Shown here: in pieces, positions 1 through 64,000 of the stretch
How the letters are laid out: the number at the start of each line of letters is the position of its first letter
How positions within the stretch are numbered: the stretch's first letter is position 1
From: Eubacteriales bacterium
GTDB taxonomy: Bacteria > Bacillota > Clostridia > Oscillospirales > CAG-272
DNA: 64,000 nucleotides
Assembly (NCBI GenBank): GCA_045643945.1
Contig: JAZRGA010000066.1
Span: 677-64,676, forward strand
Direction of reading: 5' to 3'
The notes under the pieces: model-generated
What the model saw: the letters and a program-made list of their open reading frames with translations, nothing else
Database searches by the model: none
Told to the model about the DNA's origin: nothing
Position numbers and translations under genes: made by a program

Positions 1-969
1 TACGAGGTCGGTATTAATTCCGTGAATACCAACGTCAAAGGTTGCTCTCTCGCCCGCCTGCTTTATACCTGTTTCAACCTCACGAGTTGCCTTTTCAACC
101 ATTTCCTCAATGCGTGACGGATGAATTCTACCGTCGGAAATAAGCTTTTCAAGTGTTATGCGAGCAATCTCTCTGCGGACCGGATCAAATCCCGAGAGTG
201 TAATAGCCTCCGGAGTATCGTCGATAATAAGCTCGACACCGGTAAGCTTTTCAAGCATCTGGATATTTCTACCCTCACGTCCGATTATGCGTCCCTTCAT
301 ATCCTCACTGGGGAGCGCTACAACCGAAACGGTCGTTTCTGCCACATGGTCTGCGGCACATCTTTGAATTGCAAGTGAAATTATGTTCTTTGCCTTTGCG
401 TCTGCGTCTTCCTTGAACTGTGTTTCAAGCGCATCAAGCTTTTGAGCAAGCTCGTGCTTAATTTCGGATTCTACACGAGATACAAGCTCGTCCTTAGCCT
501 CTTGCGCGGAAAGACCTGAAATTTTTTCGAGAATATCAAGCTCCTTTGAGCGAAGCTCGTTAATCTGCTCCTTGAGAACGTCGTTTTCCTTTATCTTTCG
601 ATCAAGAATTTCATTCTTGTTTTCAAGAGTTTCTGCCTTTTTGTCCAAATTTTCTTCCTTTTGAACCAAGCGGCGCTCTGTTCTCGAAATGTCGGCTCTG
701 CGTTCCTTAAGCTCCTTTTCGGCTTCATTTCTCTGCTTAAGAATTTCTTCCTTTGCACTGAGCAAGGCTTCTTTTTTCATGGTTTCGGCTTGCTTTGCGC
801 CATCCTCGCGGATTCTCTTTGCTTCCTCCTCAGCAGAACCTATTTCGGACTCGGCAATACGCTTACGGGCGTTATAGCCGACCTTGCGGAAAACAACTGC
901 AAAAATCACTGAGCCTGCGGCAAAAGCGCCTAATGCCAACAAAATTGCATAAATCAATTCCAAACCCAT
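1..969 (-). CDS. rny: Ribonuclease Y, N-terminal ~323 aa (3' part of the gene lies beyond the left window edge)
   Basis: Manual reverse-complement translation from the ATG at 969..967. It gives [23 protein letters not shown] (TM anchor), a charged coiled coil ([25 protein letters not shown]), then the KH signature [40 protein letters not shown]. The frame stays open to position 1. Absent from the ORF track because it is open-ended. Confidence 0.85.
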
Positions 970-1066
970 ACACCTCCTTTGTCTTTATTCGTTTGTCAAA
1001 GATTATAAAATATATCTATCTCATAAATGATCAAAAATCGCCATTATGACATATATATTCTATATA

Positions 1067-1095
1067 ATTATACTATTTTTCTATTATTTTGTCAA
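1067..1095 (-). promoter_or_regulatory. Sigma-A type promoter for rny
   Basis: Minus strand reads TTGACA (1095..1090), 17 nt, TATAAT (1072..1067), about 100 nt upstream of the rny ATG. Confidence 0.5.
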
Positions 1096-1125
1096 GTGCT
1101 TTTAATTCAAAACACTGTATAAATC

Positions 1126-1158
1126 AAAAAAGAGAGCAAAAAATTTGCTCTCTTTTTT
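1126..1158 (-). terminator. Rho-independent terminator after rplA (potentially bidirectional)
   Basis: Hairpin AGAGAGCAAA-AAAT-TTGCTCTCT (1131..1153) flanked by an A-run and a T-run, about 15 nt downstream of the rplA stop. Confidence 0.7.
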
Positions 1159-1172
1159 ATATTCGGTTAGAA

Positions 1173-1859
1173 TTAGCCAAGCTTAGCCTGATTAACCTTG
1201 ATTCCGGGGCCCATAGTGCTTGCAACTACGCAGCTCTTGATGTACTGACCCTTTGCAGCAGCAGGCTTTGCCTTAATAACTGCTCCAACGAGAGTATCAA
1301 AGTTCTCTGTGAGCTTCTCTACGCCGAAGGATGCCTTACCGATAGGACAGTGAATGATGTTTGTCTTATCAAGACGGTACTCAATCTTACCCGCCTTAGC
1401 CTCGGTTACAGCCTTTGCAACGTCGGGAGTAACAGTTCCTGCCTTAGGAGAAGGCATAAGTCCCTTAGGACCGAGAACCTTACCGAGCTTACCGATAACG
1501 CCCATCATATCGGGGCTAGCGATAACTACGTCGAAATCAAACCAGTTCTCCTGAACGATCTTATCAGCGTACTCTACGCCGCCTGCGTACTCTGCGCCTG
1601 CGTCAAGAGCTGCCTGAACCTTATCGCCCTTAGCAAATACGAGAACCTTTACGCTCTTACCTGTTCCGTTAGGAAGAACAACTGCTCCTCTTACCTGCTG
1701 ATCTGCGTGACGGGAGTCAACGCCAAGGCGAATGTGAATTTCGATTGTTTCATCGAACTTTGCCTTAGAAGTCTTGCATACAAGATCCAATGCCTCAGAG
1801 GGATCATAGGACTTAGACTTATCAATAAGCTTTGCGCTGTCAATATACTTCTTACCCAT
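1173..1859 (-). CDS. rplA: 50S ribosomal protein L1
   Basis: Track ORF 1173..1865 with L1-like sequence ([25 protein letters not shown]). Sits next to rplK. The second ATG (1859) lies 9 nt after GGAGG, while the first (1865) is only 3 nt after it. Confidence 0.9.
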
Positions 1860-1877
1860 TTTCATTTCCCTCCTTAA

Positions 1878-2303
1878 TTAGTCTTCAATAACTACGCCCA
1901 TGCTGCGCGCAGTACCCTCAACCATGCTCATAGCGGTTTCGATGCTTGCTGCGTTAAGATCGGGCATCTTTGTTTCTGCGATCTTGCGAACCTGCTCCTT
2001 GGTGAGCTTTGCAACCTTAGTCTTGTTAGGCTTTGCAGAGCCCGACTCAATTCCTGCTGCCTTCTTTATAAGAACGGGAGCGGGGGGAGTCTTGGTTATA
2101 AATGTGAACGAACGGTCTGCATATACTGTAATAACAACAGGGATAACAAGACCGATATCGTTCTTTGTTCTTTCGTTAAATTCCTTAGTGAATACGGGAA
2201 TTGCAACACCGTACTGACCAAGAGCCGGACCTACAGGGGGCTGAGGAGTTGCCTTTCCGGCGGGCAACTGCAACTTAATGTAGCCCATTACTTTCTTTGC
2301 CAT
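1878..2303 (-). CDS. rplK: 50S ribosomal protein L11
   Basis: Canonical L11 N-terminus [30 protein letters not shown]. Conserved rplK-rplA pairing. Confidence 0.95.
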
Positions 2304-2389
2304 AATTAAAAATCCTTCCTTGTGGTAAATTTGCGGGAAAATTCAAAAATTTTTCTCCCTCCCACTGTGACCTCAAAAAGAAATCACAA

Positions 2390-2926
2390 TTACGCAAGCT
2401 TTATCTCGCTTGCATCAAACTCAACAGGCATATTACGGCGTCCTCTGTTAACGAGAACCGTAACCGTTTTAAGATCGTCTGTTACTGCCTGAACTATACC
2501 CTCAGAGCCCTCAAAGGGTCCGCTGATGATAACTACGTTATCTCCGACCTTGAACTTAAGCTCTACTCTCTTGGTTTCGATATTGAGCGCGTCTACCTCC
2601 TCCTGAGAAAGGGGGGTGGGGCGCGATCCGGGGCCTACGAAGCCCGTTACACCGGTAATGTTTCTTACCGCGTGCCAGCTTTCCTCAGTCATTATCATCT
2701 TAACGAGAACGTAGCAAGGGAAAAGCTTTGATTCCTTTTCCTTGGTTTCACCACCGTTCTGCTCGATGATAGTTTCCATCGGTATCTTAATATCAAAAAT
2801 AAGATGTCCGAGTCCACGGTTTTCAACGATCTTTTCAAGGCTTGCCTTTACCTTGTTTTCGTAGCCGGAATAAGTGTGCGCCACATACCATCTCACGCCT
2901 ACGTTCATTTCATTGATGTCACTCAT
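2390..2926 (-). CDS. nusG: Transcription termination/antitermination factor NusG
   Basis: NGN motif WYVAHTYSGYENKV and KOW motif KVGDNVVIISGPFEGSEG. secE-nusG-rplK synteny. Confidence 0.93.
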   Translation of the reverse strand: MSDINEMNVGVRWYVAHTYSGYENKVKASLEKIVENRGLGHLIFDIKIPMETIIEQNGGETKEKESKLFPCYVLVKMIMTEESWHAVRNITGVTGFVGPGSRPTPLSQEEVDALNIETKRVELKFKVGDNVVIISGPFEGSEGIVQAVTDDLKTVTVLVNRGRRNMPVEFDASEIKLA

Positions 2927-2964
2927 TGTTTTTTCCTCGTTTTTCTCTTAATTATCCGAGTAAA

Positions 2965-3243
2965 TTATCCGAGCCAACTGGAAACACCATTGATAAGAGC
3001 TTCCATAGCCTTGTTAAACGTCCAGTCAAGTCCACCGAGAGCAATTGCGCATACTGCAACAATCACCAAAACAACGCCTGTTCCCTTGAGAACCTGCTTC
3101 CAGCTGGGCCAAACTATCTTCTTAACGTCACTCTTGAAACCCTTCCACGCATCCTTTATCTTACCCTTCTTAGCCTTCTTAGCTTTTTCGGGCTTTGCTT
3201 CTTTGGTTTCGATTTCAGCGGATTTCTTTTCTTTTTCTGCCAT
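2965..3243 (-). CDS. secE: Preprotein translocase subunit SecE
   Basis: 92 aa with a Lys-rich N-terminus and a single C-terminal TM helix (GVVLVIVAVCAIALGGL). Located between rpmG and nusG. Confidence 0.85.
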   Translation of the reverse strand: MAEKEKKSAEIETKEAKPEKAKKAKKGKIKDAWKGFKSDVKKIVWPSWKQVLKGTGVVLVIVAVCAIALGGLDWTFNKAMEALINGVSSWLG

Positions 3244-3259
3244 CTTAACCCCTCCCGAA

Positions 3260-3421
3260 TTACTTAGATTCTTTATGAAGAGTGTGCTTGCGGCAGAACT
3301 TGCAATACTTGTTAAGCTCTAATCTGTCAGGATCGTTCTTCTTGTTCTTCTTTGTGTCGTAATTTCTCTGCTTGCACTCTGTGCATACCAAAGTAATCTT
3401 AACTCTCGCATCATTAGCCAT
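3260..3421 (-). CDS. rpmG: 50S ribosomal protein L33
   Basis: Not in the track (53 aa). Manual translation: [53 protein letters not shown]. It has the CxxC...CxxC L33 pattern and a GGAGG 10 nt upstream of the ATG. Confidence 0.9.
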
Positions 3422-3587
3422 TTTTGCGGCACCTCCATTTTCAAAATATTTGACCGAACACTTATCCGACGCATCAAAACGTGTTTAAAGCAACGGTCCG
3501 TGTACCTCCCTCACCGAGTGGCGTGCAGCAGTGCCTTTCGGCAATGGCGCTCTCTGTTGCACAACAAAAAAGCCTACCCGCAGAGGT
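3422..3587 (-). promoter_or_regulatory. Long structured 5' leader of the rpmG-secE-nusG operon (function unknown)
   Basis: About 165 nt separate the predicted TSS from the rpmG ATG. The region contains the stem GUGCAACAG...CUGCUGCAC (8 of 9 pairs) enclosing UGCC-GAAA-GGCA (GNRA loop). Confidence 0.35.
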
Positions 3588-3593
3588 ATAACC

Positions 3594-3622
3594 ATTATAC
3601 CACTACAAGAGGCTTATGTCAA
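3594..3622 (-). promoter_or_regulatory. Sigma-A type promoter of the rpmG-secE-nusG operon
   Basis: Minus strand reads TTGACA (3622..3617), 17 nt, TATAAT (3599..3594). Both hexamers match consensus exactly. Confidence 0.6.
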
Positions 3623-3770
3623 TAGCTTTTTTGATTTTTTTCTCATTTTTATAATTTTTATCAATTTTATTAATTTTGCCGTTTTTATTATTTTTTACAA
3701 TTTTATTACCGTAACTCATAAAATGCAGACGGCATCCGCTAAAATCAAAGGTAAAGCCGTTTTTTAAAAA

Positions 3771-3800
3771 TAGCGTGACAGGAAAAATCCCATCACGCTA
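3771..3800 (-). terminator. Rho-independent terminator after the acidic Cys/Asp-rich gene
   Basis: 8-bp stem TAGCGTGA/TCACGCTA, followed on the minus strand by TTTTT. Starts 12 nt after the stop at 3812. Confidence 0.65.
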
Positions 3801-3811
3801 AAAGTTATTGA

Positions 3812-4306
3812 TTACTCTGCATCAAGAGCCTCGAGATCCTCCTCGGATACCAAGCACTCAAACTTCTCGCCGCACGCGGGGCAAGCAAGCTCCTCGGGAT
3901 CGATGCTTCCGTCGAAGCAAATAGTTTCACCGCAGGAAGGACATTCAACCTCGAAATAGTCCTCATCCGCGAGAGCGCAATCACAATCGCAATCATCGCA
4001 ATCGCCATCGCATTCATCATCGTCCCAATCATCATAATCGTCATAATCATCGCAATCGCAGTCGCAATCACAGTCGCAGTCACAATCATCGTATACGATT
4101 TCCTCAACCGCACCGAGATCCTCGTCGATTTCCTCAATGTAATCACCGAGAGTATCAACGTCCTCCTCGAGCTCGTTGATAGCATCAGTCATTTCACCAA
4201 CAAGGTCAATAAGAGCAGCAATAAGCTTACCCTCCTTAGTGGTTTCGTCAAGATCAAGACCGTCTGCAAGACCCTGAATGTAAGCAGCCTTTTCGCTAAG
4301 TGTCAT
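3812..4306 (-). CDS. Highly acidic protein with a (Cys-Asp)n tract and a C-terminal zinc-ribbon-like CxxC...CxxC
   Basis: Track ORF of 164 aa. Contains DCDCDCDCDCDCDD...ECDGDCDDCDCDC, then ECPSCGETICFDG...LACPACGEKFEC. Good SD (AAGGAGGAACC) before the ATG. Confidence 0.8.
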   Translation of the reverse strand: MTLSEKAAYIQGLADGLDLDETTKEGKLIAALIDLVGEMTDAINELEEDVDTLGDYIEEIDEDLGAVEEIVYDDCDCDCDCDCDCDDYDDYDDWDDDECDGDCDDCDCDCALADEDYFEVECPSCGETICFDGSIDPEELACPACGEKFECLVSEEDLEALDAE

Positions 4307-4378
4307 AATAGGTTCCTCCTTATAATTACGCCTTAAATTACGTTTATTATAGCTTTATTGTACTCAATGATATTAAAA

Positions 4379-4936
4379 TTAAGCTCTGGAAAGATACTCG
4401 CCGGTTCTGGTATCTATCTTAAGAACCTCGCCCTCGTTAATGAAGAGCGGAACCTTAATAACCGCGCCGGTTTCAAGAGTTGCGGGCTTAAGAGTATTGG
4501 TTGCGGTGTTACCTGCAAAGCCGGGGTCGGTCTGAGTAACCGCAAGCTCAACGAACGTAGGAGGCTCTACGCCAAATACGTTGCCCTTATAAGAAATAAT
4601 CTTGCACATCATTTCTTCCTTTACAAACTTAAAGCTATCGGGAAGCTTGTCGCTGTTAAGAGGAAGCATATCGAAGGTTTCCATATCCATAAAGTAATAA
4701 AGGTCACCGTCGTTATAGGAATACTGCATTTCCCTTCTCTCAATATAAGCATTCTCGAATTTATCAGTGGGGCTGAAAGTTCTCTCGATTACAGCGCCAG
4801 TGATAACGTTTTTGATTTTGGTACGAACGAATGCAGCTCCCTTACCGGGCTTAACGTGCTGAAATTCAACAACCTGAAATACTGCGCCGTCCATATCGAA
4901 CGTAATACCGTTCTTAAAATCGCCTGCTACTACCAT
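4379..4936 (-). CDS. efp: Elongation factor P
   Basis: [17 protein letters not shown]...[16 protein letters not shown] (EF-P KPGKG loop). The ATG at 4936 is 9 nt after GGAGG. The track start at 4954 is a TTG that overlaps the SD. Confidence 0.93.
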
Positions 4937-5142
4937 AATTTTATTTACCTCCAAAAAGTAAGTCTATTTTTCATATGATATCATTATAACTCATTTTTCT
5001 AAAAATTTCAAGTCTTTTTTTAATGTTTTTTATTTTTTTCTCAAATCTCTTTAAACAGTACCCGTTTTATTGTCTTTTTGCCCATAAAAAATGCGTATAT
5101 ATATAATTTATTGTATATATTCCCCCAAAATTTAAAAATTCG

Positions 5143-5171
5143 TTGACAATTCCGTCAAAAAGAGTTATAAT
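5143..5171 (+). promoter_or_regulatory. Sigma-A type promoter of the yicC-remA-gmk-rpoZ block
   Basis: TTGACA (5143..5148), 17 nt, TATAAT (5166..5171). Confidence 0.6.
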
Positions 5172-5216
5172 ATATCTGTATATTTTTAAAAATATTTTCC
5201 TAATGAGGCAAAAGCT

Positions 5217-6104
5217 ATGATAAAAAGTATGACCGCTTTCGGCAGAGCGAGAGCAACGGTTAACGGAAAGGATATTTCGGTCGAAATACGCTCGGTCAAC
5301 AACCGATACTTCGACTGCTCTGTAAAGCTTCCGAGAGCGTTTTCCTTTCTTGAAGAAAAAATAAAGCCCTATCTTCAGTCAAAATCCATATCTCGCGGAA
5401 AGGTTGACGTTTTTATTACAATCGACGTAATAAGCTCTCCCCTACCCGATATCACGATAGACGAGGGATATGCGGAAGCGTACATTAAAACGCTTAACAC
5501 GCTTGCAGAAAAGTATTCGCTCAAAAACGATATAAGCGTTATGCAGGTAGCCCAAAACCGTGACATCTTCGTTATAAGAAAATCCGAGGAGGATACCGAA
5601 AAGGAATGGGCAGATATCCGCATCGTACTTGACTCGGCAATCGAGCGATTTATCGAGGGCAGAGCGAATGAGGGCAGAAACATCGAGTCCGATATCAAGA
5701 GCAAAATCGAGGGCATTTCCGAGCTTGTCACAAGAGTTGAGGCTATTTCGGCTTCGGACACAGCAGGATATAAGCAAAAGCTTGAGGCTCGTCTTCGCGA
5801 GATGCTTTCCGACAACAAGCTTGTTTTTGATGAAAGCCGTATTCTCACCGAATGCGCTATATTTGCGGATAAAATTGCTATCGACGAGGAAATCGTTCGT
5901 TTGCGTTCACATTTCATTACCTTTGGAGAAATTATTTCATCTAACGAGCCTGCGGGAAGAAAGCTTGACTTTCTAATGCAGGAAATGAACCGTGAAACCA
6001 ACACGATAGGCTCTAAATGTCAAAACGCTTCTATTGCTAAAATAGTGGTAGACATAAAATGTGAGCTTGAAAAAATACGCGAGCAAATTCAAAACATTGA
6101 ATAA
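5217..6104 (+). CDS. yicC: YicC/YloC-family stress-induced protein (endoribonuclease family)
   Basis: N-terminus MIKSMTAFGRA and C-terminal KLDFLMQEMNRETNTIGSK motif. Conserved position upstream of remA-gmk-rpoZ. Confidence 0.85.
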   Translation: MIKSMTAFGRARATVNGKDISVEIRSVNNRYFDCSVKLPRAFSFLEEKIKPYLQSKSISRGKVDVFITIDVISSPLPDITIDEGYAEAYIKTLNTLAEKYSLKNDISVMQVAQNRDIFVIRKSEEDTEKEWADIRIVLDSAIERFIEGRANEGRNIESDIKSKIEGISELVTRVEAISASDTAGYKQKLEARLREMLSDNKLVFDESRILTECAIFADKIAIDEEIVRLRSHFITFGEIISSNEPAGRKLDFLMQEMNRETNTIGSKCQNASIAKIVVDIKCELEKIREQIQNIE

Positions 6105-6208
6105 TCAATCAATTAAGCTATAAAACAATTTAATAAACGCAATTAAACCCTTTCGATTTTGGAAACACTAAAGTCGAGGATATAAAGATATAAAAAAGAG
6201 ATACAAAA

Positions 6209-6472
6209 ATGAAGTTTATAAACATTGGATTTGGAAATATGGTCGCCGCCGACCGTATAATTACCATCGTCAGTCCCGAATCCGCACCGATTAAAAGACT
6301 TATGCAGGATGCAAAGGCGGAGGGACGGGTTATTGACGTTTCCTGCGGAAGACGCACGAGAGCGGTAATAATCACAGATAGCGGTCACGTTATATTCAGC
6401 GCTATACAGTCGGAAACGGTTGCAAACCGTCTTGAAAGCGAAAACGATACAGAAGAAGAGGACGAGGCATAA
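6209..6472 (+). CDS. remA: RemA/DUF370 family regulator
   Basis: [36 protein letters not shown]...[19 protein letters not shown], typical of DUF370. Lies directly upstream of gmk. Confidence 0.85.
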
Positions 6473-6480
6473 AGCAGATT

Positions 6481-7089
6481 ATGAAAAAAGGATTACTTAT
6501 TGTTGTTTCAGGACCCGCCGGAAGCGGAAAAGGCACAGTTGCAAAGCGCCTTATCAAAACAGGAACCGTTGTTTACTCGGTTTCCGCCACCACACGCGCA
6601 CCTCGCCCCGGAGAGGTTGAGGGCGAAAGCTATTATTACATAACCCGCGAATCCTTTATGGAGAGAATTGAGAGCGGAGATATGATTGAGCACACCGAGT
6701 ATTGCGGCAATTTTTACGGAACTCCGAAGAAGGAAACTCTTGCTATGCTCGAATCGGGAAAGAACGTTATTCTCGAGCTTGAGGTAGAGGGCGCAATGAA
6801 TATAAAGGCTCAATACCCCGAGGCGGTTCTCATTCTCTTTCTTCCTCCCTCCTTTGCGGTCCAAGAGCAGCGACTCAGAAAAAGAGGAACAGAAACAGAG
6901 GAAAAGATCTGCGCAAGACTTGAGCGCACAAAAGAGGAGCTTAAGCGCGCAAACGCCTATGATTACGTTGTGTATAATCACGATTTCAGAGATGCGGAGG
7001 CAGCTCAAAAGATACTCAACATCATCGACGCCGAGCTTTCATCGATAAAGCGCAATCCCGACGTTGAAGTCAATTATTTCGACAATTAA
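6481..7089 (+). CDS. gmk: Guanylate kinase
   Basis: P-loop GPAGSGKGT, then SATTRAPRPGEVEGESYYY and the EYCGNFYGTP motif. Confidence 0.93.
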   Translation: MKKGLLIVVSGPAGSGKGTVAKRLIKTGTVVYSVSATTRAPRPGEVEGESYYYITRESFMERIESGDMIEHTEYCGNFYGTPKKETLAMLESGKNVILELEVEGAMNIKAQYPEAVLILFLPPSFAVQEQRLRKRGTETEEKICARLERTKEELKRANAYDYVVYNHDFRDAEAAQKILNIIDAELSSIKRNPDVEVNYFDN

Positions 7090-7138
7090 TTTTAGAAAAT
7101 AAATTTTACATAAATATTTTACTTTTAAGGAGAAATCT

Positions 7139-7492
7139 ATGCTTTACCCAACAATCACAGAACTTACAAAAGACGAATTTAACCGTTATGAGCTTGCGCT
7201 TGCAACCGCAAAATGCGCTCGTATCATAACCGACGAATATGTTGCTCAAAAAGTAGCGGCTGAGGAGGCTGCGGGCGGAAACAAGGAAACCGAGCGCGCT
7301 CTTATCAACAATATAAACAAGGAATACCGTGACGAAAAGGCAGTAAAGAACGCTATTACCCGTATTCACCGCGGAGAATATAAAATAGTTCGTTGCGCAG
7401 CTGACGAGTCCGACTCTTGCGATGCCGAGGCTACCGAGGAAATCAGCGATATAAGCGAGGCTGTAGAGGAAGCTGCAACTGATGCAGAATAA
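7139..7492 (+). CDS. rpoZ: DNA-directed RNA polymerase subunit omega with an acidic C-terminal extension
   Basis: Omega-like N-terminus (NRYELALATAKCARII). gmk-rpoZ synteny. Confidence 0.75.
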   Translation: MLYPTITELTKDEFNRYELALATAKCARIITDEYVAQKVAAEEAAGGNKETERALINNINKEYRDEKAVKNAITRIHRGEYKIVRCAADESDSCDAEATEEISDISEAVEEAATDAE

Positions 7493-7572
7493 GCGATAAA
7501 AATATTAATCGGCTATAACAACAAATAAAGTATAAATAACACAGTATAAATTAGGAAACGGAGGCGAACGAT

Positions 7573-10083
7573 ATGTCGGAATATGCAGGGCTTCATATAT
7601 TAAAGAACCCCTATCATATTGATAACACCTATGACTATTTTGTTCCGCCCGATCTCCGCGAATCGCTTTGCGAGGGAGATTTTGTTGCCGTTCCCTTTGG
7701 AAATGCTAATAAAAGGGAGATTGCTTTGGTGATCTCCCTTAAAGATTGTCCCGATAACAATGCGGTAAACTGTAAGCCCATTTTATCGATATGCGACAAA
7801 AGGCTCTCACTCTCACAGGAGATACTTAAGCTCTGCCTTTTTATGAAGGAGCAAACACTCTGCTCTATCGGGGATACTGTTAAAGTGGTTATGCCCTCTG
7901 CGGCTCTCACAGACCCACACGAAATAATAAAGGTATCCGACGAATATATGTCAAAAAAAATCCCCAAGGGGCTTGTGAGCGAGGCGGCTCTCTTTATTGC
8001 AGATAAAATAAAGAAAAAAGGTAAAACTACTATGTATGAGCTTGAGCTGAAATACGGTAAAGCCGCTGACTACCTTTTTAACGAGCTTTTTGATAAAAAT
8101 ATTATTTACAGAGATTACGAAATACACGACCCTCAGGTTAGATACGAGAGCTATTATTCCCTTTCCATTTCAAAGGAGGATGCAGAATCGATAGTCGACC
8201 GAAGCGACAAATTTTTCAAAATACGCTCGGTTACGCAGATAAAGATTATAAAGCATCTTTTATCATTACCCGAGGATGCCGAGGTATCACGCGGAGAGCT
8301 TAACGAAAAATATTCCGCAACCTATGCGCACTTTAAAGCGCTTCTCGACAAAGGAATTTTAGAGCGCGAGGTGCGTGAGCTTGACCGTGGAATTCTTCAT
8401 ATCGCCCCCGCAATCAATGAACGCTCCTCCGAGCCGATATCGCTTAACGAGGAGCAGCTTTCAGCATTTAACACGCTTCGCAACCTCTCCGACAGTGGAG
8501 AGCCAAAGGCGGCGCTTCTTTACGGAATAACCGGTAGCGGAAAGACCTCTGTAATGCTAAAGACCATCGACCACGTTTTAGAAAAAGGCAAGCAAGCGAT
8601 AGTGCTTCTCCCCGAGATATCCTTAACGCCTCAAACGCTTGGAATATTTTGCTCGAGATACGGTGAGCGAGTTGCTATAATTCATTCGGCTCTTTCGGCA
8701 GGCGAGCGACTCGACACGTTTAGAAGAATAAAAAGCGGAGGCGCAGATATAGTTATCGGTACACGCTCCGCAATATTCGCCCCTCTCCCACGTCTTGGAC
8801 TTATAGTTATCGACGAGGAGCAGGAGCACACCTATAAATCTGACCAAAATCCAAAATACCACGCCCGTGACGTTGCGCGCTTCAGATGCGCACACTCGAA
8901 GGCGCTTATGCTTCTTGCCTCCGCAACCCCATCGTTTGAAAGCTACTATAAGGCGCAAGAAGGAAAATATACCTTAATAAAGCTTACGCACCGCTACGGC
9001 AAAGCAAAGCTGCCAAAGGTATCTATCGTTGATATGAGAAAATCCTCGTCGGGAACGATAAACTCTCCACTTGGAAATATGCTTTGCGAGCGACTCGTAG
9101 AAAACATACAGAGCGGAAATCAATCTATTCTTTTTCTTAACCGACGCGGATATTATAACTTTATAAGCTGTCAAAGCTGTGGCAGTGCAATATCCTGCCC
9201 GACTTGTAGCGTATCTATGACCTATCACACCTACGGCAGAGCCTACAACACAGGAGAGCTAAGATGCCACTGGTGCGGCAAGCGTATGCATCTTCCTATG
9301 GTCTGCCCCGAATGCGGAAGTGAGCATCTTGCGAAAATGGGCTTCGGAACTCAACGTGTTGAGCAAGAGCTTACCACGCTTCTTCCAATATCCCGTATTA
9401 TTCGTATGGACACAGATACCACAACGTCAAAAAGTGCATACGAAAAGCTGCTCGGTCAATTTCGTGCAAGAGAAGCCGACGTTTTGCTTGGAACTCAAAT
9501 GGTTACAAAGGGTCACGACTTCCCTGCCGTAACCTTAGTCGGCGTTCTTTCGGCAGATGCATCTCTTTATCTTGATGACTACCGCGCCGCAGAGCGAACC
9601 TTTGCTATGCTTACCCAAGTAATAGGCAGAGCGGGACGCTCCGATAAGGAGGGCGAGGCTATAATCCAAACCTCAAACCCAAATCACGAATGTATTAAGC
9701 TTGCCTGCGAGCAAAATTACGATGAATTTTATGAACGTGAAATACGTCTGCGCAAGGAGCTATGCTTTCCACCGTTTTGCGATATAGCGCTTATAGCATT
9801 ATCATCGTCACTTGAAAAAGAATTACAACGTGTATCAGCTCTTTTAAGCGAGCAAATAGCAGAGCTTTCAAAGGGTAGCTTTAAGGATATACCTCTCGTT
9901 ATATTCGGTCCTTTTGAAGCGCCCGTATATAAGGTTGAAAACAAATACAGACTTCGTACGGTAATTAAATGCCGACTCAACAAGCGCTCGCGTGAATTTT
10001 TTGCTACTCTACTAAAGAGCTTTGCGAAGATGAATAATAAATCGGTAAGCATGTCGGTAGATTTTAATCCGTCAAGCATTTAA
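7573..10083 (+). CDS. priA: Primosomal protein N' (replication restart helicase PriA)
   Basis: Walker A GITGSGKTS, DEEQE box, and the Cys-rich insertion CQSCGSAISCPTCSVSMTYH...CHWCG...CPECGS. Confidence 0.93.
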   Translation: MSEYAGLHILKNPYHIDNTYDYFVPPDLRESLCEGDFVAVPFGNANKREIALVISLKDCPDNNAVNCKPILSICDKRLSLSQEILKLCLFMKEQTLCSIGDTVKVVMPSAALTDPHEIIKVSDEYMSKKIPKGLVSEAALFIADKIKKKGKTTMYELELKYGKAADYLFNELFDKNIIYRDYEIHDPQVRYESYYSLSISKEDAESIVDRSDKFFKIRSVTQIKIIKHLLSLPEDAEVSRGELNEKYSATYAHFKALLDKGILEREVRELDRGILHIAPAINERSSEPISLNEEQLSAFNTLRNLSDSGEPKAALLYGITGSGKTSVMLKTIDHVLEKGKQAIVLLPEISLTPQTLGIFCSRYGERVAIIHSALSAGERLDTFRRIKSGGADIVIGTRSAIFAPLPRLGLIVIDEEQEHTYKSDQNPKYHARDVARFRCAHSKALMLLASATPSFESYYKAQEGKYTLIKLTHRYGKAKLPKVSIVDMRKSSSGTINSPLGNMLCERLVENIQSGNQSILFLNRRGYYNFISCQSCGSAISCPTCSVSMTYHTYGRAYNTGELRCHWCGKRMHLPMVCPECGSEHLAKMGFGTQRVEQELTTLLPISRIIRMDTDTTTSKSAYEKLLGQFRAREADVLLGTQMVTKGHDFPAVTLVGVLSADASLYLDDYRAAERTFAMLTQVIGRAGRSDKEGEAIIQTSNPNHECIKLACEQNYDEFYEREIRLRKELCFPPFCDIALIALSSSLEKELQRVSALLSEQIAELSKGSFKDIPLVIFGPFEAPVYKVENKYRLRTVIKCRLNKRSREFFATLLKSFAKMNNKSVSMSVDFNPSSI

Positions 10084-10125
10084 ATAACTAAATTAATACT
10101 TATAACTCATAGGAGAATATATTTT

Positions 10126-10581
10126 ATGGCTAAATTAAAAATAGTAAAAATCGGCGACCCTGTGCTTCGCGCAATCTCGCGTCCCGTAGAAAAAATAACC
10201 CCCAGAACACTTCAACTTATTGATGATATGGTTGAAACCATGCGTGCCGCCGACGGTGCGGGTCTTGCCGCTCCGCAGGTTGGAGTATTGCGCAGAATAG
10301 TTGTAATCGAAACACCCGAGGACGGACTTTTTGAGCTTATAAATCCCAAAATAATTGCCTATGCAGGTGAGCAACGCACGCACGAGGGCTGTCTTTCAAT
10401 TCCCGACAGATTCGGTCTTACAGTTCGTCCCATGCACGTAACCGTAAGAGCCTTAAACCGTAAGGGTGAGGCAATCGAGGTAAACGGCTCGGGACTTCTC
10501 GCAAAGGCGTTATGCCACGAAATAGACCATCTTGACGGCAAGCTTTATATCGATTGCGCTATCAAAATGGAAAATGCATAA
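10126..10581 (+). CDS. def: Peptide deformylase
   Basis: Motifs GAGLAAPQVG, EGCLS and HEIDHLDG. Confidence 0.95.
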   Translation: MAKLKIVKIGDPVLRAISRPVEKITPRTLQLIDDMVETMRAADGAGLAAPQVGVLRRIVVIETPEDGLFELINPKIIAYAGEQRTHEGCLSIPDRFGLTVRPMHVTVRALNRKGEAIEVNGSGLLAKALCHEIDHLDGKLYIDCAIKMENA

Positions 10582-10605
10582 TTTTTTCAGGAGAATCAAA
10601 TAATA

Positions 10606-11550
10606 ATGAAAATTCTTTTTATGGGCACGCCCGATTTTGCCCTTTTCTCACTCAAGTCATTGGTTGAATATTCTAAGCAAAGCGATATAGAAATTTGCGG
10701 AGTAATAACTCAGCCCGACAAGCCTAAGGGTAGAGGCTATGCTATGATGCCGCCTCCCGTAAAGCAATATGCTCTTGAAGCGGGACTCGACGTTTATCAG
10801 CCCGAAACGCTAAAGGATGAAGCCTTTTTCGAGCTTCTCTCCACTCTCTCCCCCGACCTTATCGCGGTTGTGGCATATGGAAAAATTCTTCCGAAAAGCG
10901 TTATCGACTATCCCAAATACGGTTGTATCAACGTACACGGCTCACTTCTTCCCGAGTACAGGGGCGCCGCTCCCATGCAAAGAGCAATAATCGACGGCAA
11001 GAAAAAGACCGGTATTACCATAATGTATATGGCAGAGGGACTTGACACAGGAGATATGCTTCTTTCGCGCGAGCTTATTATAAACGAAAATGATAATTTT
11101 GAAAACATACACGACGGACTCGGTATGCTCGGAGCAGAAATGCTTGTCGAAATAATTCCCATGCTTCAAAGCGGAGCGGCTGTCCGTGTACCGCAGGACG
11201 ATTCTCTTTCGAGCTATGCAAAAAAGATAACCAAGGAGGACTGTCTGGTCGATTTTTCTAAGGACGCTCAAACCGTCCACAACCTCATTCGCGGACTCTC
11301 TCCCGTTCCGTTAAGCTTTACCCACACACCAAACGGAAAGCTTTTAAAGCTTATAGAGTCGAAAATTGCAGACCGTGAAACACCTCACGAGCGTATAGGT
11401 GAGGTTTTGTCGCTTGACGGAAAAATCGAGGTAGCCTGCGCAAAAGGCTCTCTTTATATTGAGCGTGTTCTTCCCGAGGGTAAGTCACGTATGAGCGCCG
11501 CAGACTTTATACGCGGACGCAATATTTCTGTCGGAGATATCTTAAAATAA
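10606..11550 (+). CDS. fmt: Methionyl-tRNA formyltransferase
   Basis: MKILFMGTPDFA and HGSLLPEYRGAAPMQRAI. def-fmt synteny. Confidence 0.95.
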   Translation: MKILFMGTPDFALFSLKSLVEYSKQSDIEICGVITQPDKPKGRGYAMMPPPVKQYALEAGLDVYQPETLKDEAFFELLSTLSPDLIAVVAYGKILPKSVIDYPKYGCINVHGSLLPEYRGAAPMQRAIIDGKKKTGITIMYMAEGLDTGDMLLSRELIINENDNFENIHDGLGMLGAEMLVEIIPMLQSGAAVRVPQDDSLSSYAKKITKEDCLVDFSKDAQTVHNLIRGLSPVPLSFTHTPNGKLLKLIESKIADRETPHERIGEVLSLDGKIEVACAKGSLYIERVLPEGKSRMSAADFIRGRNISVGDILK

Positions 11551-11569
11551 TAAAAAATAGAGGTAACAA

Positions 11570-12265
11570 ATGTTATTCGGATATTTTACGTTTGACTGGA
11601 CAATACTTTTAGTTATTCCCGGTCTTATAATTTCAATATGGGCGCAAATAAAGGTAAGCTCGACCTTTAACAATTATTCAAGGCTTACCACCGCTCGCGG
11701 ACTTTCGGGCTACGGTGCGGCAAGACGAATACTTGACGCAAACGGTCTTTCACACGTTAAAATAGAGCAAATACGCGGCAATCTTACCGACCACTACGAC
11801 CCACGCGCAAACGTCATAAGACTTTCGGAATCGGTATATCACGCAACCTCTCCCGCCGCTATCGGAGTTGCCGCTCACGAAGCGGGGCACGCAATACAGT
11901 ACGCAAAAAATTACGCGCCGATAAAATTAAGAGCAGGTCTTGTAAAGGTCACCAATATTGGCTCGGCTCTTTCTATGCCCCTATTTTTCATTGGCTTGCT
12001 TTTTGCTTACTACCCTTTAACAATACTCGGAATAATTCTCTATTCACTCGTCACACTCTTTCAGCTTGTGACACTTCCCGTTGAATTTAACGCATCCTCG
12101 CGTGCGATGGCAGTGCTTGAATCCTCGGGAATTCTAAATCAAGACGAGCTATACGCATCAAGAAAGGTACTCAATGCTGCGGCAATGACATACGTTGCGG
12201 CGCTTCTCACCTCACTTCTTACACTTCTCCGCTTGCTTATACTTGCAAACGGCAGACGAAGATAA
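11570..12265 (+). CDS. Membrane zinc metallopeptidase (YugP-like)
   Basis: HEAGHAIQ zinc motif. N-terminal and C-terminal hydrophobic helices. Confidence 0.8.
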   Translation: MLFGYFTFDWTILLVIPGLIISIWAQIKVSSTFNNYSRLTTARGLSGYGAARRILDANGLSHVKIEQIRGNLTDHYDPRANVIRLSESVYHATSPAAIGVAAHEAGHAIQYAKNYAPIKLRAGLVKVTNIGSALSMPLFFIGLLFAYYPLTILGIILYSLVTLFQLVTLPVEFNASSRAMAVLESSGILNQDELYASRKVLNAAAMTYVAALLTSLLTLLRLLILANGRRR

Positions 12266-12268
12266 GCT

Positions 12269-13552
12269 ATGACGGCTCGCGAGCTTACACTCTCACTTCT
12301 TATGAAGGGAGAAAAAACCAAGCAATATTCAAATATCGTTCTCGATAATGCTCTAAAAAATTCCGAGCTTTCAAGTGCTGATAGAGGACTTGTATCGGCT
12401 CTGTTTTACGGAGTTATCGAAAGACGAATAACTCTCGATTATCAGATAAAGTCACTTGCCACCAGAGATATAAGCGACATCGACGAAAAAACCGTCAATG
12501 CTCTGCGAATAGGACTTTATCAGCTTATATATCTTGACAGAATTCCGCCACACGCGGCAATAAACGAGTCGGTTTCTCTTTGCTCAAGAAAAAGCGCAGG
12601 CTTTGCAAACGCAATTTTACGTTCATTTTTAAGGCGCGGCGGTGTATCCCTACCCGACAAAAGCAATACGCTTGAATATCTTTCGGTCGCATATTCGATA
12701 GATATTCCTCTGCTTTCAAGGCTTTTATCGATATTCGGCAGAGATGAAACAGAAAAGCTTTTAACGGCAATAAACCAAGCGCCACCCACAACACTGCGAG
12801 TTAATACTCTTTTAACCGACAGAAATACGCTTATAGAAAAAATACCGTCAAGCGCTCCAACCAAAAACGCTCCCCACGGTATTTTCGTTCAAGGCTCTGT
12901 CCGTGATATTTACGGATTTGACGAGGGAATGTTTTTCGTTCAGGACGAGGCGTCGCAAATATGCGTTGAAGCTCTCGGCGCAAAAAGCGGTGACGTTGTT
13001 ATGGATATCTGCGCCTGCCCCGGCTCAAAAAGCTTTGGAGCGGCAATAACGATGAAAAACCGAGGAGAAATTTACTCCTTTGATCTTCACGAAAATAAGC
13101 TTTCGCTTGTAATAAATGGAGCGGAACGGTTAAAAATAGATATTATTCAGACCTCCGATTGCGACGGACGGCATTTTTTACCCACCTTTGAGAAAGCCTC
13201 AGACCGTATAATCTGCGACGTTCCCTGCTCGGGCTTTGGAGTCCTTGCAAAAAAGCCTGAGTTAAGATACAAAAATCCCGAGGAGTCGGCGGCTCTGCCT
13301 AAAATCCAGCGTGATATTCTTAATAACGCCTGCAAATATTTAAAATCTGGCGGTACGCTTATTTATTCAACCTGCACTATTCTCCCCGAGGAAAACGAGA
13401 AAAATATCGAGGATTTTCTTGCATCTCACCCCGATTTCTACCTTGAGGAATGGCAAGTTGGAGATATCGTTGCAAAGGGCGGCATGATTACGCTTCTTCC
13501 CCACATACACAAAACAGACGGATTTTTTATCGCTAAATTAAAAAGAAAGTAA
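12269..13552 (+). CDS. rsmB: 16S rRNA (cytosine967-C5)-methyltransferase
   Basis: N-terminal NusB-like region, then a SAM MTase with DICACPGSKS, CDVPCSGFGV and YSTCT motifs. fmt-rsmB synteny. Confidence 0.9.
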   Translation: MTARELTLSLLMKGEKTKQYSNIVLDNALKNSELSSADRGLVSALFYGVIERRITLDYQIKSLATRDISDIDEKTVNALRIGLYQLIYLDRIPPHAAINESVSLCSRKSAGFANAILRSFLRRGGVSLPDKSNTLEYLSVAYSIDIPLLSRLLSIFGRDETEKLLTAINQAPPTTLRVNTLLTDRNTLIEKIPSSAPTKNAPHGIFVQGSVRDIYGFDEGMFFVQDEASQICVEALGAKSGDVVMDICACPGSKSFGAAITMKNRGEIYSFDLHENKLSLVINGAERLKIDIIQTSDCDGRHFLPTFEKASDRIICDVPCSGFGVLAKKPELRYKNPEESAALPKIQRDILNNACKYLKSGGTLIYSTCTILPEENEKNIEDFLASHPDFYLEEWQVGDIVAKGGMITLLPHIHKTDGFFIAKLKRK

Positions 13553-13596
13553 ACGGTAATAAAATTTACTTAATAAGTTACCGTCAATTAATTAAA

Positions 13597-14658
13597 ATGA
13601 ATAAAACAGACAAAAAAGATCTTCTTTCGCTCTATCCCGACGAGCTTGTAGCGCTCGTTTTATCACTCGGAGAGCCGAAATACCGTGCAAATCAGATTTT
13701 CACACAAATACACAAGGGTATTTCTCCCGATAATATTACTAATATAGGTAAGGAAACGAAAAGAAAGCTTGCCGAGGCATCATATTTTTATTTACCGACG
13801 GTGCGCCTAAAATTAGTTTCAAAAATCGACGGAACGGTTAAATATCTTTTCGAGCTTTCCGACGGTAACACCGTTGAAAGCGTTGTAATGAAATATAAGC
13901 ACGGAAACACTATATGCGTTTCCTCTCAGGTGGGATGCAGAATGGGATGCGCCTTTTGCGCCTCAACCATCGGAGGTAAGGTCCGTGACCTTTCGGCATC
14001 GGAGATACTCGGTCAGATACTCGCCGCGCAGAACGATATAGGCGAGAGAATTTCAAATATCGTAATGATGGGTATTGGAGAGCCACTTGATAATTACGAC
14101 AACGTAATAAGATTTTTAAGGCTTGTCGGTGACGAAAACGGTCTTAACATAGGCTACCGCCACATTTCACTTTCGACCTGCGGTCTTGTTGATAAAATAG
14201 ACAGACTCGCAAAGGAGGCATTTCCGATAACTCTTTCGATATCGCTTCACGCATCAAACGATGAAACCAGAAGCTCTATAATGCCCGTAAACAAAAAGTG
14301 GAGCATAGACGCGCTTCTTGATGCCTGCCTGCGCTATTATACAACCACTAAAAGGCGTATTTCCTTTGAATATACTCTAATAGCGGGAAAGAATGATTCC
14401 AAGGACTCTGCTCTTGAGCTTGCAGAGCTTTTAAATAAAAAGCTGCGTCCTAAATTTCAAAAGGACTCATTCCCCATACACGTTAATTTAATACCCGTCA
14501 ATCCCGTAAACGAAACCGAGTTTTCGGCATCCGATAAGGCGGCGGTTGAAAAATTTGCCGCTACCCTTGAGCAAAAGGGTATCCGAGCAACGGTGCGCAG
14601 ACGGTTAGGCGCAGACATAAACGCCTCCTGCGGTCAGTTAAGACGGGAAAGGTCATAA
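13597..14658 (+). CDS. rlmN: 23S rRNA/tRNA (adenine-C2)-methyltransferase, radical SAM
   Basis: CRMGCAFCAS radical-SAM cluster motif, MGIGEPLDN, and a C-terminal CGQL. Confidence 0.93.
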   Translation: MNKTDKKDLLSLYPDELVALVLSLGEPKYRANQIFTQIHKGISPDNITNIGKETKRKLAEASYFYLPTVRLKLVSKIDGTVKYLFELSDGNTVESVVMKYKHGNTICVSSQVGCRMGCAFCASTIGGKVRDLSASEILGQILAAQNDIGERISNIVMMGIGEPLDNYDNVIRFLRLVGDENGLNIGYRHISLSTCGLVDKIDRLAKEAFPITLSISLHASNDETRSSIMPVNKKWSIDALLDACLRYYTTTKRRISFEYTLIAGKNDSKDSALELAELLNKKLRPKFQKDSFPIHVNLIPVNPVNETEFSASDKAAVEKFAATLEQKGIRATVRRRLGADINASCGQLRRERS

Positions 14659-14729
14659 AATACGTCATATTTTCTCTACATATTAAATATTTAAGGTTTA
14701 ATATTTAATTTTTATATTGCGGAGAAAAT

Positions 14730-15710
14730 ATGAGATACATTTTTTCAAATTTTTCAAAAAAGAAAAGAACGAAAAACGAAGAAGCAGAGGCACAAGCACA
14801 CACCCGTCCCTCGCTTAATTCAAACCTGCCCGAGATTTACCGTGGAATGCAGATATACGAAACCGACTCGGACAGATTTTGTCAATTTGACGAGGATTAT
14901 TTCGAGGGAGAAAATTACCGACAAACTGCAGGTAAAAAAAGTCGCAAAAAAAGAGCCCCGATTGCTCCGCCAAAAACTCCTCCAATATTTTTCTTCGGAA
15001 TATTTTGCGGCGCTTTATCGGTGCTTATAGCCTCGGGCGGCATAGCGTTTTTCTCTCTGTTTTCAAAATTCGGAGGAATATATACCTCTGTTACCGTTCC
15101 GAGTCTGGTATCATTATCCGAAAAAGAGGCTATTGAGCTTATCAAAAATCAATACACCTACTTTGATTATTCAATCGAATACAAGGAAAATCCAAGCGTT
15201 GAAGACGGAAGGGTCATTTCGCAAATTCCAAAGCCGTCAAGCGCTCGCAGACTCTACGGAATAAATGGGCGAATTACCCTAAAGCTTACCGTAAACAAAG
15301 CGCCAAAGCCACTGACTCTGCCGAGTATTATCGGTCAAAACGCACGCGAGGTCGCCCTTGAGCTTAAAAATGCGGGAATAAACGTCGAGCTTTCCGAGGT
15401 ATATTCGGATGAAATTAAAATCGGCAAAATAATCTCCTCATCGCATACAGCGGGAAGTCTTATTAACAAAAACGATACCGTTTATATCACCGCAAGCCTC
15501 GGAAAACAAATAAATTACGTCATAGCTCCCGACCTTATAGGAATGTCGGAAAGCGCCGCAATATCACGCTTAAAAAAGCAAGGACTTGACGTAAATAAGG
15601 TGATATATAAAAGCTCCCCCCTACCTCTCGGAACTGTGATAGCGCAAAGCACCGAGGGCGGAAGCTCTGTTCGCGAGGGTAGCAAAATAACCATTTCCGT
15701 TAGCGGATAG
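14730..15710 (+). CDS. Membrane protein with three extracellular PASTA domains and no kinase domain
   Basis: About 90 aa of basic cytoplasmic N-terminus, a TM helix (IFFFGIFCGALSVLIASGGIAFFSLF), then three PASTA-like units starting VPSLVSLSEKEAIELIK, LPSIIGQNAREVALELK and APDLIGMSESAAISRLK. Confidence 0.8.
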   Translation: MRYIFSNFSKKKRTKNEEAEAQAHTRPSLNSNLPEIYRGMQIYETDSDRFCQFDEDYFEGENYRQTAGKKSRKKRAPIAPPKTPPIFFFGIFCGALSVLIASGGIAFFSLFSKFGGIYTSVTVPSLVSLSEKEAIELIKNQYTYFDYSIEYKENPSVEDGRVISQIPKPSSARRLYGINGRITLKLTVNKAPKPLTLPSIIGQNAREVALELKNAGINVELSEVYSDEIKIGKIISSSHTAGSLINKNDTVYITASLGKQINYVIAPDLIGMSESAAISRLKKQGLDVNKVIYKSSPLPLGTVIAQSTEGGSSVREGSKITISVSG

Positions 15711-15764
15711 CACAGTAAATAACGCTTTTTTCAATGCTTTATACAATTAATGAAAGGACAATAT

Positions 15765-16727
15765 ATGAGCGATAAGATATACGGCAAAATAATGCAAGGT
15801 GTAGGCGGACTATATTCGGTTCGTATTACCGAAGCCGAAAGCGACTCAGCTATCGTAGGATATACCGTATCCTGCAGAGCAAGAGGGTCATTCAGGCATA
15901 ACAATCTCTCTCCGTTAGCGGGTGACAACGTAATACTCTCACGCACACGAAGCGATAGAGATGCAAACGTCGAGGAATACGTAATAGAAGACATTCTTGA
16001 TAGAAAAAACGCTCTCATCCGTCCCCCGCTTGCAAATCTTGATTATTTATTTATAACCCTTGCCGCCGCATCACCGAAGCCTGTTCTTTCAACCGTTGAC
16101 AAGCTTATATCTATTGCGGAATTTAATGAAATAGAGCCTATTATAGTTATAACGAAATGCGAGCTTGATTTTGAATATGCAAAAAAGCTTAAATCCATAT
16201 ATGAAAATAGCGGATTTACGGTATTTTGCCTTAGCGCGGCAGAAAACATAAACGTAGAGCCTATCGACACCTTCATAAAAAACGCTCTCCCCTCCAAGCT
16301 TGCGGCTTTTGCAGGGGCATCGGGTATAGGTAAATCAACACTTTTAAACCGACTCTTTCCAAGCCTTTCGCTCTCAACCTCAGAAATAAGCAAAAAAATT
16401 CAACGAGGCAAGCACACAACGCGAAAGGTAGAGCTTTTCCCTATTTCCTTTGAGGGAGATTCAGATAAAATCGGATATATTGCCGACACCCCAGGATTTT
16501 CTATGCTTGACTTTGAGCGCTTTGACTTTTTTGAAAAGGACGACCTTGTTTACACTATGAGAGAATTCCGTCCGTACATAGGAGAATGCAGATACACGAA
16601 ATGCTCTCATACAAAGGAGGACGGCTGCGCAATAATAAAAGCACTTAATGACGGCACAATAGAGCCTACACGCCACCAAAGCTTTTGCGAGCTTTATGAC
16701 GTGCTTAAGGTAAAAGTTAAATGGTAA
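15765..16727 (+). CDS. rsgA: Ribosome small-subunit biogenesis GTPase RsgA
   Basis: Circularly permuted GTPase with ITKCEL, GASGIGKSTLLN and DTPGF, plus the C-terminal zinc cluster CRYTKCSHTKEDGC. The ATG at 15765 has GAAAGGA upstream, while the track start at 15750 has no SD. Confidence 0.9.
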   Translation: MSDKIYGKIMQGVGGLYSVRITEAESDSAIVGYTVSCRARGSFRHNNLSPLAGDNVILSRTRSDRDANVEEYVIEDILDRKNALIRPPLANLDYLFITLAAASPKPVLSTVDKLISIAEFNEIEPIIVITKCELDFEYAKKLKSIYENSGFTVFCLSAAENINVEPIDTFIKNALPSKLAAFAGASGIGKSTLLNRLFPSLSLSTSEISKKIQRGKHTTRKVELFPISFEGDSDKIGYIADTPGFSMLDFERFDFFEKDDLVYTMREFRPYIGECRYTKCSHTKEDGCAIIKALNDGTIEPTRHQSFCELYDVLKVKVKW

Positions 16728-16744
16728 TCGATAAGGAGAAGCAT

Positions 16745-17386
16745 ATGAAAGCATTTATATACGTTGGAGGCTCGATTTATGCGGATAATATAACCGAGCA
16801 TCCAAAATCCGACGACCTTTGTATTGCCGCAGACGTTGGAGCGGACAACGCAAGGCTTCTCGGAGATACTCCCGATATTATTGTGGGAGATTTTGACTCG
16901 GCAAGGCTTGACGACCTCAAAAAGCTCTTTCCGAAAGCAGAAATAACAGTAGTTCCCGCAGAGAAGGACTTTACCGACTCCGAGCTTGCAATTGAAACCG
17001 CTATGGCTAAGGGAGCAACCGAAATAGTGATAATAGGCGGTCTTGACGGTAGACTCGACCACACGCTTACAAATCTTTCACTCGTTGAGCGCCTTGCAAA
17101 AAGCGGAGTATACGCAACCATAACAAGCGGAAGAAACAGAGTTCGCTATATTGAAAATACAAGCACGCTCATTCCGAGAAGTCACTTTAAATATCTCTCG
17201 CTCGTTCCACGCACCGAGAAGATAAAGGGCGTTACTATTTTAGGATGCAAGTATCCCCTTGAAAACGCCAATCTTACAAAAGCATCGCAAGGACTTACCG
17301 TTTCAAATGAAATAACCGAAAACTGCGCCTTTATAGCGGTTAAAAAGGGCGGACTGCTTATTATAGAGTCCTCTGACAGTCATTGA
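16745..17386 (+). CDS. thiN: Thiamine diphosphokinase
   Basis: GDFDS and GGLDGRLDH motifs. The ATG at 16745 is preceded by AAGGAG. The track start at 16721 overlaps the end of rsgA. Confidence 0.85.
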   Translation: MKAFIYVGGSIYADNITEHPKSDDLCIAADVGADNARLLGDTPDIIVGDFDSARLDDLKKLFPKAEITVVPAEKDFTDSELAIETAMAKGATEIVIIGGLDGRLDHTLTNLSLVERLAKSGVYATITSGRNRVRYIENTSTLIPRSHFKYLSLVPRTEKIKGVTILGCKYPLENANLTKASQGLTVSNEITENCAFIAVKKGGLLIIESSDSH

Positions 17387-17391
17387 TAGGA

Positions 17392-18579
17392 CTACATACC
17401 GACAAATTCAATTCTGCGAAGCTTAGACCACTTTGCGGCTTGATAGAGCATACCGAGAGTACGGACCATCTGTTCCGTATTCTCTTTTTTTATGCTTTCT
17501 TTGTCGAGTCTTTTTAAAATGAGGTTTAATTTTAAATCACCCATAATGCTTCTCAAAAAAAGAATTTCATTTCTTTCTAAGGATAAAAAAAGCTCCGCAA
17601 GAATTTCAAAGCTCCGCTTCTTCTCCTCCTCATATTTTATACGAAGTCCCTCGTATCTATCGGGCGGTACAATCGTTCCAAATCCCATTTTTCCGTAAAA
17701 AGCGCTTAATCTGTCCTCTCGCTCATAGGAATATAGAAGATTTTCTTTTTTTATATAATCGTCAAACCGAAAAACAGAGCCATCGCGCACACTTGAAAAC
17801 AAACGGCAAAGGCTCGGCATAGATACGTCAAACTGAGGTATATCAAAGGCTATAAGCGCATCCTCAAGAGATGCGATAACGTCGCTTACGCAAATATCGG
17901 GCAACGGCTCAAGAGAACGCCCCTTTGCTCCCTCTCCTATTCTTGACTTTATTTGCCTATGCGTCGAGCCGCGATAAAAAAATCTACTTACTCCAAGCTC
18001 GCTAAACAAAACGCACTCTCCTCTGCGCACCTCAAAAATATCACTGTAAATGTCTGCCGCACCGTATACTCCGACAGGTGAGGTAAGATGCTCCGAAAGC
18101 ACCTCCTTATTGACCCTTACCGCCCTGCTCTCCTTATCGTCAATAGCAAGTATTCCCTTTGGCTCAGAGGAAAATAACACCTTTCCCGACTTCAATCTAT
18201 AAAAAAGAGGCTTTTTCCCGTTTTTATCCCTTGCAAGCAATAACATTCTTCGCTTTGAATCATACAAAGCAACTGCAAACGGAAGGGCAAGCATTCCCAA
18301 AAATTCAACTCCGTAAGTAAGATATGCTTCAATAGCCGCCTTACCGTCAAAAAAGGGAGCATCTATTGCTAAAACGGTATTATATCCGCTCCGCTCGGAA
18401 ATAATAGGCTGCTCACATTCAAAAATTCCGTCCGAATTATAAAACATCCCTACTCCGCTGTCAAAAAACTCCACGCTCGAATCTCGCCCTCTCAACGTCT
18501 GCGCATTTTTTATTGCATTAAGCTCCAAAAAGCCGACGTTACCGTTTCTAAAATCTACAACCCCACCTATTGCACTCAT
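17392..18579 (-). CDS. Asparagine-synthase-like protein (class II glutamine amidotransferase fold, degenerate)
   Basis: AsnB-like N-terminal domain (LLLARDKNGKKPLFY, FSSEPKGIL), but it starts MSAIGG instead of MCGI. No SGGxDS PP-loop is seen. Only 395 aa. Confidence 0.65.
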   Translation of the reverse strand: MSAIGGVVDFRNGNVGFLELNAIKNAQTLRGRDSSVEFFDSGVGMFYNSDGIFECEQPIISERSGYNTVLAIDAPFFDGKAAIEAYLTYGVEFLGMLALPFAVALYDSKRRMLLLARDKNGKKPLFYRLKSGKVLFSSEPKGILAIDDKESRAVRVNKEVLSEHLTSPVGVYGAADIYSDIFEVRRGECVLFSELGVSRFFYRGSTHRQIKSRIGEGAKGRSLEPLPDICVSDVIASLEDALIAFDIPQFDVSMPSLCRLFSSVRDGSVFRFDDYIKKENLLYSYEREDRLSAFYGKMGFGTIVPPDRYEGLRIKYEEEKKRSFEILAELFLSLERNEILFLRSIMGDLKLNLILKRLDKESIKKENTEQMVRTLGMLYQAAKWSKLRRIEFVGM

Positions 18580-18702
18580 AATAAATCCCCTATCGAAAAA
18601 TCATTTATACAATATATATTATGGCGCAAGCAAGAAAAAAATAAGTCACTTTTTAAAAAAACGCATATACTGTAATGAAACCCAATAAAGGAGGAGCTTT
18701 TT

Positions 18703-18822
18703 ATGAAAATAGTTTTACTTCGCACACCCTCGTTTTTATCTCCTATCATCAAAAAAATATTTACAGCAACCGAAAAAAATAGGAAAGGGAGCGCCGCAAA
18801 AAGACGCCAAAACGGCAAATAA
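18703..18822 (+). CDS. Possible small basic protein, 39 aa
   Basis: Not in the track. AGGAGG lies 8 nt before the ATG. Sequence MKIVLLRTPSFLSPIIKKIFTATEKNRKGSAAKRRQNGK. Supported only by the SD and an open frame. Confidence 0.25.
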   Translation: MKIVLLRTPSFLSPIIKKIFTATEKNRKGSAAKRRQNGK

Positions 18823-18831
18823 AATTCACAG

Positions 18832-18860
18832 TTGACAAATTAAGCAAAAAATGGTATAAT
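18832..18860 (+). promoter_or_regulatory. Sigma-A type promoter (extended -10) of the LRR lipoprotein gene
   Basis: TTGACA (18832..18837), 17 nt ending in TGG, TATAAT (18855..18860). Confidence 0.6.
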
Positions 18861-18903
18861 TATGATACGAAAATATTCTATGAATATTAAGGAGGTAAAT
18901 AAA

Positions 18904-20400
18904 ATGGGAAAATCAACAAAAATATTATCAGTTCTGTTAGCGGCAACAATGCTTTCAAGCTCTGCGTTTTTATTTTCGTGTGAGAAGCCCTCAAATGAAG
19001 CGGAGGGAGCAACCGATAATGCGGTTGTTGCGTCTAACTACATCATCAAAACCGAAATTAAGGACGGTTGCATCTGGGTAACGTACAGTAACGCCCCCGA
19101 CACTCCCGTTAATATCGGTGCTATGGGTGTCAACGGCGAAACCTCATCGGAAACAACTCTTACCTATATGCCTCTCCCCGACGGCTCGTACGGTGTTACT
19201 GCGGGTAATTCAAGATATCTTGATACAATAGTTATCCCCGAAACATTTAACGGAAAGCCTATAACAACTATTGTAGAAAACGCCTTTAACGGCGCAACAC
19301 ATCTGAAAAATATAACTATTCCAAGCAGCGTTACAAGCGTTGGAGATAACGCATTTTTTAACTGCGGCGAGCTTCAGTACAACGAGCACGATAACGCCTT
19401 GTATCTTGGTAACCACGAAAATCCTTATCTTGTCCTTGTAAAGGCTAAGGATGCTACCATAACGAGATGCGCGGTAAGCGAAAAGACCGTTGCTATCTGC
19501 GACAATGCATTTTACGGTTGTACCGAGCTTACGTCTATTTCTATTCCGAGCAGTGTTAAGAGCATAGGCTCATATGCTTTCCAGGGATGCGCCTCGCTCG
19601 GTGAGGCAAATATTCCCGAGGGATGCACGTTTATCGGTACTGAAACCTTTGACGGATGCGCTTCTCTTTCAAAAATAACCATCCCCTCAACCGTTACCAA
19701 TATCGGTATGTCGGCTTTTTCGAACTGTGTATCGCTCAAAGAGGTATCATTTGCTAAAAATAGCGCTCTTACAAGCATTGCAAACGCCGCATTTAGCGGT
19801 TGTAAGAGTCTTAAATCGATAACCGTTCCAAAGAGTGTTAAGCTTATTGGAGATAATAAGGCTACAATTAACACAAACGGCGTATTTAACGGTTGCTCAT
19901 CGCTTGAAAAGGTTACGTTTGAGGAAGGCTCTGTATTAGAGCAGATAGGAAACTTTGCATTCGCATCCTGCTCAAAGCTTGAAAGCATTTCTCTCCCCGC
20001 AAGCGTTAAGCAGATTGGTCACTCGTCCTTCAGAGCATCGGGACTTAAGAGCATAGAGCTTCCCGCAAGCCTTACCACGGTTGGCGACAATACCTTCTAC
20101 GGATGTAAATCGCTTAAGACCGTTACCTTTGGTAACAAGCTTAACAGAATAGGATATCAAGCGTTTGCGGCTTGTCAATCATTGAATAACGTAGTTATTC
20201 CCGAAAGCGTAAAGATTATCGGTCAGGCGGCGTTTAACGAGGGTTGCACAAGTCTTGATTCTATCGAATTTAAGGACGTAAGCGGTTGGTATGACGTGGC
20301 GAAAATGGAAAAAATCGACCCTGTTAAGTTCAGCGATCCCGCTACCGCTGCGGAAATGTTGAAGCAGGCAAATACATATTCAGCAGGCTTCTGCAAATAA
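18904..20400 (+). CDS. BspA-type leucine-rich-repeat surface lipoprotein
   Basis: MGKSTKILSVLLAATMLSSSAFLFSC lipobox. Repeated IPSSVxSIGxxAFxxCxSL units. The ATG at 18904 follows AAGGAGG. The track start at 18862 lies about at the predicted TSS. Confidence 0.85.
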   Translation: MGKSTKILSVLLAATMLSSSAFLFSCEKPSNEAEGATDNAVVASNYIIKTEIKDGCIWVTYSNAPDTPVNIGAMGVNGETSSETTLTYMPLPDGSYGVTAGNSRYLDTIVIPETFNGKPITTIVENAFNGATHLKNITIPSSVTSVGDNAFFNCGELQYNEHDNALYLGNHENPYLVLVKAKDATITRCAVSEKTVAICDNAFYGCTELTSISIPSSVKSIGSYAFQGCASLGEANIPEGCTFIGTETFDGCASLSKITIPSTVTNIGMSAFSNCVSLKEVSFAKNSALTSIANAAFSGCKSLKSITVPKSVKLIGDNKATINTNGVFNGCSSLEKVTFEEGSVLEQIGNFAFASCSKLESISLPASVKQIGHSSFRASGLKSIELPASLTTVGDNTFYGCKSLKTVTFGNKLNRIGYQAFAACQSLNNVVIPESVKIIGQAAFNEGCTSLDSIEFKDVSGWYDVAKMEKIDPVKFSDPATAAEMLKQANTYSAGFCK

Positions 20401-20417
20401 TTAAATAGTATTATTTT

Positions 20418-20457
20418 CGGCTATCTCGAAATCAAGCTCGGGATAGCCGCTTTTTTT
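20418..20457 (+). terminator. Rho-independent terminator after the LRR gene
   Basis: Stem CGGCTATC/GATAGCCG (20418..20449) followed by T7. Confidence 0.7.
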
Positions 20458-20458
20458 G

Positions 20459-20487
20459 TTGACTTTTTACCTTTTTTACTGTATAAT
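20459..20487 (+). promoter_or_regulatory. Sigma-A type promoter of ygiQ-flavodoxin
   Basis: TTGACT (20459..20464), 17 nt, TATAAT (20482..20487). Confidence 0.55.
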
Positions 20488-20533
20488 AATATAAGAAATA
20501 TTTTTTATACCAATGCTATGAGAGGTTTTTAAA

Positions 20534-22489
20534 ATGGGATTTTTGCCGATAAATAAAAAAGATATGAACGAGCTTGGATGGGACAGACCCGATTTCGTTT
20601 ATGTATGCGGTGACGCATACGTCGACCATCCGTCCTTTGGCGCGGCTATTATTTCGCGTGTTCTTGAAAACGCAGGCTTCAGAGTTGCTATTTTAGCGCA
20701 ACCCGATTATACAAGTGCCGACGCATTTAAGGAATTTGGCAAGCCCAGACTCGGATTTTTGGTTTCGGCAGGAAATATCGACTCTATGGTAGCACATTAC
20801 ACCGCCGCAAAGAAAAAGCGCTCAAGCGATTATTATTCGGCAGGCGGAAAAGCGGGAAAGCGCCCCGACCGCGCGACGATAGTTTACTGCAACAGAGTTC
20901 GTGAGGCGTACGGTGATATACCGATAATTATAGGCGGTCTTGAAGCATCCTTGCGCCGCTTTGCTCACTATGACTATTGGTCAAACACGGTAAGACGCTC
21001 TATACTTATTGATAGCCGTGCAGATATCCTCACCTATGGTATGGGCGAAAATATACTTTTGCGCATCGCCTCCCTGCTTGATAAGGGCGTACCTGTAAAA
21101 AAGATACGTGATGTCAGAGGTACGGTATATCTCGCAAAGCCCGAGGATAAAATACATTTCCCCGTAGCGGCGGAATTTGATTATAACGAATTAAAGGAAA
21201 ATAAGAAAAAATACGCAGAGGCATTTGGAATACAGTACAAAAATCAAGATGCAATAAACGGCAAGGCGATAGTCGAATATTACGACGGAAAAATGCTCGT
21301 TCAAAATCCGCCTATGCCCCCTCTTGAGCGTGAGGAGCTTGACAAGGTATATGCACTTCCCTATATGCGCACCTATCACCCGATATATGAAAAGGATGGC
21401 GGCGTTCCCGCTATCGAGGAGGTACGCTTTTCTCTTACCCATAACCGCGGTTGCTTCGGTGCTTGTAACTTCTGCGCTCTCGCCTTTCACCAAGGACGCA
21501 CAGTTCGCTCACGAAGCATTGAAAGCGTAGTTGAGGAAGCAAAGAAAATAACCGAAATGACCGACTTTAAGGGATATATTCACGACGTTGGCGGTCCTAC
21601 CGCAAACTTCCGTTATCCCGCATGCAAAAAGCAATTAAAGGACGGTGTTTGCTCAAGTCGTAAATGCCTTGCTCCTACCCCTTGCAAAAATCTTATTGCC
21701 GACCATTCGGAATATATAAAGCTTATCGAAGCTATCGAAAGTCTACCCAAGGTTAAAAAGGTATTTATCCGTTCAGGAATACGCTTTGACTATCTGCTTG
21801 CCGACAGTGACGAATCATTCTTTAAAAAGCTTGTTCGTGACAACGTAAGCGGTCAGCTTAAGGTTGCGCCCGAGCATTGCTCCTCGGCGGTTCTTCGTTG
21901 TATGGGTAAGCCCGAATTTACAGTTTACGAGCGCTTTCGTAAGCGTTATTTTGAGCTTACAAAATCAATCGGCAAGGAGCAATATCTTGTTCCCTACCTT
22001 ATGTCAAGCCACCCCGGCTCGACCCTTGAGGATGCGCTTGAGCTTGCCATTTGCTTAAAGCGTGACGGCTATGCTCCCGAGCAGGTTCAAGACTATTACC
22101 CGACTCCTGGCACCGCCTCAACTGTTATGTTCTACACGGGAATTGACCCGCTCACTATGAAATCTGTTTACGTTGCTACCGATTATCACGAAAAGCAGCT
22201 TCAACGCGCTCTGCTTCAGTATAACCGTCCGCAAAATGCGCCTTTGGTTCGTGAAGCACTTATCAAGCTTGGACGCGAAGACCTTATAGGCTACGGAGCA
22301 GAATGTCTTGTTCGACCCGAAAGAAGCGCCATCCCTCAAAAAACGAAGCAAGCACAACAAAAAACAACGCCCAAAAGTGCAAAGCAAAATAAAAAGGATG
22401 AAAAATCGCAGGAAAGACCAACAGGAAAGCGAAAAACGAGCCTTAGTAAGCACATAAAGAGCAAGAAAGGCGGAAAAAATAAAAAATGA
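20534..22489 (+). CDS. ygiQ: YgiQ-family (UPF0313) radical SAM protein with a Lys-rich C-terminal tail
   Basis: N-terminus [11 protein letters not shown]...[18 protein letters not shown] and the radical SAM motif CFGACNFC. Confidence 0.88.
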
Positions 22490-23004
22490 AAATTTTAATT
22501 ATTTACGCCTCAAAAAACGGAGTAGCAAAAAAATGCGCCGAAAAACTATCTGCCGAGCTTTCACAGACCAACGAGGTTTCACTGTACGATATAAACGAAG
22601 CACCACCCGCACCGAATGAATTTGACGTTATCATCCTCGGTGGCTCTATACGGTTTACAAAGCTTAGTAAAAGGCTTAAGAAATATCTTAAGGAGCATAT
22701 CGAAATTATATCAAATATGCCGAGCGCATTCTTTTTCTGTTGCGGAATAATTCGTGATTTCGACGATTATAAAACCACCGAGCTTCCGTCAAAAATTCAT
22801 TTTTCCTTAGGCGTTGAGTGCTTTGGCGGTGAACTTAAGCCAGACAAGCTTAAAGGCTTTGATAAAATGATAGTTAACGCTATGCGACAAAGCATTCTCA
22901 CGCAGGATTCCGACCTCAGAAATTCAAGTGATTTGGAGCTTCCCGAATTTCTACCTGAAAACATCCTCGCTCTTGCCGAGAGAATTAAGAGGCTAACAAA
23001 ATAA
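22486..23004 (+). CDS. Flavodoxin-domain protein
   Basis: [21 protein letters not shown] and [10 protein letters not shown]. The start overlaps the ygiQ stop (ATGA). Confidence 0.75.
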
Positions 23005-23077
23005 TTTTTAGCAAAATTGCACAAAAATACAACTCTTTACCCTACCTTTATTTGTAATTGATGAAATCATTTTTTTC

Positions 23078-23106
23078 TTGACAAAATAATGTTTTTGTGG
23101 TATCAT
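23078..23106 (+). promoter_or_regulatory. Sigma-A type promoter of tRNA-Lys
   Basis: TTGACA (23078..23083), 17 nt ending in TGG, TATCAT (23101..23106). Confidence 0.55.
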
Positions 23107-23130
23107 ATATAGGTAGGTTAAAGAGAATAT

Positions 23131-23206
23131 GATCCACTAGCTCAGATGGTAGAGCACTTGACTTTTAATCAAGGGGCCCGGAGCTCGAGTCTCCGGTGGA
23201 TCACCA
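23131..23206 (+). tRNA. tRNA-Lys (anticodon UUU)
   Basis: Hand-folded cloverleaf: acceptor GATCCAC/GTGGATC, D arm GCTC/GAGC, anticodon arm CTTGA-CTTTTAA-TCAAG, T arm CGGAG/CTCCG, encoded CCA. The T loop reads CTCGAGT, which puts an unusual C at position 54. Confidence 0.85.
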
Positions 23207-23245
23207 AAAAAAAGCTAAATCGAATTTTCGATTTAGCTTTTTTTA
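23207..23245 (+). terminator. Rho-independent terminator after tRNA-Lys
   Basis: Perfect 11-bp stem AGCTAAATCGA/TCGATTTAGCT (23213..23238) with an A-run before it and T7 after it. Confidence 0.8.
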
Positions 23246-23347
23246 TACCTTTCAACAGTCTTTTTTTACCTATTAATCAAAATATATTGACTTTGTTTAA
23301 AAATTGTTTTAAACTATAATCACAGTACAAAATTCAAGGAGAAGCCT

Positions 23348-24268
23348 ATGAATTCAAGCAACATAATCGAAATATCTAATTTACGCAAATGCTTTGGTGA
23401 TATAGTTGCCGTCGACAACCTCTCGTTTAAGGTGCGAGGCGGTGAGCTTTTCGCTTTTTTGGGAGTAAACGGAGCGGGAAAATCCACTACTATAAACATT
23501 ATGTGCGGTCAGCTTTCAAAGGATAGCGGAGATATTCTGATAAACGGTAAAAGCATTGACAAAAGCATATCCGAAATAAAAAGCGACCTTGGCGTAGTAT
23601 TTCAAGGCTCTGTACTCGACTCTGCGCTAAGCGTTTATGACAATCTTCAAAGCCGCGCGGCACTCTACGGTATAACGGGCGAAAATTTTAAGAGCCGCCT
23701 CAACGAGCTTTCCGAGCTTTTAGCCTTTAAGGATATTTTAAAACGCCCTTACGGCAAGCTTTCGGGAGGTCAACGCAGACGGATAGATATTGCGCGCGCA
23801 CTTCTCCACAAGCCCAAAATTCTAATCTTAGACGAGCCTACAACGGGGCTTGACCCACAAACGAGAAATCTTTTATGGAGCGTTATAGCAAATCTTCGTG
23901 CCTCTGAGGGTATGACGGTATTTCTCACCACACACTATATGGAGGAAGCCGCGGACGCCGACTACGTTGTTATACTCGATAGCGGAAAAATCGCGGCAGA
24001 GGGAACTCCTCTCGAGTTAAAAAACAATTACACAAGCGACTTTATAACGCTCTACAATGCAGACGAGCAATCGGTAATATCCCTTGGACTCGATTACGAG
24101 CGCATACGCGATGCTTATCGGATATCCGTACCGAATACGCGCAAGGCAACCGAAATCATAATTAAAAATCCCGAGTTATTTACCGACTACGAAATCGTAA
24201 AAGGAAAAATGGACGATGTTTTTCTTACTGTTACGGGAAAAAATCTTCAAGGAGGTAAAATCGAATGA
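23348..24268 (+). CDS. ABC transporter ATP-binding protein (ABC-2/DrrA-like)
   Basis: Walker A GVNGAGKST, signature LSGGQRRR, Walker B ILILDEPT. Confidence 0.9.
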   Translation: MNSSNIIEISNLRKCFGDIVAVDNLSFKVRGGELFAFLGVNGAGKSTTINIMCGQLSKDSGDILINGKSIDKSISEIKSDLGVVFQGSVLDSALSVYDNLQSRAALYGITGENFKSRLNELSELLAFKDILKRPYGKLSGGQRRRIDIARALLHKPKILILDEPTTGLDPQTRNLLWSVIANLRASEGMTVFLTTHYMEEAADADYVVILDSGKIAAEGTPLELKNNYTSDFITLYNADEQSVISLGLDYERIRDAYRISVPNTRKATEIIIKNPELFTDYEIVKGKMDDVFLTVTGKNLQGGKIE

Positions 24269-25161
24269 ACCGCACGTCTTTACTTATAAAAAGAAACGTA
24301 AAGCTATTTTTTAAGGACAAGGGAATGTTCTTTACCGCCCTTATAACGCCCGCCATTCTCTTGGTGCTTTACGCCACGTTTTTGGGAAACGTCTACCGAG
24401 ATTCCTTTTTAGCAAATCTTCCTAACGCTTCTTCTTTATCGGAAAAGCTTATCAACGGACTCGTCGGCTCGCAGCTTGTATCCTCTATTCTTGCGGTATC
24501 CTGCGTAACGGTTGCCTTTTGCTCTAACTTTCTTATGGTCAGCGATAAGGCAAACGGAACGATTAAAGACCTTGCTATCTCTCCTACAAAAAGCTCAACG
24601 CTTGCTATAAGCTATTATGTCGCCACGATAATATCGACTCTGACAATCTGCATCATAGCAACAATTATCTGCCTTGTTTATTTGTATGCGGTTGGATTTT
24701 TTATGAGTGCGCTTGACGTGCTTCTGTTATTTATTGACGTTATTCTTCTCGTACTTTTCGGTACTGCCCTTTCGTCAATTATAAACATTTTTCTTTCATC
24801 ACAGGGTCAGATATCGGCAGTCGGAACGATAGTAAGCTCGGGATACGGATTTATCTGCGGCGCATATATGCCGCTTTCCTCCTTTGGCGATGGCTTGCAA
24901 AAAATCATTTCATTTCTTCCGGGCACGTACGCGACCGCTCTTATACGAAACCACTCTATGCGAGGCGCTCTTTTAGAATTAGAAAACGAGGGCATCACGT
25001 CTGACGCAGTTAACGCCTTAAAGGATGCTATGGATTGCAATATTTATTTCTTTGAGAATAAGGTTGATATATCGACGATGTATATAATTCTTGGAGCATC
25101 GACCGCTATTCTACTTGGAATATATATTCTTATTAACGTCTTAAAAAAGAAATCAAAATAA
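24265..25161 (+). CDS. ABC-2 type transporter permease
   Basis: Six predicted hydrophobic helices. The start overlaps the ATPase stop (ATGA). Confidence 0.8.
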   Translation: MNRTSLLIKRNVKLFFKDKGMFFTALITPAILLVLYATFLGNVYRDSFLANLPNASSLSEKLINGLVGSQLVSSILAVSCVTVAFCSNFLMVSDKANGTIKDLAISPTKSSTLAISYYVATIISTLTICIIATIICLVYLYAVGFFMSALDVLLLFIDVILLVLFGTALSSIINIFLSSQGQISAVGTIVSSGYGFICGAYMPLSSFGDGLQKIISFLPGTYATALIRNHSMRGALLELENEGITSDAVNALKDAMDCNIYFFENKVDISTMYIILGASTAILLGIYILINVLKKKSK

Positions 25162-25173
25162 TAAATTAAAACG

Positions 25174-25206
25174 AAAAAAGACCCGAAGAAATCTTCAGGT
25201 CTTTTT
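25174..25206. terminator. Bidirectional terminator shared by the ABC operon and tRNA-Thr
   Basis: Stem AGACCCGAAG/CTTCAGGTCT (9 of 10 pairs) with loop AAAT. An A-run lies on one side and a T-run on the other. Confidence 0.65.
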
Positions 25207-25282
25207 TGGAGCTGGTAATCAGAATCGAACTGATGACCTCGTCATTACCAATGACGTGCTCTACCGACTGAGCCATACCAGC
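25207..25282 (-). tRNA. tRNA-Thr (anticodon GGU)
   Basis: The reverse complement folds as GCTGGTA..TACCAGC acceptor, D arm GCTC/GAGC, anticodon arm CGTCA-TTGGTAA-TGACG, T arm ATCAG-TTCGATT-CTGAT, discriminator T and encoded CCA. Confidence 0.92.
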
Positions 25283-25291
25283 AACATTAAA

Positions 25292-25320
25292 ATTATACCA
25301 CAGCACTATATATTTGTCAA
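25292..25320 (-). promoter_or_regulatory. Sigma-A type promoter of tRNA-Thr
   Basis: Minus strand reads TTGACA (25320..25315), 17 nt ending in TGG, TATAAT (25297..25292). Confidence 0.6.
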
Positions 25321-25348
25321 TACTTTTTTGAAACTTTTTTAAAAATAC

Positions 25349-25377
25349 TTGAATTTTTTTTGAAAATATTATATAAT
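25349..25377 (+). promoter_or_regulatory. Candidate promoter of the PHP-domain gene
   Basis: TTGAAT (25349..25354), 17 nt, TATAAT (25372..25377). Confidence 0.45.
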
Positions 25378-25429
25378 TAATTTGTAAATTTATAATAAAT
25401 GCAAATCAAAGGACGAATACGGCAAAAAT

Positions 25430-26137
25430 ATGAATTTTAAAAATATTTTAAGCGATTATCCCTACACGACCGAGCTTCACGCCCACACAAATCCCGCAAG
25501 CTTTTGCGGTGACTTCCCCGCTAACGAGGTAGTCGACTTCTACCGTGCGGCGGGCGTTACTACGCTCTCGATTACAAATCATTTTAACTCAACCCTTACA
25601 GCTGGAGATTTAAAGGAAAACATAAAGCGCTATCTTGAGGATTTCTATTTAGCAAAGGAAAGCGCAAAAAATGATATAAATATTATTTTGGGCATTGAAA
25701 TTCGCTTTGATGGCTCAAATAACGATTACCTCGTTTTCGGAATAAATGAGGACGAGCTTTCATTTTATGCCGAGCTTACCCCTTACGGAATAGAAAATTT
25801 CTATAAGCAAGCAAAAAACGAGCGTAATGTCATAATTCAAGCGCACCCATTCAGAAAAGGAGTTACGCTTGCGCCAATCGAAGCAATAGACGGCGTTGAA
25901 GCATATAACCTGCACCCAAACCATAATCAAAGAAATGCGCTTGCTATGCAACACGCAAGAAAAAATGCGCTTTTGGTTACGGGCGGAAGTGATTTCCACC
26001 ACGTCACGCATCACGCCCTCTGCCTTATGAGAACTAAAAACGAATTAAAAAGCTCTCTTGACGTAGCGACAGCTATAAAGTCAAAGGATGTTATCTTTGA
26101 TTGCAGCGGAAATATTATTATTCCATATATTTACTGA
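25430..26137 (+). CDS. PHP (polymerase/histidinol phosphatase) domain protein
   Basis: ELHAHTNPAS metal-binding start, then later AHPFR and GGSDFHH motifs. Confidence 0.75.
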   Translation: MNFKNILSDYPYTTELHAHTNPASFCGDFPANEVVDFYRAAGVTTLSITNHFNSTLTAGDLKENIKRYLEDFYLAKESAKNDINIILGIEIRFDGSNNDYLVFGINEDELSFYAELTPYGIENFYKQAKNERNVIIQAHPFRKGVTLAPIEAIDGVEAYNLHPNHNQRNALAMQHARKNALLVTGGSDFHHVTHHALCLMRTKNELKSSLDVATAIKSKDVIFDCSGNIIIPYIY

Positions 26138-26166
26138 TTTATAAAGCAAAAAACGGAGGACTGACA

Positions 26167-26457
26167 ATGGCTAAAAGATATTACTGGGAAATTCCCGAAA
26201 ACGAAACCGACCTTGAAACGGGTCTTGAAACGGGTAAAATTATTACGCACAAAATTCACCTTTCCTGTTCAAATCTTACGGGAAAAATAATTATTACCAT
26301 CGACGGCACTAAATTCGATATAAGCGAAAAGCCCTTTTCTCTCAAAAAGGTCGAGCAAATGTTCCGCCTCGGTGAGCTTCCCGCTCTTATTTCATTTAAG
26401 AGCAAGGGCGGACCTACAATAACGGCAGATAATACGGTATATAAGCCGAAATATTAA
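26167..26457 (+). CDS. Hypothetical protein, 96 aa
   Basis: ATG at 26167 preceded by ACGGAGGA. The track start at 26101 overlaps the end of the PHP gene and has no SD. Confidence 0.6.
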   Translation: MAKRYYWEIPENETDLETGLETGKIITHKIHLSCSNLTGKIIITIDGTKFDISEKPFSLKKVEQMFRLGELPALISFKSKGGPTITADNTVYKPKY

Positions 26458-26472
26458 TGAAATGATAAAAAA

Positions 26473-26832
26473 GAGCCGACATACGGCTGACCTGCTTTAT
26501 CGCAGGTCAGCCGAACGATGTTTGCCCTTGCGGGCAAGTGATGTCGGCTTCGCCTAATGATGTAGCCTTTGGCTGTGATGTTGTGCTTTCGGCACAATGG
26601 GCAAACATCACATCACTCGCGACCATCGGGAGCAACATCACTATGAGCAAGGCGAATAACATCACTTTTGCGTAAGCAAAAACATCATTCCTTTACCATC
26701 CGAAAAGAAAATATCGTATAACACACTATACCTTGCAATGCAAGGTGTAGTGCAAAAGGGACGAGAAAATCTCGTCCCTTTTAATAATATTGAAAAAAAC
26801 TGCTTTATCGCAGGTCGCCGTACAGTCAGCTC
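26473..26832. repeat. Composite intergenic element: a bounding long-range inverted repeat, a 4+4 mirrored 8-mer/mini-hairpin array and internal hairpins
   Basis: GAGCCGACATACGGCTGACCTGC (26473..) is imperfectly complementary to GCAGGTCGCCGTACAGTCAGCTC (..26832). The 17-mer CTGCTTTATCGCAGGTC occurs at 26492 and 26800. GTGATGTT-type motifs occur at 26517, 26538, 26556 and 26575. AACATCAC occurs at 26604, 26634, 26658 and 26681. Confidence 0.7.
26754..26782 (-). terminator. Rho-independent terminator of the DUF4349-like gene (bidirectional shape)
   Basis: Perfect stem GGGACGAG/CTCGTCCC with loop AAAAT, flanked by A4 and T4. Confidence 0.75.
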
Positions 26833-26841
26833 TTTATATTT

Positions 26842-27759
26842 TTATTGGATATTATCCTTTTTTTCGTTTTTCTTCTTTTTTCTCTTAATTGAAACACGGG
26901 CGATAACTACTACAACGACAACAACCGCGCCCCAGATAAGCGCAAAGGGTAATACGTAAATAGCGCCTATAAAAAGCTCCTTAAAGAACTCTGTCACCGA
27001 CTCAATACTTCCCTTAAAGGCATCCGCTACCTCGTCACCATAAGTCTTTTCGTCAAGCTCGGTATACTCAACCACCTCGCGTACCGAAAGCGTTACCGTT
27101 GAAAAAGCAACCTTAGCTTCAAGTGTTTTTAACTGCTCGTTATAAATATTAAGCTGAGTATCTATATCGGTAAGTTCGTCGTTTATCTTTTTCCAAGTGC
27201 TAAAATCGGTATTCACGTCTACGTTTTTAAGCATAGACAAAAGTCCCTCTCTTTTCGCCTCAAGCGTGCTTATGCGAGCCTGCAAGGTGAAATAGCTTTC
27301 ACTAACGTCCTCTGTTGCAGTTGACAAATTAATAATATTAAAAATATCGGAAAGACTCTCTAAAAAGGAATCAAAGCTCTCAGAGGGAATTTTTAAGGTA
27401 TATTTTGCGTTCTTCTCTGGCTTACCGTTTGAATTATAGCTTGCATTCTCGCTTGCGCTTGAATTGGATATATGACCGCCAAGACTCGTTATCAATGCCT
27501 TAAGCTGCTCGGTGGATTTTTCATATTCCTTTGTTTCTGCCGTAATAGTTGCGATTTTGATTATTTTTGAGCCGTCACCCGTACCGCTCGTCGTTATATC
27601 CGCAGGCTTCTCAACGATATCGGCGCCGCTCATTCCGATTTCCATTTTGTTGCTATAATCACTGTCGCTTGCAACGCCCTTAGAGCCGCAAGAAACGATT
27701 GACAATGCCAAAGCAGTTATCAAAAGCATAGCAACGATAACAATAAATCTCTTTTTCAT
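26842..27759 (-). CDS. DUF4349-like lipoprotein with a C-terminal TM anchor
   Basis: Lipobox LSIVSC, a coiled-coil middle (TLQARISTLEAKREGL), a C-terminal helix WGAVVVVVVVIARV and a Lys-rich tail. GGGAGG SD. Confidence 0.8.
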   Translation of the reverse strand: MKKRFIVIVAMLLITALALSIVSCGSKGVASDSDYSNKMEIGMSGADIVEKPADITTSGTGDGSKIIKIATITAETKEYEKSTEQLKALITSLGGHISNSSASENASYNSNGKPEKNAKYTLKIPSESFDSFLESLSDIFNIINLSTATEDVSESYFTLQARISTLEAKREGLLSMLKNVDVNTDFSTWKKINDELTDIDTQLNIYNEQLKTLEAKVAFSTVTLSVREVVEYTELDEKTYGDEVADAFKGSIESVTEFFKELFIGAIYVLPFALIWGAVVVVVVVIARVSIKRKKKKNEKKDNIQ

Positions 27760-27867
27760 AGTTCCTCCCTATAATTTATTTTTTTGCCGTAGATTTCCAA
27801 TACTCTACAAAATCATTATATCACAACTTTTCTAAAAATACAATAGTATTCACAAAAAAATCAAAGT

Positions 27868-27902
27868 GGGACTGCCGAAAGCACAAAGCCTTAAGCAGTC
27901 CC
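27868..27902 (-). terminator. Terminator hairpin after the collagen-repeat gene (copy 1 of a duplicated ~55-bp module)
   Basis: GGGACTGC...GCAGTCCC stem followed on the minus strand by a T-rich tract. Nearly identical to 31103..31138. Confidence 0.65.
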
Positions 27903-27922
27903 AAAAAATTTTTATTTATTTT

Positions 27923-30900
27923 TTATCCAAGTGACAAGGACGGACGAGCTACTGCGAAATAGTATCCGTAGCCGAGAAGTCTTTCCATACGAACACTTGC
28001 CTCCAACGAATCATAATAGATACCGTTACCGATAATTGCGAACTGACCATCGCCCATGTAGATAAATATTACAGGGGACGAAAGTGTTCTACCGAGAATA
28101 ACGTCGCCTACTACGAAATTATCCTCAATCGGCAAGCGAGTTCTTCTACTATCTTGATGTGGCGTACTGAGCAAACGTCCTCCAAAGAGCGACGGAGCGA
28201 GCATATTGCGATACTTTCCGGATGCTCTTAAGGTATAAGGCTGTGCGCCCTCAGAAGTCAACTCAAGACCGCTTGAGGTGAATATGCCTTCACTTCCCTC
28301 GGTTACCGTCAAAAAGTCGGTGCTTGCAAAGATATTGTTAACGCCAAGCGCTCTCTTATAAATCTCATTTACAAGAGCCAAATCCTTTAAGGTTGTTCCC
28401 TCTGTGCGAATATCCTTTATTGCTTGAACTATTTTTGCCTGCTCAGCTGCCGTAAGCGTGCGACCTACATAAGTTGTATAGGTCTTAAACAATACTCCGC
28501 CGATAGTCGCCTTATCCGCCGTTATTGCCGCTCCGGATGTTGCCGTGGACTTAACCTTAACGGTATAAGAAACGTCGATGCTTTCGTTTGCGGGAACAGT
28601 TACGTTCCAAGAAAGATTGCTTCCGCTCACAGTCGCCGATCCCAAAACATATTCAACGTTAGTACCGATAACGTCTTTAATTGCGAGATTTACGTCATAA
28701 GAATTTGTATTATTAATACGGAATGTATAAACTATATCATCACCTTTATTTACAGTTACCGCATTAGGTACGCTTACAAGCTTTTCAGCTATTATACCCG
28801 AAAGATTGTTAACGCGGTTAAGACTGTTTTGAGGTATTGCGTAATTTGCCCATGTCGTATTGTTAAGAGGTCTTACAATAGTAAGGCTCGTTACTAAGTT
28901 AAATACGTATCCGCCTGTGTTTACAGGATTGAAGAAATAATCCTTTACTCTGTGGAAACGAATAGTCGGCTCTGCATTTTCATAGCCTACTCCTTCGGAG
29001 TTTGCATAGATGAAATTTGAACCGGTACTGTGGATTATCATTCCGTCGCCGATATAGAGTAATGCATGACCGCCCGATGTGCCGCGTCTGACTACGATTA
29101 TATCACCGGGTTGAAGCTTTGCCATAAACGCAGATTCAACGCTTGCCTTTTGAGCGTCGGTGTGAGTTTGCCCCTCTGTTCTTGTATAACTATACACATT
29201 CATATTGTTTTCGGCAGAATAATTGGTAAGATTGTAGGTTGTGTACATGCTTGAAGGAAGCTCCTTACCGTATACCGCCCAATACACGTCGTGAGTAAAT
29301 GCCGCGCAGTTAGTATATCCTAAGCTATCTCTTGTGTATTCCTCGGGAGTATTAAGTCCACATTCCCAACGGTATTCCTTACCCAAATTTGTCGGGTGAG
29401 CAAATGAGGTATCATCATACTGAAGCCATTCACCGCGGAGCAAATAATACTTAGCAGTTTCAACTATTACCCTTTGCTTTTCTGTAAGAGTATCGGGAGT
29501 TGCATCGGGATTTGACGGAGTAAATCCTTCCAATGAAAATGACGGACGGAATATAGCATAAGCCTCACTTTCGGTAAGCGTTGAGAGGAACTCATCGGTG
29601 TTAACCTCTCCGCGCTTTGTAGTAAGTGAACGAACACCTGTCGAGGAATAAATATATGTTCCCGTCAAGCCACCGTTAAGCTTTACTATAATATCGCCTA
29701 CTACAAGGTCATTCTTGCTAACGCTTGCAGCGGGTGCGCCCTTAACTCCCGAAATGCCTGCGGTTATATTCTTTCCACCGTAGAGTGTGGGAGCAATCAT
29801 ATTCTTTACTTCATTGGTCGCACTGCCGTCTATAAGAGAATTCATAATTTTAGGTCCGTTTATTCCCAAATTTGAGGAGATAACGGAGGTGTTTGTATAT
29901 GCCACGCCGTAAATCCACTTTGCAAGCTCAAGGTTGGAATAATTTGATGCATAAAGCGCATCGATAGCCATATCTATACACTTTGAGTCTACACTGTTAA
30001 GAGTTCTTCCAACGTAGAAGGCATTTGCGGTTGCCGTCTTCTTACCAACAGTTGCCGTGGTCGAGTTAATCTTAACTCCGCTCGTCAAGGATACGCTATC
30101 ATCAATCGTTACTGTATAGCTTACGCAAACGGTTTCACCCTTAGGAACAGATACAGACCAAAGAAGCGCATCGCCGTTGCGGAAGTCTGCACCCGTTACA
30201 TAGCGTGTGTTCTTCGGCACGGTATCCTCTGCGTAAACGTGAATACCCTTATTTGACAAGTTTTCAATGGTTATAAAATAAACAACGGTGTCGCCGCTGT
30301 TAACGGTCATCGCTTTAGGAACTGTGCAATACTTAGCAATTTTTACATTAGGCTCATAGGCATCTACGCCCGTGTCCTCGTCGCCTACCCACCAGTTTCC
30401 GTTCTCACCGATATACGGCGTTTCTCCAGGGTCGCCCTTATCGCCTTTGTCACCCTTTTCGCCTTGGATGCCCTGCTCACCTTGTTCACCCTTTTCACCT
30501 TGGATGCCCTGCTCACCTTGTTCACCCTTTTCACCTTGGATGCCCTGCTCACCTTGTTCACCCTTTTCGCCTTGGATGCCCTGCTCACCTTGTTCACCCT
30601 TTTCGCCTTGGATGCCTTGGTCGCGCTTGTCACCCTTTTCGCCTTGGATGCCCTGCTCGCCTTGTTCACCCTTTTCGCCTTGGATGCCTTGGTCGCCCTT
30701 ATCACCCTTTTCACCTTGGATGCCCTGCTCGCCTTGTTCACCCTTTTCGCCATTTGCCTTTACACCGGTATCAAGGTCACCTATCCACCAGTTTCCGTTA
30801 TCGCCTATATACGGTGTCTTGCCATCCTCACCCTTTTCGCCTTGCTCACCCTTTTCTCCTTGGATGACGCCTGAGTCTTGACAAGCCGACAACACCAAAA

Positions 30901-30973
30901 CGCTAACAAGCAAAAGAATTATCATTGTAATTACAAGCTTTATTCCTTTTCTACGTTTTGAAGCTCTCATCAT
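27923..30973 (-). CDS. Lipoprotein with collagen-like Gly-X-Y repeats, DUF11/CARDB-like repeats and an NlpC/P60-like papain-fold domain
   Basis: Lipobox [18 protein letters not shown] repeats bracketed by TPYIG(D/E)NGNWW(I/V)GD motifs. [17 protein letters not shown] and [17 protein letters not shown] repeat domains. Candidate catalytic Cys in GYTNCAAF and His in [18 protein letters not shown]. Confidence 0.85.
30422..30859 (-). repeat. Tandem 36-nt (12-codon) collagen-like coding repeats
   Basis: Near-identical units of ...GGATGCCCTGCTCACCTTGTTCACCCTTTTCACCTT... are visible on the plus strand. They encode aa 39-51 and 75-184 of the 1016-aa protein. Confidence 0.9.
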
Positions 30974-31102
30974 TTTTCTCCTTTGAGTGGTTTTAGATTT
31001 TTAATCTATGTATATAATAGCATATTTTTTTTTAAAAAGCAACACTATTTTTTCAACTAATATTATTAATTTTCACAATTTTTGTGATATTCTACTAAAA
31101 AT

Positions 31103-31138
31103 GGGACTGCCGAAAGCATAAAAGCCTTAAGCAGTCCC
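31103..31138 (-). terminator. Terminator hairpin after the 1928-aa gene (copy 2 of the duplicated module)
   Basis: Same GGGACTGCCGAAAGCA.AAA.GCCTTAAGCAGTCCC hairpin as at 27868, starting 28 nt after the stop at 31166. Confidence 0.65.
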
Positions 31139-31165
31139 ATAAAATTTTTATTTTTTTATATAAGC

Positions 31166-34100
31166 TTAACCAAGCAAAAGCCTTAAAAGCTCCGCCAAGC
31201 TTTTCTTTTTGATAACGAACCAAGCGAGTGAAAATCCGCCTATACCCGCAATCGCCACAGAGCCTACCGCAATACCCGATATTGCTCCGCCCGAAAGCTT
31301 CTTTGCCTCAAGCTCAGCATCGCAAATATCGCACAAGCTATCGCCGTTTTCGTCTGTGTGGAAGCCTGCCGCTCTTGTAACCTCGTTGCATACGTTACAA
31401 ATATAATCACAATCGTTATCGTAAATATGCTCGGCTCTCTCGCCCTGCTCATATCCGCAATCAACACAAAGCGTTCCGTGCGTACAAGTAGCACCGTCAA
31501 GCCTATGAGCCTCTCGGGATATTTCAACAGAGCAGCAAGCATGCGCCTTTATATGAAATTCACCGTCCGCAATATAGGTAAATTCATTACTGCTATGCAC
31601 GGCACTGTCGATATCACCGTAAGCCGTTCCACAATGCTCACAAAGTGCGGGAGCTGCACAGGTTGCCGTTCCTCCGCTATGATACGCCTTACCGATATAA
31701 AGGTGACAGCAGGAACGGAAAACATCGTGCATTGATACGTTATCCTCTCTAACCAAATATTCAAGCTTATCGCTTGCGTGGCTTTGAGGGTCTATCTCTC
31801 CGTACTGAGTCTTACAAAGCTCGCATACCGCCTTATCCGTACAAGTAGCCTTACCGCCGCTATGCTCCTCTATCCAAGATGCGCCGCAGCAATTATAAGC
31901 TATTCTGTGCTTGGTTGCGTCATCCTTATCAACTACGCATACAGGAGCGCTTTCGTGATTAGACTCATCAAGCACACCGTAGGGCGCTTGACATTTTTCG
32001 CATTTTGCGAGATTTGCGCAGGTCGCAACTCCGCCAACGTGGGATTCAAGCTCGACCTTTCCGCAGCAAATATGCTTTTTACTATGCTCTTGAGCATTAT
32101 CCGCTATCTGCGAATACTCAAGTACGCTCGAAGAATGATTGTCGGGGTCAAGCTCTCCGTATCGCCAATCACAATGCAAGCAAAGGGCAATAGTTGTGCA
32201 GGTTGCGTTTTCCTTTGCAACGTGCGCCGAGGTTCGTATTACCTTTCCGCAGCAATTTGCAAGCTCCAAGTGAGTCATATGGTCCTCGGGGTTTACAACA
32301 ACGGTAGTTCCATTACTTGTATGCTTTGTATAATCATAATCTCCGTAAAGCATTCCGCAATTTTCGCAAACTGCAAGCGACGTGCAATTAGCAGAGCCTC
32401 CTATGTGCGCCGCCACTCTCGTCGTGTTGCAATATTCGCTATTACAATCGGTATCACAAGCCGAATCGTAAACGTGAAGAATATTATATTCACCGCTTGA
32501 ATCGTAATTATTGAGCGAATAGAGATAGCTTACGTCATTACCGCTCGCATCGTGTACCACTATCTTGCTTACGTTTATCCTGCCTCGCTCGGCATCAATT
32601 TCAAACTCGACGTCGAAAAGCGTATGTCCGAGCAACAAGACCTCGCCCGCTCTCATAACTATATTTTCCTTGTTGAACTGAATATCGGCGCTATCTAAAT
32701 TTATCGAGGTTTCCTTTACAAGCATAGTTATACGTCTTTGCGCTATGACCTCTGCGCTCTTTGTCTTACCGTTGCACTCAACCGAAACGGTGTATTTTCC
32801 CATCTCGTTGATGCTATCGACCGCCTCATCGCTATCATTGGTTATACTAACGGTAAAATCGTATCTTTCAAGTATGGCCCTCTCGGTAGCCGTTCCCGCA
32901 TACCAATTGCGAAGCGACCAGCTTATAACAGCCGAATATCTGCCGCTTCTTGTCAAAACCGCAGCATAATCGTTGCTTGCCAATGAGTAAAGCGAGCCCT
33001 TAACTACATCGTAGATTTTAACTCCGTTTTCATCGTATATCTCTACGGTATATTCATAAAATTCTCCGTATTCCTTTGCTACGCCCGGAGCTTTCCAAGA
33101 AAATACAACCTCAAATTCTCCGTCCTTACCCTCGTGAACGTATTTTCTGTCTATCGGAGTAGGAATTTCCATTGGAGAAAGGCTTATGTAAATTCCTTGG
33201 CTTTCGCAATTATAATTTCCGCTTATACCAAGCTCATCGTGACAGTAGCCGTAATAAACAAGATAATAATTTTCACGGTCAGGACACTCGGCAATAGGAT
33301 AATCAGCTCTTAACGACAGATCTATTATTATATTTGCGCTCTCAACACTATCACCGTCTGCAAGTCCGTCGACTCTCCACTCAATCTGAGATGCAGAATC
33401 GATGCAATAATACACCTTATCATTATTCACTATCGTTTCAACGTTTTCGGGAACAATAGGCAAAACCGTCAACTGTTTTTTCGCAATTTCAATTATCACA
33501 TCGCAGGATGCGCCAAGCATATTCTCGGTCGGCGCAGAAATTGCTCGAAGCAAATATATGCCTGCATTCTTAGGTTGACCGTCTATTTTCTTAAGGCTCG
33601 ACGCCTTTTCATCATAATAATCATACTCACCGACACTGTACCACTCAAAGCTAAGAGCGGTATCGAAATTAACCTTAAAATGCTCCTTTGTCGGTATTGG
33701 TATGCTATCGCCATAGGTAAACTCGGTAGGATAATTCTTGTTCTCTATTACTACCTTATTTGCGGGAAGAATAAACGCGCTTACGGTATTTCTCGAAAAT
33801 ACAACAGTTATAGCCTTTTTATATTCGCTATATCCGTATGTATCACGCGATATCTCCGCACTAAGACCAAGAGTATATTCTCCGACGCTTGCGCTACTTG
33901 AATTTGCATATTTAACTATCAACCACTCGTTCGAAAGCGCCTCGCTTGCATCGGTGGTGTAATCGGAATCAAATATAGCCGTTCCGTCATAAAATTTATA
34001 AACGTCCTTAGGTGTCACGGTTACGGTTATCGGATTTATAACCAATATTTCTTTATAAATATATTCCTGACCCTCAAAAGCGCCCTCACCTATAAGATGA

Positions 34101-36952
34101 ATATCATATTTTCCTACTCCAAGAACGGCGGTAGGTACTTCATAGGGCTGACCGTACCAATCATAGCTTAGCTCATAATATTTTTCGCCCGTTTCGGAGT
34201 TTATAAAGAAAGCGGTATATTCATCACTGTCAAGTCGGGTATTGAGGAGCAAATCATAAGGTGAAACCGTCTGACCGTCAAAGCTCTTTTCAAGCTTATC
34301 CACGCCAAAATACTCTTGAATATTATTCGAAATAATTATATAACTGTCGCTTAAGGTTACGTCGCCAAGCGTTATAGTAGCTGTAAAATCTATACGGGGT
34401 ACGTTTTGAATGCTCGAGCTGCTATATATCCTCTCGGTAACACTCGCCTCGGCAAGTCCCTCTTTTCCGCATATCTCGCAGATTGCGTGAACGTGGCAGG
34501 AATATTTATACCCTCCGCTTGGTTGCCAAATAAACTCAACAGGGTCCTTAGCAAAAGCATTATAGCTATGCGCCTCGATTTCTGCGCGCTCGCTTTCATC
34601 GTTAAAATATACAGTTCTGCCATCGCAGGTAATTGCCATAAATATCTCAGGACCGTTCATATAAGGATACGGGTCAACGCCTATCTCCTGTCCCGCTTTT
34701 TTTCCACTGCCTCGCCAATAGCTTGCGTAAGCATATCCTACCTCACCGCTCTCAAACTGAGCAAGAGTCATTTCTCCCTTTTCGGAATTTGTGATATCGG
34801 ATACGCAAAAGCTATTAGCTACGCTTGCCTCGCCGTTGCCCGAAAATACGAGAAATTCGTTTGAGGAGTTATACGCGCCATAGGTTATAGAGCCTCCCGA
34901 AATTGAGGACTCTGCACTCGCAATACCTATATGTGAGCCCGCAAAGCCGCTCTCATCTGTTGCCGTAGCAATCGAATCAAAAACACTTACGTTCTTTATA
35001 TCGACGTCGCCCGCCTTACCGACAAGCACGCCCGCTCCGAGTTTTGCACCAAAATTTGAATTACGCACCGTAAGATTTTCTATATAAACCCCGTCCGCAA
35101 CGCCAAAAATGCCCGCATAATCACCGTCTGTGATATAATTTATATTTTTTACGGTATGACCGTTGCCGTTAAAGGTAAGAGCATCAAACGGTTTTTCCTC
35201 TGTTCCTATGGGTATAAAATCAATATTTTCAAAATCAAGGTCTGCCTTAAGAGTTACGATATTCGTGTGACCCCAAAATTCTCCGTAAATATTTTTTTGC
35301 AAGCCACTGTTAACGTACTCTGCTAAGAACAAAAGCTGACCCTCGTTATGTATCTCGAAGTCGCTCATAGCGCCTCGACTTATCTGAACGGGTGGCTCAT
35401 AGTGAGTTTTATCGTAAATACATATTCCATTATCGTCAAAGCTATGATTTATGCGTGAAACACTTTTATTTCCGCACTCACATTCCGATATACAGGTATT
35501 ACCAAAGTGACAGTCACTTATATTCAGTCTTTCCTCGCAATCAAGGCAAAGAGTCCAGTGAACGTCCTTCTCACCGTCAAAATAAAGCTCTGCGGATATA
35601 TTTTCGTGATTGTCCCAATCGGGTCTTCCGTAGGACTCACCGCATTTTTCGCAGATTGCGGCTTTTGTGCAGGTTGCATTTTTAAGAGGTGTATGAATAC
35701 AGTCAAGAGCTATCTGCTCACCGACAAAGCTTAAAGAATATCTATCGCTTCCTCTTTGCTCCCAAAAAACGCAAACACTGTCGTCATCGGAATAGCTATC
35801 GGGTAAGTCAAAGCTTACACTGCCCGAGGATATCCTTACGGGAGCATCGCCACACTCATAATGCTTAACGTTTCCGTCGGAATCCTTTATCATAAGAGAA
35901 ATATAAATATCGGTTCTGTTGTTCGTAACTATGTCGGTAGGAGCATTCTGATATTTAATTTCGACAGTACCGTTATTTACGTCAAAAATATCCGCCGTAA
36001 AATCACTTTCTACATCCGACCTATATGCGAGTCTGTAGGCATTGTTACCTACCTCCTCCACGAATGCAATTTTGTCGGTTTCGATATTAAAAGCAAATCT
36101 ACCCGCTATATCCGTACTCACCGCACTCTTATAAACGACCTTACCGTTTTTATCAACAACTCCGACAAGATTTCCGTATTCATCATTAAAGCCGCTTCTA
36201 AGCCACCAATCGACGTTAGCCTTAGTGGTTATATGCGTTGCGCCCATACCGGGAGCGCCGTTATAATTTGCGACATAATCGTGAAGCTCCTTTGCGGAAA
36301 GCGGAAAAATCTTGCTTGAATTAAGCATTACAGCGCTTTCGCTCTGCACCGCCGCATAATCAACTACGGTATCTGTTTCCCACGCATATCCATAATCCTT
36401 GGAATATCCGAACATTCCCTCCATTTCAGATGCAACGTCGGTTTTCGTTATATCGCGCATCAGGCTAAGCTCTGTATGAGTGAAGATATTTTCCTGAGAG
36501 GAAAATTTAGCCATTACGCTCTCGGTATATATGTTTTCGATATCCCAATGCTCTATCCAAATGTCTTCCTCATTAGAAAACCTTTGATTTAAGGAAATCG
36601 CATTTTCGGTAAGCAAAAGCATTGCTCCGCCGTTGCCGTTATTATCCTTATTAGCATCAAGGACACGGCAAAGAATAGGCTCATATTCTCCGCTATCCGA
36701 ATTATATACGCTACCAAAGTAAACGTATGCGGTAGGCGCAAGATAATATCCGTCCGCGCTTTGAACCCTTACGGGATTTCCTATAACACTGCTTGCATCA
36801 AGATAGATGCTTGCGCCCTCTGAATTAACCGTTCTTTCCGTAGCAAAGCTCGGAGTCAAGATATTCAGAAAAAGCATTCCGACAAGCAATAACGTAAGAA
36901 CAGAAAGCACTATTCCCCTTTTTACTCCGTTTTTATTGATTTTATTTTTCAT
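31166..36952 (-). CDS. Giant cell-surface protein, 1928 aa, with DUF6273-like, GLUG-like, YDG-type Ig-like and Cys-rich repeat modules and a C-terminal TM anchor
   Basis: Signal peptide VLSVLTLLLVGMLFLNILTPSFA. WWLRSG motif. GLUG-like IPIGTEEKPFDALTFNGNGHTVKNI...YAGIFG. KFYDGTA modules. Six C-terminal Cys/His modules. TM helix ISGIAVGSVAIAGIGGFSLAWFVI followed by KKK. CGGAGG SD. Confidence 0.9.
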   Translation of the reverse strand: MKNKINKNGVKRGIVLSVLTLLLVGMLFLNILTPSFATERTVNSEGASIYLDASSVIGNPVRVQSADGYYLAPTAYVYFGSVYNSDSGEYEPILCRVLDANKDNNGNGGAMLLLTENAISLNQRFSNEEDIWIEHWDIENIYTESVMAKFSSQENIFTHTELSLMRDITKTDVASEMEGMFGYSKDYGYAWETDTVVDYAAVQSESAVMLNSSKIFPLSAKELHDYVANYNGAPGMGATHITTKANVDWWLRSGFNDEYGNLVGVVDKNGKVVYKSAVSTDIAGRFAFNIETDKIAFVEEVGNNAYRLAYRSDVESDFTADIFDVNNGTVEIKYQNAPTDIVTNNRTDIYISLMIKDSDGNVKHYECGDAPVRISSGSVSFDLPDSYSDDDSVCVFWEQRGSDRYSLSFVGEQIALDCIHTPLKNATCTKAAICEKCGESYGRPDWDNHENISAELYFDGEKDVHWTLCLDCEERLNISDCHFGNTCISECECGNKSVSRINHSFDDNGICIYDKTHYEPPVQISRGAMSDFEIHNEGQLLFLAEYVNSGLQKNIYGEFWGHTNIVTLKADLDFENIDFIPIGTEEKPFDALTFNGNGHTVKNINYITDGDYAGIFGVADGVYIENLTVRNSNFGAKLGAGVLVGKAGDVDIKNVSVFDSIATATDESGFAGSHIGIASAESSISGGSITYGAYNSSNEFLVFSGNGEASVANSFCVSDITNSEKGEMTLAQFESGEVGYAYASYWRGSGKKAGQEIGVDPYPYMNGPEIFMAITCDGRTVYFNDESERAEIEAHSYNAFAKDPVEFIWQPSGGYKYSCHVHAICEICGKEGLAEASVTERIYSSSSIQNVPRIDFTATITLGDVTLSDSYIIISNNIQEYFGVDKLEKSFDGQTVSPYDLLLNTRLDSDEYTAFFINSETGEKYYELSYDWYGQPYEVPTAVLGVGKYDIHLIGEGAFEGQEYIYKEILVINPITVTVTPKDVYKFYDGTAIFDSDYTTDASEALSNEWLIVKYANSSSASVGEYTLGLSAEISRDTYGYSEYKKAITVVFSRNTVSAFILPANKVVIENKNYPTEFTYGDSIPIPTKEHFKVNFDTALSFEWYSVGEYDYYDEKASSLKKIDGQPKNAGIYLLRAISAPTENMLGASCDVIIEIAKKQLTVLPIVPENVETIVNNDKVYYCIDSASQIEWRVDGLADGDSVESANIIIDLSLRADYPIAECPDRENYYLVYYGYCHDELGISGNYNCESQGIYISLSPMEIPTPIDRKYVHEGKDGEFEVVFSWKAPGVAKEYGEFYEYTVEIYDENGVKIYDVVKGSLYSLASNDYAAVLTRSGRYSAVISWSLRNWYAGTATERAILERYDFTVSITNDSDEAVDSINEMGKYTVSVECNGKTKSAEVIAQRRITMLVKETSINLDSADIQFNKENIVMRAGEVLLLGHTLFDVEFEIDAERGRINVSKIVVHDASGNDVSYLYSLNNYDSSGEYNILHVYDSACDTDCNSEYCNTTRVAAHIGGSANCTSLAVCENCGMLYGDYDYTKHTSNGTTVVVNPEDHMTHLELANCCGKVIRTSAHVAKENATCTTIALCLHCDWRYGELDPDNHSSSVLEYSQIADNAQEHSKKHICCGKVELESHVGGVATCANLAKCEKCQAPYGVLDESNHESAPVCVVDKDDATKHRIAYNCCGASWIEEHSGGKATCTDKAVCELCKTQYGEIDPQSHASDKLEYLVREDNVSMHDVFRSCCHLYIGKAYHSGGTATCAAPALCEHCGTAYGDIDSAVHSSNEFTYIADGEFHIKAHACCSVEISREAHRLDGATCTHGTLCVDCGYEQGERAEHIYDNDCDYICNVCNEVTRAAGFHTDENGDSLCDICDAELEAKKLSGGAISGIAVGSVAIAGIGGFSLAWFVIKKKSLAELLRLLLG

Positions 36953-36986
36953 ATTTGACCTCCGAGCTTAAAATTTAATGCCGTAT

Positions 36987-39900
36987 TCATTCGGCGATGT
37001 CTGTTGCCTTAGATTTTTTTCTTTTTCTTCTTATTAAAAGAACAGTAAGCGCGCCAATACCAAAAACAGATACAAACGCTACGGGAATTATCCACACAAG
37101 ATGGTCGAATTTCTCAATATCGTAAGCTTGAGTAATTATTCCCTCATAATTACCCTTTCCCTCAATTGTCAAAACGCCGTGTAAGCCGTCCTCGCTTATT
37201 TTATAGGAAACTGTATAATCCTTATCAGCGATAAGCGCTCTGCCGTTTTGAGTTAAGGTAAATTCAGGATTTTCATTGCCGTCGGCATTTAATTCAAAAT
37301 CCAATGCCGAAAGCTTGCATTTTTCAATTGTGAAATTAACGATGTTAGTACCTACGCACTTTCCGTTTTCGGTAGCAACAATAATAGCGCTTGCAGTACC
37401 CGCATCGACGTTATTAATATAGCTTACGGTATAATCCGTACCCTCGTTAACCGATATTTCTCCGTTAATTGCAATTTGAGGCTTCTTTTCATTACCGTCA
37501 TAAACAAGCTCGTCCTCTTTGGCGTTAATCGAAATATCTGCGCTTGAAAGATTAAGCGATATAAGATGAACGTATGCCGTCATATTATCCAAGGTGGCAA
37601 CTACAATTCCGTTAGCACCGCTATCTCCGCTAAGTGCGCCATCCTCGGTTATGCTTGCGCTTCTCGACACCGTATCAACCTTCCATTCAATACGCGAATA
37701 TGCGCTTGAATTTTTATTAAGGGTTACGTATTTATTACCCATCTTAAATGCAAAGGTAAGCTGCTTTGCATTAGAATCGGTATCTATTGCATCTATCTCC
37801 TTGCCTTGATAAAGTATTACCGCCTCAATGCCCTCCTTACCCAATATCTCATTGGTAAGAGTACAACCAAAGGGCATGCTTTCATTTCCTGCTCCGTCGG
37901 TAGCCTTTATTCTAAGATGCTGATACGCCAAGGACTCATCAACAGATACATTACCTAAGAAATTGCCCTCCTTATCGGCATATACAACGGTGCTAAGCCC
38001 GTCAAGTATGCTTATCTCAACCCTTGAATACGCCTCAGTGCTACCGCTTACGGTAATGCTGCTGCCGCTAAAGAGTCCGCCTCCCTGATGAGAGGTAATA
38101 AACAATCCGGGAGCGTTTGTATCTATCGAGAACTGATATACCGCGCTAAAGGAATCCATCGTTTCGTTAATTCCCTCAACTCTTAAGGTATATACTCCGT
38201 CCTCAAGTCCGTTAAAGCTAATATCCGAGCCGTTCCATTCCACCTTTTCTCCGTTACCGAGAATATAAGCGCCCGATACGATGCCTTCAGTGCCTTTTAT
38301 CTTTACGGTTACAGAATTTTTATTAACCGTATCGACCTTAATAGAGGACTCACCAACCTCAACGCTCACCGCTCCGTCAATAGAGAACTCTGGCTTTGTT
38401 TCGATAGGCATAACCATTGTAAGCTCGTTAGAGAGAATAACCTCGGACAAAAGCCTTGAGCCGTCCTCGCAAAGAACGTAGCTTTGAGCCGATATTACAT
38501 ATTTTTTGCCCGCCTCAAGTCCGTAATAGGTGGTAACTCCGTTATCATCTGTGCTTGAATATCTACCGCCAATAACTGCGATAAGGTTGCTTTCATTCTT
38601 AAAGGACTCTGCGCTAAGGTCGATATCCTTATACACGGTTGCAACGTAGCCGTCTGCCGTTTTCTCATATACTGTAACCATAAAGCCATCGTAAAGGTTA
38701 TCACAGTCAAAGCTTGCCGATACAGTGTAATTGCCGTTCAACTGAATTTGAGCGCCGCTTAATGCCTTTGGCTGGTTAGGGTTAACGTAGCTAAATTCGG
38801 ACTCGGTCATAGGACTTGCGATATCGTTGCCCGACGCATCCTTTACCTTGCCTATTGCCTTAAGGGTATATTCACCCGTAGGAAGATTTTCGGGGATTTT
38901 TACGTTTATATTAGAAACATCCTCGTCAAGAGTAGCGCCCTCAACGGTTGCAAGCATATAAAGCGCTCCGTTTTTATCCTCTGCGTATATACCAAGCTCG
39001 GAAAGAAGCTTAAGCCCCTTGCCCGATACGGTAGCTATGCTCAAATCGTTATTAAGCTCTACACCGCTAAACGACGTAGTTCTCGCAATACCCAAAACCG
39101 AAAGCTCCGACGAGGTAACCGTGCTTACCGTTATCTCACAATCAAAGCAGCTTGGGTCAACGAATGAGATAGCCACGGTTGCTCTTTTTGAATTTTCATC
39201 GTAAGTGAATATAGCGTTCGTGCCTATGTTTGCAACGTGGTCGGCTTCATAAGCGGGGTCGAACCATTCAAGCTTATAATCACTGCCCAACACCGAAACC
39301 GCTATATTGTTCTTATAGTCCTGAGCCATAAGCAAATTATCCGCATCATAGCCTATAACGAGCATTCCGTCCTCGTTAGGCTCGGAGCTAAGAACAAATC
39401 TATGCTCACGCCCGTCCTCGGTAGAGTTTATTATAGTATTTTCAAGTCCACCGTTTTCGGATACGTTAGTTATATCCATATAAAGGGTCTGTCCGCTTGC
39501 ATCACTGTAAAGCGGGATAGCCTTTAGCTGAGCAAAATTTCTCGGTGTGGGAACGTCGTAGGAATCTCCAATAGAAACGTCAACGCTTCCGCCCCAGTAA
39601 TACTTAACACCAAAGCCTATTCCTATAATTTCCGCAGAGCCCCATACCTTATCACTGTCAATTCCTATTCCGACAGAGCCTAATCTCAATCCTCCGATTA
39701 TCCAAATCTTATCGGGAATTTTAAGAGTAGCCCTTGCATATCCGCAGAAATAAATACCGCTCGACCTTTCTTCAACTATTACTCCGCCCTCGCCTATTAT
39801 CGCATCAAGGATATCAATTCTGATACCGAAGGAAAGGCTGAAATTGGGATACCAATATACGCTACCGCCAATATAATCGATAAGCGTTATTCCCGCAATT

Positions 39901-42900
39901 CCTACGTTTTGAAGCGCCGCCGAAATTCCCTGAGGAGAGAGTGCAACGTCCGCTCTTGCCGAGAGAACCGAGAATATAGCAAATTCTCCGCTTATCAAAA
40001 GCGTTATCGGGGGAATAGTTTGTCTGCCGAAAAACGTTTCATACATATTGGATATGCCCGCGCCTGCGCCGCGTACCCAAAATACACCAAACGGGTCTAC
40101 GGGAATACCGGGAGTTACTCCGCCAATGAAGAAATATATCTCATCGGGAACGGGTATTCCGTTGTAGGATTTAAGCTTTAAGGTCGCCTCCATTTCGAAA
40201 ACGAGCATATCTGCCTTACCCTCAACGCCAAACTCCCAATAATCGTTTATTATTTTCAAAGCGAGCGTGCCCTGTATGTAGGGTAATCCGTCGGCATACG
40301 AGGGAATTCCCACGCTTATCTCGGTATTAAATCCGATAAAGCCGCCTGCTCCGAAAAGAATATCGTCAATATACATATTAAGCGTTCCCGCCTGATTGTC
40401 ACGCCAGTTCATCTGGTCCTTACGGAACTTAAGGTCGGTTGCTCTAAGCTGTTGAGCGGTATAATTGCTTACGCCCATTTTCTGATGCGCCTTTTCAAGA
40501 TTTGAATAATGCGCTTGCGTGCCAACCGTACCGTTGGGAACGAGTATAGAGGGATCAAGGCTTGCGCCAAAGGCAACAACTCTTGCTAAACTGTCGCCCT
40601 GCTTCATAAGAGCAAATTCACCGTATCTAAAATTGAGAAGAAGTCCAACGAGAGTTTGCATGCCTCCTGCCGCACCGGGCCACAAAAGCGTGATTTTCTC
40701 TCCGTCCTCCTCGCCCTGCGCATAGGAGAGTATTCCCTGCTCAGAGTAGATAGGTAAAGTATAAAGCGTGCCCTCGGTAAATGAGGTTATCGCCAAAACT
40801 CCGTCCCAAACCTTAGTGTTTTCCTTGGTGGTATAAACCTTACCGTCTATATCCACGGTTATTTCGGTTTGATTTCCGTTTTCGTCGAAATTCTTAGTTA
40901 CGGTCACTCTGCCGTCCTTAACGTCAAGAGCCTCGTTAATATTAATGATATCGCCGTCCATAATCGTCAAGCCCTCTGCTTGATAATTACCCTTTCCCTC
41001 GGTCGAAAGCACGTTAAAATCTCCGCGAAGCACGAGCATAATATCATTTTGCTTTGTCTGTGTGTTTTTAAAGTCTTCCTCTGTGGGATAGTTCACTATA
41101 TCGTAGTGAGTTCCGTTTCTTTCAACAGTAACGATACCGTAGACACCCGAGCTAACGTATCCGGGGTCGCCCTTTGTGGGAACGTCGGTAACTATAAGCT
41201 TAAGAGCATCATTGTTAACGTCCTCAAGAGTCGTATCGTTCCAATCTATTATAACCTTGTAGGTAGTAGCGTCAAGCTCCATATCAAGAACAAGAGTTAT
41301 AGTGTTAAGCTCGGTGTTAACAACTACCTTGTCCTGATCAAGCACCACGTCCTCTCCGCCATTATTGGGGCGAAGAATAATGCGATACTGTGTTTTATCT
41401 CTTATAAGACCGAAATTAGTTCCGGTTATATAAGCAAATCTCTTTCCCTTTACAAAAACCTGCTCGGGAGTCATACCCGTAAAGCCCAAGCCCTCGCCTG
41501 ATGCTCCGGGACAAAGAATGAATATTTCATCCTCTAAAATCAAGTTATCGTCATTCAAGCCCTCGATTGACGATATATCGTGTATCGCAATTTTTATTCT
41601 GCGATATCCTGTAGAAATAGTAGGCTCTACCATAAAGTCAAAGCGAACGTCAAGCGACTCTCCCGACTTCATTTGCGTTACGGTTTTATAATACGGCTTT
41701 ACCGCTGAAATATCGGTAACGATGCTATCGCCATCATACGGAAGTATCTGCTCCTCGGGATAAACGGCAATAGCAAGCTTGCTTATTTCCTTATCGGTAG
41801 TATTTTGAACCTTCATAGTAGTCGAGAAGTTACCCGCAAGCTCTCCGTTTATATCCTTATACGCACTTTTATCATCGTTAAAGAACATAGTGCCCGTCGA
41901 TATAAGATTAAGAGCTATGTCGGCATTCTGCGCCTTTGCGTTTGAATAAACTCCGTAGTAAAGTCCGATATTACCGTTGCTTACCGACGAGGCGTCGCCA
42001 AACATATCATAGTAAAGCGCAACCGCACTGTCAGCGGTGAGATACTCTGCGCTGCCGTATGGGTCTGTAAAGTCAATCGGTGCATTAACGCTTGGAGTAT
42101 AATCGTAAACGCTTGAAGCAAGATTTGCCCAATGAGCAAACGTTACCTTAGTGGGCTTTATACTCTCGCCCGCAACGCTTGCGTTTAAGGTATAAGCGGT
42201 CACTGTGGGAGCGCCCTTATCGTCATATGCGAAGAAATAATTACTGTAATCGCTTCCCGAAACAGTTTTTTCCTTATCAATAGAAACGTAGCTTCCGTTG
42301 CTTTGAGCAAGCATATAATAAGCAAAATCCTTTGTGCCGAGTGCCGTATCCATCATTACTCTCGCCTCAACACTGTCAAGCGGATTATCTATCATATTCG
42401 CAACCGAATAAGAGATATAAGCCATACCGTGCTGATATGTGTCAGCTCCCATAAGCGCTATTATCTGCTTAAAGTAAAGACCGTCTACGCTCCACTCTGC
42501 GGTAATTGCATTATCTGCGGATTTATATACGTTCACATCCGAGGTCTGTACTCCTATATTAGAGTAATCTCTGCCGAATATATAATCCCTGCGCTCACCC
42601 TCTCTCGTTACTCTGAACGAGGTAAATGACGTATCGAAATGAGCGTCAGAATAAATAAGGTCCTTATCGTTATCGCTCTTGGAGAGTGTATCGCCCTCGA
42701 CGGTTTTTACCGAAAATCCGCCGTTTGAGGTCGACACTCTGACTCTTATATATCCGTCGTTTATTTCTATGTACTCATCGGCGGCGTAATAGTTATATTT
42801 TTCCGCTACCTCGCCGCCGTCCGTCTTAGGCTTAGGGTCTGTGCCGTCACTTGTCGCAGCGATAACTCCGAGAGGCAATGATGATACTATCATAGCAATT

Positions 42901-42941
42901 GCCAATAGAACGGTTATTATTTTTTTCATAAAGCTTTTCAT
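36987..42941 (-). CDS. Giant cell-surface protein, ~1984 aa, with a C-terminal TM anchor
   Basis: Signal peptide MKSFMKKIITVLLAIAMIVSSLPLGVIAA. Ig-like modules (LVYDGNEKKPQ...GTDYTVSYINNVDAGTA). TM helix VWIIPVAFVSVFGIGALTVLLI followed by RRKRKK. The ATG at 42941 is 8 nt after GGGAGG; the track start at 42947 is a GTG. Confidence 0.9.
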   Translation of the reverse strand: MKSFMKKIITVLLAIAMIVSSLPLGVIAATSDGTDPKPKTDGGEVAEKYNYYAADEYIEINDGYIRVRVSTSNGGFSVKTVEGDTLSKSDNDKDLIYSDAHFDTSFTSFRVTREGERRDYIFGRDYSNIGVQTSDVNVYKSADNAITAEWSVDGLYFKQIIALMGADTYQHGMAYISYSVANMIDNPLDSVEARVMMDTALGTKDFAYYMLAQSNGSYVSIDKEKTVSGSDYSNYFFAYDDKGAPTVTAYTLNASVAGESIKPTKVTFAHWANLASSVYDYTPSVNAPIDFTDPYGSAEYLTADSAVALYYDMFGDASSVSNGNIGLYYGVYSNAKAQNADIALNLISTGTMFFNDDKSAYKDINGELAGNFSTTMKVQNTTDKEISKLAIAVYPEEQILPYDGDSIVTDISAVKPYYKTVTQMKSGESLDVRFDFMVEPTISTGYRRIKIAIHDISSIEGLNDDNLILEDEIFILCPGASGEGLGFTGMTPEQVFVKGKRFAYITGTNFGLIRDKTQYRIILRPNNGGEDVVLDQDKVVVNTELNTITLVLDMELDATTYKVIIDWNDTTLEDVNNDALKLIVTDVPTKGDPGYVSSGVYGIVTVERNGTHYDIVNYPTEEDFKNTQTKQNDIMLVLRGDFNVLSTEGKGNYQAEGLTIMDGDIININEALDVKDGRVTVTKNFDENGNQTEITVDIDGKVYTTKENTKVWDGVLAITSFTEGTLYTLPIYSEQGILSYAQGEEDGEKITLLWPGAAGGMQTLVGLLLNFRYGEFALMKQGDSLARVVAFGASLDPSILVPNGTVGTQAHYSNLEKAHQKMGVSNYTAQQLRATDLKFRKDQMNWRDNQAGTLNMYIDDILFGAGGFIGFNTEISVGIPSYADGLPYIQGTLALKIINDYWEFGVEGKADMLVFEMEATLKLKSYNGIPVPDEIYFFIGGVTPGIPVDPFGVFWVRGAGAGISNMYETFFGRQTIPPITLLISGEFAIFSVLSARADVALSPQGISAALQNVGIAGITLIDYIGGSVYWYPNFSLSFGIRIDILDAIIGEGGVIVEERSSGIYFCGYARATLKIPDKIWIIGGLRLGSVGIGIDSDKVWGSAEIIGIGFGVKYYWGGSVDVSIGDSYDVPTPRNFAQLKAIPLYSDASGQTLYMDITNVSENGGLENTIINSTEDGREHRFVLSSEPNEDGMLVIGYDADNLLMAQDYKNNIAVSVLGSDYKLEWFDPAYEADHVANIGTNAIFTYDENSKRATVAISFVDPSCFDCEITVSTVTSSELSVLGIARTTSFSGVELNNDLSIATVSGKGLKLLSELGIYAEDKNGALYMLATVEGATLDEDVSNINVKIPENLPTGEYTLKAIGKVKDASGNDIASPMTESEFSYVNPNQPKALSGAQIQLNGNYTVSASFDCDNLYDGFMVTVYEKTADGYVATVYKDIDLSAESFKNESNLIAVIGGRYSSTDDNGVTTYYGLEAGKKYVISAQSYVLCEDGSRLLSEVILSNELTMVMPIETKPEFSIDGAVSVEVGESSIKVDTVNKNSVTVKIKGTEGIVSGAYILGNGEKVEWNGSDISFNGLEDGVYTLRVEGINETMDSFSAVYQFSIDTNAPGLFITSHQGGGLFSGSSITVSGSTEAYSRVEISILDGLSTVVYADKEGNFLGNVSVDESLAYQHLRIKATDGAGNESMPFGCTLTNEILGKEGIEAVILYQGKEIDAIDTDSNAKQLTFAFKMGNKYVTLNKNSSAYSRIEWKVDTVSRSASITEDGALSGDSGANGIVVATLDNMTAYVHLISLNLSSADISINAKEDELVYDGNEKKPQIAINGEISVNEGTDYTVSYINNVDAGTASAIIVATENGKCVGTNIVNFTIEKCKLSALDFELNADGNENPEFTLTQNGRALIADKDYTVSYKISEDGLHGVLTIEGKGNYEGIITQAYDIEKFDHLVWIIPVAFVSVFGIGALTVLLIRRKRKKSKATDIAE

Positions 42942-42977
42942 AATCACAACCTCCCGGGTTATCTGTGTTAATTTTAT

Positions 42978-45900
42978 TTACGCGGCAACAATAATAATTT
43001 TAAAGTAATCTCTGTTTTGGTTAACTACATAAAGCGTGTAAAGACCCGCTTCAAGCGCCCCAATACTCAACGACTTATCTAAGGTATAGTCACAAAGCGT
43101 CAAAGCGCCGTTTTTCATTTGGGCTACGGTGTTGTCACCGCTCTTTAATATTGCCTTATAATACAAGCCTTGGCAATCCACCGAAAGTAAAAGTTCCTTG
43201 CCTGCCGTAACCACTATACCCTCATCCCTCGAAAGCCTCTTATCACCGTATTCAACGAAAGGCTCGTAGAAGGAAACTATGCGAAGCTTACCCTCGACCA
43301 CCGTACTGTTTCCCGCCTCGTCTGTTGCCATATACTCGACGGTGCTAAGTCCGATTTCGTCTGTATTCTCGGTAAACCTTACCGAAAGCGTTAACTCTGT
43401 CGACTCTGCATCGAATGCGGCAAAGTTATTCATAAGCTCGTTTTCAATTGCTTCCCTATCGGTTTTCTCTCTTATCGATATGATTTTTTTATCTACGATA
43501 ATTTCAGGTCCTACCGTATCGGGAATATTTATTTTTGAAAATTGATGCGTTAATACGTTTCCGTATTCATCTGTCATCACGATATACGGCTGTATTCCTC
43601 CGTATATTTCGGGAACGGTAATCTCATTCCACTCATTTGCCGAAAGCTCAAGGCTTATTCCGCCCGATAGCTCTGCGCTCACACGTCTGTTAGGCTTAAC
43701 AAATATACTGTCGCCTATCCCGATTTGAAGCGATGCTACGTCGTCGATAAAATCAGTACCGTCAGGTGAAAGACTGTATTTTACCGAAAGCTCCTCGGTG
43801 ACTATTTCTGTAATTTCAAAGGTAATACCGCTTGAAAGTCCCGTCATATCAACAAATTCAAGTGAATACTCACGGTTTTCGGTATAGGTTGCGGTGTAGT
43901 AATATTTACCGTAACGCTCCTCGGTTGCATATCCGCCAACCTTGGTTATGACTCTTTCATTTGACTCCACCGTAATTTCAACGCTTCTGCCGTTCTTAGC
44001 AAGCCTGCGACTCACTATTTGAAGCTCGGGAGCATTCTTGTCTATAACGCTTACCGCTCCAAGCTTAACAGTAGCAGAGCTTCCGTTCTCGGCAACACCC
44101 TCAAGAATAATCTCGGAATGATTATCGGAATAAGTAACAGTTACGACGTTACCCGTAACAGCGAAGCTAACCGCCGTTTCATCGTATATGCTTTGAACGA
44201 AGATATTCTTAACGTCCTCGGTAAAGTATATTACCGCCGTTACGTCCTTGTTGGTAGCCTCAAAGGCGTTATTAGCCGACCACTCGACTCCGTCACCCTT
44301 AAGCGCCATTTCCTTAATAAATATCTCGCTTACCGAAATATCAACGCTTGATATTATCTCCTCACCGTTATAAATAAGCTTATACATTACCGAGTATTCA
44401 TCGTTGCTTGAATATTCAACGTAAGGCTTACCGTAGTATGCACTGCCTATATCCGACTCTATCTTAACAATCTCTGTGCCCAAGAACTCATAATGCTCTG
44501 CCACCTCGGGCATCAATATATATGCTTTAACAGAATCGTTTCCGATAGGAACCTTTACAACCCTCGGCGAGGGAGCTGCTCCTACGTTATCGACCTTAAA
44601 GGCTATCGACGTTGAATTATTGCTTGCATCTACAACGAAAAGCGAAAATTCAGCCTTTTCACTTACAGTAAGCAATCGGGAATTAACCGTTACACCGTCT
44701 ATTACGTCGCTTACTCCCGTTTCGTAATCGGGTGCTTCGGCGTAAAGTCCTCTCTTAATAAAGATACGCACTCTGCTCATATCCACCGTTTCGATAATAA
44801 AGCGGTAAGATGTGCTCCATCCGAGAGAGTCAAGCGCCTTAGTCATATCCGCTCGATTTCCGAGATATTCAAAGACTCTATATCCCGAATAATTGTTAAG
44901 CGCATTAGAGTTTCTTGCGTTCTCTACCCTTACAGAAAGCTTTTCATCGGAATAAACACCGTTCAGGTTGGAAAATGCCAATATTTGAACGTTTGGCGTT
45001 TCAAGGTCCTCGCCCTTTTCTTCGAACAAGGTAGGCGGCTCGTAAAGCTTAATATCAAGGCTTACGGCTATATCGCTATCAAGTCCTATCGATTCGTTTC
45101 CGAGTAATGCCGCTATATCCTCCTTTTTGAAGATATAAGTGCTATCGCCTCCGGGAACAAAGGTAAAGCTTGGCATTTTGCCTGTGTATTTATCCGTAAG
45201 AGCAAAATTGTTATCGGTCAGATAAACTGTTACACTTCCGTATCTGTATTTTTCACCGTTCTCGTCTACGTTGTATTCCTCGGTATCATAGCTCCAAGCA
45301 AGATACGGCGCAGGCTCAAGAATATTATCGACAGTGATATAATGCATCACTTCATATCCCTCGGAGTCGATATATCTGTAAGAAAATCTTGTGTTTTTAT
45401 TAACCGTTACAGATACACTCGAGGTATTGTTTGACTCAACGCTCATTATTGCGTAATCGTTAATATCGACGAATATCGGTCGTCCGTCGCTTCGGCTGAG
45501 TAAAACGGTTACGGGCATTGAGGTATCCTTTACCGTCGAAAGGCTTATCCGAGTTGTAGGGTCTTTCGACTCTGTAATCGAATAATCAAGCCTTATATTC
45601 TTACCGTAGGCATCACGGACCAATATCCGGTAATTACCGTTTTCAAAAATTCCCATTTCAATAGTTGACGTGTAATCAAAATTTCTGAATGAAAGCGAAA
45701 GCACCGCTCCGTTTTCCGTCATATTAACCGATTTCACAATATAATCGGTATAATAAAGCTCAACCGTACCCGTACTTGAATATTTATCACCGAATATATT
45801 ATAGCATTCAATGGTAAAGGAACGAACAGCTCTTGTTCCTGCGGGATTTTCTGCCGTTGCTCTCGGATTTGCCACGCTAAAGCTAAAGCCACGCTCACCT

Positions 45901-48900
45901 ATATATGCTCCGCAATATCCTATACTGTTTTCCTCACCTTGAAGCTTAACCGTGTAGGCGTTGTTTCCGAGGTCGCCTCCGCTAAAGGTTATCGTTGCGT
46001 CCTCCCAACGGATAAGCTCGAAATTATTTCCGTCCTCATAGTCAACCGTTGCCGAGGTCGAATACTGTGAATAGTTTTGCGACGTACCTCCCCAATATAT
46101 ATCATTAGTAACTATATTGAAAAGATTGTACTTAAGCTCGGTATTAGAAATCATCAAGGTTTCGGAAAGCGAATCTCCGTCCTCGGTGTTTTCGTATAAA
46201 TAATTTTCAAAGGACAAAAGATTTTTACCGAAATACTTTGGTTGATTGTAAGCAATTCTCCAAGATAGGAAGGAATCACCGACTACATACGGATCGTCGA
46301 AATAATTTCCGTAATAATCGATATTATATACATACTCGTACGCTTCTCCGCCCCAAACCTCATATCTTTTATGATCGCCTATCTGCGGAGCAACTATTGT
46401 AACTCCTCCGTACTCGTCGGTTGCAACGAATACCGCAGTGCAAAGCTCGTGATATTTCGGGAAGTCCGAGGTATAGCTGTTTTGCGTAAGGTCTGCAAAA
46501 TCCTCGACACGCAAGCCCGATTTTATAACCTCAAGTCGGTCCGCATTAGGATAATACATTCTCTCGGTAAGCGTATTGCCGTCATACTGTCCTACGTTAA
46601 TTCCGTAATTTGACCAGATGTCGACCCTCACGTTTCCGCTACCGTTCATCGAGTATGCGCTTTCGACGAAAAATCTTATACTGTGAGCATTTATCATTCC
46701 GTCCTGCTGCGAAACCTTATGCGACGGACGGTAATCGTCTATCGCAATATTAAGCTCGGGAGAATAATCGGTTACTATTATAGTAAACTGTCTAATCGGA
46801 GAAACGTATCCGTTTGAAAGCTTTACCTGATAGCATATCGTATTTACGCCCTTGACAAGGTAAAGGTCCTTAAAGCCGTCAATTCCCTTTGGAATATTTT
46901 GCGCATCATAAATATCGTCAGTACCCGTAAGGTAAATCAAGCAATCTTCATAATTTTTTATAAAGCCTTGATCGTTTATTTCCTTTGCGGTAGGCTCGCT
47001 AAGCATATTCCAGAACTTAAAGCCCTCAAGCGTGCCAACCTTTATTCCCTCGTAGACCTTTTCGCTATCGGGAAGCCTAAGACTCATACTAAATCCGCTT
47101 ACACCGTAGGAATAGAGTGCAAATACGTTGCTTCGCATTTTCTCTCCGCCAACGGTAACCGAAATTCCTACGCTTGAGTATGGCTTATCCTCTGCCTCAT
47201 GCTTTACCCAAGAATAACCCTTTTCCTCATCTACCGCAGTTATATCCGCCTTGGTTTGATAAGAATAAGACCAAAGACCTGCATTATCGGCTACCGTTGC
47301 ATCAAGCACAAGCCTTGAGGATTCATAAACGTCAATAGCTCCGCTATTGCTTATAACAGTAACCTTAAGGTAATAAGCGCCCGTTTTATAGTATTCGCCC
47401 GAATCTGTAAGATTTCCTACCGTAAAGAACTGTGAATTGCTTGCAAACAGTCCGCTTTGTCTTGCGACGGTTATCTGCTCGTTTCCGCTCTCTCCCGTCC
47501 ATATAAGCTCGGCATAGGAGCTTGCAAAATCAAAATCGAGCAAACCGAAATCGGCTCTGCGCATATTTGTAATCGAATAATGTATCTGCGTCTTACGCAT
47601 AGGGCTTACACCCTTGCTCGTCGCATTAAATTTATACGGGGCGCTACCCTTATCGGCATTTGCTACAACCACCGCGCCGTCCTTATCAACTATCTCACCA
47701 AAATCAACACTGTAAACGGTTTTCTCGGTATCATAAGGAGAAGCGTATCTGACAACGTAGTATGTAGAATCCTTAGAATAGCTGCCTATATCTGCCGCCT
47801 CATAAAAATACTGCGACGCTCTCGGAGTCATATCTCTGTATCCGTTTTCAAAGGATACACGAAGCTCTCCGTAATATTTAAATAGCTCGTAAAGAACGCT
47901 TTCGGAATTAAGCGTATATCCCTCGTTCACAAGCTCGGGAGCGGACACCTCGATATACTTGTCTACTCCAAGCCTTACACGGTACCAGCTTAATCCCTCA
48001 AAGCCAAGCACGTTAAAGGCTTCACCGCTTTTCACCACGGTAACGTAGGAATAATCCGAGCCGTCGGGAGTAAGAGTTACTCGGGTATAGCCGTCAACCC
48101 CTGCATGCGACACCCTTGGACCTGTAACGGTAATTTTATGATTTGTGCTTACCTTATTTAAATCGCCCTCATATTTAACTTCCGTCATAGGCTTCTCAAG
48201 GCTTACGCTAATACTCTTTGATATAGGCTCACTTTCGTTTCCGTATTCGTCGAACGCCTTTACCCAAACGGTATCGTTATAAACCTTGTCAAATTCCTCT
48301 CCGTTACCGCCGTAATGAAGACTTATCTTCTCGGTTATATCCTCGCCCGACGTAAATTCAAGCACCTGCCACTCAGCATTCTCAACGCTTGCGCCCACAC
48401 AATAAAGAATTCTCGTTATCTTACTGTCATCAAGCGCATTTATCGACAAATCAACGTCGATTTTCGTGTTATTATCAACGGCTTTCATTTCCTGAGATAT
48501 AAATTTAACCGTTGGAGCAGCTCCGTCGATAAAATAATCTATCACTCTCGGCGCTTCTGTATCGGTACTGTTTCCTACCGTATCACAAGCATTAACGCTT
48601 AGATAAAGGTCGTCGATATAAATATTTTCTCCGTTTATATACAGATGCAAATATTTATCTGTAGCCTTGTTGGCAATAGAATACACGCCAACAGGCACAG
48701 ACTGATTTTCGCAAAGCTCGAATGCTCCCGTATATCCGCTCTTAGACTCGGGAGGCGTTGCAGAATCGGAAAGCAGATATTTAACGCTTGCCTTTCCTAC
48801 TATTCCACCGCCTAAGCTTAGAGCCACCTTAGTTCCGAGCATTCCCGCAACCGTCTTATAATTTTCTACGTCGCAGGCCGAAACCAAAAGGCTTATATAA

Positions 48901-50816
48901 TGCTCGACACTACCGTTATCAAGCACCTCATCCCGCTTTGCAAAGCTTGATGCCTTAACGGTGGGAGCGCTTAAATCCGCATAAAGTATATTCGAAGGTA
49001 AAACTACGTTCGGATATGCCGTTTTGTCGGATATTTCATCACTCATTCGAGTTATAATAATTCTCGGCTCGACCTCATCTCCCTCGGGAACGTCAAGCTT
49101 TACGCAATCCTTAAGAGGTATATCCTCAAAAATCAATACCCAGCCGCGTCGGTCAACTCCGTAAACATCCTTTTTTTCATACTCGGATATATCCGTCGCT
49201 CTTGCGCTTAGAGGAGAGCCGTCCGACCTTAAAATATTAAACTCTATCTCAACCTGCCTTGCCTCGTCCTCGGTAAGCTCCTCGTTTATATAAACGTAAG
49301 CCGTCATCGAACCAAGGGGACCGACAAGCATATCGTTTAGACTCGTTTTATTTATCTCCTCTTTATCCTCTCGCACCTCAACCACGTTGGTATTATAGAT
49401 TTCAACCTCCACCGCCTCAAAGGTGTTACTGATAAAGCTTTGATTTCCAAATGACCAGTTGGTTATACTCGATACGTTTATTCCGTTACCCGCATAATCA
49501 CAGATAGCCGTTGTGTTTTTTCCGCATCTCCAATAATTAAATGATGACATCGAAATAATTCTGTTATTATAATCGACTGTATCGTAAGCGCTTACATACA
49601 TTTCATCCGCAAGGTCAATAGCTCCGTGAGTCAAATATCTCCACTTATTATCAAAGCTCGCCCTTAATATTCGGTTAACTCTGAAATTTTTATAATTATA
49701 AAGACCGATATCTCCACGGAATATCCATTTTTCGCCCTCTCGCTTTTGCAAATAAAGTCGAACGGTATCTCTTTTGTTATTGGAAAGATCAAGAAGCTCA
49801 AGCTCTATCCAAATATTATCAAGGTCCTTGCTTACGTCATCACTTGCAAACCTCAGGCTTTCGTTAAAGGATACCTCAAGCAAGAGATCCGCCGTATTAT
49901 CTGCCCTCACCTCTCGCTTAAGCTCTATATGCTTAACCGATGGAGCGGTATCGTCGATAAGCGTAATATGGAAATCCGTCATTACGTTATTTACCAAGCT
50001 CGAATTGTTGTCGGCATTGAAATAAATTATCGTCCACGTATCCAAATCGCTAAGCGGAAACTTTACCGTTAGCCTTTGCGGCTCTCCGTCAGTAACTCGT
50101 CCGCTTGCAGTTGCCGAATTACTTCCGTCGCCCGACACGCTTATCGAGCCTCTACCCGATAAAAGCGTTGCTCCGACCTGAACGTATATTTGATCGGCTC
50201 TAAGTCCCAACGAATTACTTAAATATCCCGAAAGGATATCCTTAAATTCGCCGTTTCCGTCCGTATCCTGCCAATCGTCCAAAAGCCTTGTGCTTATTCC
50301 TCCGTTTGTTACAGTAAGCTCGGAATGAAGCATTTGTGAGCCCTCGGCAAGAATTCCCGATCGCCCCTCTCTAAAGGGTAAATCGTTTTTAACGGTCATA
50401 TCATCATTGTGGTCTATCCATACCGTATAGTCAAACCACGGCGCTATTGAAGCTGTGTAATATGGACTTTGATTTTCAAGCTTATAATTATGAGTGCCGT
50501 ACGCTCCAAAGAAATCTGCGCTTAAGCTTTCGTAATTATCCGAGTTATATATCGGATAGGTGTCAACCGATATATCCACGTCGTACGGATTTTTGCTAAC
50601 CGTCGGAATTTTAATATCATCAAGTGACGTCGGGGGCTTCACCTCGTTTTCCCGAAGCTCACCGCTCTCGCCACCACTGTCCGCAAAAATCTCTGCAGCA
50701 GAGCTTACAGGCATTATCGACATATTAAATAGCATCGTCAGCGCAAGCGTCGATGATAAAAATATCTTGAAAAATCCTTTCAACCGATTTTCGCGGCTTT
50801 TTTTCATACTTATCAT
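42978..50816 (-). CDS. Giant secreted/surface protein, 2612 aa, with no recognisable C-terminal anchor
   Basis: Signal peptide FKIFLSSTLALTMLFNMSIMPVSSAAE. Repeated D-x-x-A/G-P-x-V/I/L domain-start motifs (DDTAPSVK, DLSAPTVK, DGAAPTVK, DKNAPELQ, DTVGPEII). Ends ...YFKIIIVAA with no TM helix plus basic tail. ACGGAGG SD. Confidence 0.9.
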   Translation of the reverse strand: MISMKKSRENRLKGFFKIFLSSTLALTMLFNMSIMPVSSAAEIFADSGGESGELRENEVKPPTSLDDIKIPTVSKNPYDVDISVDTYPIYNSDNYESLSADFFGAYGTHNYKLENQSPYYTASIAPWFDYTVWIDHNDDMTVKNDLPFREGRSGILAEGSQMLHSELTVTNGGISTRLLDDWQDTDGNGEFKDILSGYLSNSLGLRADQIYVQVGATLLSGRGSISVSGDGSNSATASGRVTDGEPQRLTVKFPLSDLDTWTIIYFNADNNSSLVNNVMTDFHITLIDDTAPSVKHIELKREVRADNTADLLLEVSFNESLRFASDDVSKDLDNIWIELELLDLSNNKRDTVRLYLQKREGEKWIFRGDIGLYNYKNFRVNRILRASFDNKWRYLTHGAIDLADEMYVSAYDTVDYNNRIISMSSFNYWRCGKNTTAICDYAGNGINVSSITNWSFGNQSFISNTFEAVEVEIYNTNVVEVREDKEEINKTSLNDMLVGPLGSMTAYVYINEELTEDEARQVEIEFNILRSDGSPLSARATDISEYEKKDVYGVDRRGWVLIFEDIPLKDCVKLDVPEGDEVEPRIIITRMSDEISDKTAYPNVVLPSNILYADLSAPTVKASSFAKRDEVLDNGSVEHYISLLVSACDVENYKTVAGMLGTKVALSLGGGIVGKASVKYLLSDSATPPESKSGYTGAFELCENQSVPVGVYSIANKATDKYLHLYINGENIYIDDLYLSVNACDTVGNSTDTEAPRVIDYFIDGAAPTVKFISQEMKAVDNNTKIDVDLSINALDDSKITRILYCVGASVENAEWQVLEFTSGEDITEKISLHYGGNGEEFDKVYNDTVWVKAFDEYGNESEPISKSISVSLEKPMTEVKYEGDLNKVSTNHKITVTGPRVSHAGVDGYTRVTLTPDGSDYSYVTVVKSGEAFNVLGFEGLSWYRVRLGVDKYIEVSAPELVNEGYTLNSESVLYELFKYYGELRVSFENGYRDMTPRASQYFYEAADIGSYSKDSTYYVVRYASPYDTEKTVYSVDFGEIVDKDGAVVVANADKGSAPYKFNATSKGVSPMRKTQIHYSITNMRRADFGLLDFDFASSYAELIWTGESGNEQITVARQSGLFASNSQFFTVGNLTDSGEYYKTGAYYLKVTVISNSGAIDVYESSRLVLDATVADNAGLWSYSYQTKADITAVDEEKGYSWVKHEAEDKPYSSVGISVTVGGEKMRSNVFALYSYGVSGFSMSLRLPDSEKVYEGIKVGTLEGFKFWNMLSEPTAKEINDQGFIKNYEDCLIYLTGTDDIYDAQNIPKGIDGFKDLYLVKGVNTICYQVKLSNGYVSPIRQFTIIVTDYSPELNIAIDDYRPSHKVSQQDGMINAHSIRFFVESAYSMNGSGNVRVDIWSNYGINVGQYDGNTLTERMYYPNADRLEVIKSGLRVEDFADLTQNSYTSDFPKYHELCTAVFVATDEYGGVTIVAPQIGDHKRYEVWGGEAYEYVYNIDYYGNYFDDPYVVGDSFLSWRIAYNQPKYFGKNLLSFENYLYENTEDGDSLSETLMISNTELKYNLFNIVTNDIYWGGTSQNYSQYSTSATVDYEDGNNFELIRWEDATITFSGGDLGNNAYTVKLQGEENSIGYCGAYIGERGFSFSVANPRATAENPAGTRAVRSFTIECYNIFGDKYSSTGTVELYYTDYIVKSVNMTENGAVLSLSFRNFDYTSTIEMGIFENGNYRILVRDAYGKNIRLDYSITESKDPTTRISLSTVKDTSMPVTVLLSRSDGRPIFVDINDYAIMSVESNNTSSVSVTVNKNTRFSYRYIDSEGYEVMHYITVDNILEPAPYLAWSYDTEEYNVDENGEKYRYGSVTVYLTDNNFALTDKYTGKMPSFTFVPGGDSTYIFKKEDIAALLGNESIGLDSDIAVSLDIKLYEPPTLFEEKGEDLETPNVQILAFSNLNGVYSDEKLSVRVENARNSNALNNYSGYRVFEYLGNRADMTKALDSLGWSTSYRFIIETVDMSRVRIFIKRGLYAEAPDYETGVSDVIDGVTVNSRLLTVSEKAEFSLFVVDASNNSTSIAFKVDNVGAAPSPRVVKVPIGNDSVKAYILMPEVAEHYEFLGTEIVKIESDIGSAYYGKPYVEYSSNDEYSVMYKLIYNGEEIISSVDISVSEIFIKEMALKGDGVEWSANNAFEATNKDVTAVIYFTEDVKNIFVQSIYDETAVSFAVTGNVVTVTYSDNHSEIILEGVAENGSSATVKLGAVSVIDKNAPELQIVSRRLAKNGRSVEITVESNERVITKVGGYATEERYGKYYYTATYTENREYSLEFVDMTGLSSGITFEITEIVTEELSVKYSLSPDGTDFIDDVASLQIGIGDSIFVKPNRRVSAELSGGISLELSANEWNEITVPEIYGGIQPYIVMTDEYGNVLTHQFSKINIPDTVGPEIIVDKKIISIREKTDREAIENELMNNFAAFDAESTELTLSVRFTENTDEIGLSTVEYMATDEAGNSTVVEGKLRIVSFYEPFVEYGDKRLSRDEGIVVTAGKELLLSVDCQGLYYKAILKSGDNTVAQMKNGALTLCDYTLDKSLSIGALEAGLYTLYVVNQNRDYFKIIIVAA

Positions 50817-50870
50817 ATTGATACCTCCGTATGAACTTTTTTACATTTATTATATATTAAATATTATGCA

Positions 50871-51224
50871 TTATTTTTTATGATTTGAGCGACATTTGCA
50901 TATGCCGAGCAATTCCTCGCACTTCTCATAATAAGCGCATTGAAAGCAATTAGAATCCTCACCGCTTTCCCCCTTGTAATACCTGCACGCCGTCTGCATA
51001 GCCGTTACAAACGGAATACCTTTATCGGTATAAACGGGATTATTAATAAAGCTTGGATATATTTCCATAGGGTCGCACAAAGGATTTAATCTGTCTATCT
51101 CCTCATAATATCCGTAATATATCTCAAAGCTCTTGCCGTAAGCCGTTATCACCTTGTAAAGCTCGCCCTCCTTATGCTTTGACTTGCTTGGGGGTGACGC
51201 GCTTTCGAAAATATCATCAAACAT
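50871..51224 (-). CDS. Small Cys-rich hypothetical protein, 117 aa, first gene of the giant-ORF operon
   Basis: AAAGGAG SD 6 nt before the ATG. C-terminal cluster NCFQCAYYEKCEELLGICKC. Lies 54 nt upstream of the 2612-aa ORF on the same strand. Confidence 0.7.
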   Translation of the reverse strand: MFDDIFESASPPSKSKHKEGELYKVITAYGKSFEIYYGYYEEIDRLNPLCDPMEIYPSFINNPVYTDKGIPFVTAMQTACRYYKGESGEDSNCFQCAYYEKCEELLGICKCRSNHKK

Positions 51225-51275
51225 AATCGACTCCTTTCACAAAAATAAAAATCTGCCATAAGTTATTACTCTAAC

Positions 51276-51284
51276 ATTATAGCA
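51276..51284 (-). promoter_or_regulatory. Candidate extended -10 promoter element (TGCTATAAT) for the small Cys-rich gene and giant ORFs
   Basis: Minus strand reads TGCTATAAT (51284..51276), about 50 nt upstream of the ATG at 51224. The -35 is poor (TATACA). Confidence 0.4.
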
Positions 51285-51365
51285 GATTAATTTCAATTTG
51301 TATAGAAAATAAATTCATTATTTTTTGCATTATTTATTGCAAAAAAATTTTAAAAAATTTGCATT

Positions 51366-52589
51366 TTAAAGAATAAGCGCAAGCTCCTTTTTGCTCGTTA
51401 AGCCATACTTATTAACTATTCTCAAAATATCGTGATTTACCGTCGACTCGGAAAGATGTAGCATTGCGGCTATCTGCTTTGCGGTAAAGTTGAATGCGGT
51501 AAGCTTTGCTATCTCTCTGTCCTTAGATTCAAGGTCTATCGCAACATATTTATCCTTAACCTGACCCGAAAGCCTTGCCCAACCTACGTTATATACGTTA
51601 TTCAAGGATTTTACCGCAACAAGCGCATTCTTATCTTGAATGGATATTCTTTGCTCCAAAAGCTCTCCGAAATGACGGATATACTCGGCAAGAAATCCGT
51701 ACATACCGTCGGCAAGCGCAAGCGATATCGCCTTATCCATATGCATTATTGCTCTTTCCTTAGCCCCCGAATAATACCAAGCAACGGCGCAGGACATACG
51801 CAAATACATTTCAGGGAGAATGGTTTTGTCAATGACCGCCTGAGATATCATCGGCTCTATGGTGTTCGGAAGCATACGCATAAGCGCAAGCCCCTCAATG
51901 CCCTCAAGCTTAAATTGCTTAGTAGCTATCGCATATGCCGACATATATAAATATTTAATGTAAAAAACCTTTGCGGCAGGGTGTGCGTCGGGTGGGAGAG
52001 CCTCAAAGCTGCCTATTTTAAACCATTCGGGGTAGCTCTTATTATCATAAATCGAGCTATCAATTATCGCAAGCGCTAAGGACACAAGCTCACGGTCATG
52101 CTCGTCCTTACACGGCGCTTCGCATATATGGTGCTTTGCCTCCTTCCAAAGAAAGATATCCCCTCTCCATATAGCGCACTGAGCCAGAAGCATTCCTCCG
52201 CCCAAAACCGCATAAAATCCCGAATGTGAGTTTAAAAAATATCTCGCCTGCTCGTAAACCTTTTCGATTTCGCCCCGTCTGAATGCTATTTGCGCCTCAA
52301 ACAATGCGTGAGCCTCGGGTTGATTTATAAGCATCTCCGCACACTCATCTGCTCCGCCCGCCTTATTATAAAGATTTGTCATATCAAGAAATGGCGACTT
52401 TCTCGGCATAGGTAGCCGTGGCTCGTCCTTCGTTCTTCTTGCATTGGGAAGAACTGCGGTAGCGGGAATTTTCCATACTCGCCCAAACCTTACAGCTCCT
52501 TTAATTCTCTCCTCGTTGCAAAGCATCTGCACTCTGCGAGGACTAACGTCCCATTTTTTTGCCGCCTCGTTAACAGTAATATATTCCAT
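51366..52589 (-). CDS. Transcriptional regulator: N-terminal MerR/excisionase-type HTH, a helical-repeat middle and a C-terminal LuxR/GerE-type HTH
   Basis: N-terminus YITVNEAAKKWDVSPRRVQMLCNEERIKGAVRFGRVWKIP. C-terminus REIAKLTAFNFTAKQIAAMLHLSESTVNHDILRIVNKYGLTSKKEL. Confidence 0.8.
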   Translation of the reverse strand: MEYITVNEAAKKWDVSPRRVQMLCNEERIKGAVRFGRVWKIPATAVLPNARRTKDEPRLPMPRKSPFLDMTNLYNKAGGADECAEMLINQPEAHALFEAQIAFRRGEIEKVYEQARYFLNSHSGFYAVLGGGMLLAQCAIWRGDIFLWKEAKHHICEAPCKDEHDRELVSLALAIIDSSIYDNKSYPEWFKIGSFEALPPDAHPAAKVFYIKYLYMSAYAIATKQFKLEGIEGLALMRMLPNTIEPMISQAVIDKTILPEMYLRMSCAVAWYYSGAKERAIMHMDKAISLALADGMYGFLAEYIRHFGELLEQRISIQDKNALVAVKSLNNVYNVGWARLSGQVKDKYVAIDLESKDREIAKLTAFNFTAKQIAAMLHLSESTVNHDILRIVNKYGLTSKKELALIL

Positions 52590-52620
52590 AGCCTCTCCGT
52601 TATTTTTTTAAGTTTAATCG

Positions 52621-52685
52621 TTTTTTACTCAAAACTTCGTTTATGCGAAATGTTTTTTACTATGTTTTCTTCGCTTATGCGAAAT
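52621..52685 (-). promoter_or_regulatory. Two direct repeats, each containing a palindrome, in the regulator's 5' leader (candidate operators)
   Basis: TTTTTTACT-N5-CTTCGTTTATGCGAAAT (52621..52651) and TTTTTTACT-N7-CTTCGCTTATGCGAAAT (52653..52685). The core is CTTCGC-TTAT-GCGAA. They lie between the predicted -10 and the ATG at 52589. Confidence 0.45.
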
Positions 52686-52695
52686 TTACCTATTA

Positions 52696-52724
52696 ATTAT
52701 ACACCTATTTTTTACTTTTGTCAA
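52696..52724 (-). promoter_or_regulatory. Sigma-A type promoter of the HTH/LuxR regulator
   Basis: Minus strand reads TTGACA (52724..52719), 17 nt, TATAAT (52701..52696). Confidence 0.6.
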
Positions 52725-52733
52725 TAAAACGGC

Positions 52734-52778
52734 AAAAAAGAGCAGACGTTCAAGATAAAAAATCTTGTTAGTCCGCTC
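52734..52778 (-). terminator. Rho-independent terminator after pdxK
   Basis: Minus strand reads GAGCGGAC...CAAGAT-TTTTT-ATCTTG...GTCTGCTC followed by T6. Confidence 0.65.
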
Positions 52779-52818
52779 CTTTAAATTCGGTAATAAAATG
52801 TTTTTTCGATACTTCTTA

Positions 52819-53649
52819 TCAATCGAGCATATCAATAAGCTCACGAAGAACAGGCTCAAACTTTGCGCCGTACCAATGCTCCGAGTCGCCCTGAGTGTTG
52901 ATAATGCACTTAACAGTATAATCTGCCGCTATTTTTGCCGCATCGTAAACGCTCTTATCGTTCATCAGTGCGCCTACAAATGCCGACGCATAGATATCTC
53001 CCGTTCCGTGGCTACCCTTGGCAATTTTATCGTGCGCATAGTATTCGATTTTTCCGTTCTCATAAACCACTACACCTGTTTTCTTAGGCTCATAGCTTAC
53101 TCCCGTAAGAACAACGGTTTTAGCTCCGAGAGCCGCAAGCTTCTCAACAAGAGTCTTAATATACGCCTCATCGTAGCTTTCACTGTACGCCTCACCCGTA
53201 AGAAAGCAAGCCTCGGTTATATTGGGAACTAAAATATCCGCCTCACCGCACAAAACACGCATAGCGTCAACGTATTCCTGATTAAATATCGAATAAAGCT
53301 GACCGTTATCCGCCATTGCAGGGTCGACTACTCGCACGCAGTCCTCTGTTCCCATGGTTTTAAGAATATCCCTAACGTAGCCAACCTGCTTAATGCTTCC
53401 AAGATATCCCGTATAAATAGCCTTAAACTTGATATTTTCCTTTTTCCAATGCTCTTGAATAGCGGGCATATCGTCTGTTAAATCCCTAAAGGTAAATCCG
53501 CTAAATCCCGCCGTATGCGTTGAAAGAACGGCAGACGGAAGAATACAGGTTTCAAGACCGCACGCCGAAAGAATTGGAAGCGCAACGGTAAGCGAGCATT
53601 GACCTACGCAGGAAATATCCTGAATGGTAAGAATTTTTTTATAAGACAT
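52819..53649 (-). CDS. pdxK: Pyridoxal/pyridoxamine kinase
   Basis: ILTIQDISCVGQCSLTVALPILSACG, DPAMADNG, and the C-terminal GTGDIYASAF ribokinase-family motif. Confidence 0.85.
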   Translation of the reverse strand: MSYKKILTIQDISCVGQCSLTVALPILSACGLETCILPSAVLSTHTAGFSGFTFRDLTDDMPAIQEHWKKENIKFKAIYTGYLGSIKQVGYVRDILKTMGTEDCVRVVDPAMADNGQLYSIFNQEYVDAMRVLCGEADILVPNITEACFLTGEAYSESYDEAYIKTLVEKLAALGAKTVVLTGVSYEPKKTGVVVYENGKIEYYAHDKIAKGSHGTGDIYASAFVGALMNDKSVYDAAKIAADYTVKCIINTQGDSEHWYGAKFEPVLRELIDMLD

Positions 53650-53741
53650 TTTAATATTCTCCTTGCATTTTTTATGAATTTATTATATAATATTTTTGTA
53701 GATATTAAAATAGTCAGTTAAGGAGAAAATAATATATACAG

Positions 53742-54827
53742 ATGAAGTACATAATAGATAAAGAAAAGCGCCCCGTTTATCTGCAAATATACAATCAAAT
53801 ACGTGACGATATCGTAAACGAAATTTTACCGTTTAACGCTAAGCTCCCCTCAATTCGAGTTCTTGCCGAAGAAACAGAGGTCAGCACTATAACGGTGGAG
53901 CACGCCTATTCTCTGCTTTGCGACGAGGGATACATAGAACCAAAGCCGAGGAGCGGATTTATCGTCTGCTTTCGAAAAAAGGACGGCTTTGCTACCTCGG
54001 CAAGCGTTGTGCAAAGACACGTAACGGTATATCACGCAGAGCATAGCTATTCTGAGTTTCCGCTAACCGTGCTTAGCAAAACGATGCGCAGAGTTTTGAG
54101 TGAGCGAGGCGAGCTTCTGCTTGAAAAATCCCCAAATCTCGGCTGCGAGGAGCTTAGAGAGGCTATAAAAAGCTATCTTAGAAGAAACAGAGGAATAACC
54201 GTAGACTCGGAGCAGATAATTATAGGCTCAGGCTCGGAATATCTCTACGGTCTTATCGTCGAGCTACTCGGACGAACACGCGTTTTTGCAATCGAATCGC
54301 CATCGTACAAAAAAATCGAGCAGGTATATAAAGCGACCGAAATCACCTATGAGCTGCTCCCCTTGACTCAAGCGGGAATAGAAAGTAAGGCTCTTGCATT
54401 TACCTCTGCCGACGTCCTACATACAACACCGTACCGAAGCTACCCAAGCGGTGTCACGGCAACGGCATCAAAGCGTCACGAATATCTTCGTTGGGCAAGC
54501 AAGAAAAAGCGATACATAATAGAGGACGATTTTGAATCAGAATTTTCGGTTTCCTCAAAGCCCACCGAAACGCTTTTTTCGCTCTCAAAGCACGATAACG
54601 TAATTTATTTAAACACCTTTTCCAAAACCATATCCCCCTCTCTGCGCATAGGTTATATGGTTCTGCCCCGACATCTTGTATCGGTATATAAGGAAAAGCT
54701 TGGATTTTATTCCTGCACAGTTCCTACGTTTATGCAATACGTTTTAACGGAATTACTCAATAACGGCGATTTTGAAAGACATATCAACCGAATAAGAAGA
54801 AAAATAAGAAAGAATATATCTCAATAA
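53742..54827 (+). CDS. GntR/MocR-like regulator (PdxR-like), divergent from pdxK
   Basis: GntR wHTH PVYLQIYNQIRDDIV...KLPSIRVLAEETEVSTITVEHAYSLL, then an aminotransferase-like region. Shorter than typical MocR proteins. Confidence 0.7.
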   Translation: MKYIIDKEKRPVYLQIYNQIRDDIVNEILPFNAKLPSIRVLAEETEVSTITVEHAYSLLCDEGYIEPKPRSGFIVCFRKKDGFATSASVVQRHVTVYHAEHSYSEFPLTVLSKTMRRVLSERGELLLEKSPNLGCEELREAIKSYLRRNRGITVDSEQIIIGSGSEYLYGLIVELLGRTRVFAIESPSYKKIEQVYKATEITYELLPLTQAGIESKALAFTSADVLHTTPYRSYPSGVTATASKRHEYLRWASKKKRYIIEDDFESEFSVSSKPTETLFSLSKHDNVIYLNTFSKTISPSLRIGYMVLPRHLVSVYKEKLGFYSCTVPTFMQYVLTELLNNGDFERHINRIRRKIRKNISQ

Positions 54828-54848
54828 TATTTAAAAACCAAAAATCAA

Positions 54849-54885
54849 AGAGCAAGAGTAAAGGAAATTCCTCTATTCTTGCTCT
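54849..54885. terminator. Bidirectional terminator between pdxR-like and nfnB-like genes
   Basis: 9-bp stem AGAGCAAGA/TCTTGCTCT between the convergent gene ends. Confidence 0.6.
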
Positions 54886-54892
54886 GCTTATT

Positions 54893-56317
54893 TTATGATT
54901 TTTTTGACAAAATAGCCTTATCAATAGCTCTTGCCGCGGTCTTTCCCGCACCCATAGCCGAGATAACGGTAGCCGCGCCTGTCACGGCATCACCGCCCGC
55001 ATAAACCGAATTGCGAGAGGTAAGTCCATCCTCATCGACCACAATACCTCCCCGAGCATTGACCAAAAGCCCCTCGGTGGTGGATTTAATAAGCGGATTT
55101 GGCGACGTACCGATAGACATTATAACGGTATCAACGTCAAGTGTAAAGTCGCTGTCCGCAATCGCAACGGGGCGACGTCTGCCCTTTTCATCAGGCTCGC
55201 CAAGCTCCATTTTTACGCATTTAATTCCCGTAACAAATCCGTTCTTGGGATTTCTTGGGTCTGTTAAATCGTTATAGCCTAAAATTTCGGTAGGATTGCA
55301 AAGTAAACGAAATTCTACTCCCTCCTCCGCCGCATGCTCGACCTCCTCACGCCTTGCAGGAAGCTCGTCTATCGATCTTCTGTAAACTATATAAACCTTC
55401 TCCGCTCCAAGCCTGAGAGCCGTTCTTGCGGCATCCATAGCCACGTTTCCGCCTCCGACGACCGCAACTCTGCCGCCTCTCATAATCGGGGTATCCGAGG
55501 TAGTAAGATAAGCCTTCATCAAATTGCTTCTCGTGAGAAATTCATTAGCCGAATAAACTCCGCAAAGTCCCTCTCCGGGAATACCCATAAAATTGGGAAG
55601 TCCTGCTCCCGAGCCGATAAACACTGCTTCAAATCCGTCCTCAAACAGCTCGTCAACCGTAAGTGTTTTACCTATAATTACGTTAGTTTCTATCTTAACA
55701 CCAAGTCCTTTTAAAGTATCAACCTCCTTTGCAACGATGCTTTTTGGAAGTCTAAATTCGGGAATACCATAAACGAGAACTCCGCCCGCAGTATGAAGCG
55801 CTTCGAAAACCGTTACCTCATATCCCTTCTTTGCAAGATCTCCCGCGCAGGTAAGACCCGAGGGGCCCGAGCCTACAACCGCAACTCTGTGACCGTTGCT
55901 TTCGGGACGCTTTGGCTCATCTGTGCAAAATGTATTATGCCAATCGGCAACGAAGCGCTCGAGTCTGCCTATACCGACGCTTTCGCCCTTTATTCCTCTT
56001 ACGCATTTAGATTCGCACTGTACCTCCTGCGGACAAACTCTACCGCAAACGGCGGGAAGCGATGACGATTTTGAAATTATCTGATACGCCCCCTCAAAAT
56101 CCCCCTCTCTTATCCTTGCGATAAATTCGGGAATATGAATTTTAACGGGACAACCGCTAACGCAGGGCATATTTTTACAATTAAGACATCTCTGCGCCTC
56201 GTCAATAGCCTGCTCCTCTGTATATCCAAGAGCAACCTCGTCAAAGTTATGCGCGCGCACCTCCGCATCCTGAGTTGGCATAGCGTTTCTTGTGGGACTC
56301 ATATTGATTTTTGACAT
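54893..56317 (-). CDS. GltD-like NADPH oxidoreductase, large subunit (NfnB/SudA/homotetrameric GltA type)
   Basis: CLNCKNMPCVSGCPV and CGRVCPQEVQCESKC Fe-S motifs. Two dinucleotide folds (VAVVGSGPSGL, VAVVGGGNVAMD). The ATG at 56317 follows a G-rich SD and sits 1 nt after the upstream stop. Confidence 0.85.
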   Translation of the reverse strand: MSKINMSPTRNAMPTQDAEVRAHNFDEVALGYTEEQAIDEAQRCLNCKNMPCVSGCPVKIHIPEFIARIREGDFEGAYQIISKSSSLPAVCGRVCPQEVQCESKCVRGIKGESVGIGRLERFVADWHNTFCTDEPKRPESNGHRVAVVGSGPSGLTCAGDLAKKGYEVTVFEALHTAGGVLVYGIPEFRLPKSIVAKEVDTLKGLGVKIETNVIIGKTLTVDELFEDGFEAVFIGSGAGLPNFMGIPGEGLCGVYSANEFLTRSNLMKAYLTTSDTPIMRGGRVAVVGGGNVAMDAARTALRLGAEKVYIVYRRSIDELPARREEVEHAAEEGVEFRLLCNPTEILGYNDLTDPRNPKNGFVTGIKCVKMELGEPDEKGRRRPVAIADSDFTLDVDTVIMSIGTSPNPLIKSTTEGLLVNARGGIVVDEDGLTSRNSVYAGGDAVTGAATVISAMGAGKTAARAIDKAILSKKS

Positions 56318-56318
56318 A

Positions 56319-57173
56319 TTACTCGCCCCCCTTTGAAAAGAGATTACAGCTTTCCTCGCGCTTATGCCGCTCAAAATCTCCGTACATTCTACCGCGTGAC
56401 ATAGCCTCGTCGAAATCTATTTCATAGCCGTTAAAATCAGGACCGTCGACGCATGCAAACTTTGTAACACGTTTACCGTCGACGTTGAGAGTGAGTCTGC
56501 AACCGCCGCACATTCCCGTACCGTCTATCATTATAGGATTCATCGAAACGGTAACGGGTACGCCAAACGGCTTTGCCGTCGCTACAACAAATTTCATCAT
56601 AATAAGCGGTCCTATGGTAATTATCATATCAAAGCGCTCACCCGCCTCAAGCATTTCCTTAAGCGGAGCAGTGACGTTTCCTTTCTCTCCGTAAGAGCCG
56701 TCGTCCGTCATAATTCTAAGAGTATTCGAGCAAGCTTTGAACTCGTCCTCGAGTATAAGAAGCTCTTTATTTCTAAATCCAATAATACTTGTAACGTTAG
56801 CACCCATAGAAAAAAGCGCCTCGGCAATCGGCATAGCGATAGCGCAACCAACGCCTCCGCCGACGATGCAGACCTTCTTAAGTCCGTCAAGATGGGTAGC
56901 CACTCCGAGAGGACCTGCAAAATCCTCGATATAATCGCCCGCCTCCTTATAAGAAAGCTTTTGCGTTGTAGCACCGACTATTTGATAAATAATTTTAACC
57001 GTTCCCTTTTCTTTATCAACTCCCGCAACGGTAAGAGGAATACGCTCCCCCTCCTTGTCAACACGAAGAATGATAAACTGACCGGGACGCGCTTTATTTG
57101 CAACGAGCGGAGCTTCTATTTGAAGCTGAACAACCGTCTGATTTAATATTCTTTTATCAACTATTCTATACAT
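56319..57173 (-). CDS. Ferredoxin-NADP reductase-like FAD/2Fe-2S subunit (NfnA/SudB type)
   Basis: RPGQFIILRV FAD motif, GGGVGCA, and a C-terminal GTGMCGGCRL...C cluster. The ATG at 57173 is preceded by ACGGAG. Confidence 0.85.
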   Translation of the reverse strand: MYRIVDKRILNQTVVQLQIEAPLVANKARPGQFIILRVDKEGERIPLTVAGVDKEKGTVKIIYQIVGATTQKLSYKEAGDYIEDFAGPLGVATHLDGLKKVCIVGGGVGCAIAMPIAEALFSMGANVTSIIGFRNKELLILEDEFKACSNTLRIMTDDGSYGEKGNVTAPLKEMLEAGERFDMIITIGPLIMMKFVVATAKPFGVPVTVSMNPIMIDGTGMCGGCRLTLNVDGKRVTKFACVDGPDFNGYEIDFDEAMSRGRMYGDFERHKREESCNLFSKGGE

Positions 57174-57239
57174 TCTGTTCTCCGTTTTAAAAAAGTACGG
57201 CAGATAATGCAACCGACTCTTTTATTTAAGTTAACCCTT

Positions 57240-57268
57240 ATTATACCACAAAATCAAAAATAAATCAA
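57240..57268 (-). promoter_or_regulatory. Sigma-A type promoter (extended -10) of the nfnAB-like operon
   Basis: Minus strand reads TTGATT (57268..57263), 17 nt ending in TGG, TATAAT (57245..57240). Confidence 0.55.
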
Positions 57269-57303
57269 TATTTTATAGAAAATATATCCGAAAAGCGACG
57301 AAA

Positions 57304-57329
57304 AGGCTAACGATTTTACCCATTAGCCT
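57304..57329 (-). terminator. Terminator after the XRE-family gene
   Basis: Stem AGGCTAA/TTAGCCT, followed on the minus strand by TTTTCG. Confidence 0.5.
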
Positions 57330-57349
57330 AAATTTTGAATTAAGAAATA

Positions 57350-57964
57350 TTATTTATTTTTTGAAATAACCTTTTTCTGCCAGCTTCTCTTATTACATTC
57401 AGGACATTTCAAATATCTCGTTCTACCCATATGCATAGCCATAAATACACTGCTATATTTTGGAACGTAGCGATTTCCGCATTTCTCGCACTCGTAATAC
57501 CCTGCCATCTGCTCTATTCTTATCATAAACGGAACAAGCACCAAACAGGGGATAAATCCGATAATAATAAGCACTATCCTAAGCCAATCGTCAATTGGCG
57601 CATAAGCAGCAAGCACGCAAAGACCAAGCATTAACGATATGCTTACAATACCCATAACAATTTCAATTTTAAGCAAGCGTCTGTCCGCAATTTCCTTTTC
57701 CTTTACTATTTCAAGCAAATGCTTTTCCATTTCTTCATTGTATTTTTCCATAATTAAAACCTCTCCACAAAGTAAATCGTTTACCGTTATATCCAATATC
57801 TCACACAATTCGAGCATAATGGACGAATCGGGCAAGGAGCGTCCGTTCTCCCATTTCGATACCGCCCTGTCGGTTATATTAAGCTTTTCCGCCAATTGCG
57901 CTTGCGTGAGATTTTTTATTTTTCTGCGCTCGGCGATAAATCTTCCGATTTTTATCTGGTCCAT
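57350..57964 (-). CDS. XRE-family HTH regulator fused to TM helices and a C-terminal CxxC...CxxC zinc ribbon
   Basis: HTH IGRFIAERRKIKNLTQAQLAEKLNITDRAVSKWENG, two hydrophobic helices, then CEKCGNRY...CPECNKR. The ATG at 57964 follows AGGTGG; the track start at 57976 is a GTG. Confidence 0.85.
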   Translation of the reverse strand: MDQIKIGRFIAERRKIKNLTQAQLAEKLNITDRAVSKWENGRSLPDSSIMLELCEILDITVNDLLCGEVLIMEKYNEEMEKHLLEIVKEKEIADRRLLKIEIVMGIVSISLMLGLCVLAAYAPIDDWLRIVLIIIGFIPCLVLVPFMIRIEQMAGYYECEKCGNRYVPKYSSVFMAMHMGRTRYLKCPECNKRSWQKKVISKNK

Positions 57965-58020
57965 ATTCTCACCCACCTTTCACAATAAATATACAGCAAT
58001 TTATCAAAAAATGCAACACA

Positions 58021-58052
58021 CCGTTGGTTGAGTGAAGATTTCAACCGTCGGT
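58021..58052. promoter_or_regulatory. Imperfect inverted repeat in the divergent XRE/deaminase control region (candidate operator)
   Basis: CCGTTGGTTGA-N9-TTCAACCGTCGG. Sits just upstream of a candidate minus-strand promoter (TTGCAT-17-TATATT). Confidence 0.35.
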
Positions 58053-58122
58053 AGAGCGTAATAATTATAATATTTTACTTATTATATCACAAAATATTAG
58101 AAAAGTAAATAGCGAGGCGATA

Positions 58123-58151
58123 TTGAAAATTTTACTAAGCTATGATATAAT
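58123..58151 (+). promoter_or_regulatory. Sigma-A type promoter of the deaminase-like gene
   Basis: TTGAAA (58123..58128), 17 nt, TATAAT (58146..58151). Confidence 0.55.
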
Positions 58152-58191
58152 CTAATCAATGAATAAAAATCTGCGAGGGTGAAATAGCAAA

Positions 58192-58602
58192 ATGAAAAGA
58201 TATGAATTAAACGATGCCGACAAAAATCTGATAACGCTCGGGCTTGAGGTTTTAAAAAGCAACTTCGACGATGGAGTTTACAATCACACCGTTGGATGCG
58301 CAATTCTCTGCAAAAACGGTAATATTTATAAGGGCGTAAATTGCGACGGTATTCACGGCTCTTGCGCAGAGTTTATAACTATCGGAATTGCAATATCGGC
58401 AGGCGAGCGAGAGTTCGACACAATAGTCGCAACCCACGATAAAGCGCTAAACGGAGTTGTTTCGCCCTGCGGAAACTGTCGGCAAATGCTATACGAATAT
58501 TGCCCAGATATTAAGGTAATCGTCAATGACGAAAACGGAAGCTTAATCAAGGTAAAAGCGCGCGACCTCTTACCCTTTGCTTGGGAAGCGGTAAAATGCT
58601 GA
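58192..58602 (+). CDS. Cytidine/blasticidin-S deaminase family zinc enzyme
   Basis: HGSCAE and PCGNCRQ zinc-ligand motifs. 136 aa. Confidence 0.8.
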   Translation: MKRYELNDADKNLITLGLEVLKSNFDDGVYNHTVGCAILCKNGNIYKGVNCDGIHGSCAEFITIGIAISAGEREFDTIVATHDKALNGVVSPCGNCRQMLYEYCPDIKVIVNDENGSLIKVKARDLLPFAWEAVKC

Positions 58603-58612
58603 ATATTTTTAA

Positions 58613-58649
58613 GGGACTATCTCATTTTGATTTGAGGTAGTCCCTTTTT
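58613..58649. terminator. Bidirectional terminator between deaminase-like and GNAT genes
   Basis: GGGACTA.CTC...GAG.TAGTCCC stem followed by T5. Confidence 0.65.
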
Positions 58650-58663
58650 ATATTCATTATAAT

Positions 58664-59110
58664 TTATTTATGCACATACATTCTTGACTCAAACGGCTCT
58701 CCGTCGCCTTGAGCAAGGCAAAAAAATTCCCATCCGTATTTTTCATAAAAACCGATGTGGTCGGTAAGCAAATATACGGGAGAAATGCCCTTTGCTCTCA
58801 AATCCTCGACCGCCATATCAAGCAATCTGCCCGCTATTCCCTTTTTTCGGTGATTTTCCTCTGTAAAAACCGCGCAAATATTAGGCGTCAAGTCGGGTCT
58901 GTTATGAAAATCGTTTTCAATAACTCCTAAGCCGCCAACGATTTTTTCTCCGCACAGGCAAATATACCATCCGTATTCGGTTTCGCCTCCCAAATAAGCG
59001 TCCATGCACTCAAGGTAAGCCTCAATCGGCACGCCCCACTTTTCGCTAAACCAATTTGCCGCAAGATTTTTTAAATCGCTTCTTTCTCTCAACGTAATAT
59101 ATTGATACAT
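58664..59110 (-). CDS. GNAT-family N-acetyltransferase
   Basis: HRKKGIAGRLL acetyl-CoA binding motif (Q/RxxGxG/A type). 148 aa. Confidence 0.8.
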   Translation of the reverse strand: MYQYITLRERSDLKNLAANWFSEKWGVPIEAYLECMDAYLGGETEYGWYICLCGEKIVGGLGVIENDFHNRPDLTPNICAVFTEENHRKKGIAGRLLDMAVEDLRAKGISPVYLLTDHIGFYEKYGWEFFCLAQGDGEPFESRMYVHK

Positions 59111-59132
59111 CGCTTTTCCTTTTACCCGAAAA

Positions 59133-60092
59133 TCATTTAAGTAACGCCTTCTTCACCTTTTCAAAATTCTCCTCAACCGAGTCTGCGCCGTCTAAATAAA
59201 GAATATCACACGAAAGCATTTTTTGCCACTCGTCGTGCTTTGCCTTACTGCGAATATCAAGCCCGCCCGTATCGTATTGCTTTGCCCACTCAACAAATTC
59301 GATGTATTTATTATATCTATCTCCGCCGACGTCAATGCGTGAGCCGTAGCGCTCCATTTCTCTTTGCTTTAGCCTTTCAATGCGAATCGACTGTTCAAGA
59401 ACTATTCTTACCGCCAAAGTAAATTGCGACGTCAATTCATCGCCCCAACCGACAAGCGAGCCCGAAATTACGACGTTTTCGGCTTTATCAATATCGGCTT
59501 GCATAAGCTTAACTCTTTCGCTCGGTGAACGCTTTACCGTAAATTTTTGCTCGGTCGGCATCCAATAATAATCGTCACTGTCAATATGTGTATAGCCTAA
59601 TTCCTCGCATATTTTTCTGCCGAGCGTGGTAGTCCCCGAGCCAGATGCGCCAAAGATGTGAATTATATTCTTTTTTGGCTTTTTCCCTAAAAGAAAATCG
59701 TTTGCCTCTGTTAATATTCTTTTATTATTATCAAATTGAAAAAGCTTTATAGCAGTTTCGTAATCAACCAATAAAGCCTCGGAAAGCTCTGTTTTTTGAT
59801 GAGTAAATCGTTGATTTGAATACTCACCTAAAAAATATACCACCTGCTTTAAGCATTTTTCCTTTCTCGGAAGCGAATATTCGACCACCGTTCTGAAACC
59901 GCGAAGCAGGTCTATTTTTACACCGACCTCCTCAAAAACCTCTCTTAAGGCGGTCTGCTCCTCTGTTTCGCCTGCTTCTACATGTCCCTTAGGAAAGCCG
60001 TAAGTTCCCGTCAAGCTGCGAATTAATAAATATTTTATTTTATTATTAACTCGAGTAAAAACAACCGCGCCACAGGATTTTTCCTTTATCAC
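59133..60092 (-). CDS. Nudix hydrolase fused to a P-loop (adenylate-kinase-like) domain
   Basis: Nudix box GHVEAGETEEQTALREVFEEVGV. C-terminal half has IFGASGSGTTTLG. The apparent start is a GTG, 8 nt after GAGG. Confidence 0.8.
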   Translation of the reverse strand: MIKEKSCGAVVFTRVNNKIKYLLIRSLTGTYGFPKGHVEAGETEEQTALREVFEEVGVKIDLLRGFRTVVEYSLPRKEKCLKQVVYFLGEYSNQRFTHQKTELSEALLVDYETAIKLFQFDNNKRILTEANDFLLGKKPKKNIIHIFGASGSGTTTLGRKICEELGYTHIDSDDYYWMPTEQKFTVKRSPSERVKLMQADIDKAENVVISGSLVGWGDELTSQFTLAVRIVLEQSIRIERLKQREMERYGSRIDVGGDRYNKYIEFVEWAKQYDTGGLDIRSKAKHDEWQKMLSCDILYLDGADSVEENFEKVKKALLK

Positions 60093-60119
60093 AATAAATA
60101 CCTCGCTTAAATTACAGTC

Positions 60120-60599
60120 TTAATCCTCGATTTCGGTGCGAAGCGTAAATACCTCGGGAAGATTGTGAATTTCCTTTTTCAAGAATATCGGATAAAAATA
60201 TTCATCCTTTAATCTATCAAGCGCAAGCCACTCAAAATGATGAGTTCGGTTGCCCTCCATCGAAGAAAATTGCTCGCCACGCGATAATAAGTCGGTGTCG
60301 GATATGTCCACAAGAAAATAAATGCATAGCTCATGATAGCGAAGCTTGTCTACATCCTCTGTAAAAAACGCCTGATTTAACCAAAGAGGACGAATTATTT
60401 TAGGCGTAACACCAAGCTCCTCCCCTACCTCACGAATAACGGCTGCCTCCGCAGTTTCACCCATTCCAACCCTGCCACCGGGTAAGTAATAAAACGGTGA
60501 ACGGTCGTCGCGCATAGCCAGAATTTTGCCGTTATTAATCATCATAGCGCAGACTCTGTAATTAAATTTTCCGTTTTCAACCTTAAATGAAATATCCAT
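60120..60599 (-). CDS. Nudix hydrolase
   Basis: Nudix box GGRVGMGETAEAAVIREVGEELGV. The ATG at 60599 is 5 nt after GGAGG. The track start at 60605 is a GTG inside the SD. Confidence 0.85.
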   Translation of the reverse strand: MDISFKVENGKFNYRVCAMMINNGKILAMRDDRSPFYYLPGGRVGMGETAEAAVIREVGEELGVTPKIIRPLWLNQAFFTEDVDKLRYHELCIYFLVDISDTDLLSRGEQFSSMEGNRTHHFEWLALDRLKDEYFYPIFLKKEIHNLPEVFTLRTEIED

Positions 60600-60702
60600 A
60601 CGCACCTCCGAAAATTAATTTAACAAACTGATTATAGCACAAAAAAACACAAATGTAAATAGAAAAGCAGAGTTTTTGCAAACTAAAACACCCGTAAAAC
60701 AC

Positions 60703-60730
60703 AAAAACCCCTGCCGAAACAGAGGTTTTT
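60703..60730 (-). terminator. Terminator closing cassette A (bidirectional shape)
   Basis: CCCCTG-CCGAAA-CAGAGG (one mismatch) flanked by A5 and T5. Confidence 0.55.
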
Positions 60731-60748
60731 GTATATAAAAAATATCAA

Positions 60749-60854
60749 ATTATCTATTTGAGCTTTAAGAACACTGTCACATATCGTGAGTAAGTGTTGC
60801 ACCAAAATCACACCAACATTCAACGCTGTTCTGGTCGATAAATTGGAATTGGAT
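60749..60854 (-). repeat. 3' cassette module, copy A (one TATCGTG unit plus GCACCAA/ACACCAA repeats)
   Basis: Aligns with 61379..61561: ATTATCT.TTTGAG...ATATCGTGAGTAAGTGTTGCACCAAAATCACACCAACATTCAACGCTGTTCTGGTCGATAAATTGGAAT. Abuts the stop codon at 60855. Confidence 0.8.
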
Positions 60855-61223
60855 TTACTTTTTTCTACTTTTCTTAACGTCTCTTTCTATAATGTATCGC
60901 AGTATATCTGTATCAAAATCTTGAAAAACAAATGGTTTAATCATTGATTTGGCTAATTTGGGATGTTTCGAATAATTTCTTATCGAATAAATTGATAGTG
61001 TTGGATATAAGAATGAGGCAAGAAAACACAATCCGGAAACAATAAACATCATTATTCTTGCGGCATATTCTGTTTTTTCATATAATAAAGCGAACAATAA
61101 AAAGAAAACGAAAAAAATGAAGAATAGTATAGAAGCAAAAGCTAAAGAAAACTTTACATAGTTGATATACTCTTTTTTTATATTCCCATTGAATATATCT
61201 TTTTTCATATCAAACACCTCCAT
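60855..61223 (-). CDS. Small membrane protein, 122 aa (two TM helices)
   Basis: Hydrophobic segments FSLAFASILFFIFFVFFLLFALLY and IMMFIVSGLCFLASFLY. GGAGGTG SD. AT-rich codon usage. Confidence 0.7.
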   Translation of the reverse strand: MEVFDMKKDIFNGNIKKEYINYVKFSLAFASILFFIFFVFFLLFALLYEKTEYAARIMMFIVSGLCFLASFLYPTLSIYSIRNYSKHPKLAKSMIKPFVFQDFDTDILRYIIERDVKKSRKK

Positions 61224-61230
61224 TCATCAA

Positions 61231-61290
61231 ATTCAAGTTTATCTATTAGTTGTATTATACCATAAAAACGGTGAAAAGTAAATAGGACGG
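61231..61290 (-). promoter_or_regulatory. Duplicated 60-bp promoter segment, copy 1 (drives 60855..61223)
   Basis: Identical to 62502..62561. Minus strand reads TTTACT, 17 nt ending in TGG, TATAAT (-10 at 61259..61254). Confidence 0.6.
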
Positions 61291-61318
61291 CTCATTTCTT
61301 TACAAATTGAACACAATA

Positions 61319-61349
61319 CAAAAACAGCACCCACCTGAGTGAGTGCTGT
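61319..61349 (-). terminator. Rho-independent terminator closing cassette B
   Basis: Minus strand reads ACAGCAC-TCACTCAGGTGG-GTGCTGT followed by TTTTTG. Lies downstream of the TATCGTG array. Confidence 0.65.
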
Positions 61350-61378
61350 AATTTTTGAAATAATCGCCGTAAGGCTGT

Positions 61379-61561
61379 GATTATCTCTTCGAGTTTTGAG
61401 AGTACCGTTTTATATCGTGAATATCGTAAAATATCGTGTGATATCGTGCATTTATCGTTTGATATCGTGAATATCGTGAGTATCGTCGCATAAAGTGTTG
61501 CACCAAATTTGCACCAAAATTACACCAGCATTCAACGCTGTTCTGCTCGACAAATTGGAAT
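61379..61561 (-). repeat. 3' cassette module, copy B (eight phased TATCGT units plus TTGCACCAAA repeats)
   Basis: TATCGT starts at 61413, 61422, 61432, 61442, 61453, 61463, 61472 and 61481 (spacing 9-11 bp). Then AAGTGTTGCACCAAATTTGCACCAAAATTACACCAGC. Abuts the stop codon at 61562. Confidence 0.9.
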
Positions 61562-62482
61562 TTACTGAACATTAGAGATAAGTTGTTCACTGCAGTATGG
61601 ATATGTCCAATTGTTTTGCTTTTTAAACTCTAAAACATCTTCCGCATTACATATAAAACCGTTGTATGATTCATTGGAATACATAACCATTACACCTTTT
61701 TCTTTATCATAGTTGCCGTCTTTATCGGTAATAACCCAAAGAGTTATGCTGTAAGAAGTGTATTCATCTGTCTTTTTCCAATCAGGATTATCGTGGTGTT
61801 GATGAACTCCGTATATTTCATGTAATATTTTCCCATCCGCATCCACTTGAAGAATACTATTATATCTGTGCGGAAAAGTATCCGGATTTGCCAAATTTAA
61901 TGTTTTAGAATAGTCATTTAATATTTTGTTACATTCGACCGAACTGAGGGAATATGTGTTCTTTCCCAAAGCTTTATAATCTGTGATTGGATAAGAAATA
62001 CATTTACTTTTATCTATCGGTTTATTCCAATCATTTTCTTCTTTTAACTTATCCTTGTTTTGCAAGTAGAATTCTTCTGTTTTATTCTTTAGATGATCCT
62101 CTTTAAATCCCTCATATAAGTGTTCAGACTCTATAAAGGTCAATTCATAATTCATTTCGGGATAAAAATATACGTTGCTGTCATCACAAGTTTGAGAAAT
62201 GATTAAGCAAAAAACTTGATCGCTATAATCTTCGCAATAAGAAAATAGTGTTCTGCCGTAATCATCCTGTTCCCAAATATAAATAACCGAGTCGTATGCT
62301 CCCTCACCATGATACATATATCCTTCGGCATCAGGAATGCTATAAATTGCGGTGGTATATAGTTCTTTATATTCTCCACGATACGGAAAAGGATTTTCTC
62401 TATTGAACACACATCCGGATAGCCCCAATGAACAAGTAAATAAAATAATGCTACATAACACTAAGGATAATACTTTTTTCAT
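61562..62482 (-). CDS. Hypothetical lipoprotein, 306 aa
   Basis: Signal and lipobox MKKVLSLVLCSIILFTCSLGLSGC. AAGGAGGGA SD. AT-rich codon usage. Confidence 0.8.
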   Translation of the reverse strand: MKKVLSLVLCSIILFTCSLGLSGCVFNRENPFPYRGEYKELYTTAIYSIPDAEGYMYHGEGAYDSVIYIWEQDDYGRTLFSYCEDYSDQVFCLIISQTCDDSNVYFYPEMNYELTFIESEHLYEGFKEDHLKNKTEEFYLQNKDKLKEENDWNKPIDKSKCISYPITDYKALGKNTYSLSSVECNKILNDYSKTLNLANPDTFPHRYNSILQVDADGKILHEIYGVHQHHDNPDWKKTDEYTSYSITLWVITDKDGNYDKEKGVMVMYSNESYNGFICNAEDVLEFKKQNNWTYPYCSEQLISNVQ

Positions 62483-62501
62483 TTAAATCCCTCCTTGTAA
62501 T

Positions 62502-62561
62502 ATTCAAGTTTATCTATTAGTTGTATTATACCATAAAAACGGTGAAAAGTAAATAGGACGG
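62502..62561 (-). promoter_or_regulatory. Duplicated 60-bp promoter segment, copy 2 (drives 61562..62482)
   Basis: 60 of 60 identical to 61231..61290. The -10 TATAAT is at 62530..62525 on the minus strand. Confidence 0.6.
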
Positions 62562-62570
62562 CGGAAGAAA

Positions 62571-62735
62571 ATGAATTGACGGCAAGCCGTCATGAATTGA
62601 AGCCTTGCGGCTTCATGATTTGAAATCTGCGATTTCATGAATTGAATTGCCCTGTTTCTCTAATGCCGCAGGCAATTCATGCACTGTTGTGCAATTCATG
62701 GCGTCAGCCAATTCATGCCCGCAAGGGCAATTCAT
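62571..62735. repeat. Mirror-symmetric mini-hairpin array: 4 x ATGAATTG then 4 x CAATTCAT
   Basis: Forward 8-mers at 62571, 62592, 62615 (ATGATTTG) and 62637. Reverse-complement 8-mers at 62673, 62692, 62709 and 62728. Every spacer is a distinct short hairpin. Confidence 0.85.
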
Positions 62736-62753
62736 TGTTCTCCAAGAGATAAC

Positions 62754-62809
62754 AAAAAAGGCTCTGCAGTTGCAGAACCTTTTTTGCAAGTTTCGACCAA
62801 AGGTCGAAA
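62754..62809 (-). terminator. Terminator region closing cassette C (two hairpins)
   Basis: GGCTCTGCA-GT-TGCAGAACC (one mismatch) flanked by A6 and T6 (62754..62785), plus TTTCGACC-AAA-GGTCGAAA (62791..62809). Confidence 0.6.
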
Positions 62810-62970
62810 TTATCTCTTTGAGTTTTAACAACGCCGTTTGATATCGTGAATATCGTGTAATATCGTGTGATATCGTGCATTTATCGTGTGTTTTCGTGCG
62901 ATATCGTGAATATCGTGAGTATCGTTTGATAAAGTGTTGCACCAAATTTGCACCAACTCACACCAACATA
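62808..62970 (-). repeat. 3' cassette module, copy C (nine phased TATCGT units plus TTGCACCAA repeats)
   Basis: TATCGT (one TTTCGT) starts at 62842, 62851, 62861, 62871, 62882, 62892, 62902, 62911 and 62920. Then AAGTGTTGCACCAAATTTGCACCAACTCACACCAAC. Abuts the stop codon at 62971. Confidence 0.9.
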
Positions 62971-63990
62971 TCAAGTTAACTTGATAGTAATCATAGGTAC
63001 AATGCCACCACAATTAAAGTTCACGATGCCTCTGTCACTAACTGTACCATCGTAGTTTACTTCCCACATCTTGAACCTATCATTTTTAGAAGGCGTTCTT
63101 AAGCTCCATCTGTTTCTCGCACCCTGTAACCACGCATATTGAGAAGCTTCATATTTTCTGTTATCATCAGCCTCATCATATAATACATTAAAACCATATT
63201 GAGCCGATAAGACCTCGTTTAATGACGGCAGACAGATCTTGTCTGTTTCGGTTACTTCACGCACAGCAACAGGCATAAGAATATTTTGTTCTTCTTCCGA
63301 AAATACCGCATTCAAAAATGTAGAGTTTAACCATTTTCTTGCGAAGCAGAAATTATAGTTGTTGGGGTCATATGCTCTCGCAGATTTGCCGTTTATGGTA
63401 GAATAGAAAACACTTCGTTCTGAACTAAAGGGATTGGCGTCAATGATAGAATCACAAATCAAGGTAGCCACTCCATCAGATTCATCTAATATTCTCCATT
63501 TAATAGGTAACCACTTGTACCAATATACATTTCCTTTGGTATGCCCCAAGTTCATTTGATGGCTAAAACAATTGGAAGTGCCATATTCATCAGCCAAATC
63601 GGGCTTGTACTCTCTAAAGTATACGCCGCGGTATCTTTCTCCATCAAGTTCAATGTCTTTGTACCAGCATTTATCCCGATAATACTTTAGTTCATCAAAT
63701 GTATCCCATGTTCGTGTATCAATAGAGTGTTCAGTAGATCCAGCCAATTTATCAAGAGCATTCAGAAGATCGATGTCTTCTACCTCTGCTTGCGGATAGT
63801 AGCCCATTAAAATATGTGTACCCTTCTCGGAGTATGCCCCTGCTTCTGTAACTCTTTTATAAACAAAGTGCTGGGTATTATGAGAAGCCTTGGCATTCAC
63901 ACCTTTATCAAGGCTTTGACTTCCATCATTAAGTTTGATGCTTGGCACAACGCCATTTGTCGTTTTTTCAACAACATAATCATAGAACAT
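62971..63990 (-). CDS. DUF6273-like protein (possibly 5'-incomplete)
   Basis: Pattern IKWRILDESDGVATLI...RKWLNSTFLNAVFSEEEQ...ICLPSLNEV...RWSLRTP...GIVPMITI. The frame stays open from the ATG at 63990 to the window edge, and no SD is visible, so the true start may lie outside the window. Confidence 0.75.
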   Translation of the reverse strand: MFYDYVVEKTTNGVVPSIKLNDGSQSLDKGVNAKASHNTQHFVYKRVTEAGAYSEKGTHILMGYYPQAEVEDIDLLNALDKLAGSTEHSIDTRTWDTFDELKYYRDKCWYKDIELDGERYRGVYFREYKPDLADEYGTSNCFSHQMNLGHTKGNVYWYKWLPIKWRILDESDGVATLICDSIIDANPFSSERSVFYSTINGKSARAYDPNNYNFCFARKWLNSTFLNAVFSEEEQNILMPVAVREVTETDKICLPSLNEVLSAQYGFNVLYDEADDNRKYEASQYAWLQGARNRWSLRTPSKNDRFKMWEVNYDGTVSDRGIVNFNCGGIVPMITIKLT

Positions 63991-64000
63991 ATCACCATAG

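Follow-up and report, generated by a model that had tools for sequence, protein, structure and literature searches.

What kind of element is the 165-nt run of short repeated words and small hairpins at positions 62571–62735 of the window, the whole 64,000-nucleotide stretch of DNA analysed here, and does it have a partner? The run is an ORF-less ('orphan') copy of a widespread hairpin-ladder family, which in gut and rumen Clostridia is the non-coding partner of genes for the Avd-like '23S rRNA-intervening sequence protein' (IVP; PF05635/TIGR02436).

On the plus strand, the 8-mer ATGAATTG is found at 62571, 62592 and 62637, with the variant ATGATTTG at 62615, and CAATTCAT follows at 62673, 62692, 62709 and 62728. 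All eight words of the 4+4 mirror layout described in the original prediction are located by these positions. The exact 8-mer has nine occurrences on both strands of the 64-kb window against 3.0 ± 1.8 expected, a number that none of 100 shuffles reached, and seven of the nine fall inside the 165 nt. Every gap of the ladder is a perfect small hairpin that uses TG/CA of the adjoining words; folding confirmed that each gap holds a different self-complementary hairpin, as had been proposed. The hairpin assigned to the central gap is also present, although the centre holds in addition a doubled word, ATGAATTGAATTG (62637–62649). The statement that several loops are of the TTGC or GCAA (GNRA) type does not hold, since a single GNRA loop occurs on each strand and the loop type varies across the family. 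Both strands fold far better than shuffled controls, with −71.4 kcal/mol (z = −5.2) for the plus strand and −68.7 kcal/mol (z = −4.7) for the minus strand; in neither case did any of 200 shuffles equal the value.

All features described below lie on the minus strand. The first is the leading hairpin h0, UGUUAUCUCUUGGAGAACA (62736–62754), whose 3' end abuts the first 8-mer. A hairpin h0 precedes the first word in most family members, and in the window its outer part (62736–62743) may form a closing helix with 62563–62570; an inverted repeat of 16 nt with 81% complementarity was detected for this part of the element. The 5' half (62673–62735) contains four AUGAAUUG words, the minus-strand reading of those at 62728, 62709, 62692 and 62673, and the hairpins h1 (62716–62729), h2 (62699–62710) and h3 (62680–62693). 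It is followed by a central segment (62650–62674) with h4 (62664–62674, UGCCUGCGGCA) and then CAUUAGAGAAACAGGG; the 'CAUUA..GG' after h4 is conserved in the family. The 3' half (62571–62649) begins with the doubled word CAAUUCAAUUCAU (62637–62649) and continues with h5 (62621–62637), CAAAUCAU (62615–62622), h6 (62598–62615), CAAUUCAU (62592–62599), h7 (62577–62592) and a last CAAUUCAU (62571–62578). Together with the U-rich tail AUUCAUUUUC, h7 is terminator-like. The layout can be written as h0 – (AUGAAUUG – hairpin) x4 – CAUUA..GG – CAAUUCAAUUCAU – (hairpin – CAAUUCAU) x3. Because all hairpins are of the form UG...CA, only UGAAU and AUUCA are left as 5-nt linkers.

The element is placed between two protein genes, and not in helix 25 or 45 of 23S rRNA. 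Directly upstream of it, a terminator-like hairpin with a 16-pair stem and a T-run (62787–62752) ends the DUF6273 gene unit. The promoter of the downstream lipoprotein gene (62553–62525; TTTACT, a 17-nt spacer and TG-TATAAT) begins 17 nt past the element, within a 61-nt block that is repeated exactly at 61231–61291. The genes at the window junctions are short and separately promoted and share repeated junction modules; one of the three junctions carries a ladder. The original prediction placed the array between a terminator and a promoter, which stands, and regarded it as an insertion relative to the paralogous junction, which is less clear. That junction differs by an indel of ~160 nt, has a different terminator and contains a possible remnant of the last word (61292–61311), so that an insertion cannot be polarised. 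Neither a promoter dedicated to the window copy nor, anywhere in the 64-kb window, an IVP homologue was found. Since the copy follows a terminator and precedes a promoter, its transcription would depend entirely on read-through.

A pattern of three words with gaps of 9–15 nt matches at least 120 loci in a species-level genome collection, as expected if other copies of the element exist. Nearly all are MAGs of gut or rumen Clostridia (Oscillospiraceae, Acutalibacteraceae and Christensenellales), a few matches being unrelated plain tandem repeats from other phyla; the relatives are MAG contigs throughout. The full ++++---- architecture, with four words, a doubled-word centre and four reverse-complement words, is seen in dozens of loci. 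The word numbers of the two halves are sometimes unequal, and some arrays are one-sided (L072, L008, L097, L116 with 11 units, and L063 with half-ladders at four successive junctions). Among 39 pattern matches in viral contigs, about six are true ladders, none with an IVP gene, and the remainder are plain tandem repeats. Many copies follow terminators, and linkage to tRNA genes is absent in this family. The genes downstream of orphans have no common function, which looks more like the dispersal of a mobile or duplicating module than like a regulon.

A scan of positions 60000–64000 against Rfam 15 gave nothing on the element at E ≤ 10. In 18 related loci, a scan at gathering scores likewise gave no match on the element; one 5S gene was detected 4 kb away, and no other rRNA adjoins. 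The literature searched on the IVS protein, TIGR02436/PF05635, HEPN/DGR, RNA motifs and STRR does not describe the ladder or inverted arrays around IVP genes, and the main text of a survey of structured RNAs in microbiomes does not mention the ladder (PMC8040213). As far as we could find, this first ladder family is undescribed.

To examine covariation, we used a gapless 'skeleton' alignment of 68 distinct elements with fixed windows around each word. It replaced a MAFFT alignment on which RNAalifold returned a ladder in shifted register, a result that we distrust because all words are identical. Hairpins h1, h2, h3, h6 and h7 show abundant double changes; one pair of h2, for example, is AU in 30 elements, GC in 23, CG in 12, UA in one and unpaired in two. 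Changes on both sides of a pair amount to 373 cells, against 125 in shuffles (0/500), and the covariation score of the whole structure is 0.265, against 0.083 when shuffled and 0.02–0.08 with slid partners. The compensatory variation of stems noted within the single locus is therefore borne out across many genomes. It is seen between copies of one genome as well, where L012 and L041 have diverged by loop changes and compensatory stem changes.

The alignment also contains a helix, P1, in which the first word and the 5' arm of h1 pair with the bases before the doubled word (UGAAUUGCCCU with AGGGCAAUUCA in the window). Its 5' strand is the first word UGAAUUG with the h1 arm CCCU (62724–62734), 11 nt that are 100% complementary to the 3' strand, the central AGGG with CAAUUCA (b0; 62643–62653). 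P1 extends at least 3 bp past the word in 34 of 41 elements and in 55 of 65 of an independent sample; the same extension for the other three words is 0.2–1.8 bp. Over its 12 pairs, 89.5% of positions are paired and the covariation is 0.25, against 0.075 in shuffles (0/500). The pattern of substitutions shows that selection for pairing acts on the hairpins and on P1. P1 and h1 use the same nucleotides and are mutually exclusive; the energies of the P1 fold and the h1 fold are almost equal (+1.6 ± 4.1 kcal/mol). The element looks bistable because both helices are kept in spite of this competition at nearly equal energy. A central helix formed by the fourth word instead of the first was also considered and fails the same covariation test.

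The pairing between the 8-mers of the two halves is a different matter. No variation is seen in these rungs among family members, and A·A mismatches stand uncompensated in two of the four (in 46 and 26 of the 68 elements), since the third and the last 3' word are often CAAAUCAU. As they never vary, the rungs are neither supported nor rejected within the family. A strict stack of four-way junctions, suggested in the original prediction, is unproven, given rungs that never covary and the two that carry A·A.

Several observations indicate which strand is used. Many copies are preceded by TATAAT and a 5' hairpin and followed by a ribosome-binding site and ATG, and the gene downstream of the ladder is co-oriented in 24 cases against 8. 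G·U exceeds A·C in the stems of the sense strand by 40:19 among the 68 distinct elements, and by 18:7 and 32:11 in further tallies. Hairpin h5 has a conserved non-Watson-Crick UGGAG...CGAGA loop in 46 of the 68 elements. The strand biases are modest, and all these counts ignore phylogeny. On the basis of this layout, the co-orientation, the G·U excess and the h5 loop, we take the minus strand as the functional one.

In nine of about 45 elements found by the pattern, an ORF of ~118 aa begins 11–20 nt past the last word. Its product matches PF05635, '23S rRNA-intervening sequence protein', with E = 3e-26 and TIGR02436, 'four helix bundle protein', with E = 8e-30, and it is ~50% identical to PDB 2RLD (E = 6e-27). 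Annotations of such 'four helix bundle' proteins, after which rRNA intervening sequence proteins are named, run to thousands of genomes. To our knowledge, IVP is a 13-kDa helical bundle without known catalytic activity, and we know of no function for PF05635/TIGR02436 outside diversity-generating retroelements (DGRs). The first family sample had been ascertained by the words themselves; we therefore also examined a sample based on IVP, which is independent of the words. This protein-side search, which makes no use of the DNA pattern, found at least 555 loci encoding IVP relatives. Among the best 80 of these, the ladder ends 15–21 nt before the ATG in all 78 close loci that have enough upstream DNA. 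A cis-regulatory leader is expected to keep its place and direction before genes of a single family, as the ladder does in these 78 loci; a structure with covariation support and alternative folds, also characteristic of such leaders, is present.

IVP-linked ladders occur in two contexts. In one, a promoter is dedicated to the ladder; in the other, the ladder directly follows a gene for a 23S rRNA methyltransferase (RumA/RlmD-like), the last codons of which enter the first word. The order rumA–ladder–IVP is maintained over many species. In one locus, L081, the ORF lies between the two halves, an arrangement seen once. The ladder of L079 is longer and fully symmetric and includes a further pair of complementary linkers, CAUUAAGG/CCUUAAUG. 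Inspection of the sequence revealed no Shine-Dalgarno pairing with the leader that would sequester the ribosome-binding site. The neighbours of the inspected IVP-linked loci are unrelated housekeeping-type ORFs. No ORF of reverse transcriptase size and no template or variable repeat (TR/VR) was found near these loci, and we rejected a DGR reading of the IVP-linked ladders on this ground. IVP gave no match in PADLOC or PHROG, and the true ladders among the viral-contig matches have no IVP gene; a defence or phage origin was rejected.

A second ladder family emerged from L030. Upstream of an IVP with 43% identity, this locus carries TATATCATCA three times and TGATGATATA three times, the words being separated by hairpins. 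A scan for this type found at least 120 further loci in the same bacteria, 18 of which adjoin an IVP of a second clade; word type and IVP clade are associated. The linker of type 2 is unrelated to that of type 1, and the architecture is the same. Here, too, h0 and the centre compete: the 5' arm and loop of this first hairpin pair with the centre, with a mean of 9.0 consecutive pairs; at least seven are consecutive in 39 of 57 elements, in 28 sequence combinations. Type 2 is, by all appearances, the same bistable design realised with unrelated sequence. In 29 of 43 scanned loci it comes 53–107 nt after a tRNA or tmRNA gene in the same orientation, together with the terminator of that gene; the genes concerned are of many identities. 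The last hairpin shares positions with the −35 box of the IVP promoter. Lying beside a −35 box, or across it, would suit a DNA operator as well.

Loci in other phyla were collected with the Bacteroides IVP (2RLD) as query and come from Bacteroidota, Cyanobacteria, Chloroflexota and others. Plain tandem heptamers upstream of the IVP gene are accompanied by their reverse complement downstream in 64 of 74 loci, against 26 in a direct-orientation control. Examples are (TTGACAA)4-ORF-(TTGTCAA)4, (TTGATAA)9...TTATCAA, (TGCTGAR)n...(YTCAGCA)n and (RAATGCA)n...(TGCATTY)n. The words vary by lineage, and what stays is the complementarity of the flanks. Uninterrupted duplexes of ~30 bp are predicted for these plain cassettes; the ladder form contains no continuous duplex of RNase III length. 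The sense duplex is more stable than the antisense one in 50 loci and less so in 24 (p = 0.003, phylogeny ignored). The mirror rule, in which a word array is followed by an array of its reverse complement, holds at the level of sequence for two unrelated ladder families and for the heptamer arrays. With two unrelated linkers and many lineage-specific heptamers keeping it, the complementarity of the halves that was pointed out for the window copy is a general property.

The closest known relative of the ladder is the ORF-bearing 23S rRNA intervening sequence (IVS) of Leptospira and Coxiella (PMC4990558). In Coxiella, an S23p ORF lies within the stem of the IVS, which RNase III cleaves (PMC4990558). 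Both systems involve the same protein family, PF05635, and an ORF with mutually complementary flanks able to form a stalk; L081 and the plain heptamer cassettes have the ORF within the stalk, and gene-less versions exist. In contrast to the IVS, the ladders are intergenic, type 1 coming after a gene for a 23S rRNA methyltransferase and type 2 after one for tRNA or tmRNA. Their stalk is split into words of 8 or 10 nt, each step bearing a hairpin that varies. In the ladder clade the ORF comes after both halves, and there is an extra covarying helix that competes with the first hairpin.

Other known systems share single traits with the ladder. Avd of DGRs, a nucleic-acid-binding partner, is homologous to IVP, and the family forms pentamers of four-helix bundles, but the inspected IVP loci lack the reverse transcriptase and the template/variable repeat. 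The STRRs of heterocystous cyanobacteria are tandem 7-nt words in and near genes for stable RNAs, and heptamers of this kind bracket the cyanobacterial IVP loci L277 and L319; unlike the ladder, STRRs have no hairpins between the units. STRRs are reportedly repeats of unknown role, and we found no paper that links them to IVP genes or notes the inverted-array rule. Sponge RNAs such as CsrB/RsmZ and leaders of the TRAP type also present many short words spaced by hairpins, and a homo-oligomeric partner is plausible here too; however, the word of the ladder is in the linkers and not in the loops, and there is a second, reverse-complement array. The pneumococcal BOX and RUP repeats, representing Firmicutes, and REP/BIME elements likewise have an intergenic position, a modular build, strong folding and a changing number of units. 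They keep the sequence of the unit within a genome, whereas the ladder keeps only the linkers and the pairing and has a dedicated partner gene.

We propose that the ladder, read from the minus strand, is the stalk of an IVS-like cassette that works at the level of RNA, with the window copy as an orphan, a reading to which we give about an even chance. The ladder would act as an RNA whose complementary arrays, together with P1, bring about a compact fold, a stalk or junction, corresponding to the stem in a 23S rRNA intervening sequence. This structure may be processed in the manner of RNase III, bound by a pentameric IVP, or both, and the alternative between h1 and P1 could serve as a conformational switch. 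Binding by IVP, to the ladder as RNA or as DNA, is the putative form that the protein-binding array of the original prediction would take. We rate the proposal no higher in view of the placement upstream of promoters, the invariant and imperfect rungs, the one-sided arrays and the unrelated neighbours of orphans.

Some of these same traits would suit selfish mobile DNA, with the IVP cassette as a foldback-type element with terminal inverted repeats made of short tandem words, the orphans as MITE-like non-autonomous derivatives, and the hairpins and symmetry serving transposition or integration. An IVP gene is nearby in only about one fifth of the pattern-found ladders, orphans are dispersed before unrelated genes in unrelated intergenic contexts, many copies sit after terminators, and plain IVP cassettes are wedged into short intergenic spacers. 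The placement of type 2 after tRNA and tmRNA genes (29/43) resembles an insertion preference, and the literature calls IVSs selfish elements (PMC4990558). We nevertheless consider this reading unlikely. No target-site duplication, recombinase gene or transposase gene was seen beside any locus inspected, and IVP is a small helical bundle for which we know of no catalytic activity. Within one genome, copies differ by loop changes and compensatory stem changes and are not near-identical (L012 and L041), orthologous orphans keep their structure by compensation (L065 and L073), the rumA–ladder–IVP synteny spans many species, and the G·U bias points to one RNA strand. For the MITE-like candidate of the original prediction, inverted symmetry is present, a duplication was not seen at the flanks of ten orphans, and same-genome copies have diverged. 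Its REP/BIME-like candidate, mobilised by a RAYT (Y1 transposase) or representing an IS200/IS605-type hairpin end, is very improbable. A short conserved word beside each hairpin, inverted units and intergenic copies recall such elements; REP/BIMEs, however, are many copies of the same imperfect palindrome with a conserved 5' tetranucleotide, and the seven hairpins of the ladder all differ, with only the pairing kept within an array; homologous hairpins, also between copies of one genome, change by compensation. The linked gene belongs to PF05635, and the ORF lists of nine IVP-linked loci contain nothing resembling a transposase. The suggested single-strand recombination substrate, in the form of an attC-like site of a local gene-cassette array, is very improbable as well. 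The window copy does sit at a junction of short genes that share junction modules, and L063 has its half-ladders at successive junctions, but two of the three window junctions lack a ladder and most family members are outside cassette arrays. Direct-repeat words around many hairpins differ from attC, where the R''-L''/L'-R' core sites surround a single imperfect hairpin, and no integrase-like ORF is present in the last 13 kb of the window or in the lists of the loci inspected.

If the element acted as duplex DNA, the words could be an operator array of four direct and four inverted sites for IVP or another regulator of the adjacent promoter. The spacing of about two helical turns and the association of word type with IVP clade are compatible with this, and the array is always near a promoter: ending 17 nt short of the −35 box in the window, overlapping that box in type 2 and just past the −10 box in IVP-linked type 1. 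An operator leaves unexplained why each spacer is a different perfect palindrome kept by compensation, why P1 covaries, why G·U is in excess and why lineage-specific heptamers keep nothing but their complementarity, and we regard it as quite improbable. A further RNA-level alternative is an arrangement like a type III toxin–antitoxin system, in which a repeat-array RNA is processed by the protein encoded downstream and neutralises it. The succession of promoter, short-repeat array and small protein gene does resemble toxI-toxN. ToxIN systems are characterised by identical RNA repeats and an RNase of the ToxN/AbiQ fold, whereas the ladder units are non-identical and the protein is a PF05635 four-helix bundle homologous to Avd. 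There is no PADLOC match and no terminator between array and gene, and the mirror half is without a counterpart in ToxI; the chance that the ladder is such a system is very small.

A broader version of the RNA-level, IVS-like reading is doubtful: IVP genes and complementary arrays might form one widespread, unrecognised class of RNA-level cassettes in and beside stable-RNA and other transcription units in many bacterial phyla, with the Clostridial ladders as the most elaborate form, bistable RNAs read by pentameric IVP, and the orphans acting in trans. If true, it would provide a function for rRNA intervening sequences, for the 'four helix bundle protein' family and for the cyanobacterial STRR heptamers together. 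IVP genes have a specific non-coding partner, inverted heptamer arrays in many phyla and covarying ladders in gut Clostridia. These arrays give a handle on IVP with which RNA binding, RNase III processing and autoregulation become testable, and the usual place of the ladder before an IVP gene ties it to the old puzzle of rRNA intervening sequences. With hundreds of members, strong covariation and no Rfam entry, the ladder is a candidate new structured RNA of the gut and rumen microbiome.

For the window copy itself, the proposal would mean an RNA made by read-through only, acting at most as a decoy in trans or as an insulating structure between two cassette genes. The consequence for the host is probably small, since the orphan lies between a terminator and a promoter. 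In the subfamily to which the copy belongs, h5 is of the Watson-Crick type and the third 3' word is CAAAUCAU; its other members are L004, L006, L020, L030, L035, L047, L059, L065 and L073, of which L035 is near-identical to the window copy. In this sample, the subfamily is met only without an adjacent IVP gene. The window copy, its close relatives and the entire type 2 are placed just after a terminator and upstream of the next promoter, so that they would yield RNA by read-through only. The stems of the subfamily show compensatory changes between species, orthologous sites included (L065 and L073), which indicates that it is not simply decaying.

An exact 61-nt repeat occurs twice in the window (61231-61291 and 62502-62562) and contains a promoter composed of TTTACT, a 17-nt spacer and TG-TATAAT. 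This block serves two unrelated small genes, one for a membrane protein of 122 aa and the other for a lipoprotein of 306 aa, and it is also present, with other genes, in three related loci (L006, L035 and L059). The recurrence of one promoter block before unrelated genes, both here and in these loci, suggests that the region is an array of swappable gene cassettes, each separately promoted.

The cassettes of the window share a junction module of approximately 250 nt, with 81-93% identity between copies, which includes arrays of the word CACGATAT. Two such arrays, at 62848-62917 and 61419-61478, lie on the minus strand (ATATCGTG on the plus strand), and a lone copy is found at 60788. Each array comprises 6-7 words with a phase of 9-10 nt, is located immediately 3' of a cassette gene and is preceded by TTGGTGCAAATTTGGTGCAA direct repeats. 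No hairpins and no second orientation are observed in the CACGATAT arrays of the window. A 110-aa ORF called on the minus strand (62613-62945) spans the hairpin ladder and one of these arrays; its translation, RYSRYSRY..., identifies it as a repeat artefact and not a gene.

In many species, the type-1 ladder, the family to which the window copy belongs, starts within the last codons of a gene for a RumA/RlmD-like 23S rRNA methyltransferase, approximately 200 nt upstream of the start of the intervening-sequence protein (IVP) gene (L133, L135, L136, L139-L151 and others). The order rumA, ladder, IVP is therefore a conserved synteny, and constitutes a further tie of IVP elements to rRNA biology. 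In these overlapping ladders, hairpin h0 is coding and the stop codon lies inside h1. In 46 of 68 elements of the family, hairpin h5 (columns 97-111 of alignment A2) contains a conserved motif that is rich in purines and non-Watson-Crick: UGGAG-stem-CGAGA, with AAUCAU after it. The window copy lacks the UGGAG-stem-CGAGA motif, in which the G·A pairs are possibly sheared and in tandem, as in a K-turn or loop E.

In one-sided arrays (L063, 600-4200; L116, 1600-1960; L072, L008 and L097), as many as 11 ATGAATTG-hairpin units are present and the mirror half is missing. L063 has an additional unit type, in which GTGAAGTT is combined with a hairpin; it is found at four cassette junctions in a row. 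In L130, L138, L175 and L185, the IVP ORF is followed by a lone 5' half-ladder, approximately 350-440 nt after the IVP start, and then by the next gene. Given this position of the half-ladder, a CAAUUCAU array and an AUGAAUUG array bracket the ORF, an arrangement that permits alternative pairings.

Bracketing of IVP genes extends to several phyla, where, in 64 of 74 loci (L240-L319), the PF05635 'four helix bundle' gene has tandem heptamers on its 5' side and the reverse complement of these heptamers on its 3' side (for example L241, 300-1250; L302, L319, L296 and L309). These genes are often squeezed into a short spacer separating two host genes. In the cyanobacterial loci, the heptamers are STRR-like.

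Ladders of the second family, type 2 (L320-L438; L030, 1877-2023), use the linker TATATCATCA/TGATGATATA; the window word CACGATAT bears a loose likeness to TATATCATCA. A tRNA or tmRNA gene with its terminator lies 53-107 nt before the ladder in 29 of the 43 loci scanned, and these RNA genes have many different identities. The -35 box (TTGATT) of the promoter after the ladder is part of the last hairpin.

Elsewhere in the window, the minus strand at 31166-50816 contains a run of three giant ORFs, which are 1928, 1986 and 2612 aa long. A signal-like N-terminal sequence on the largest indicates that they are probably cell-surface proteins.
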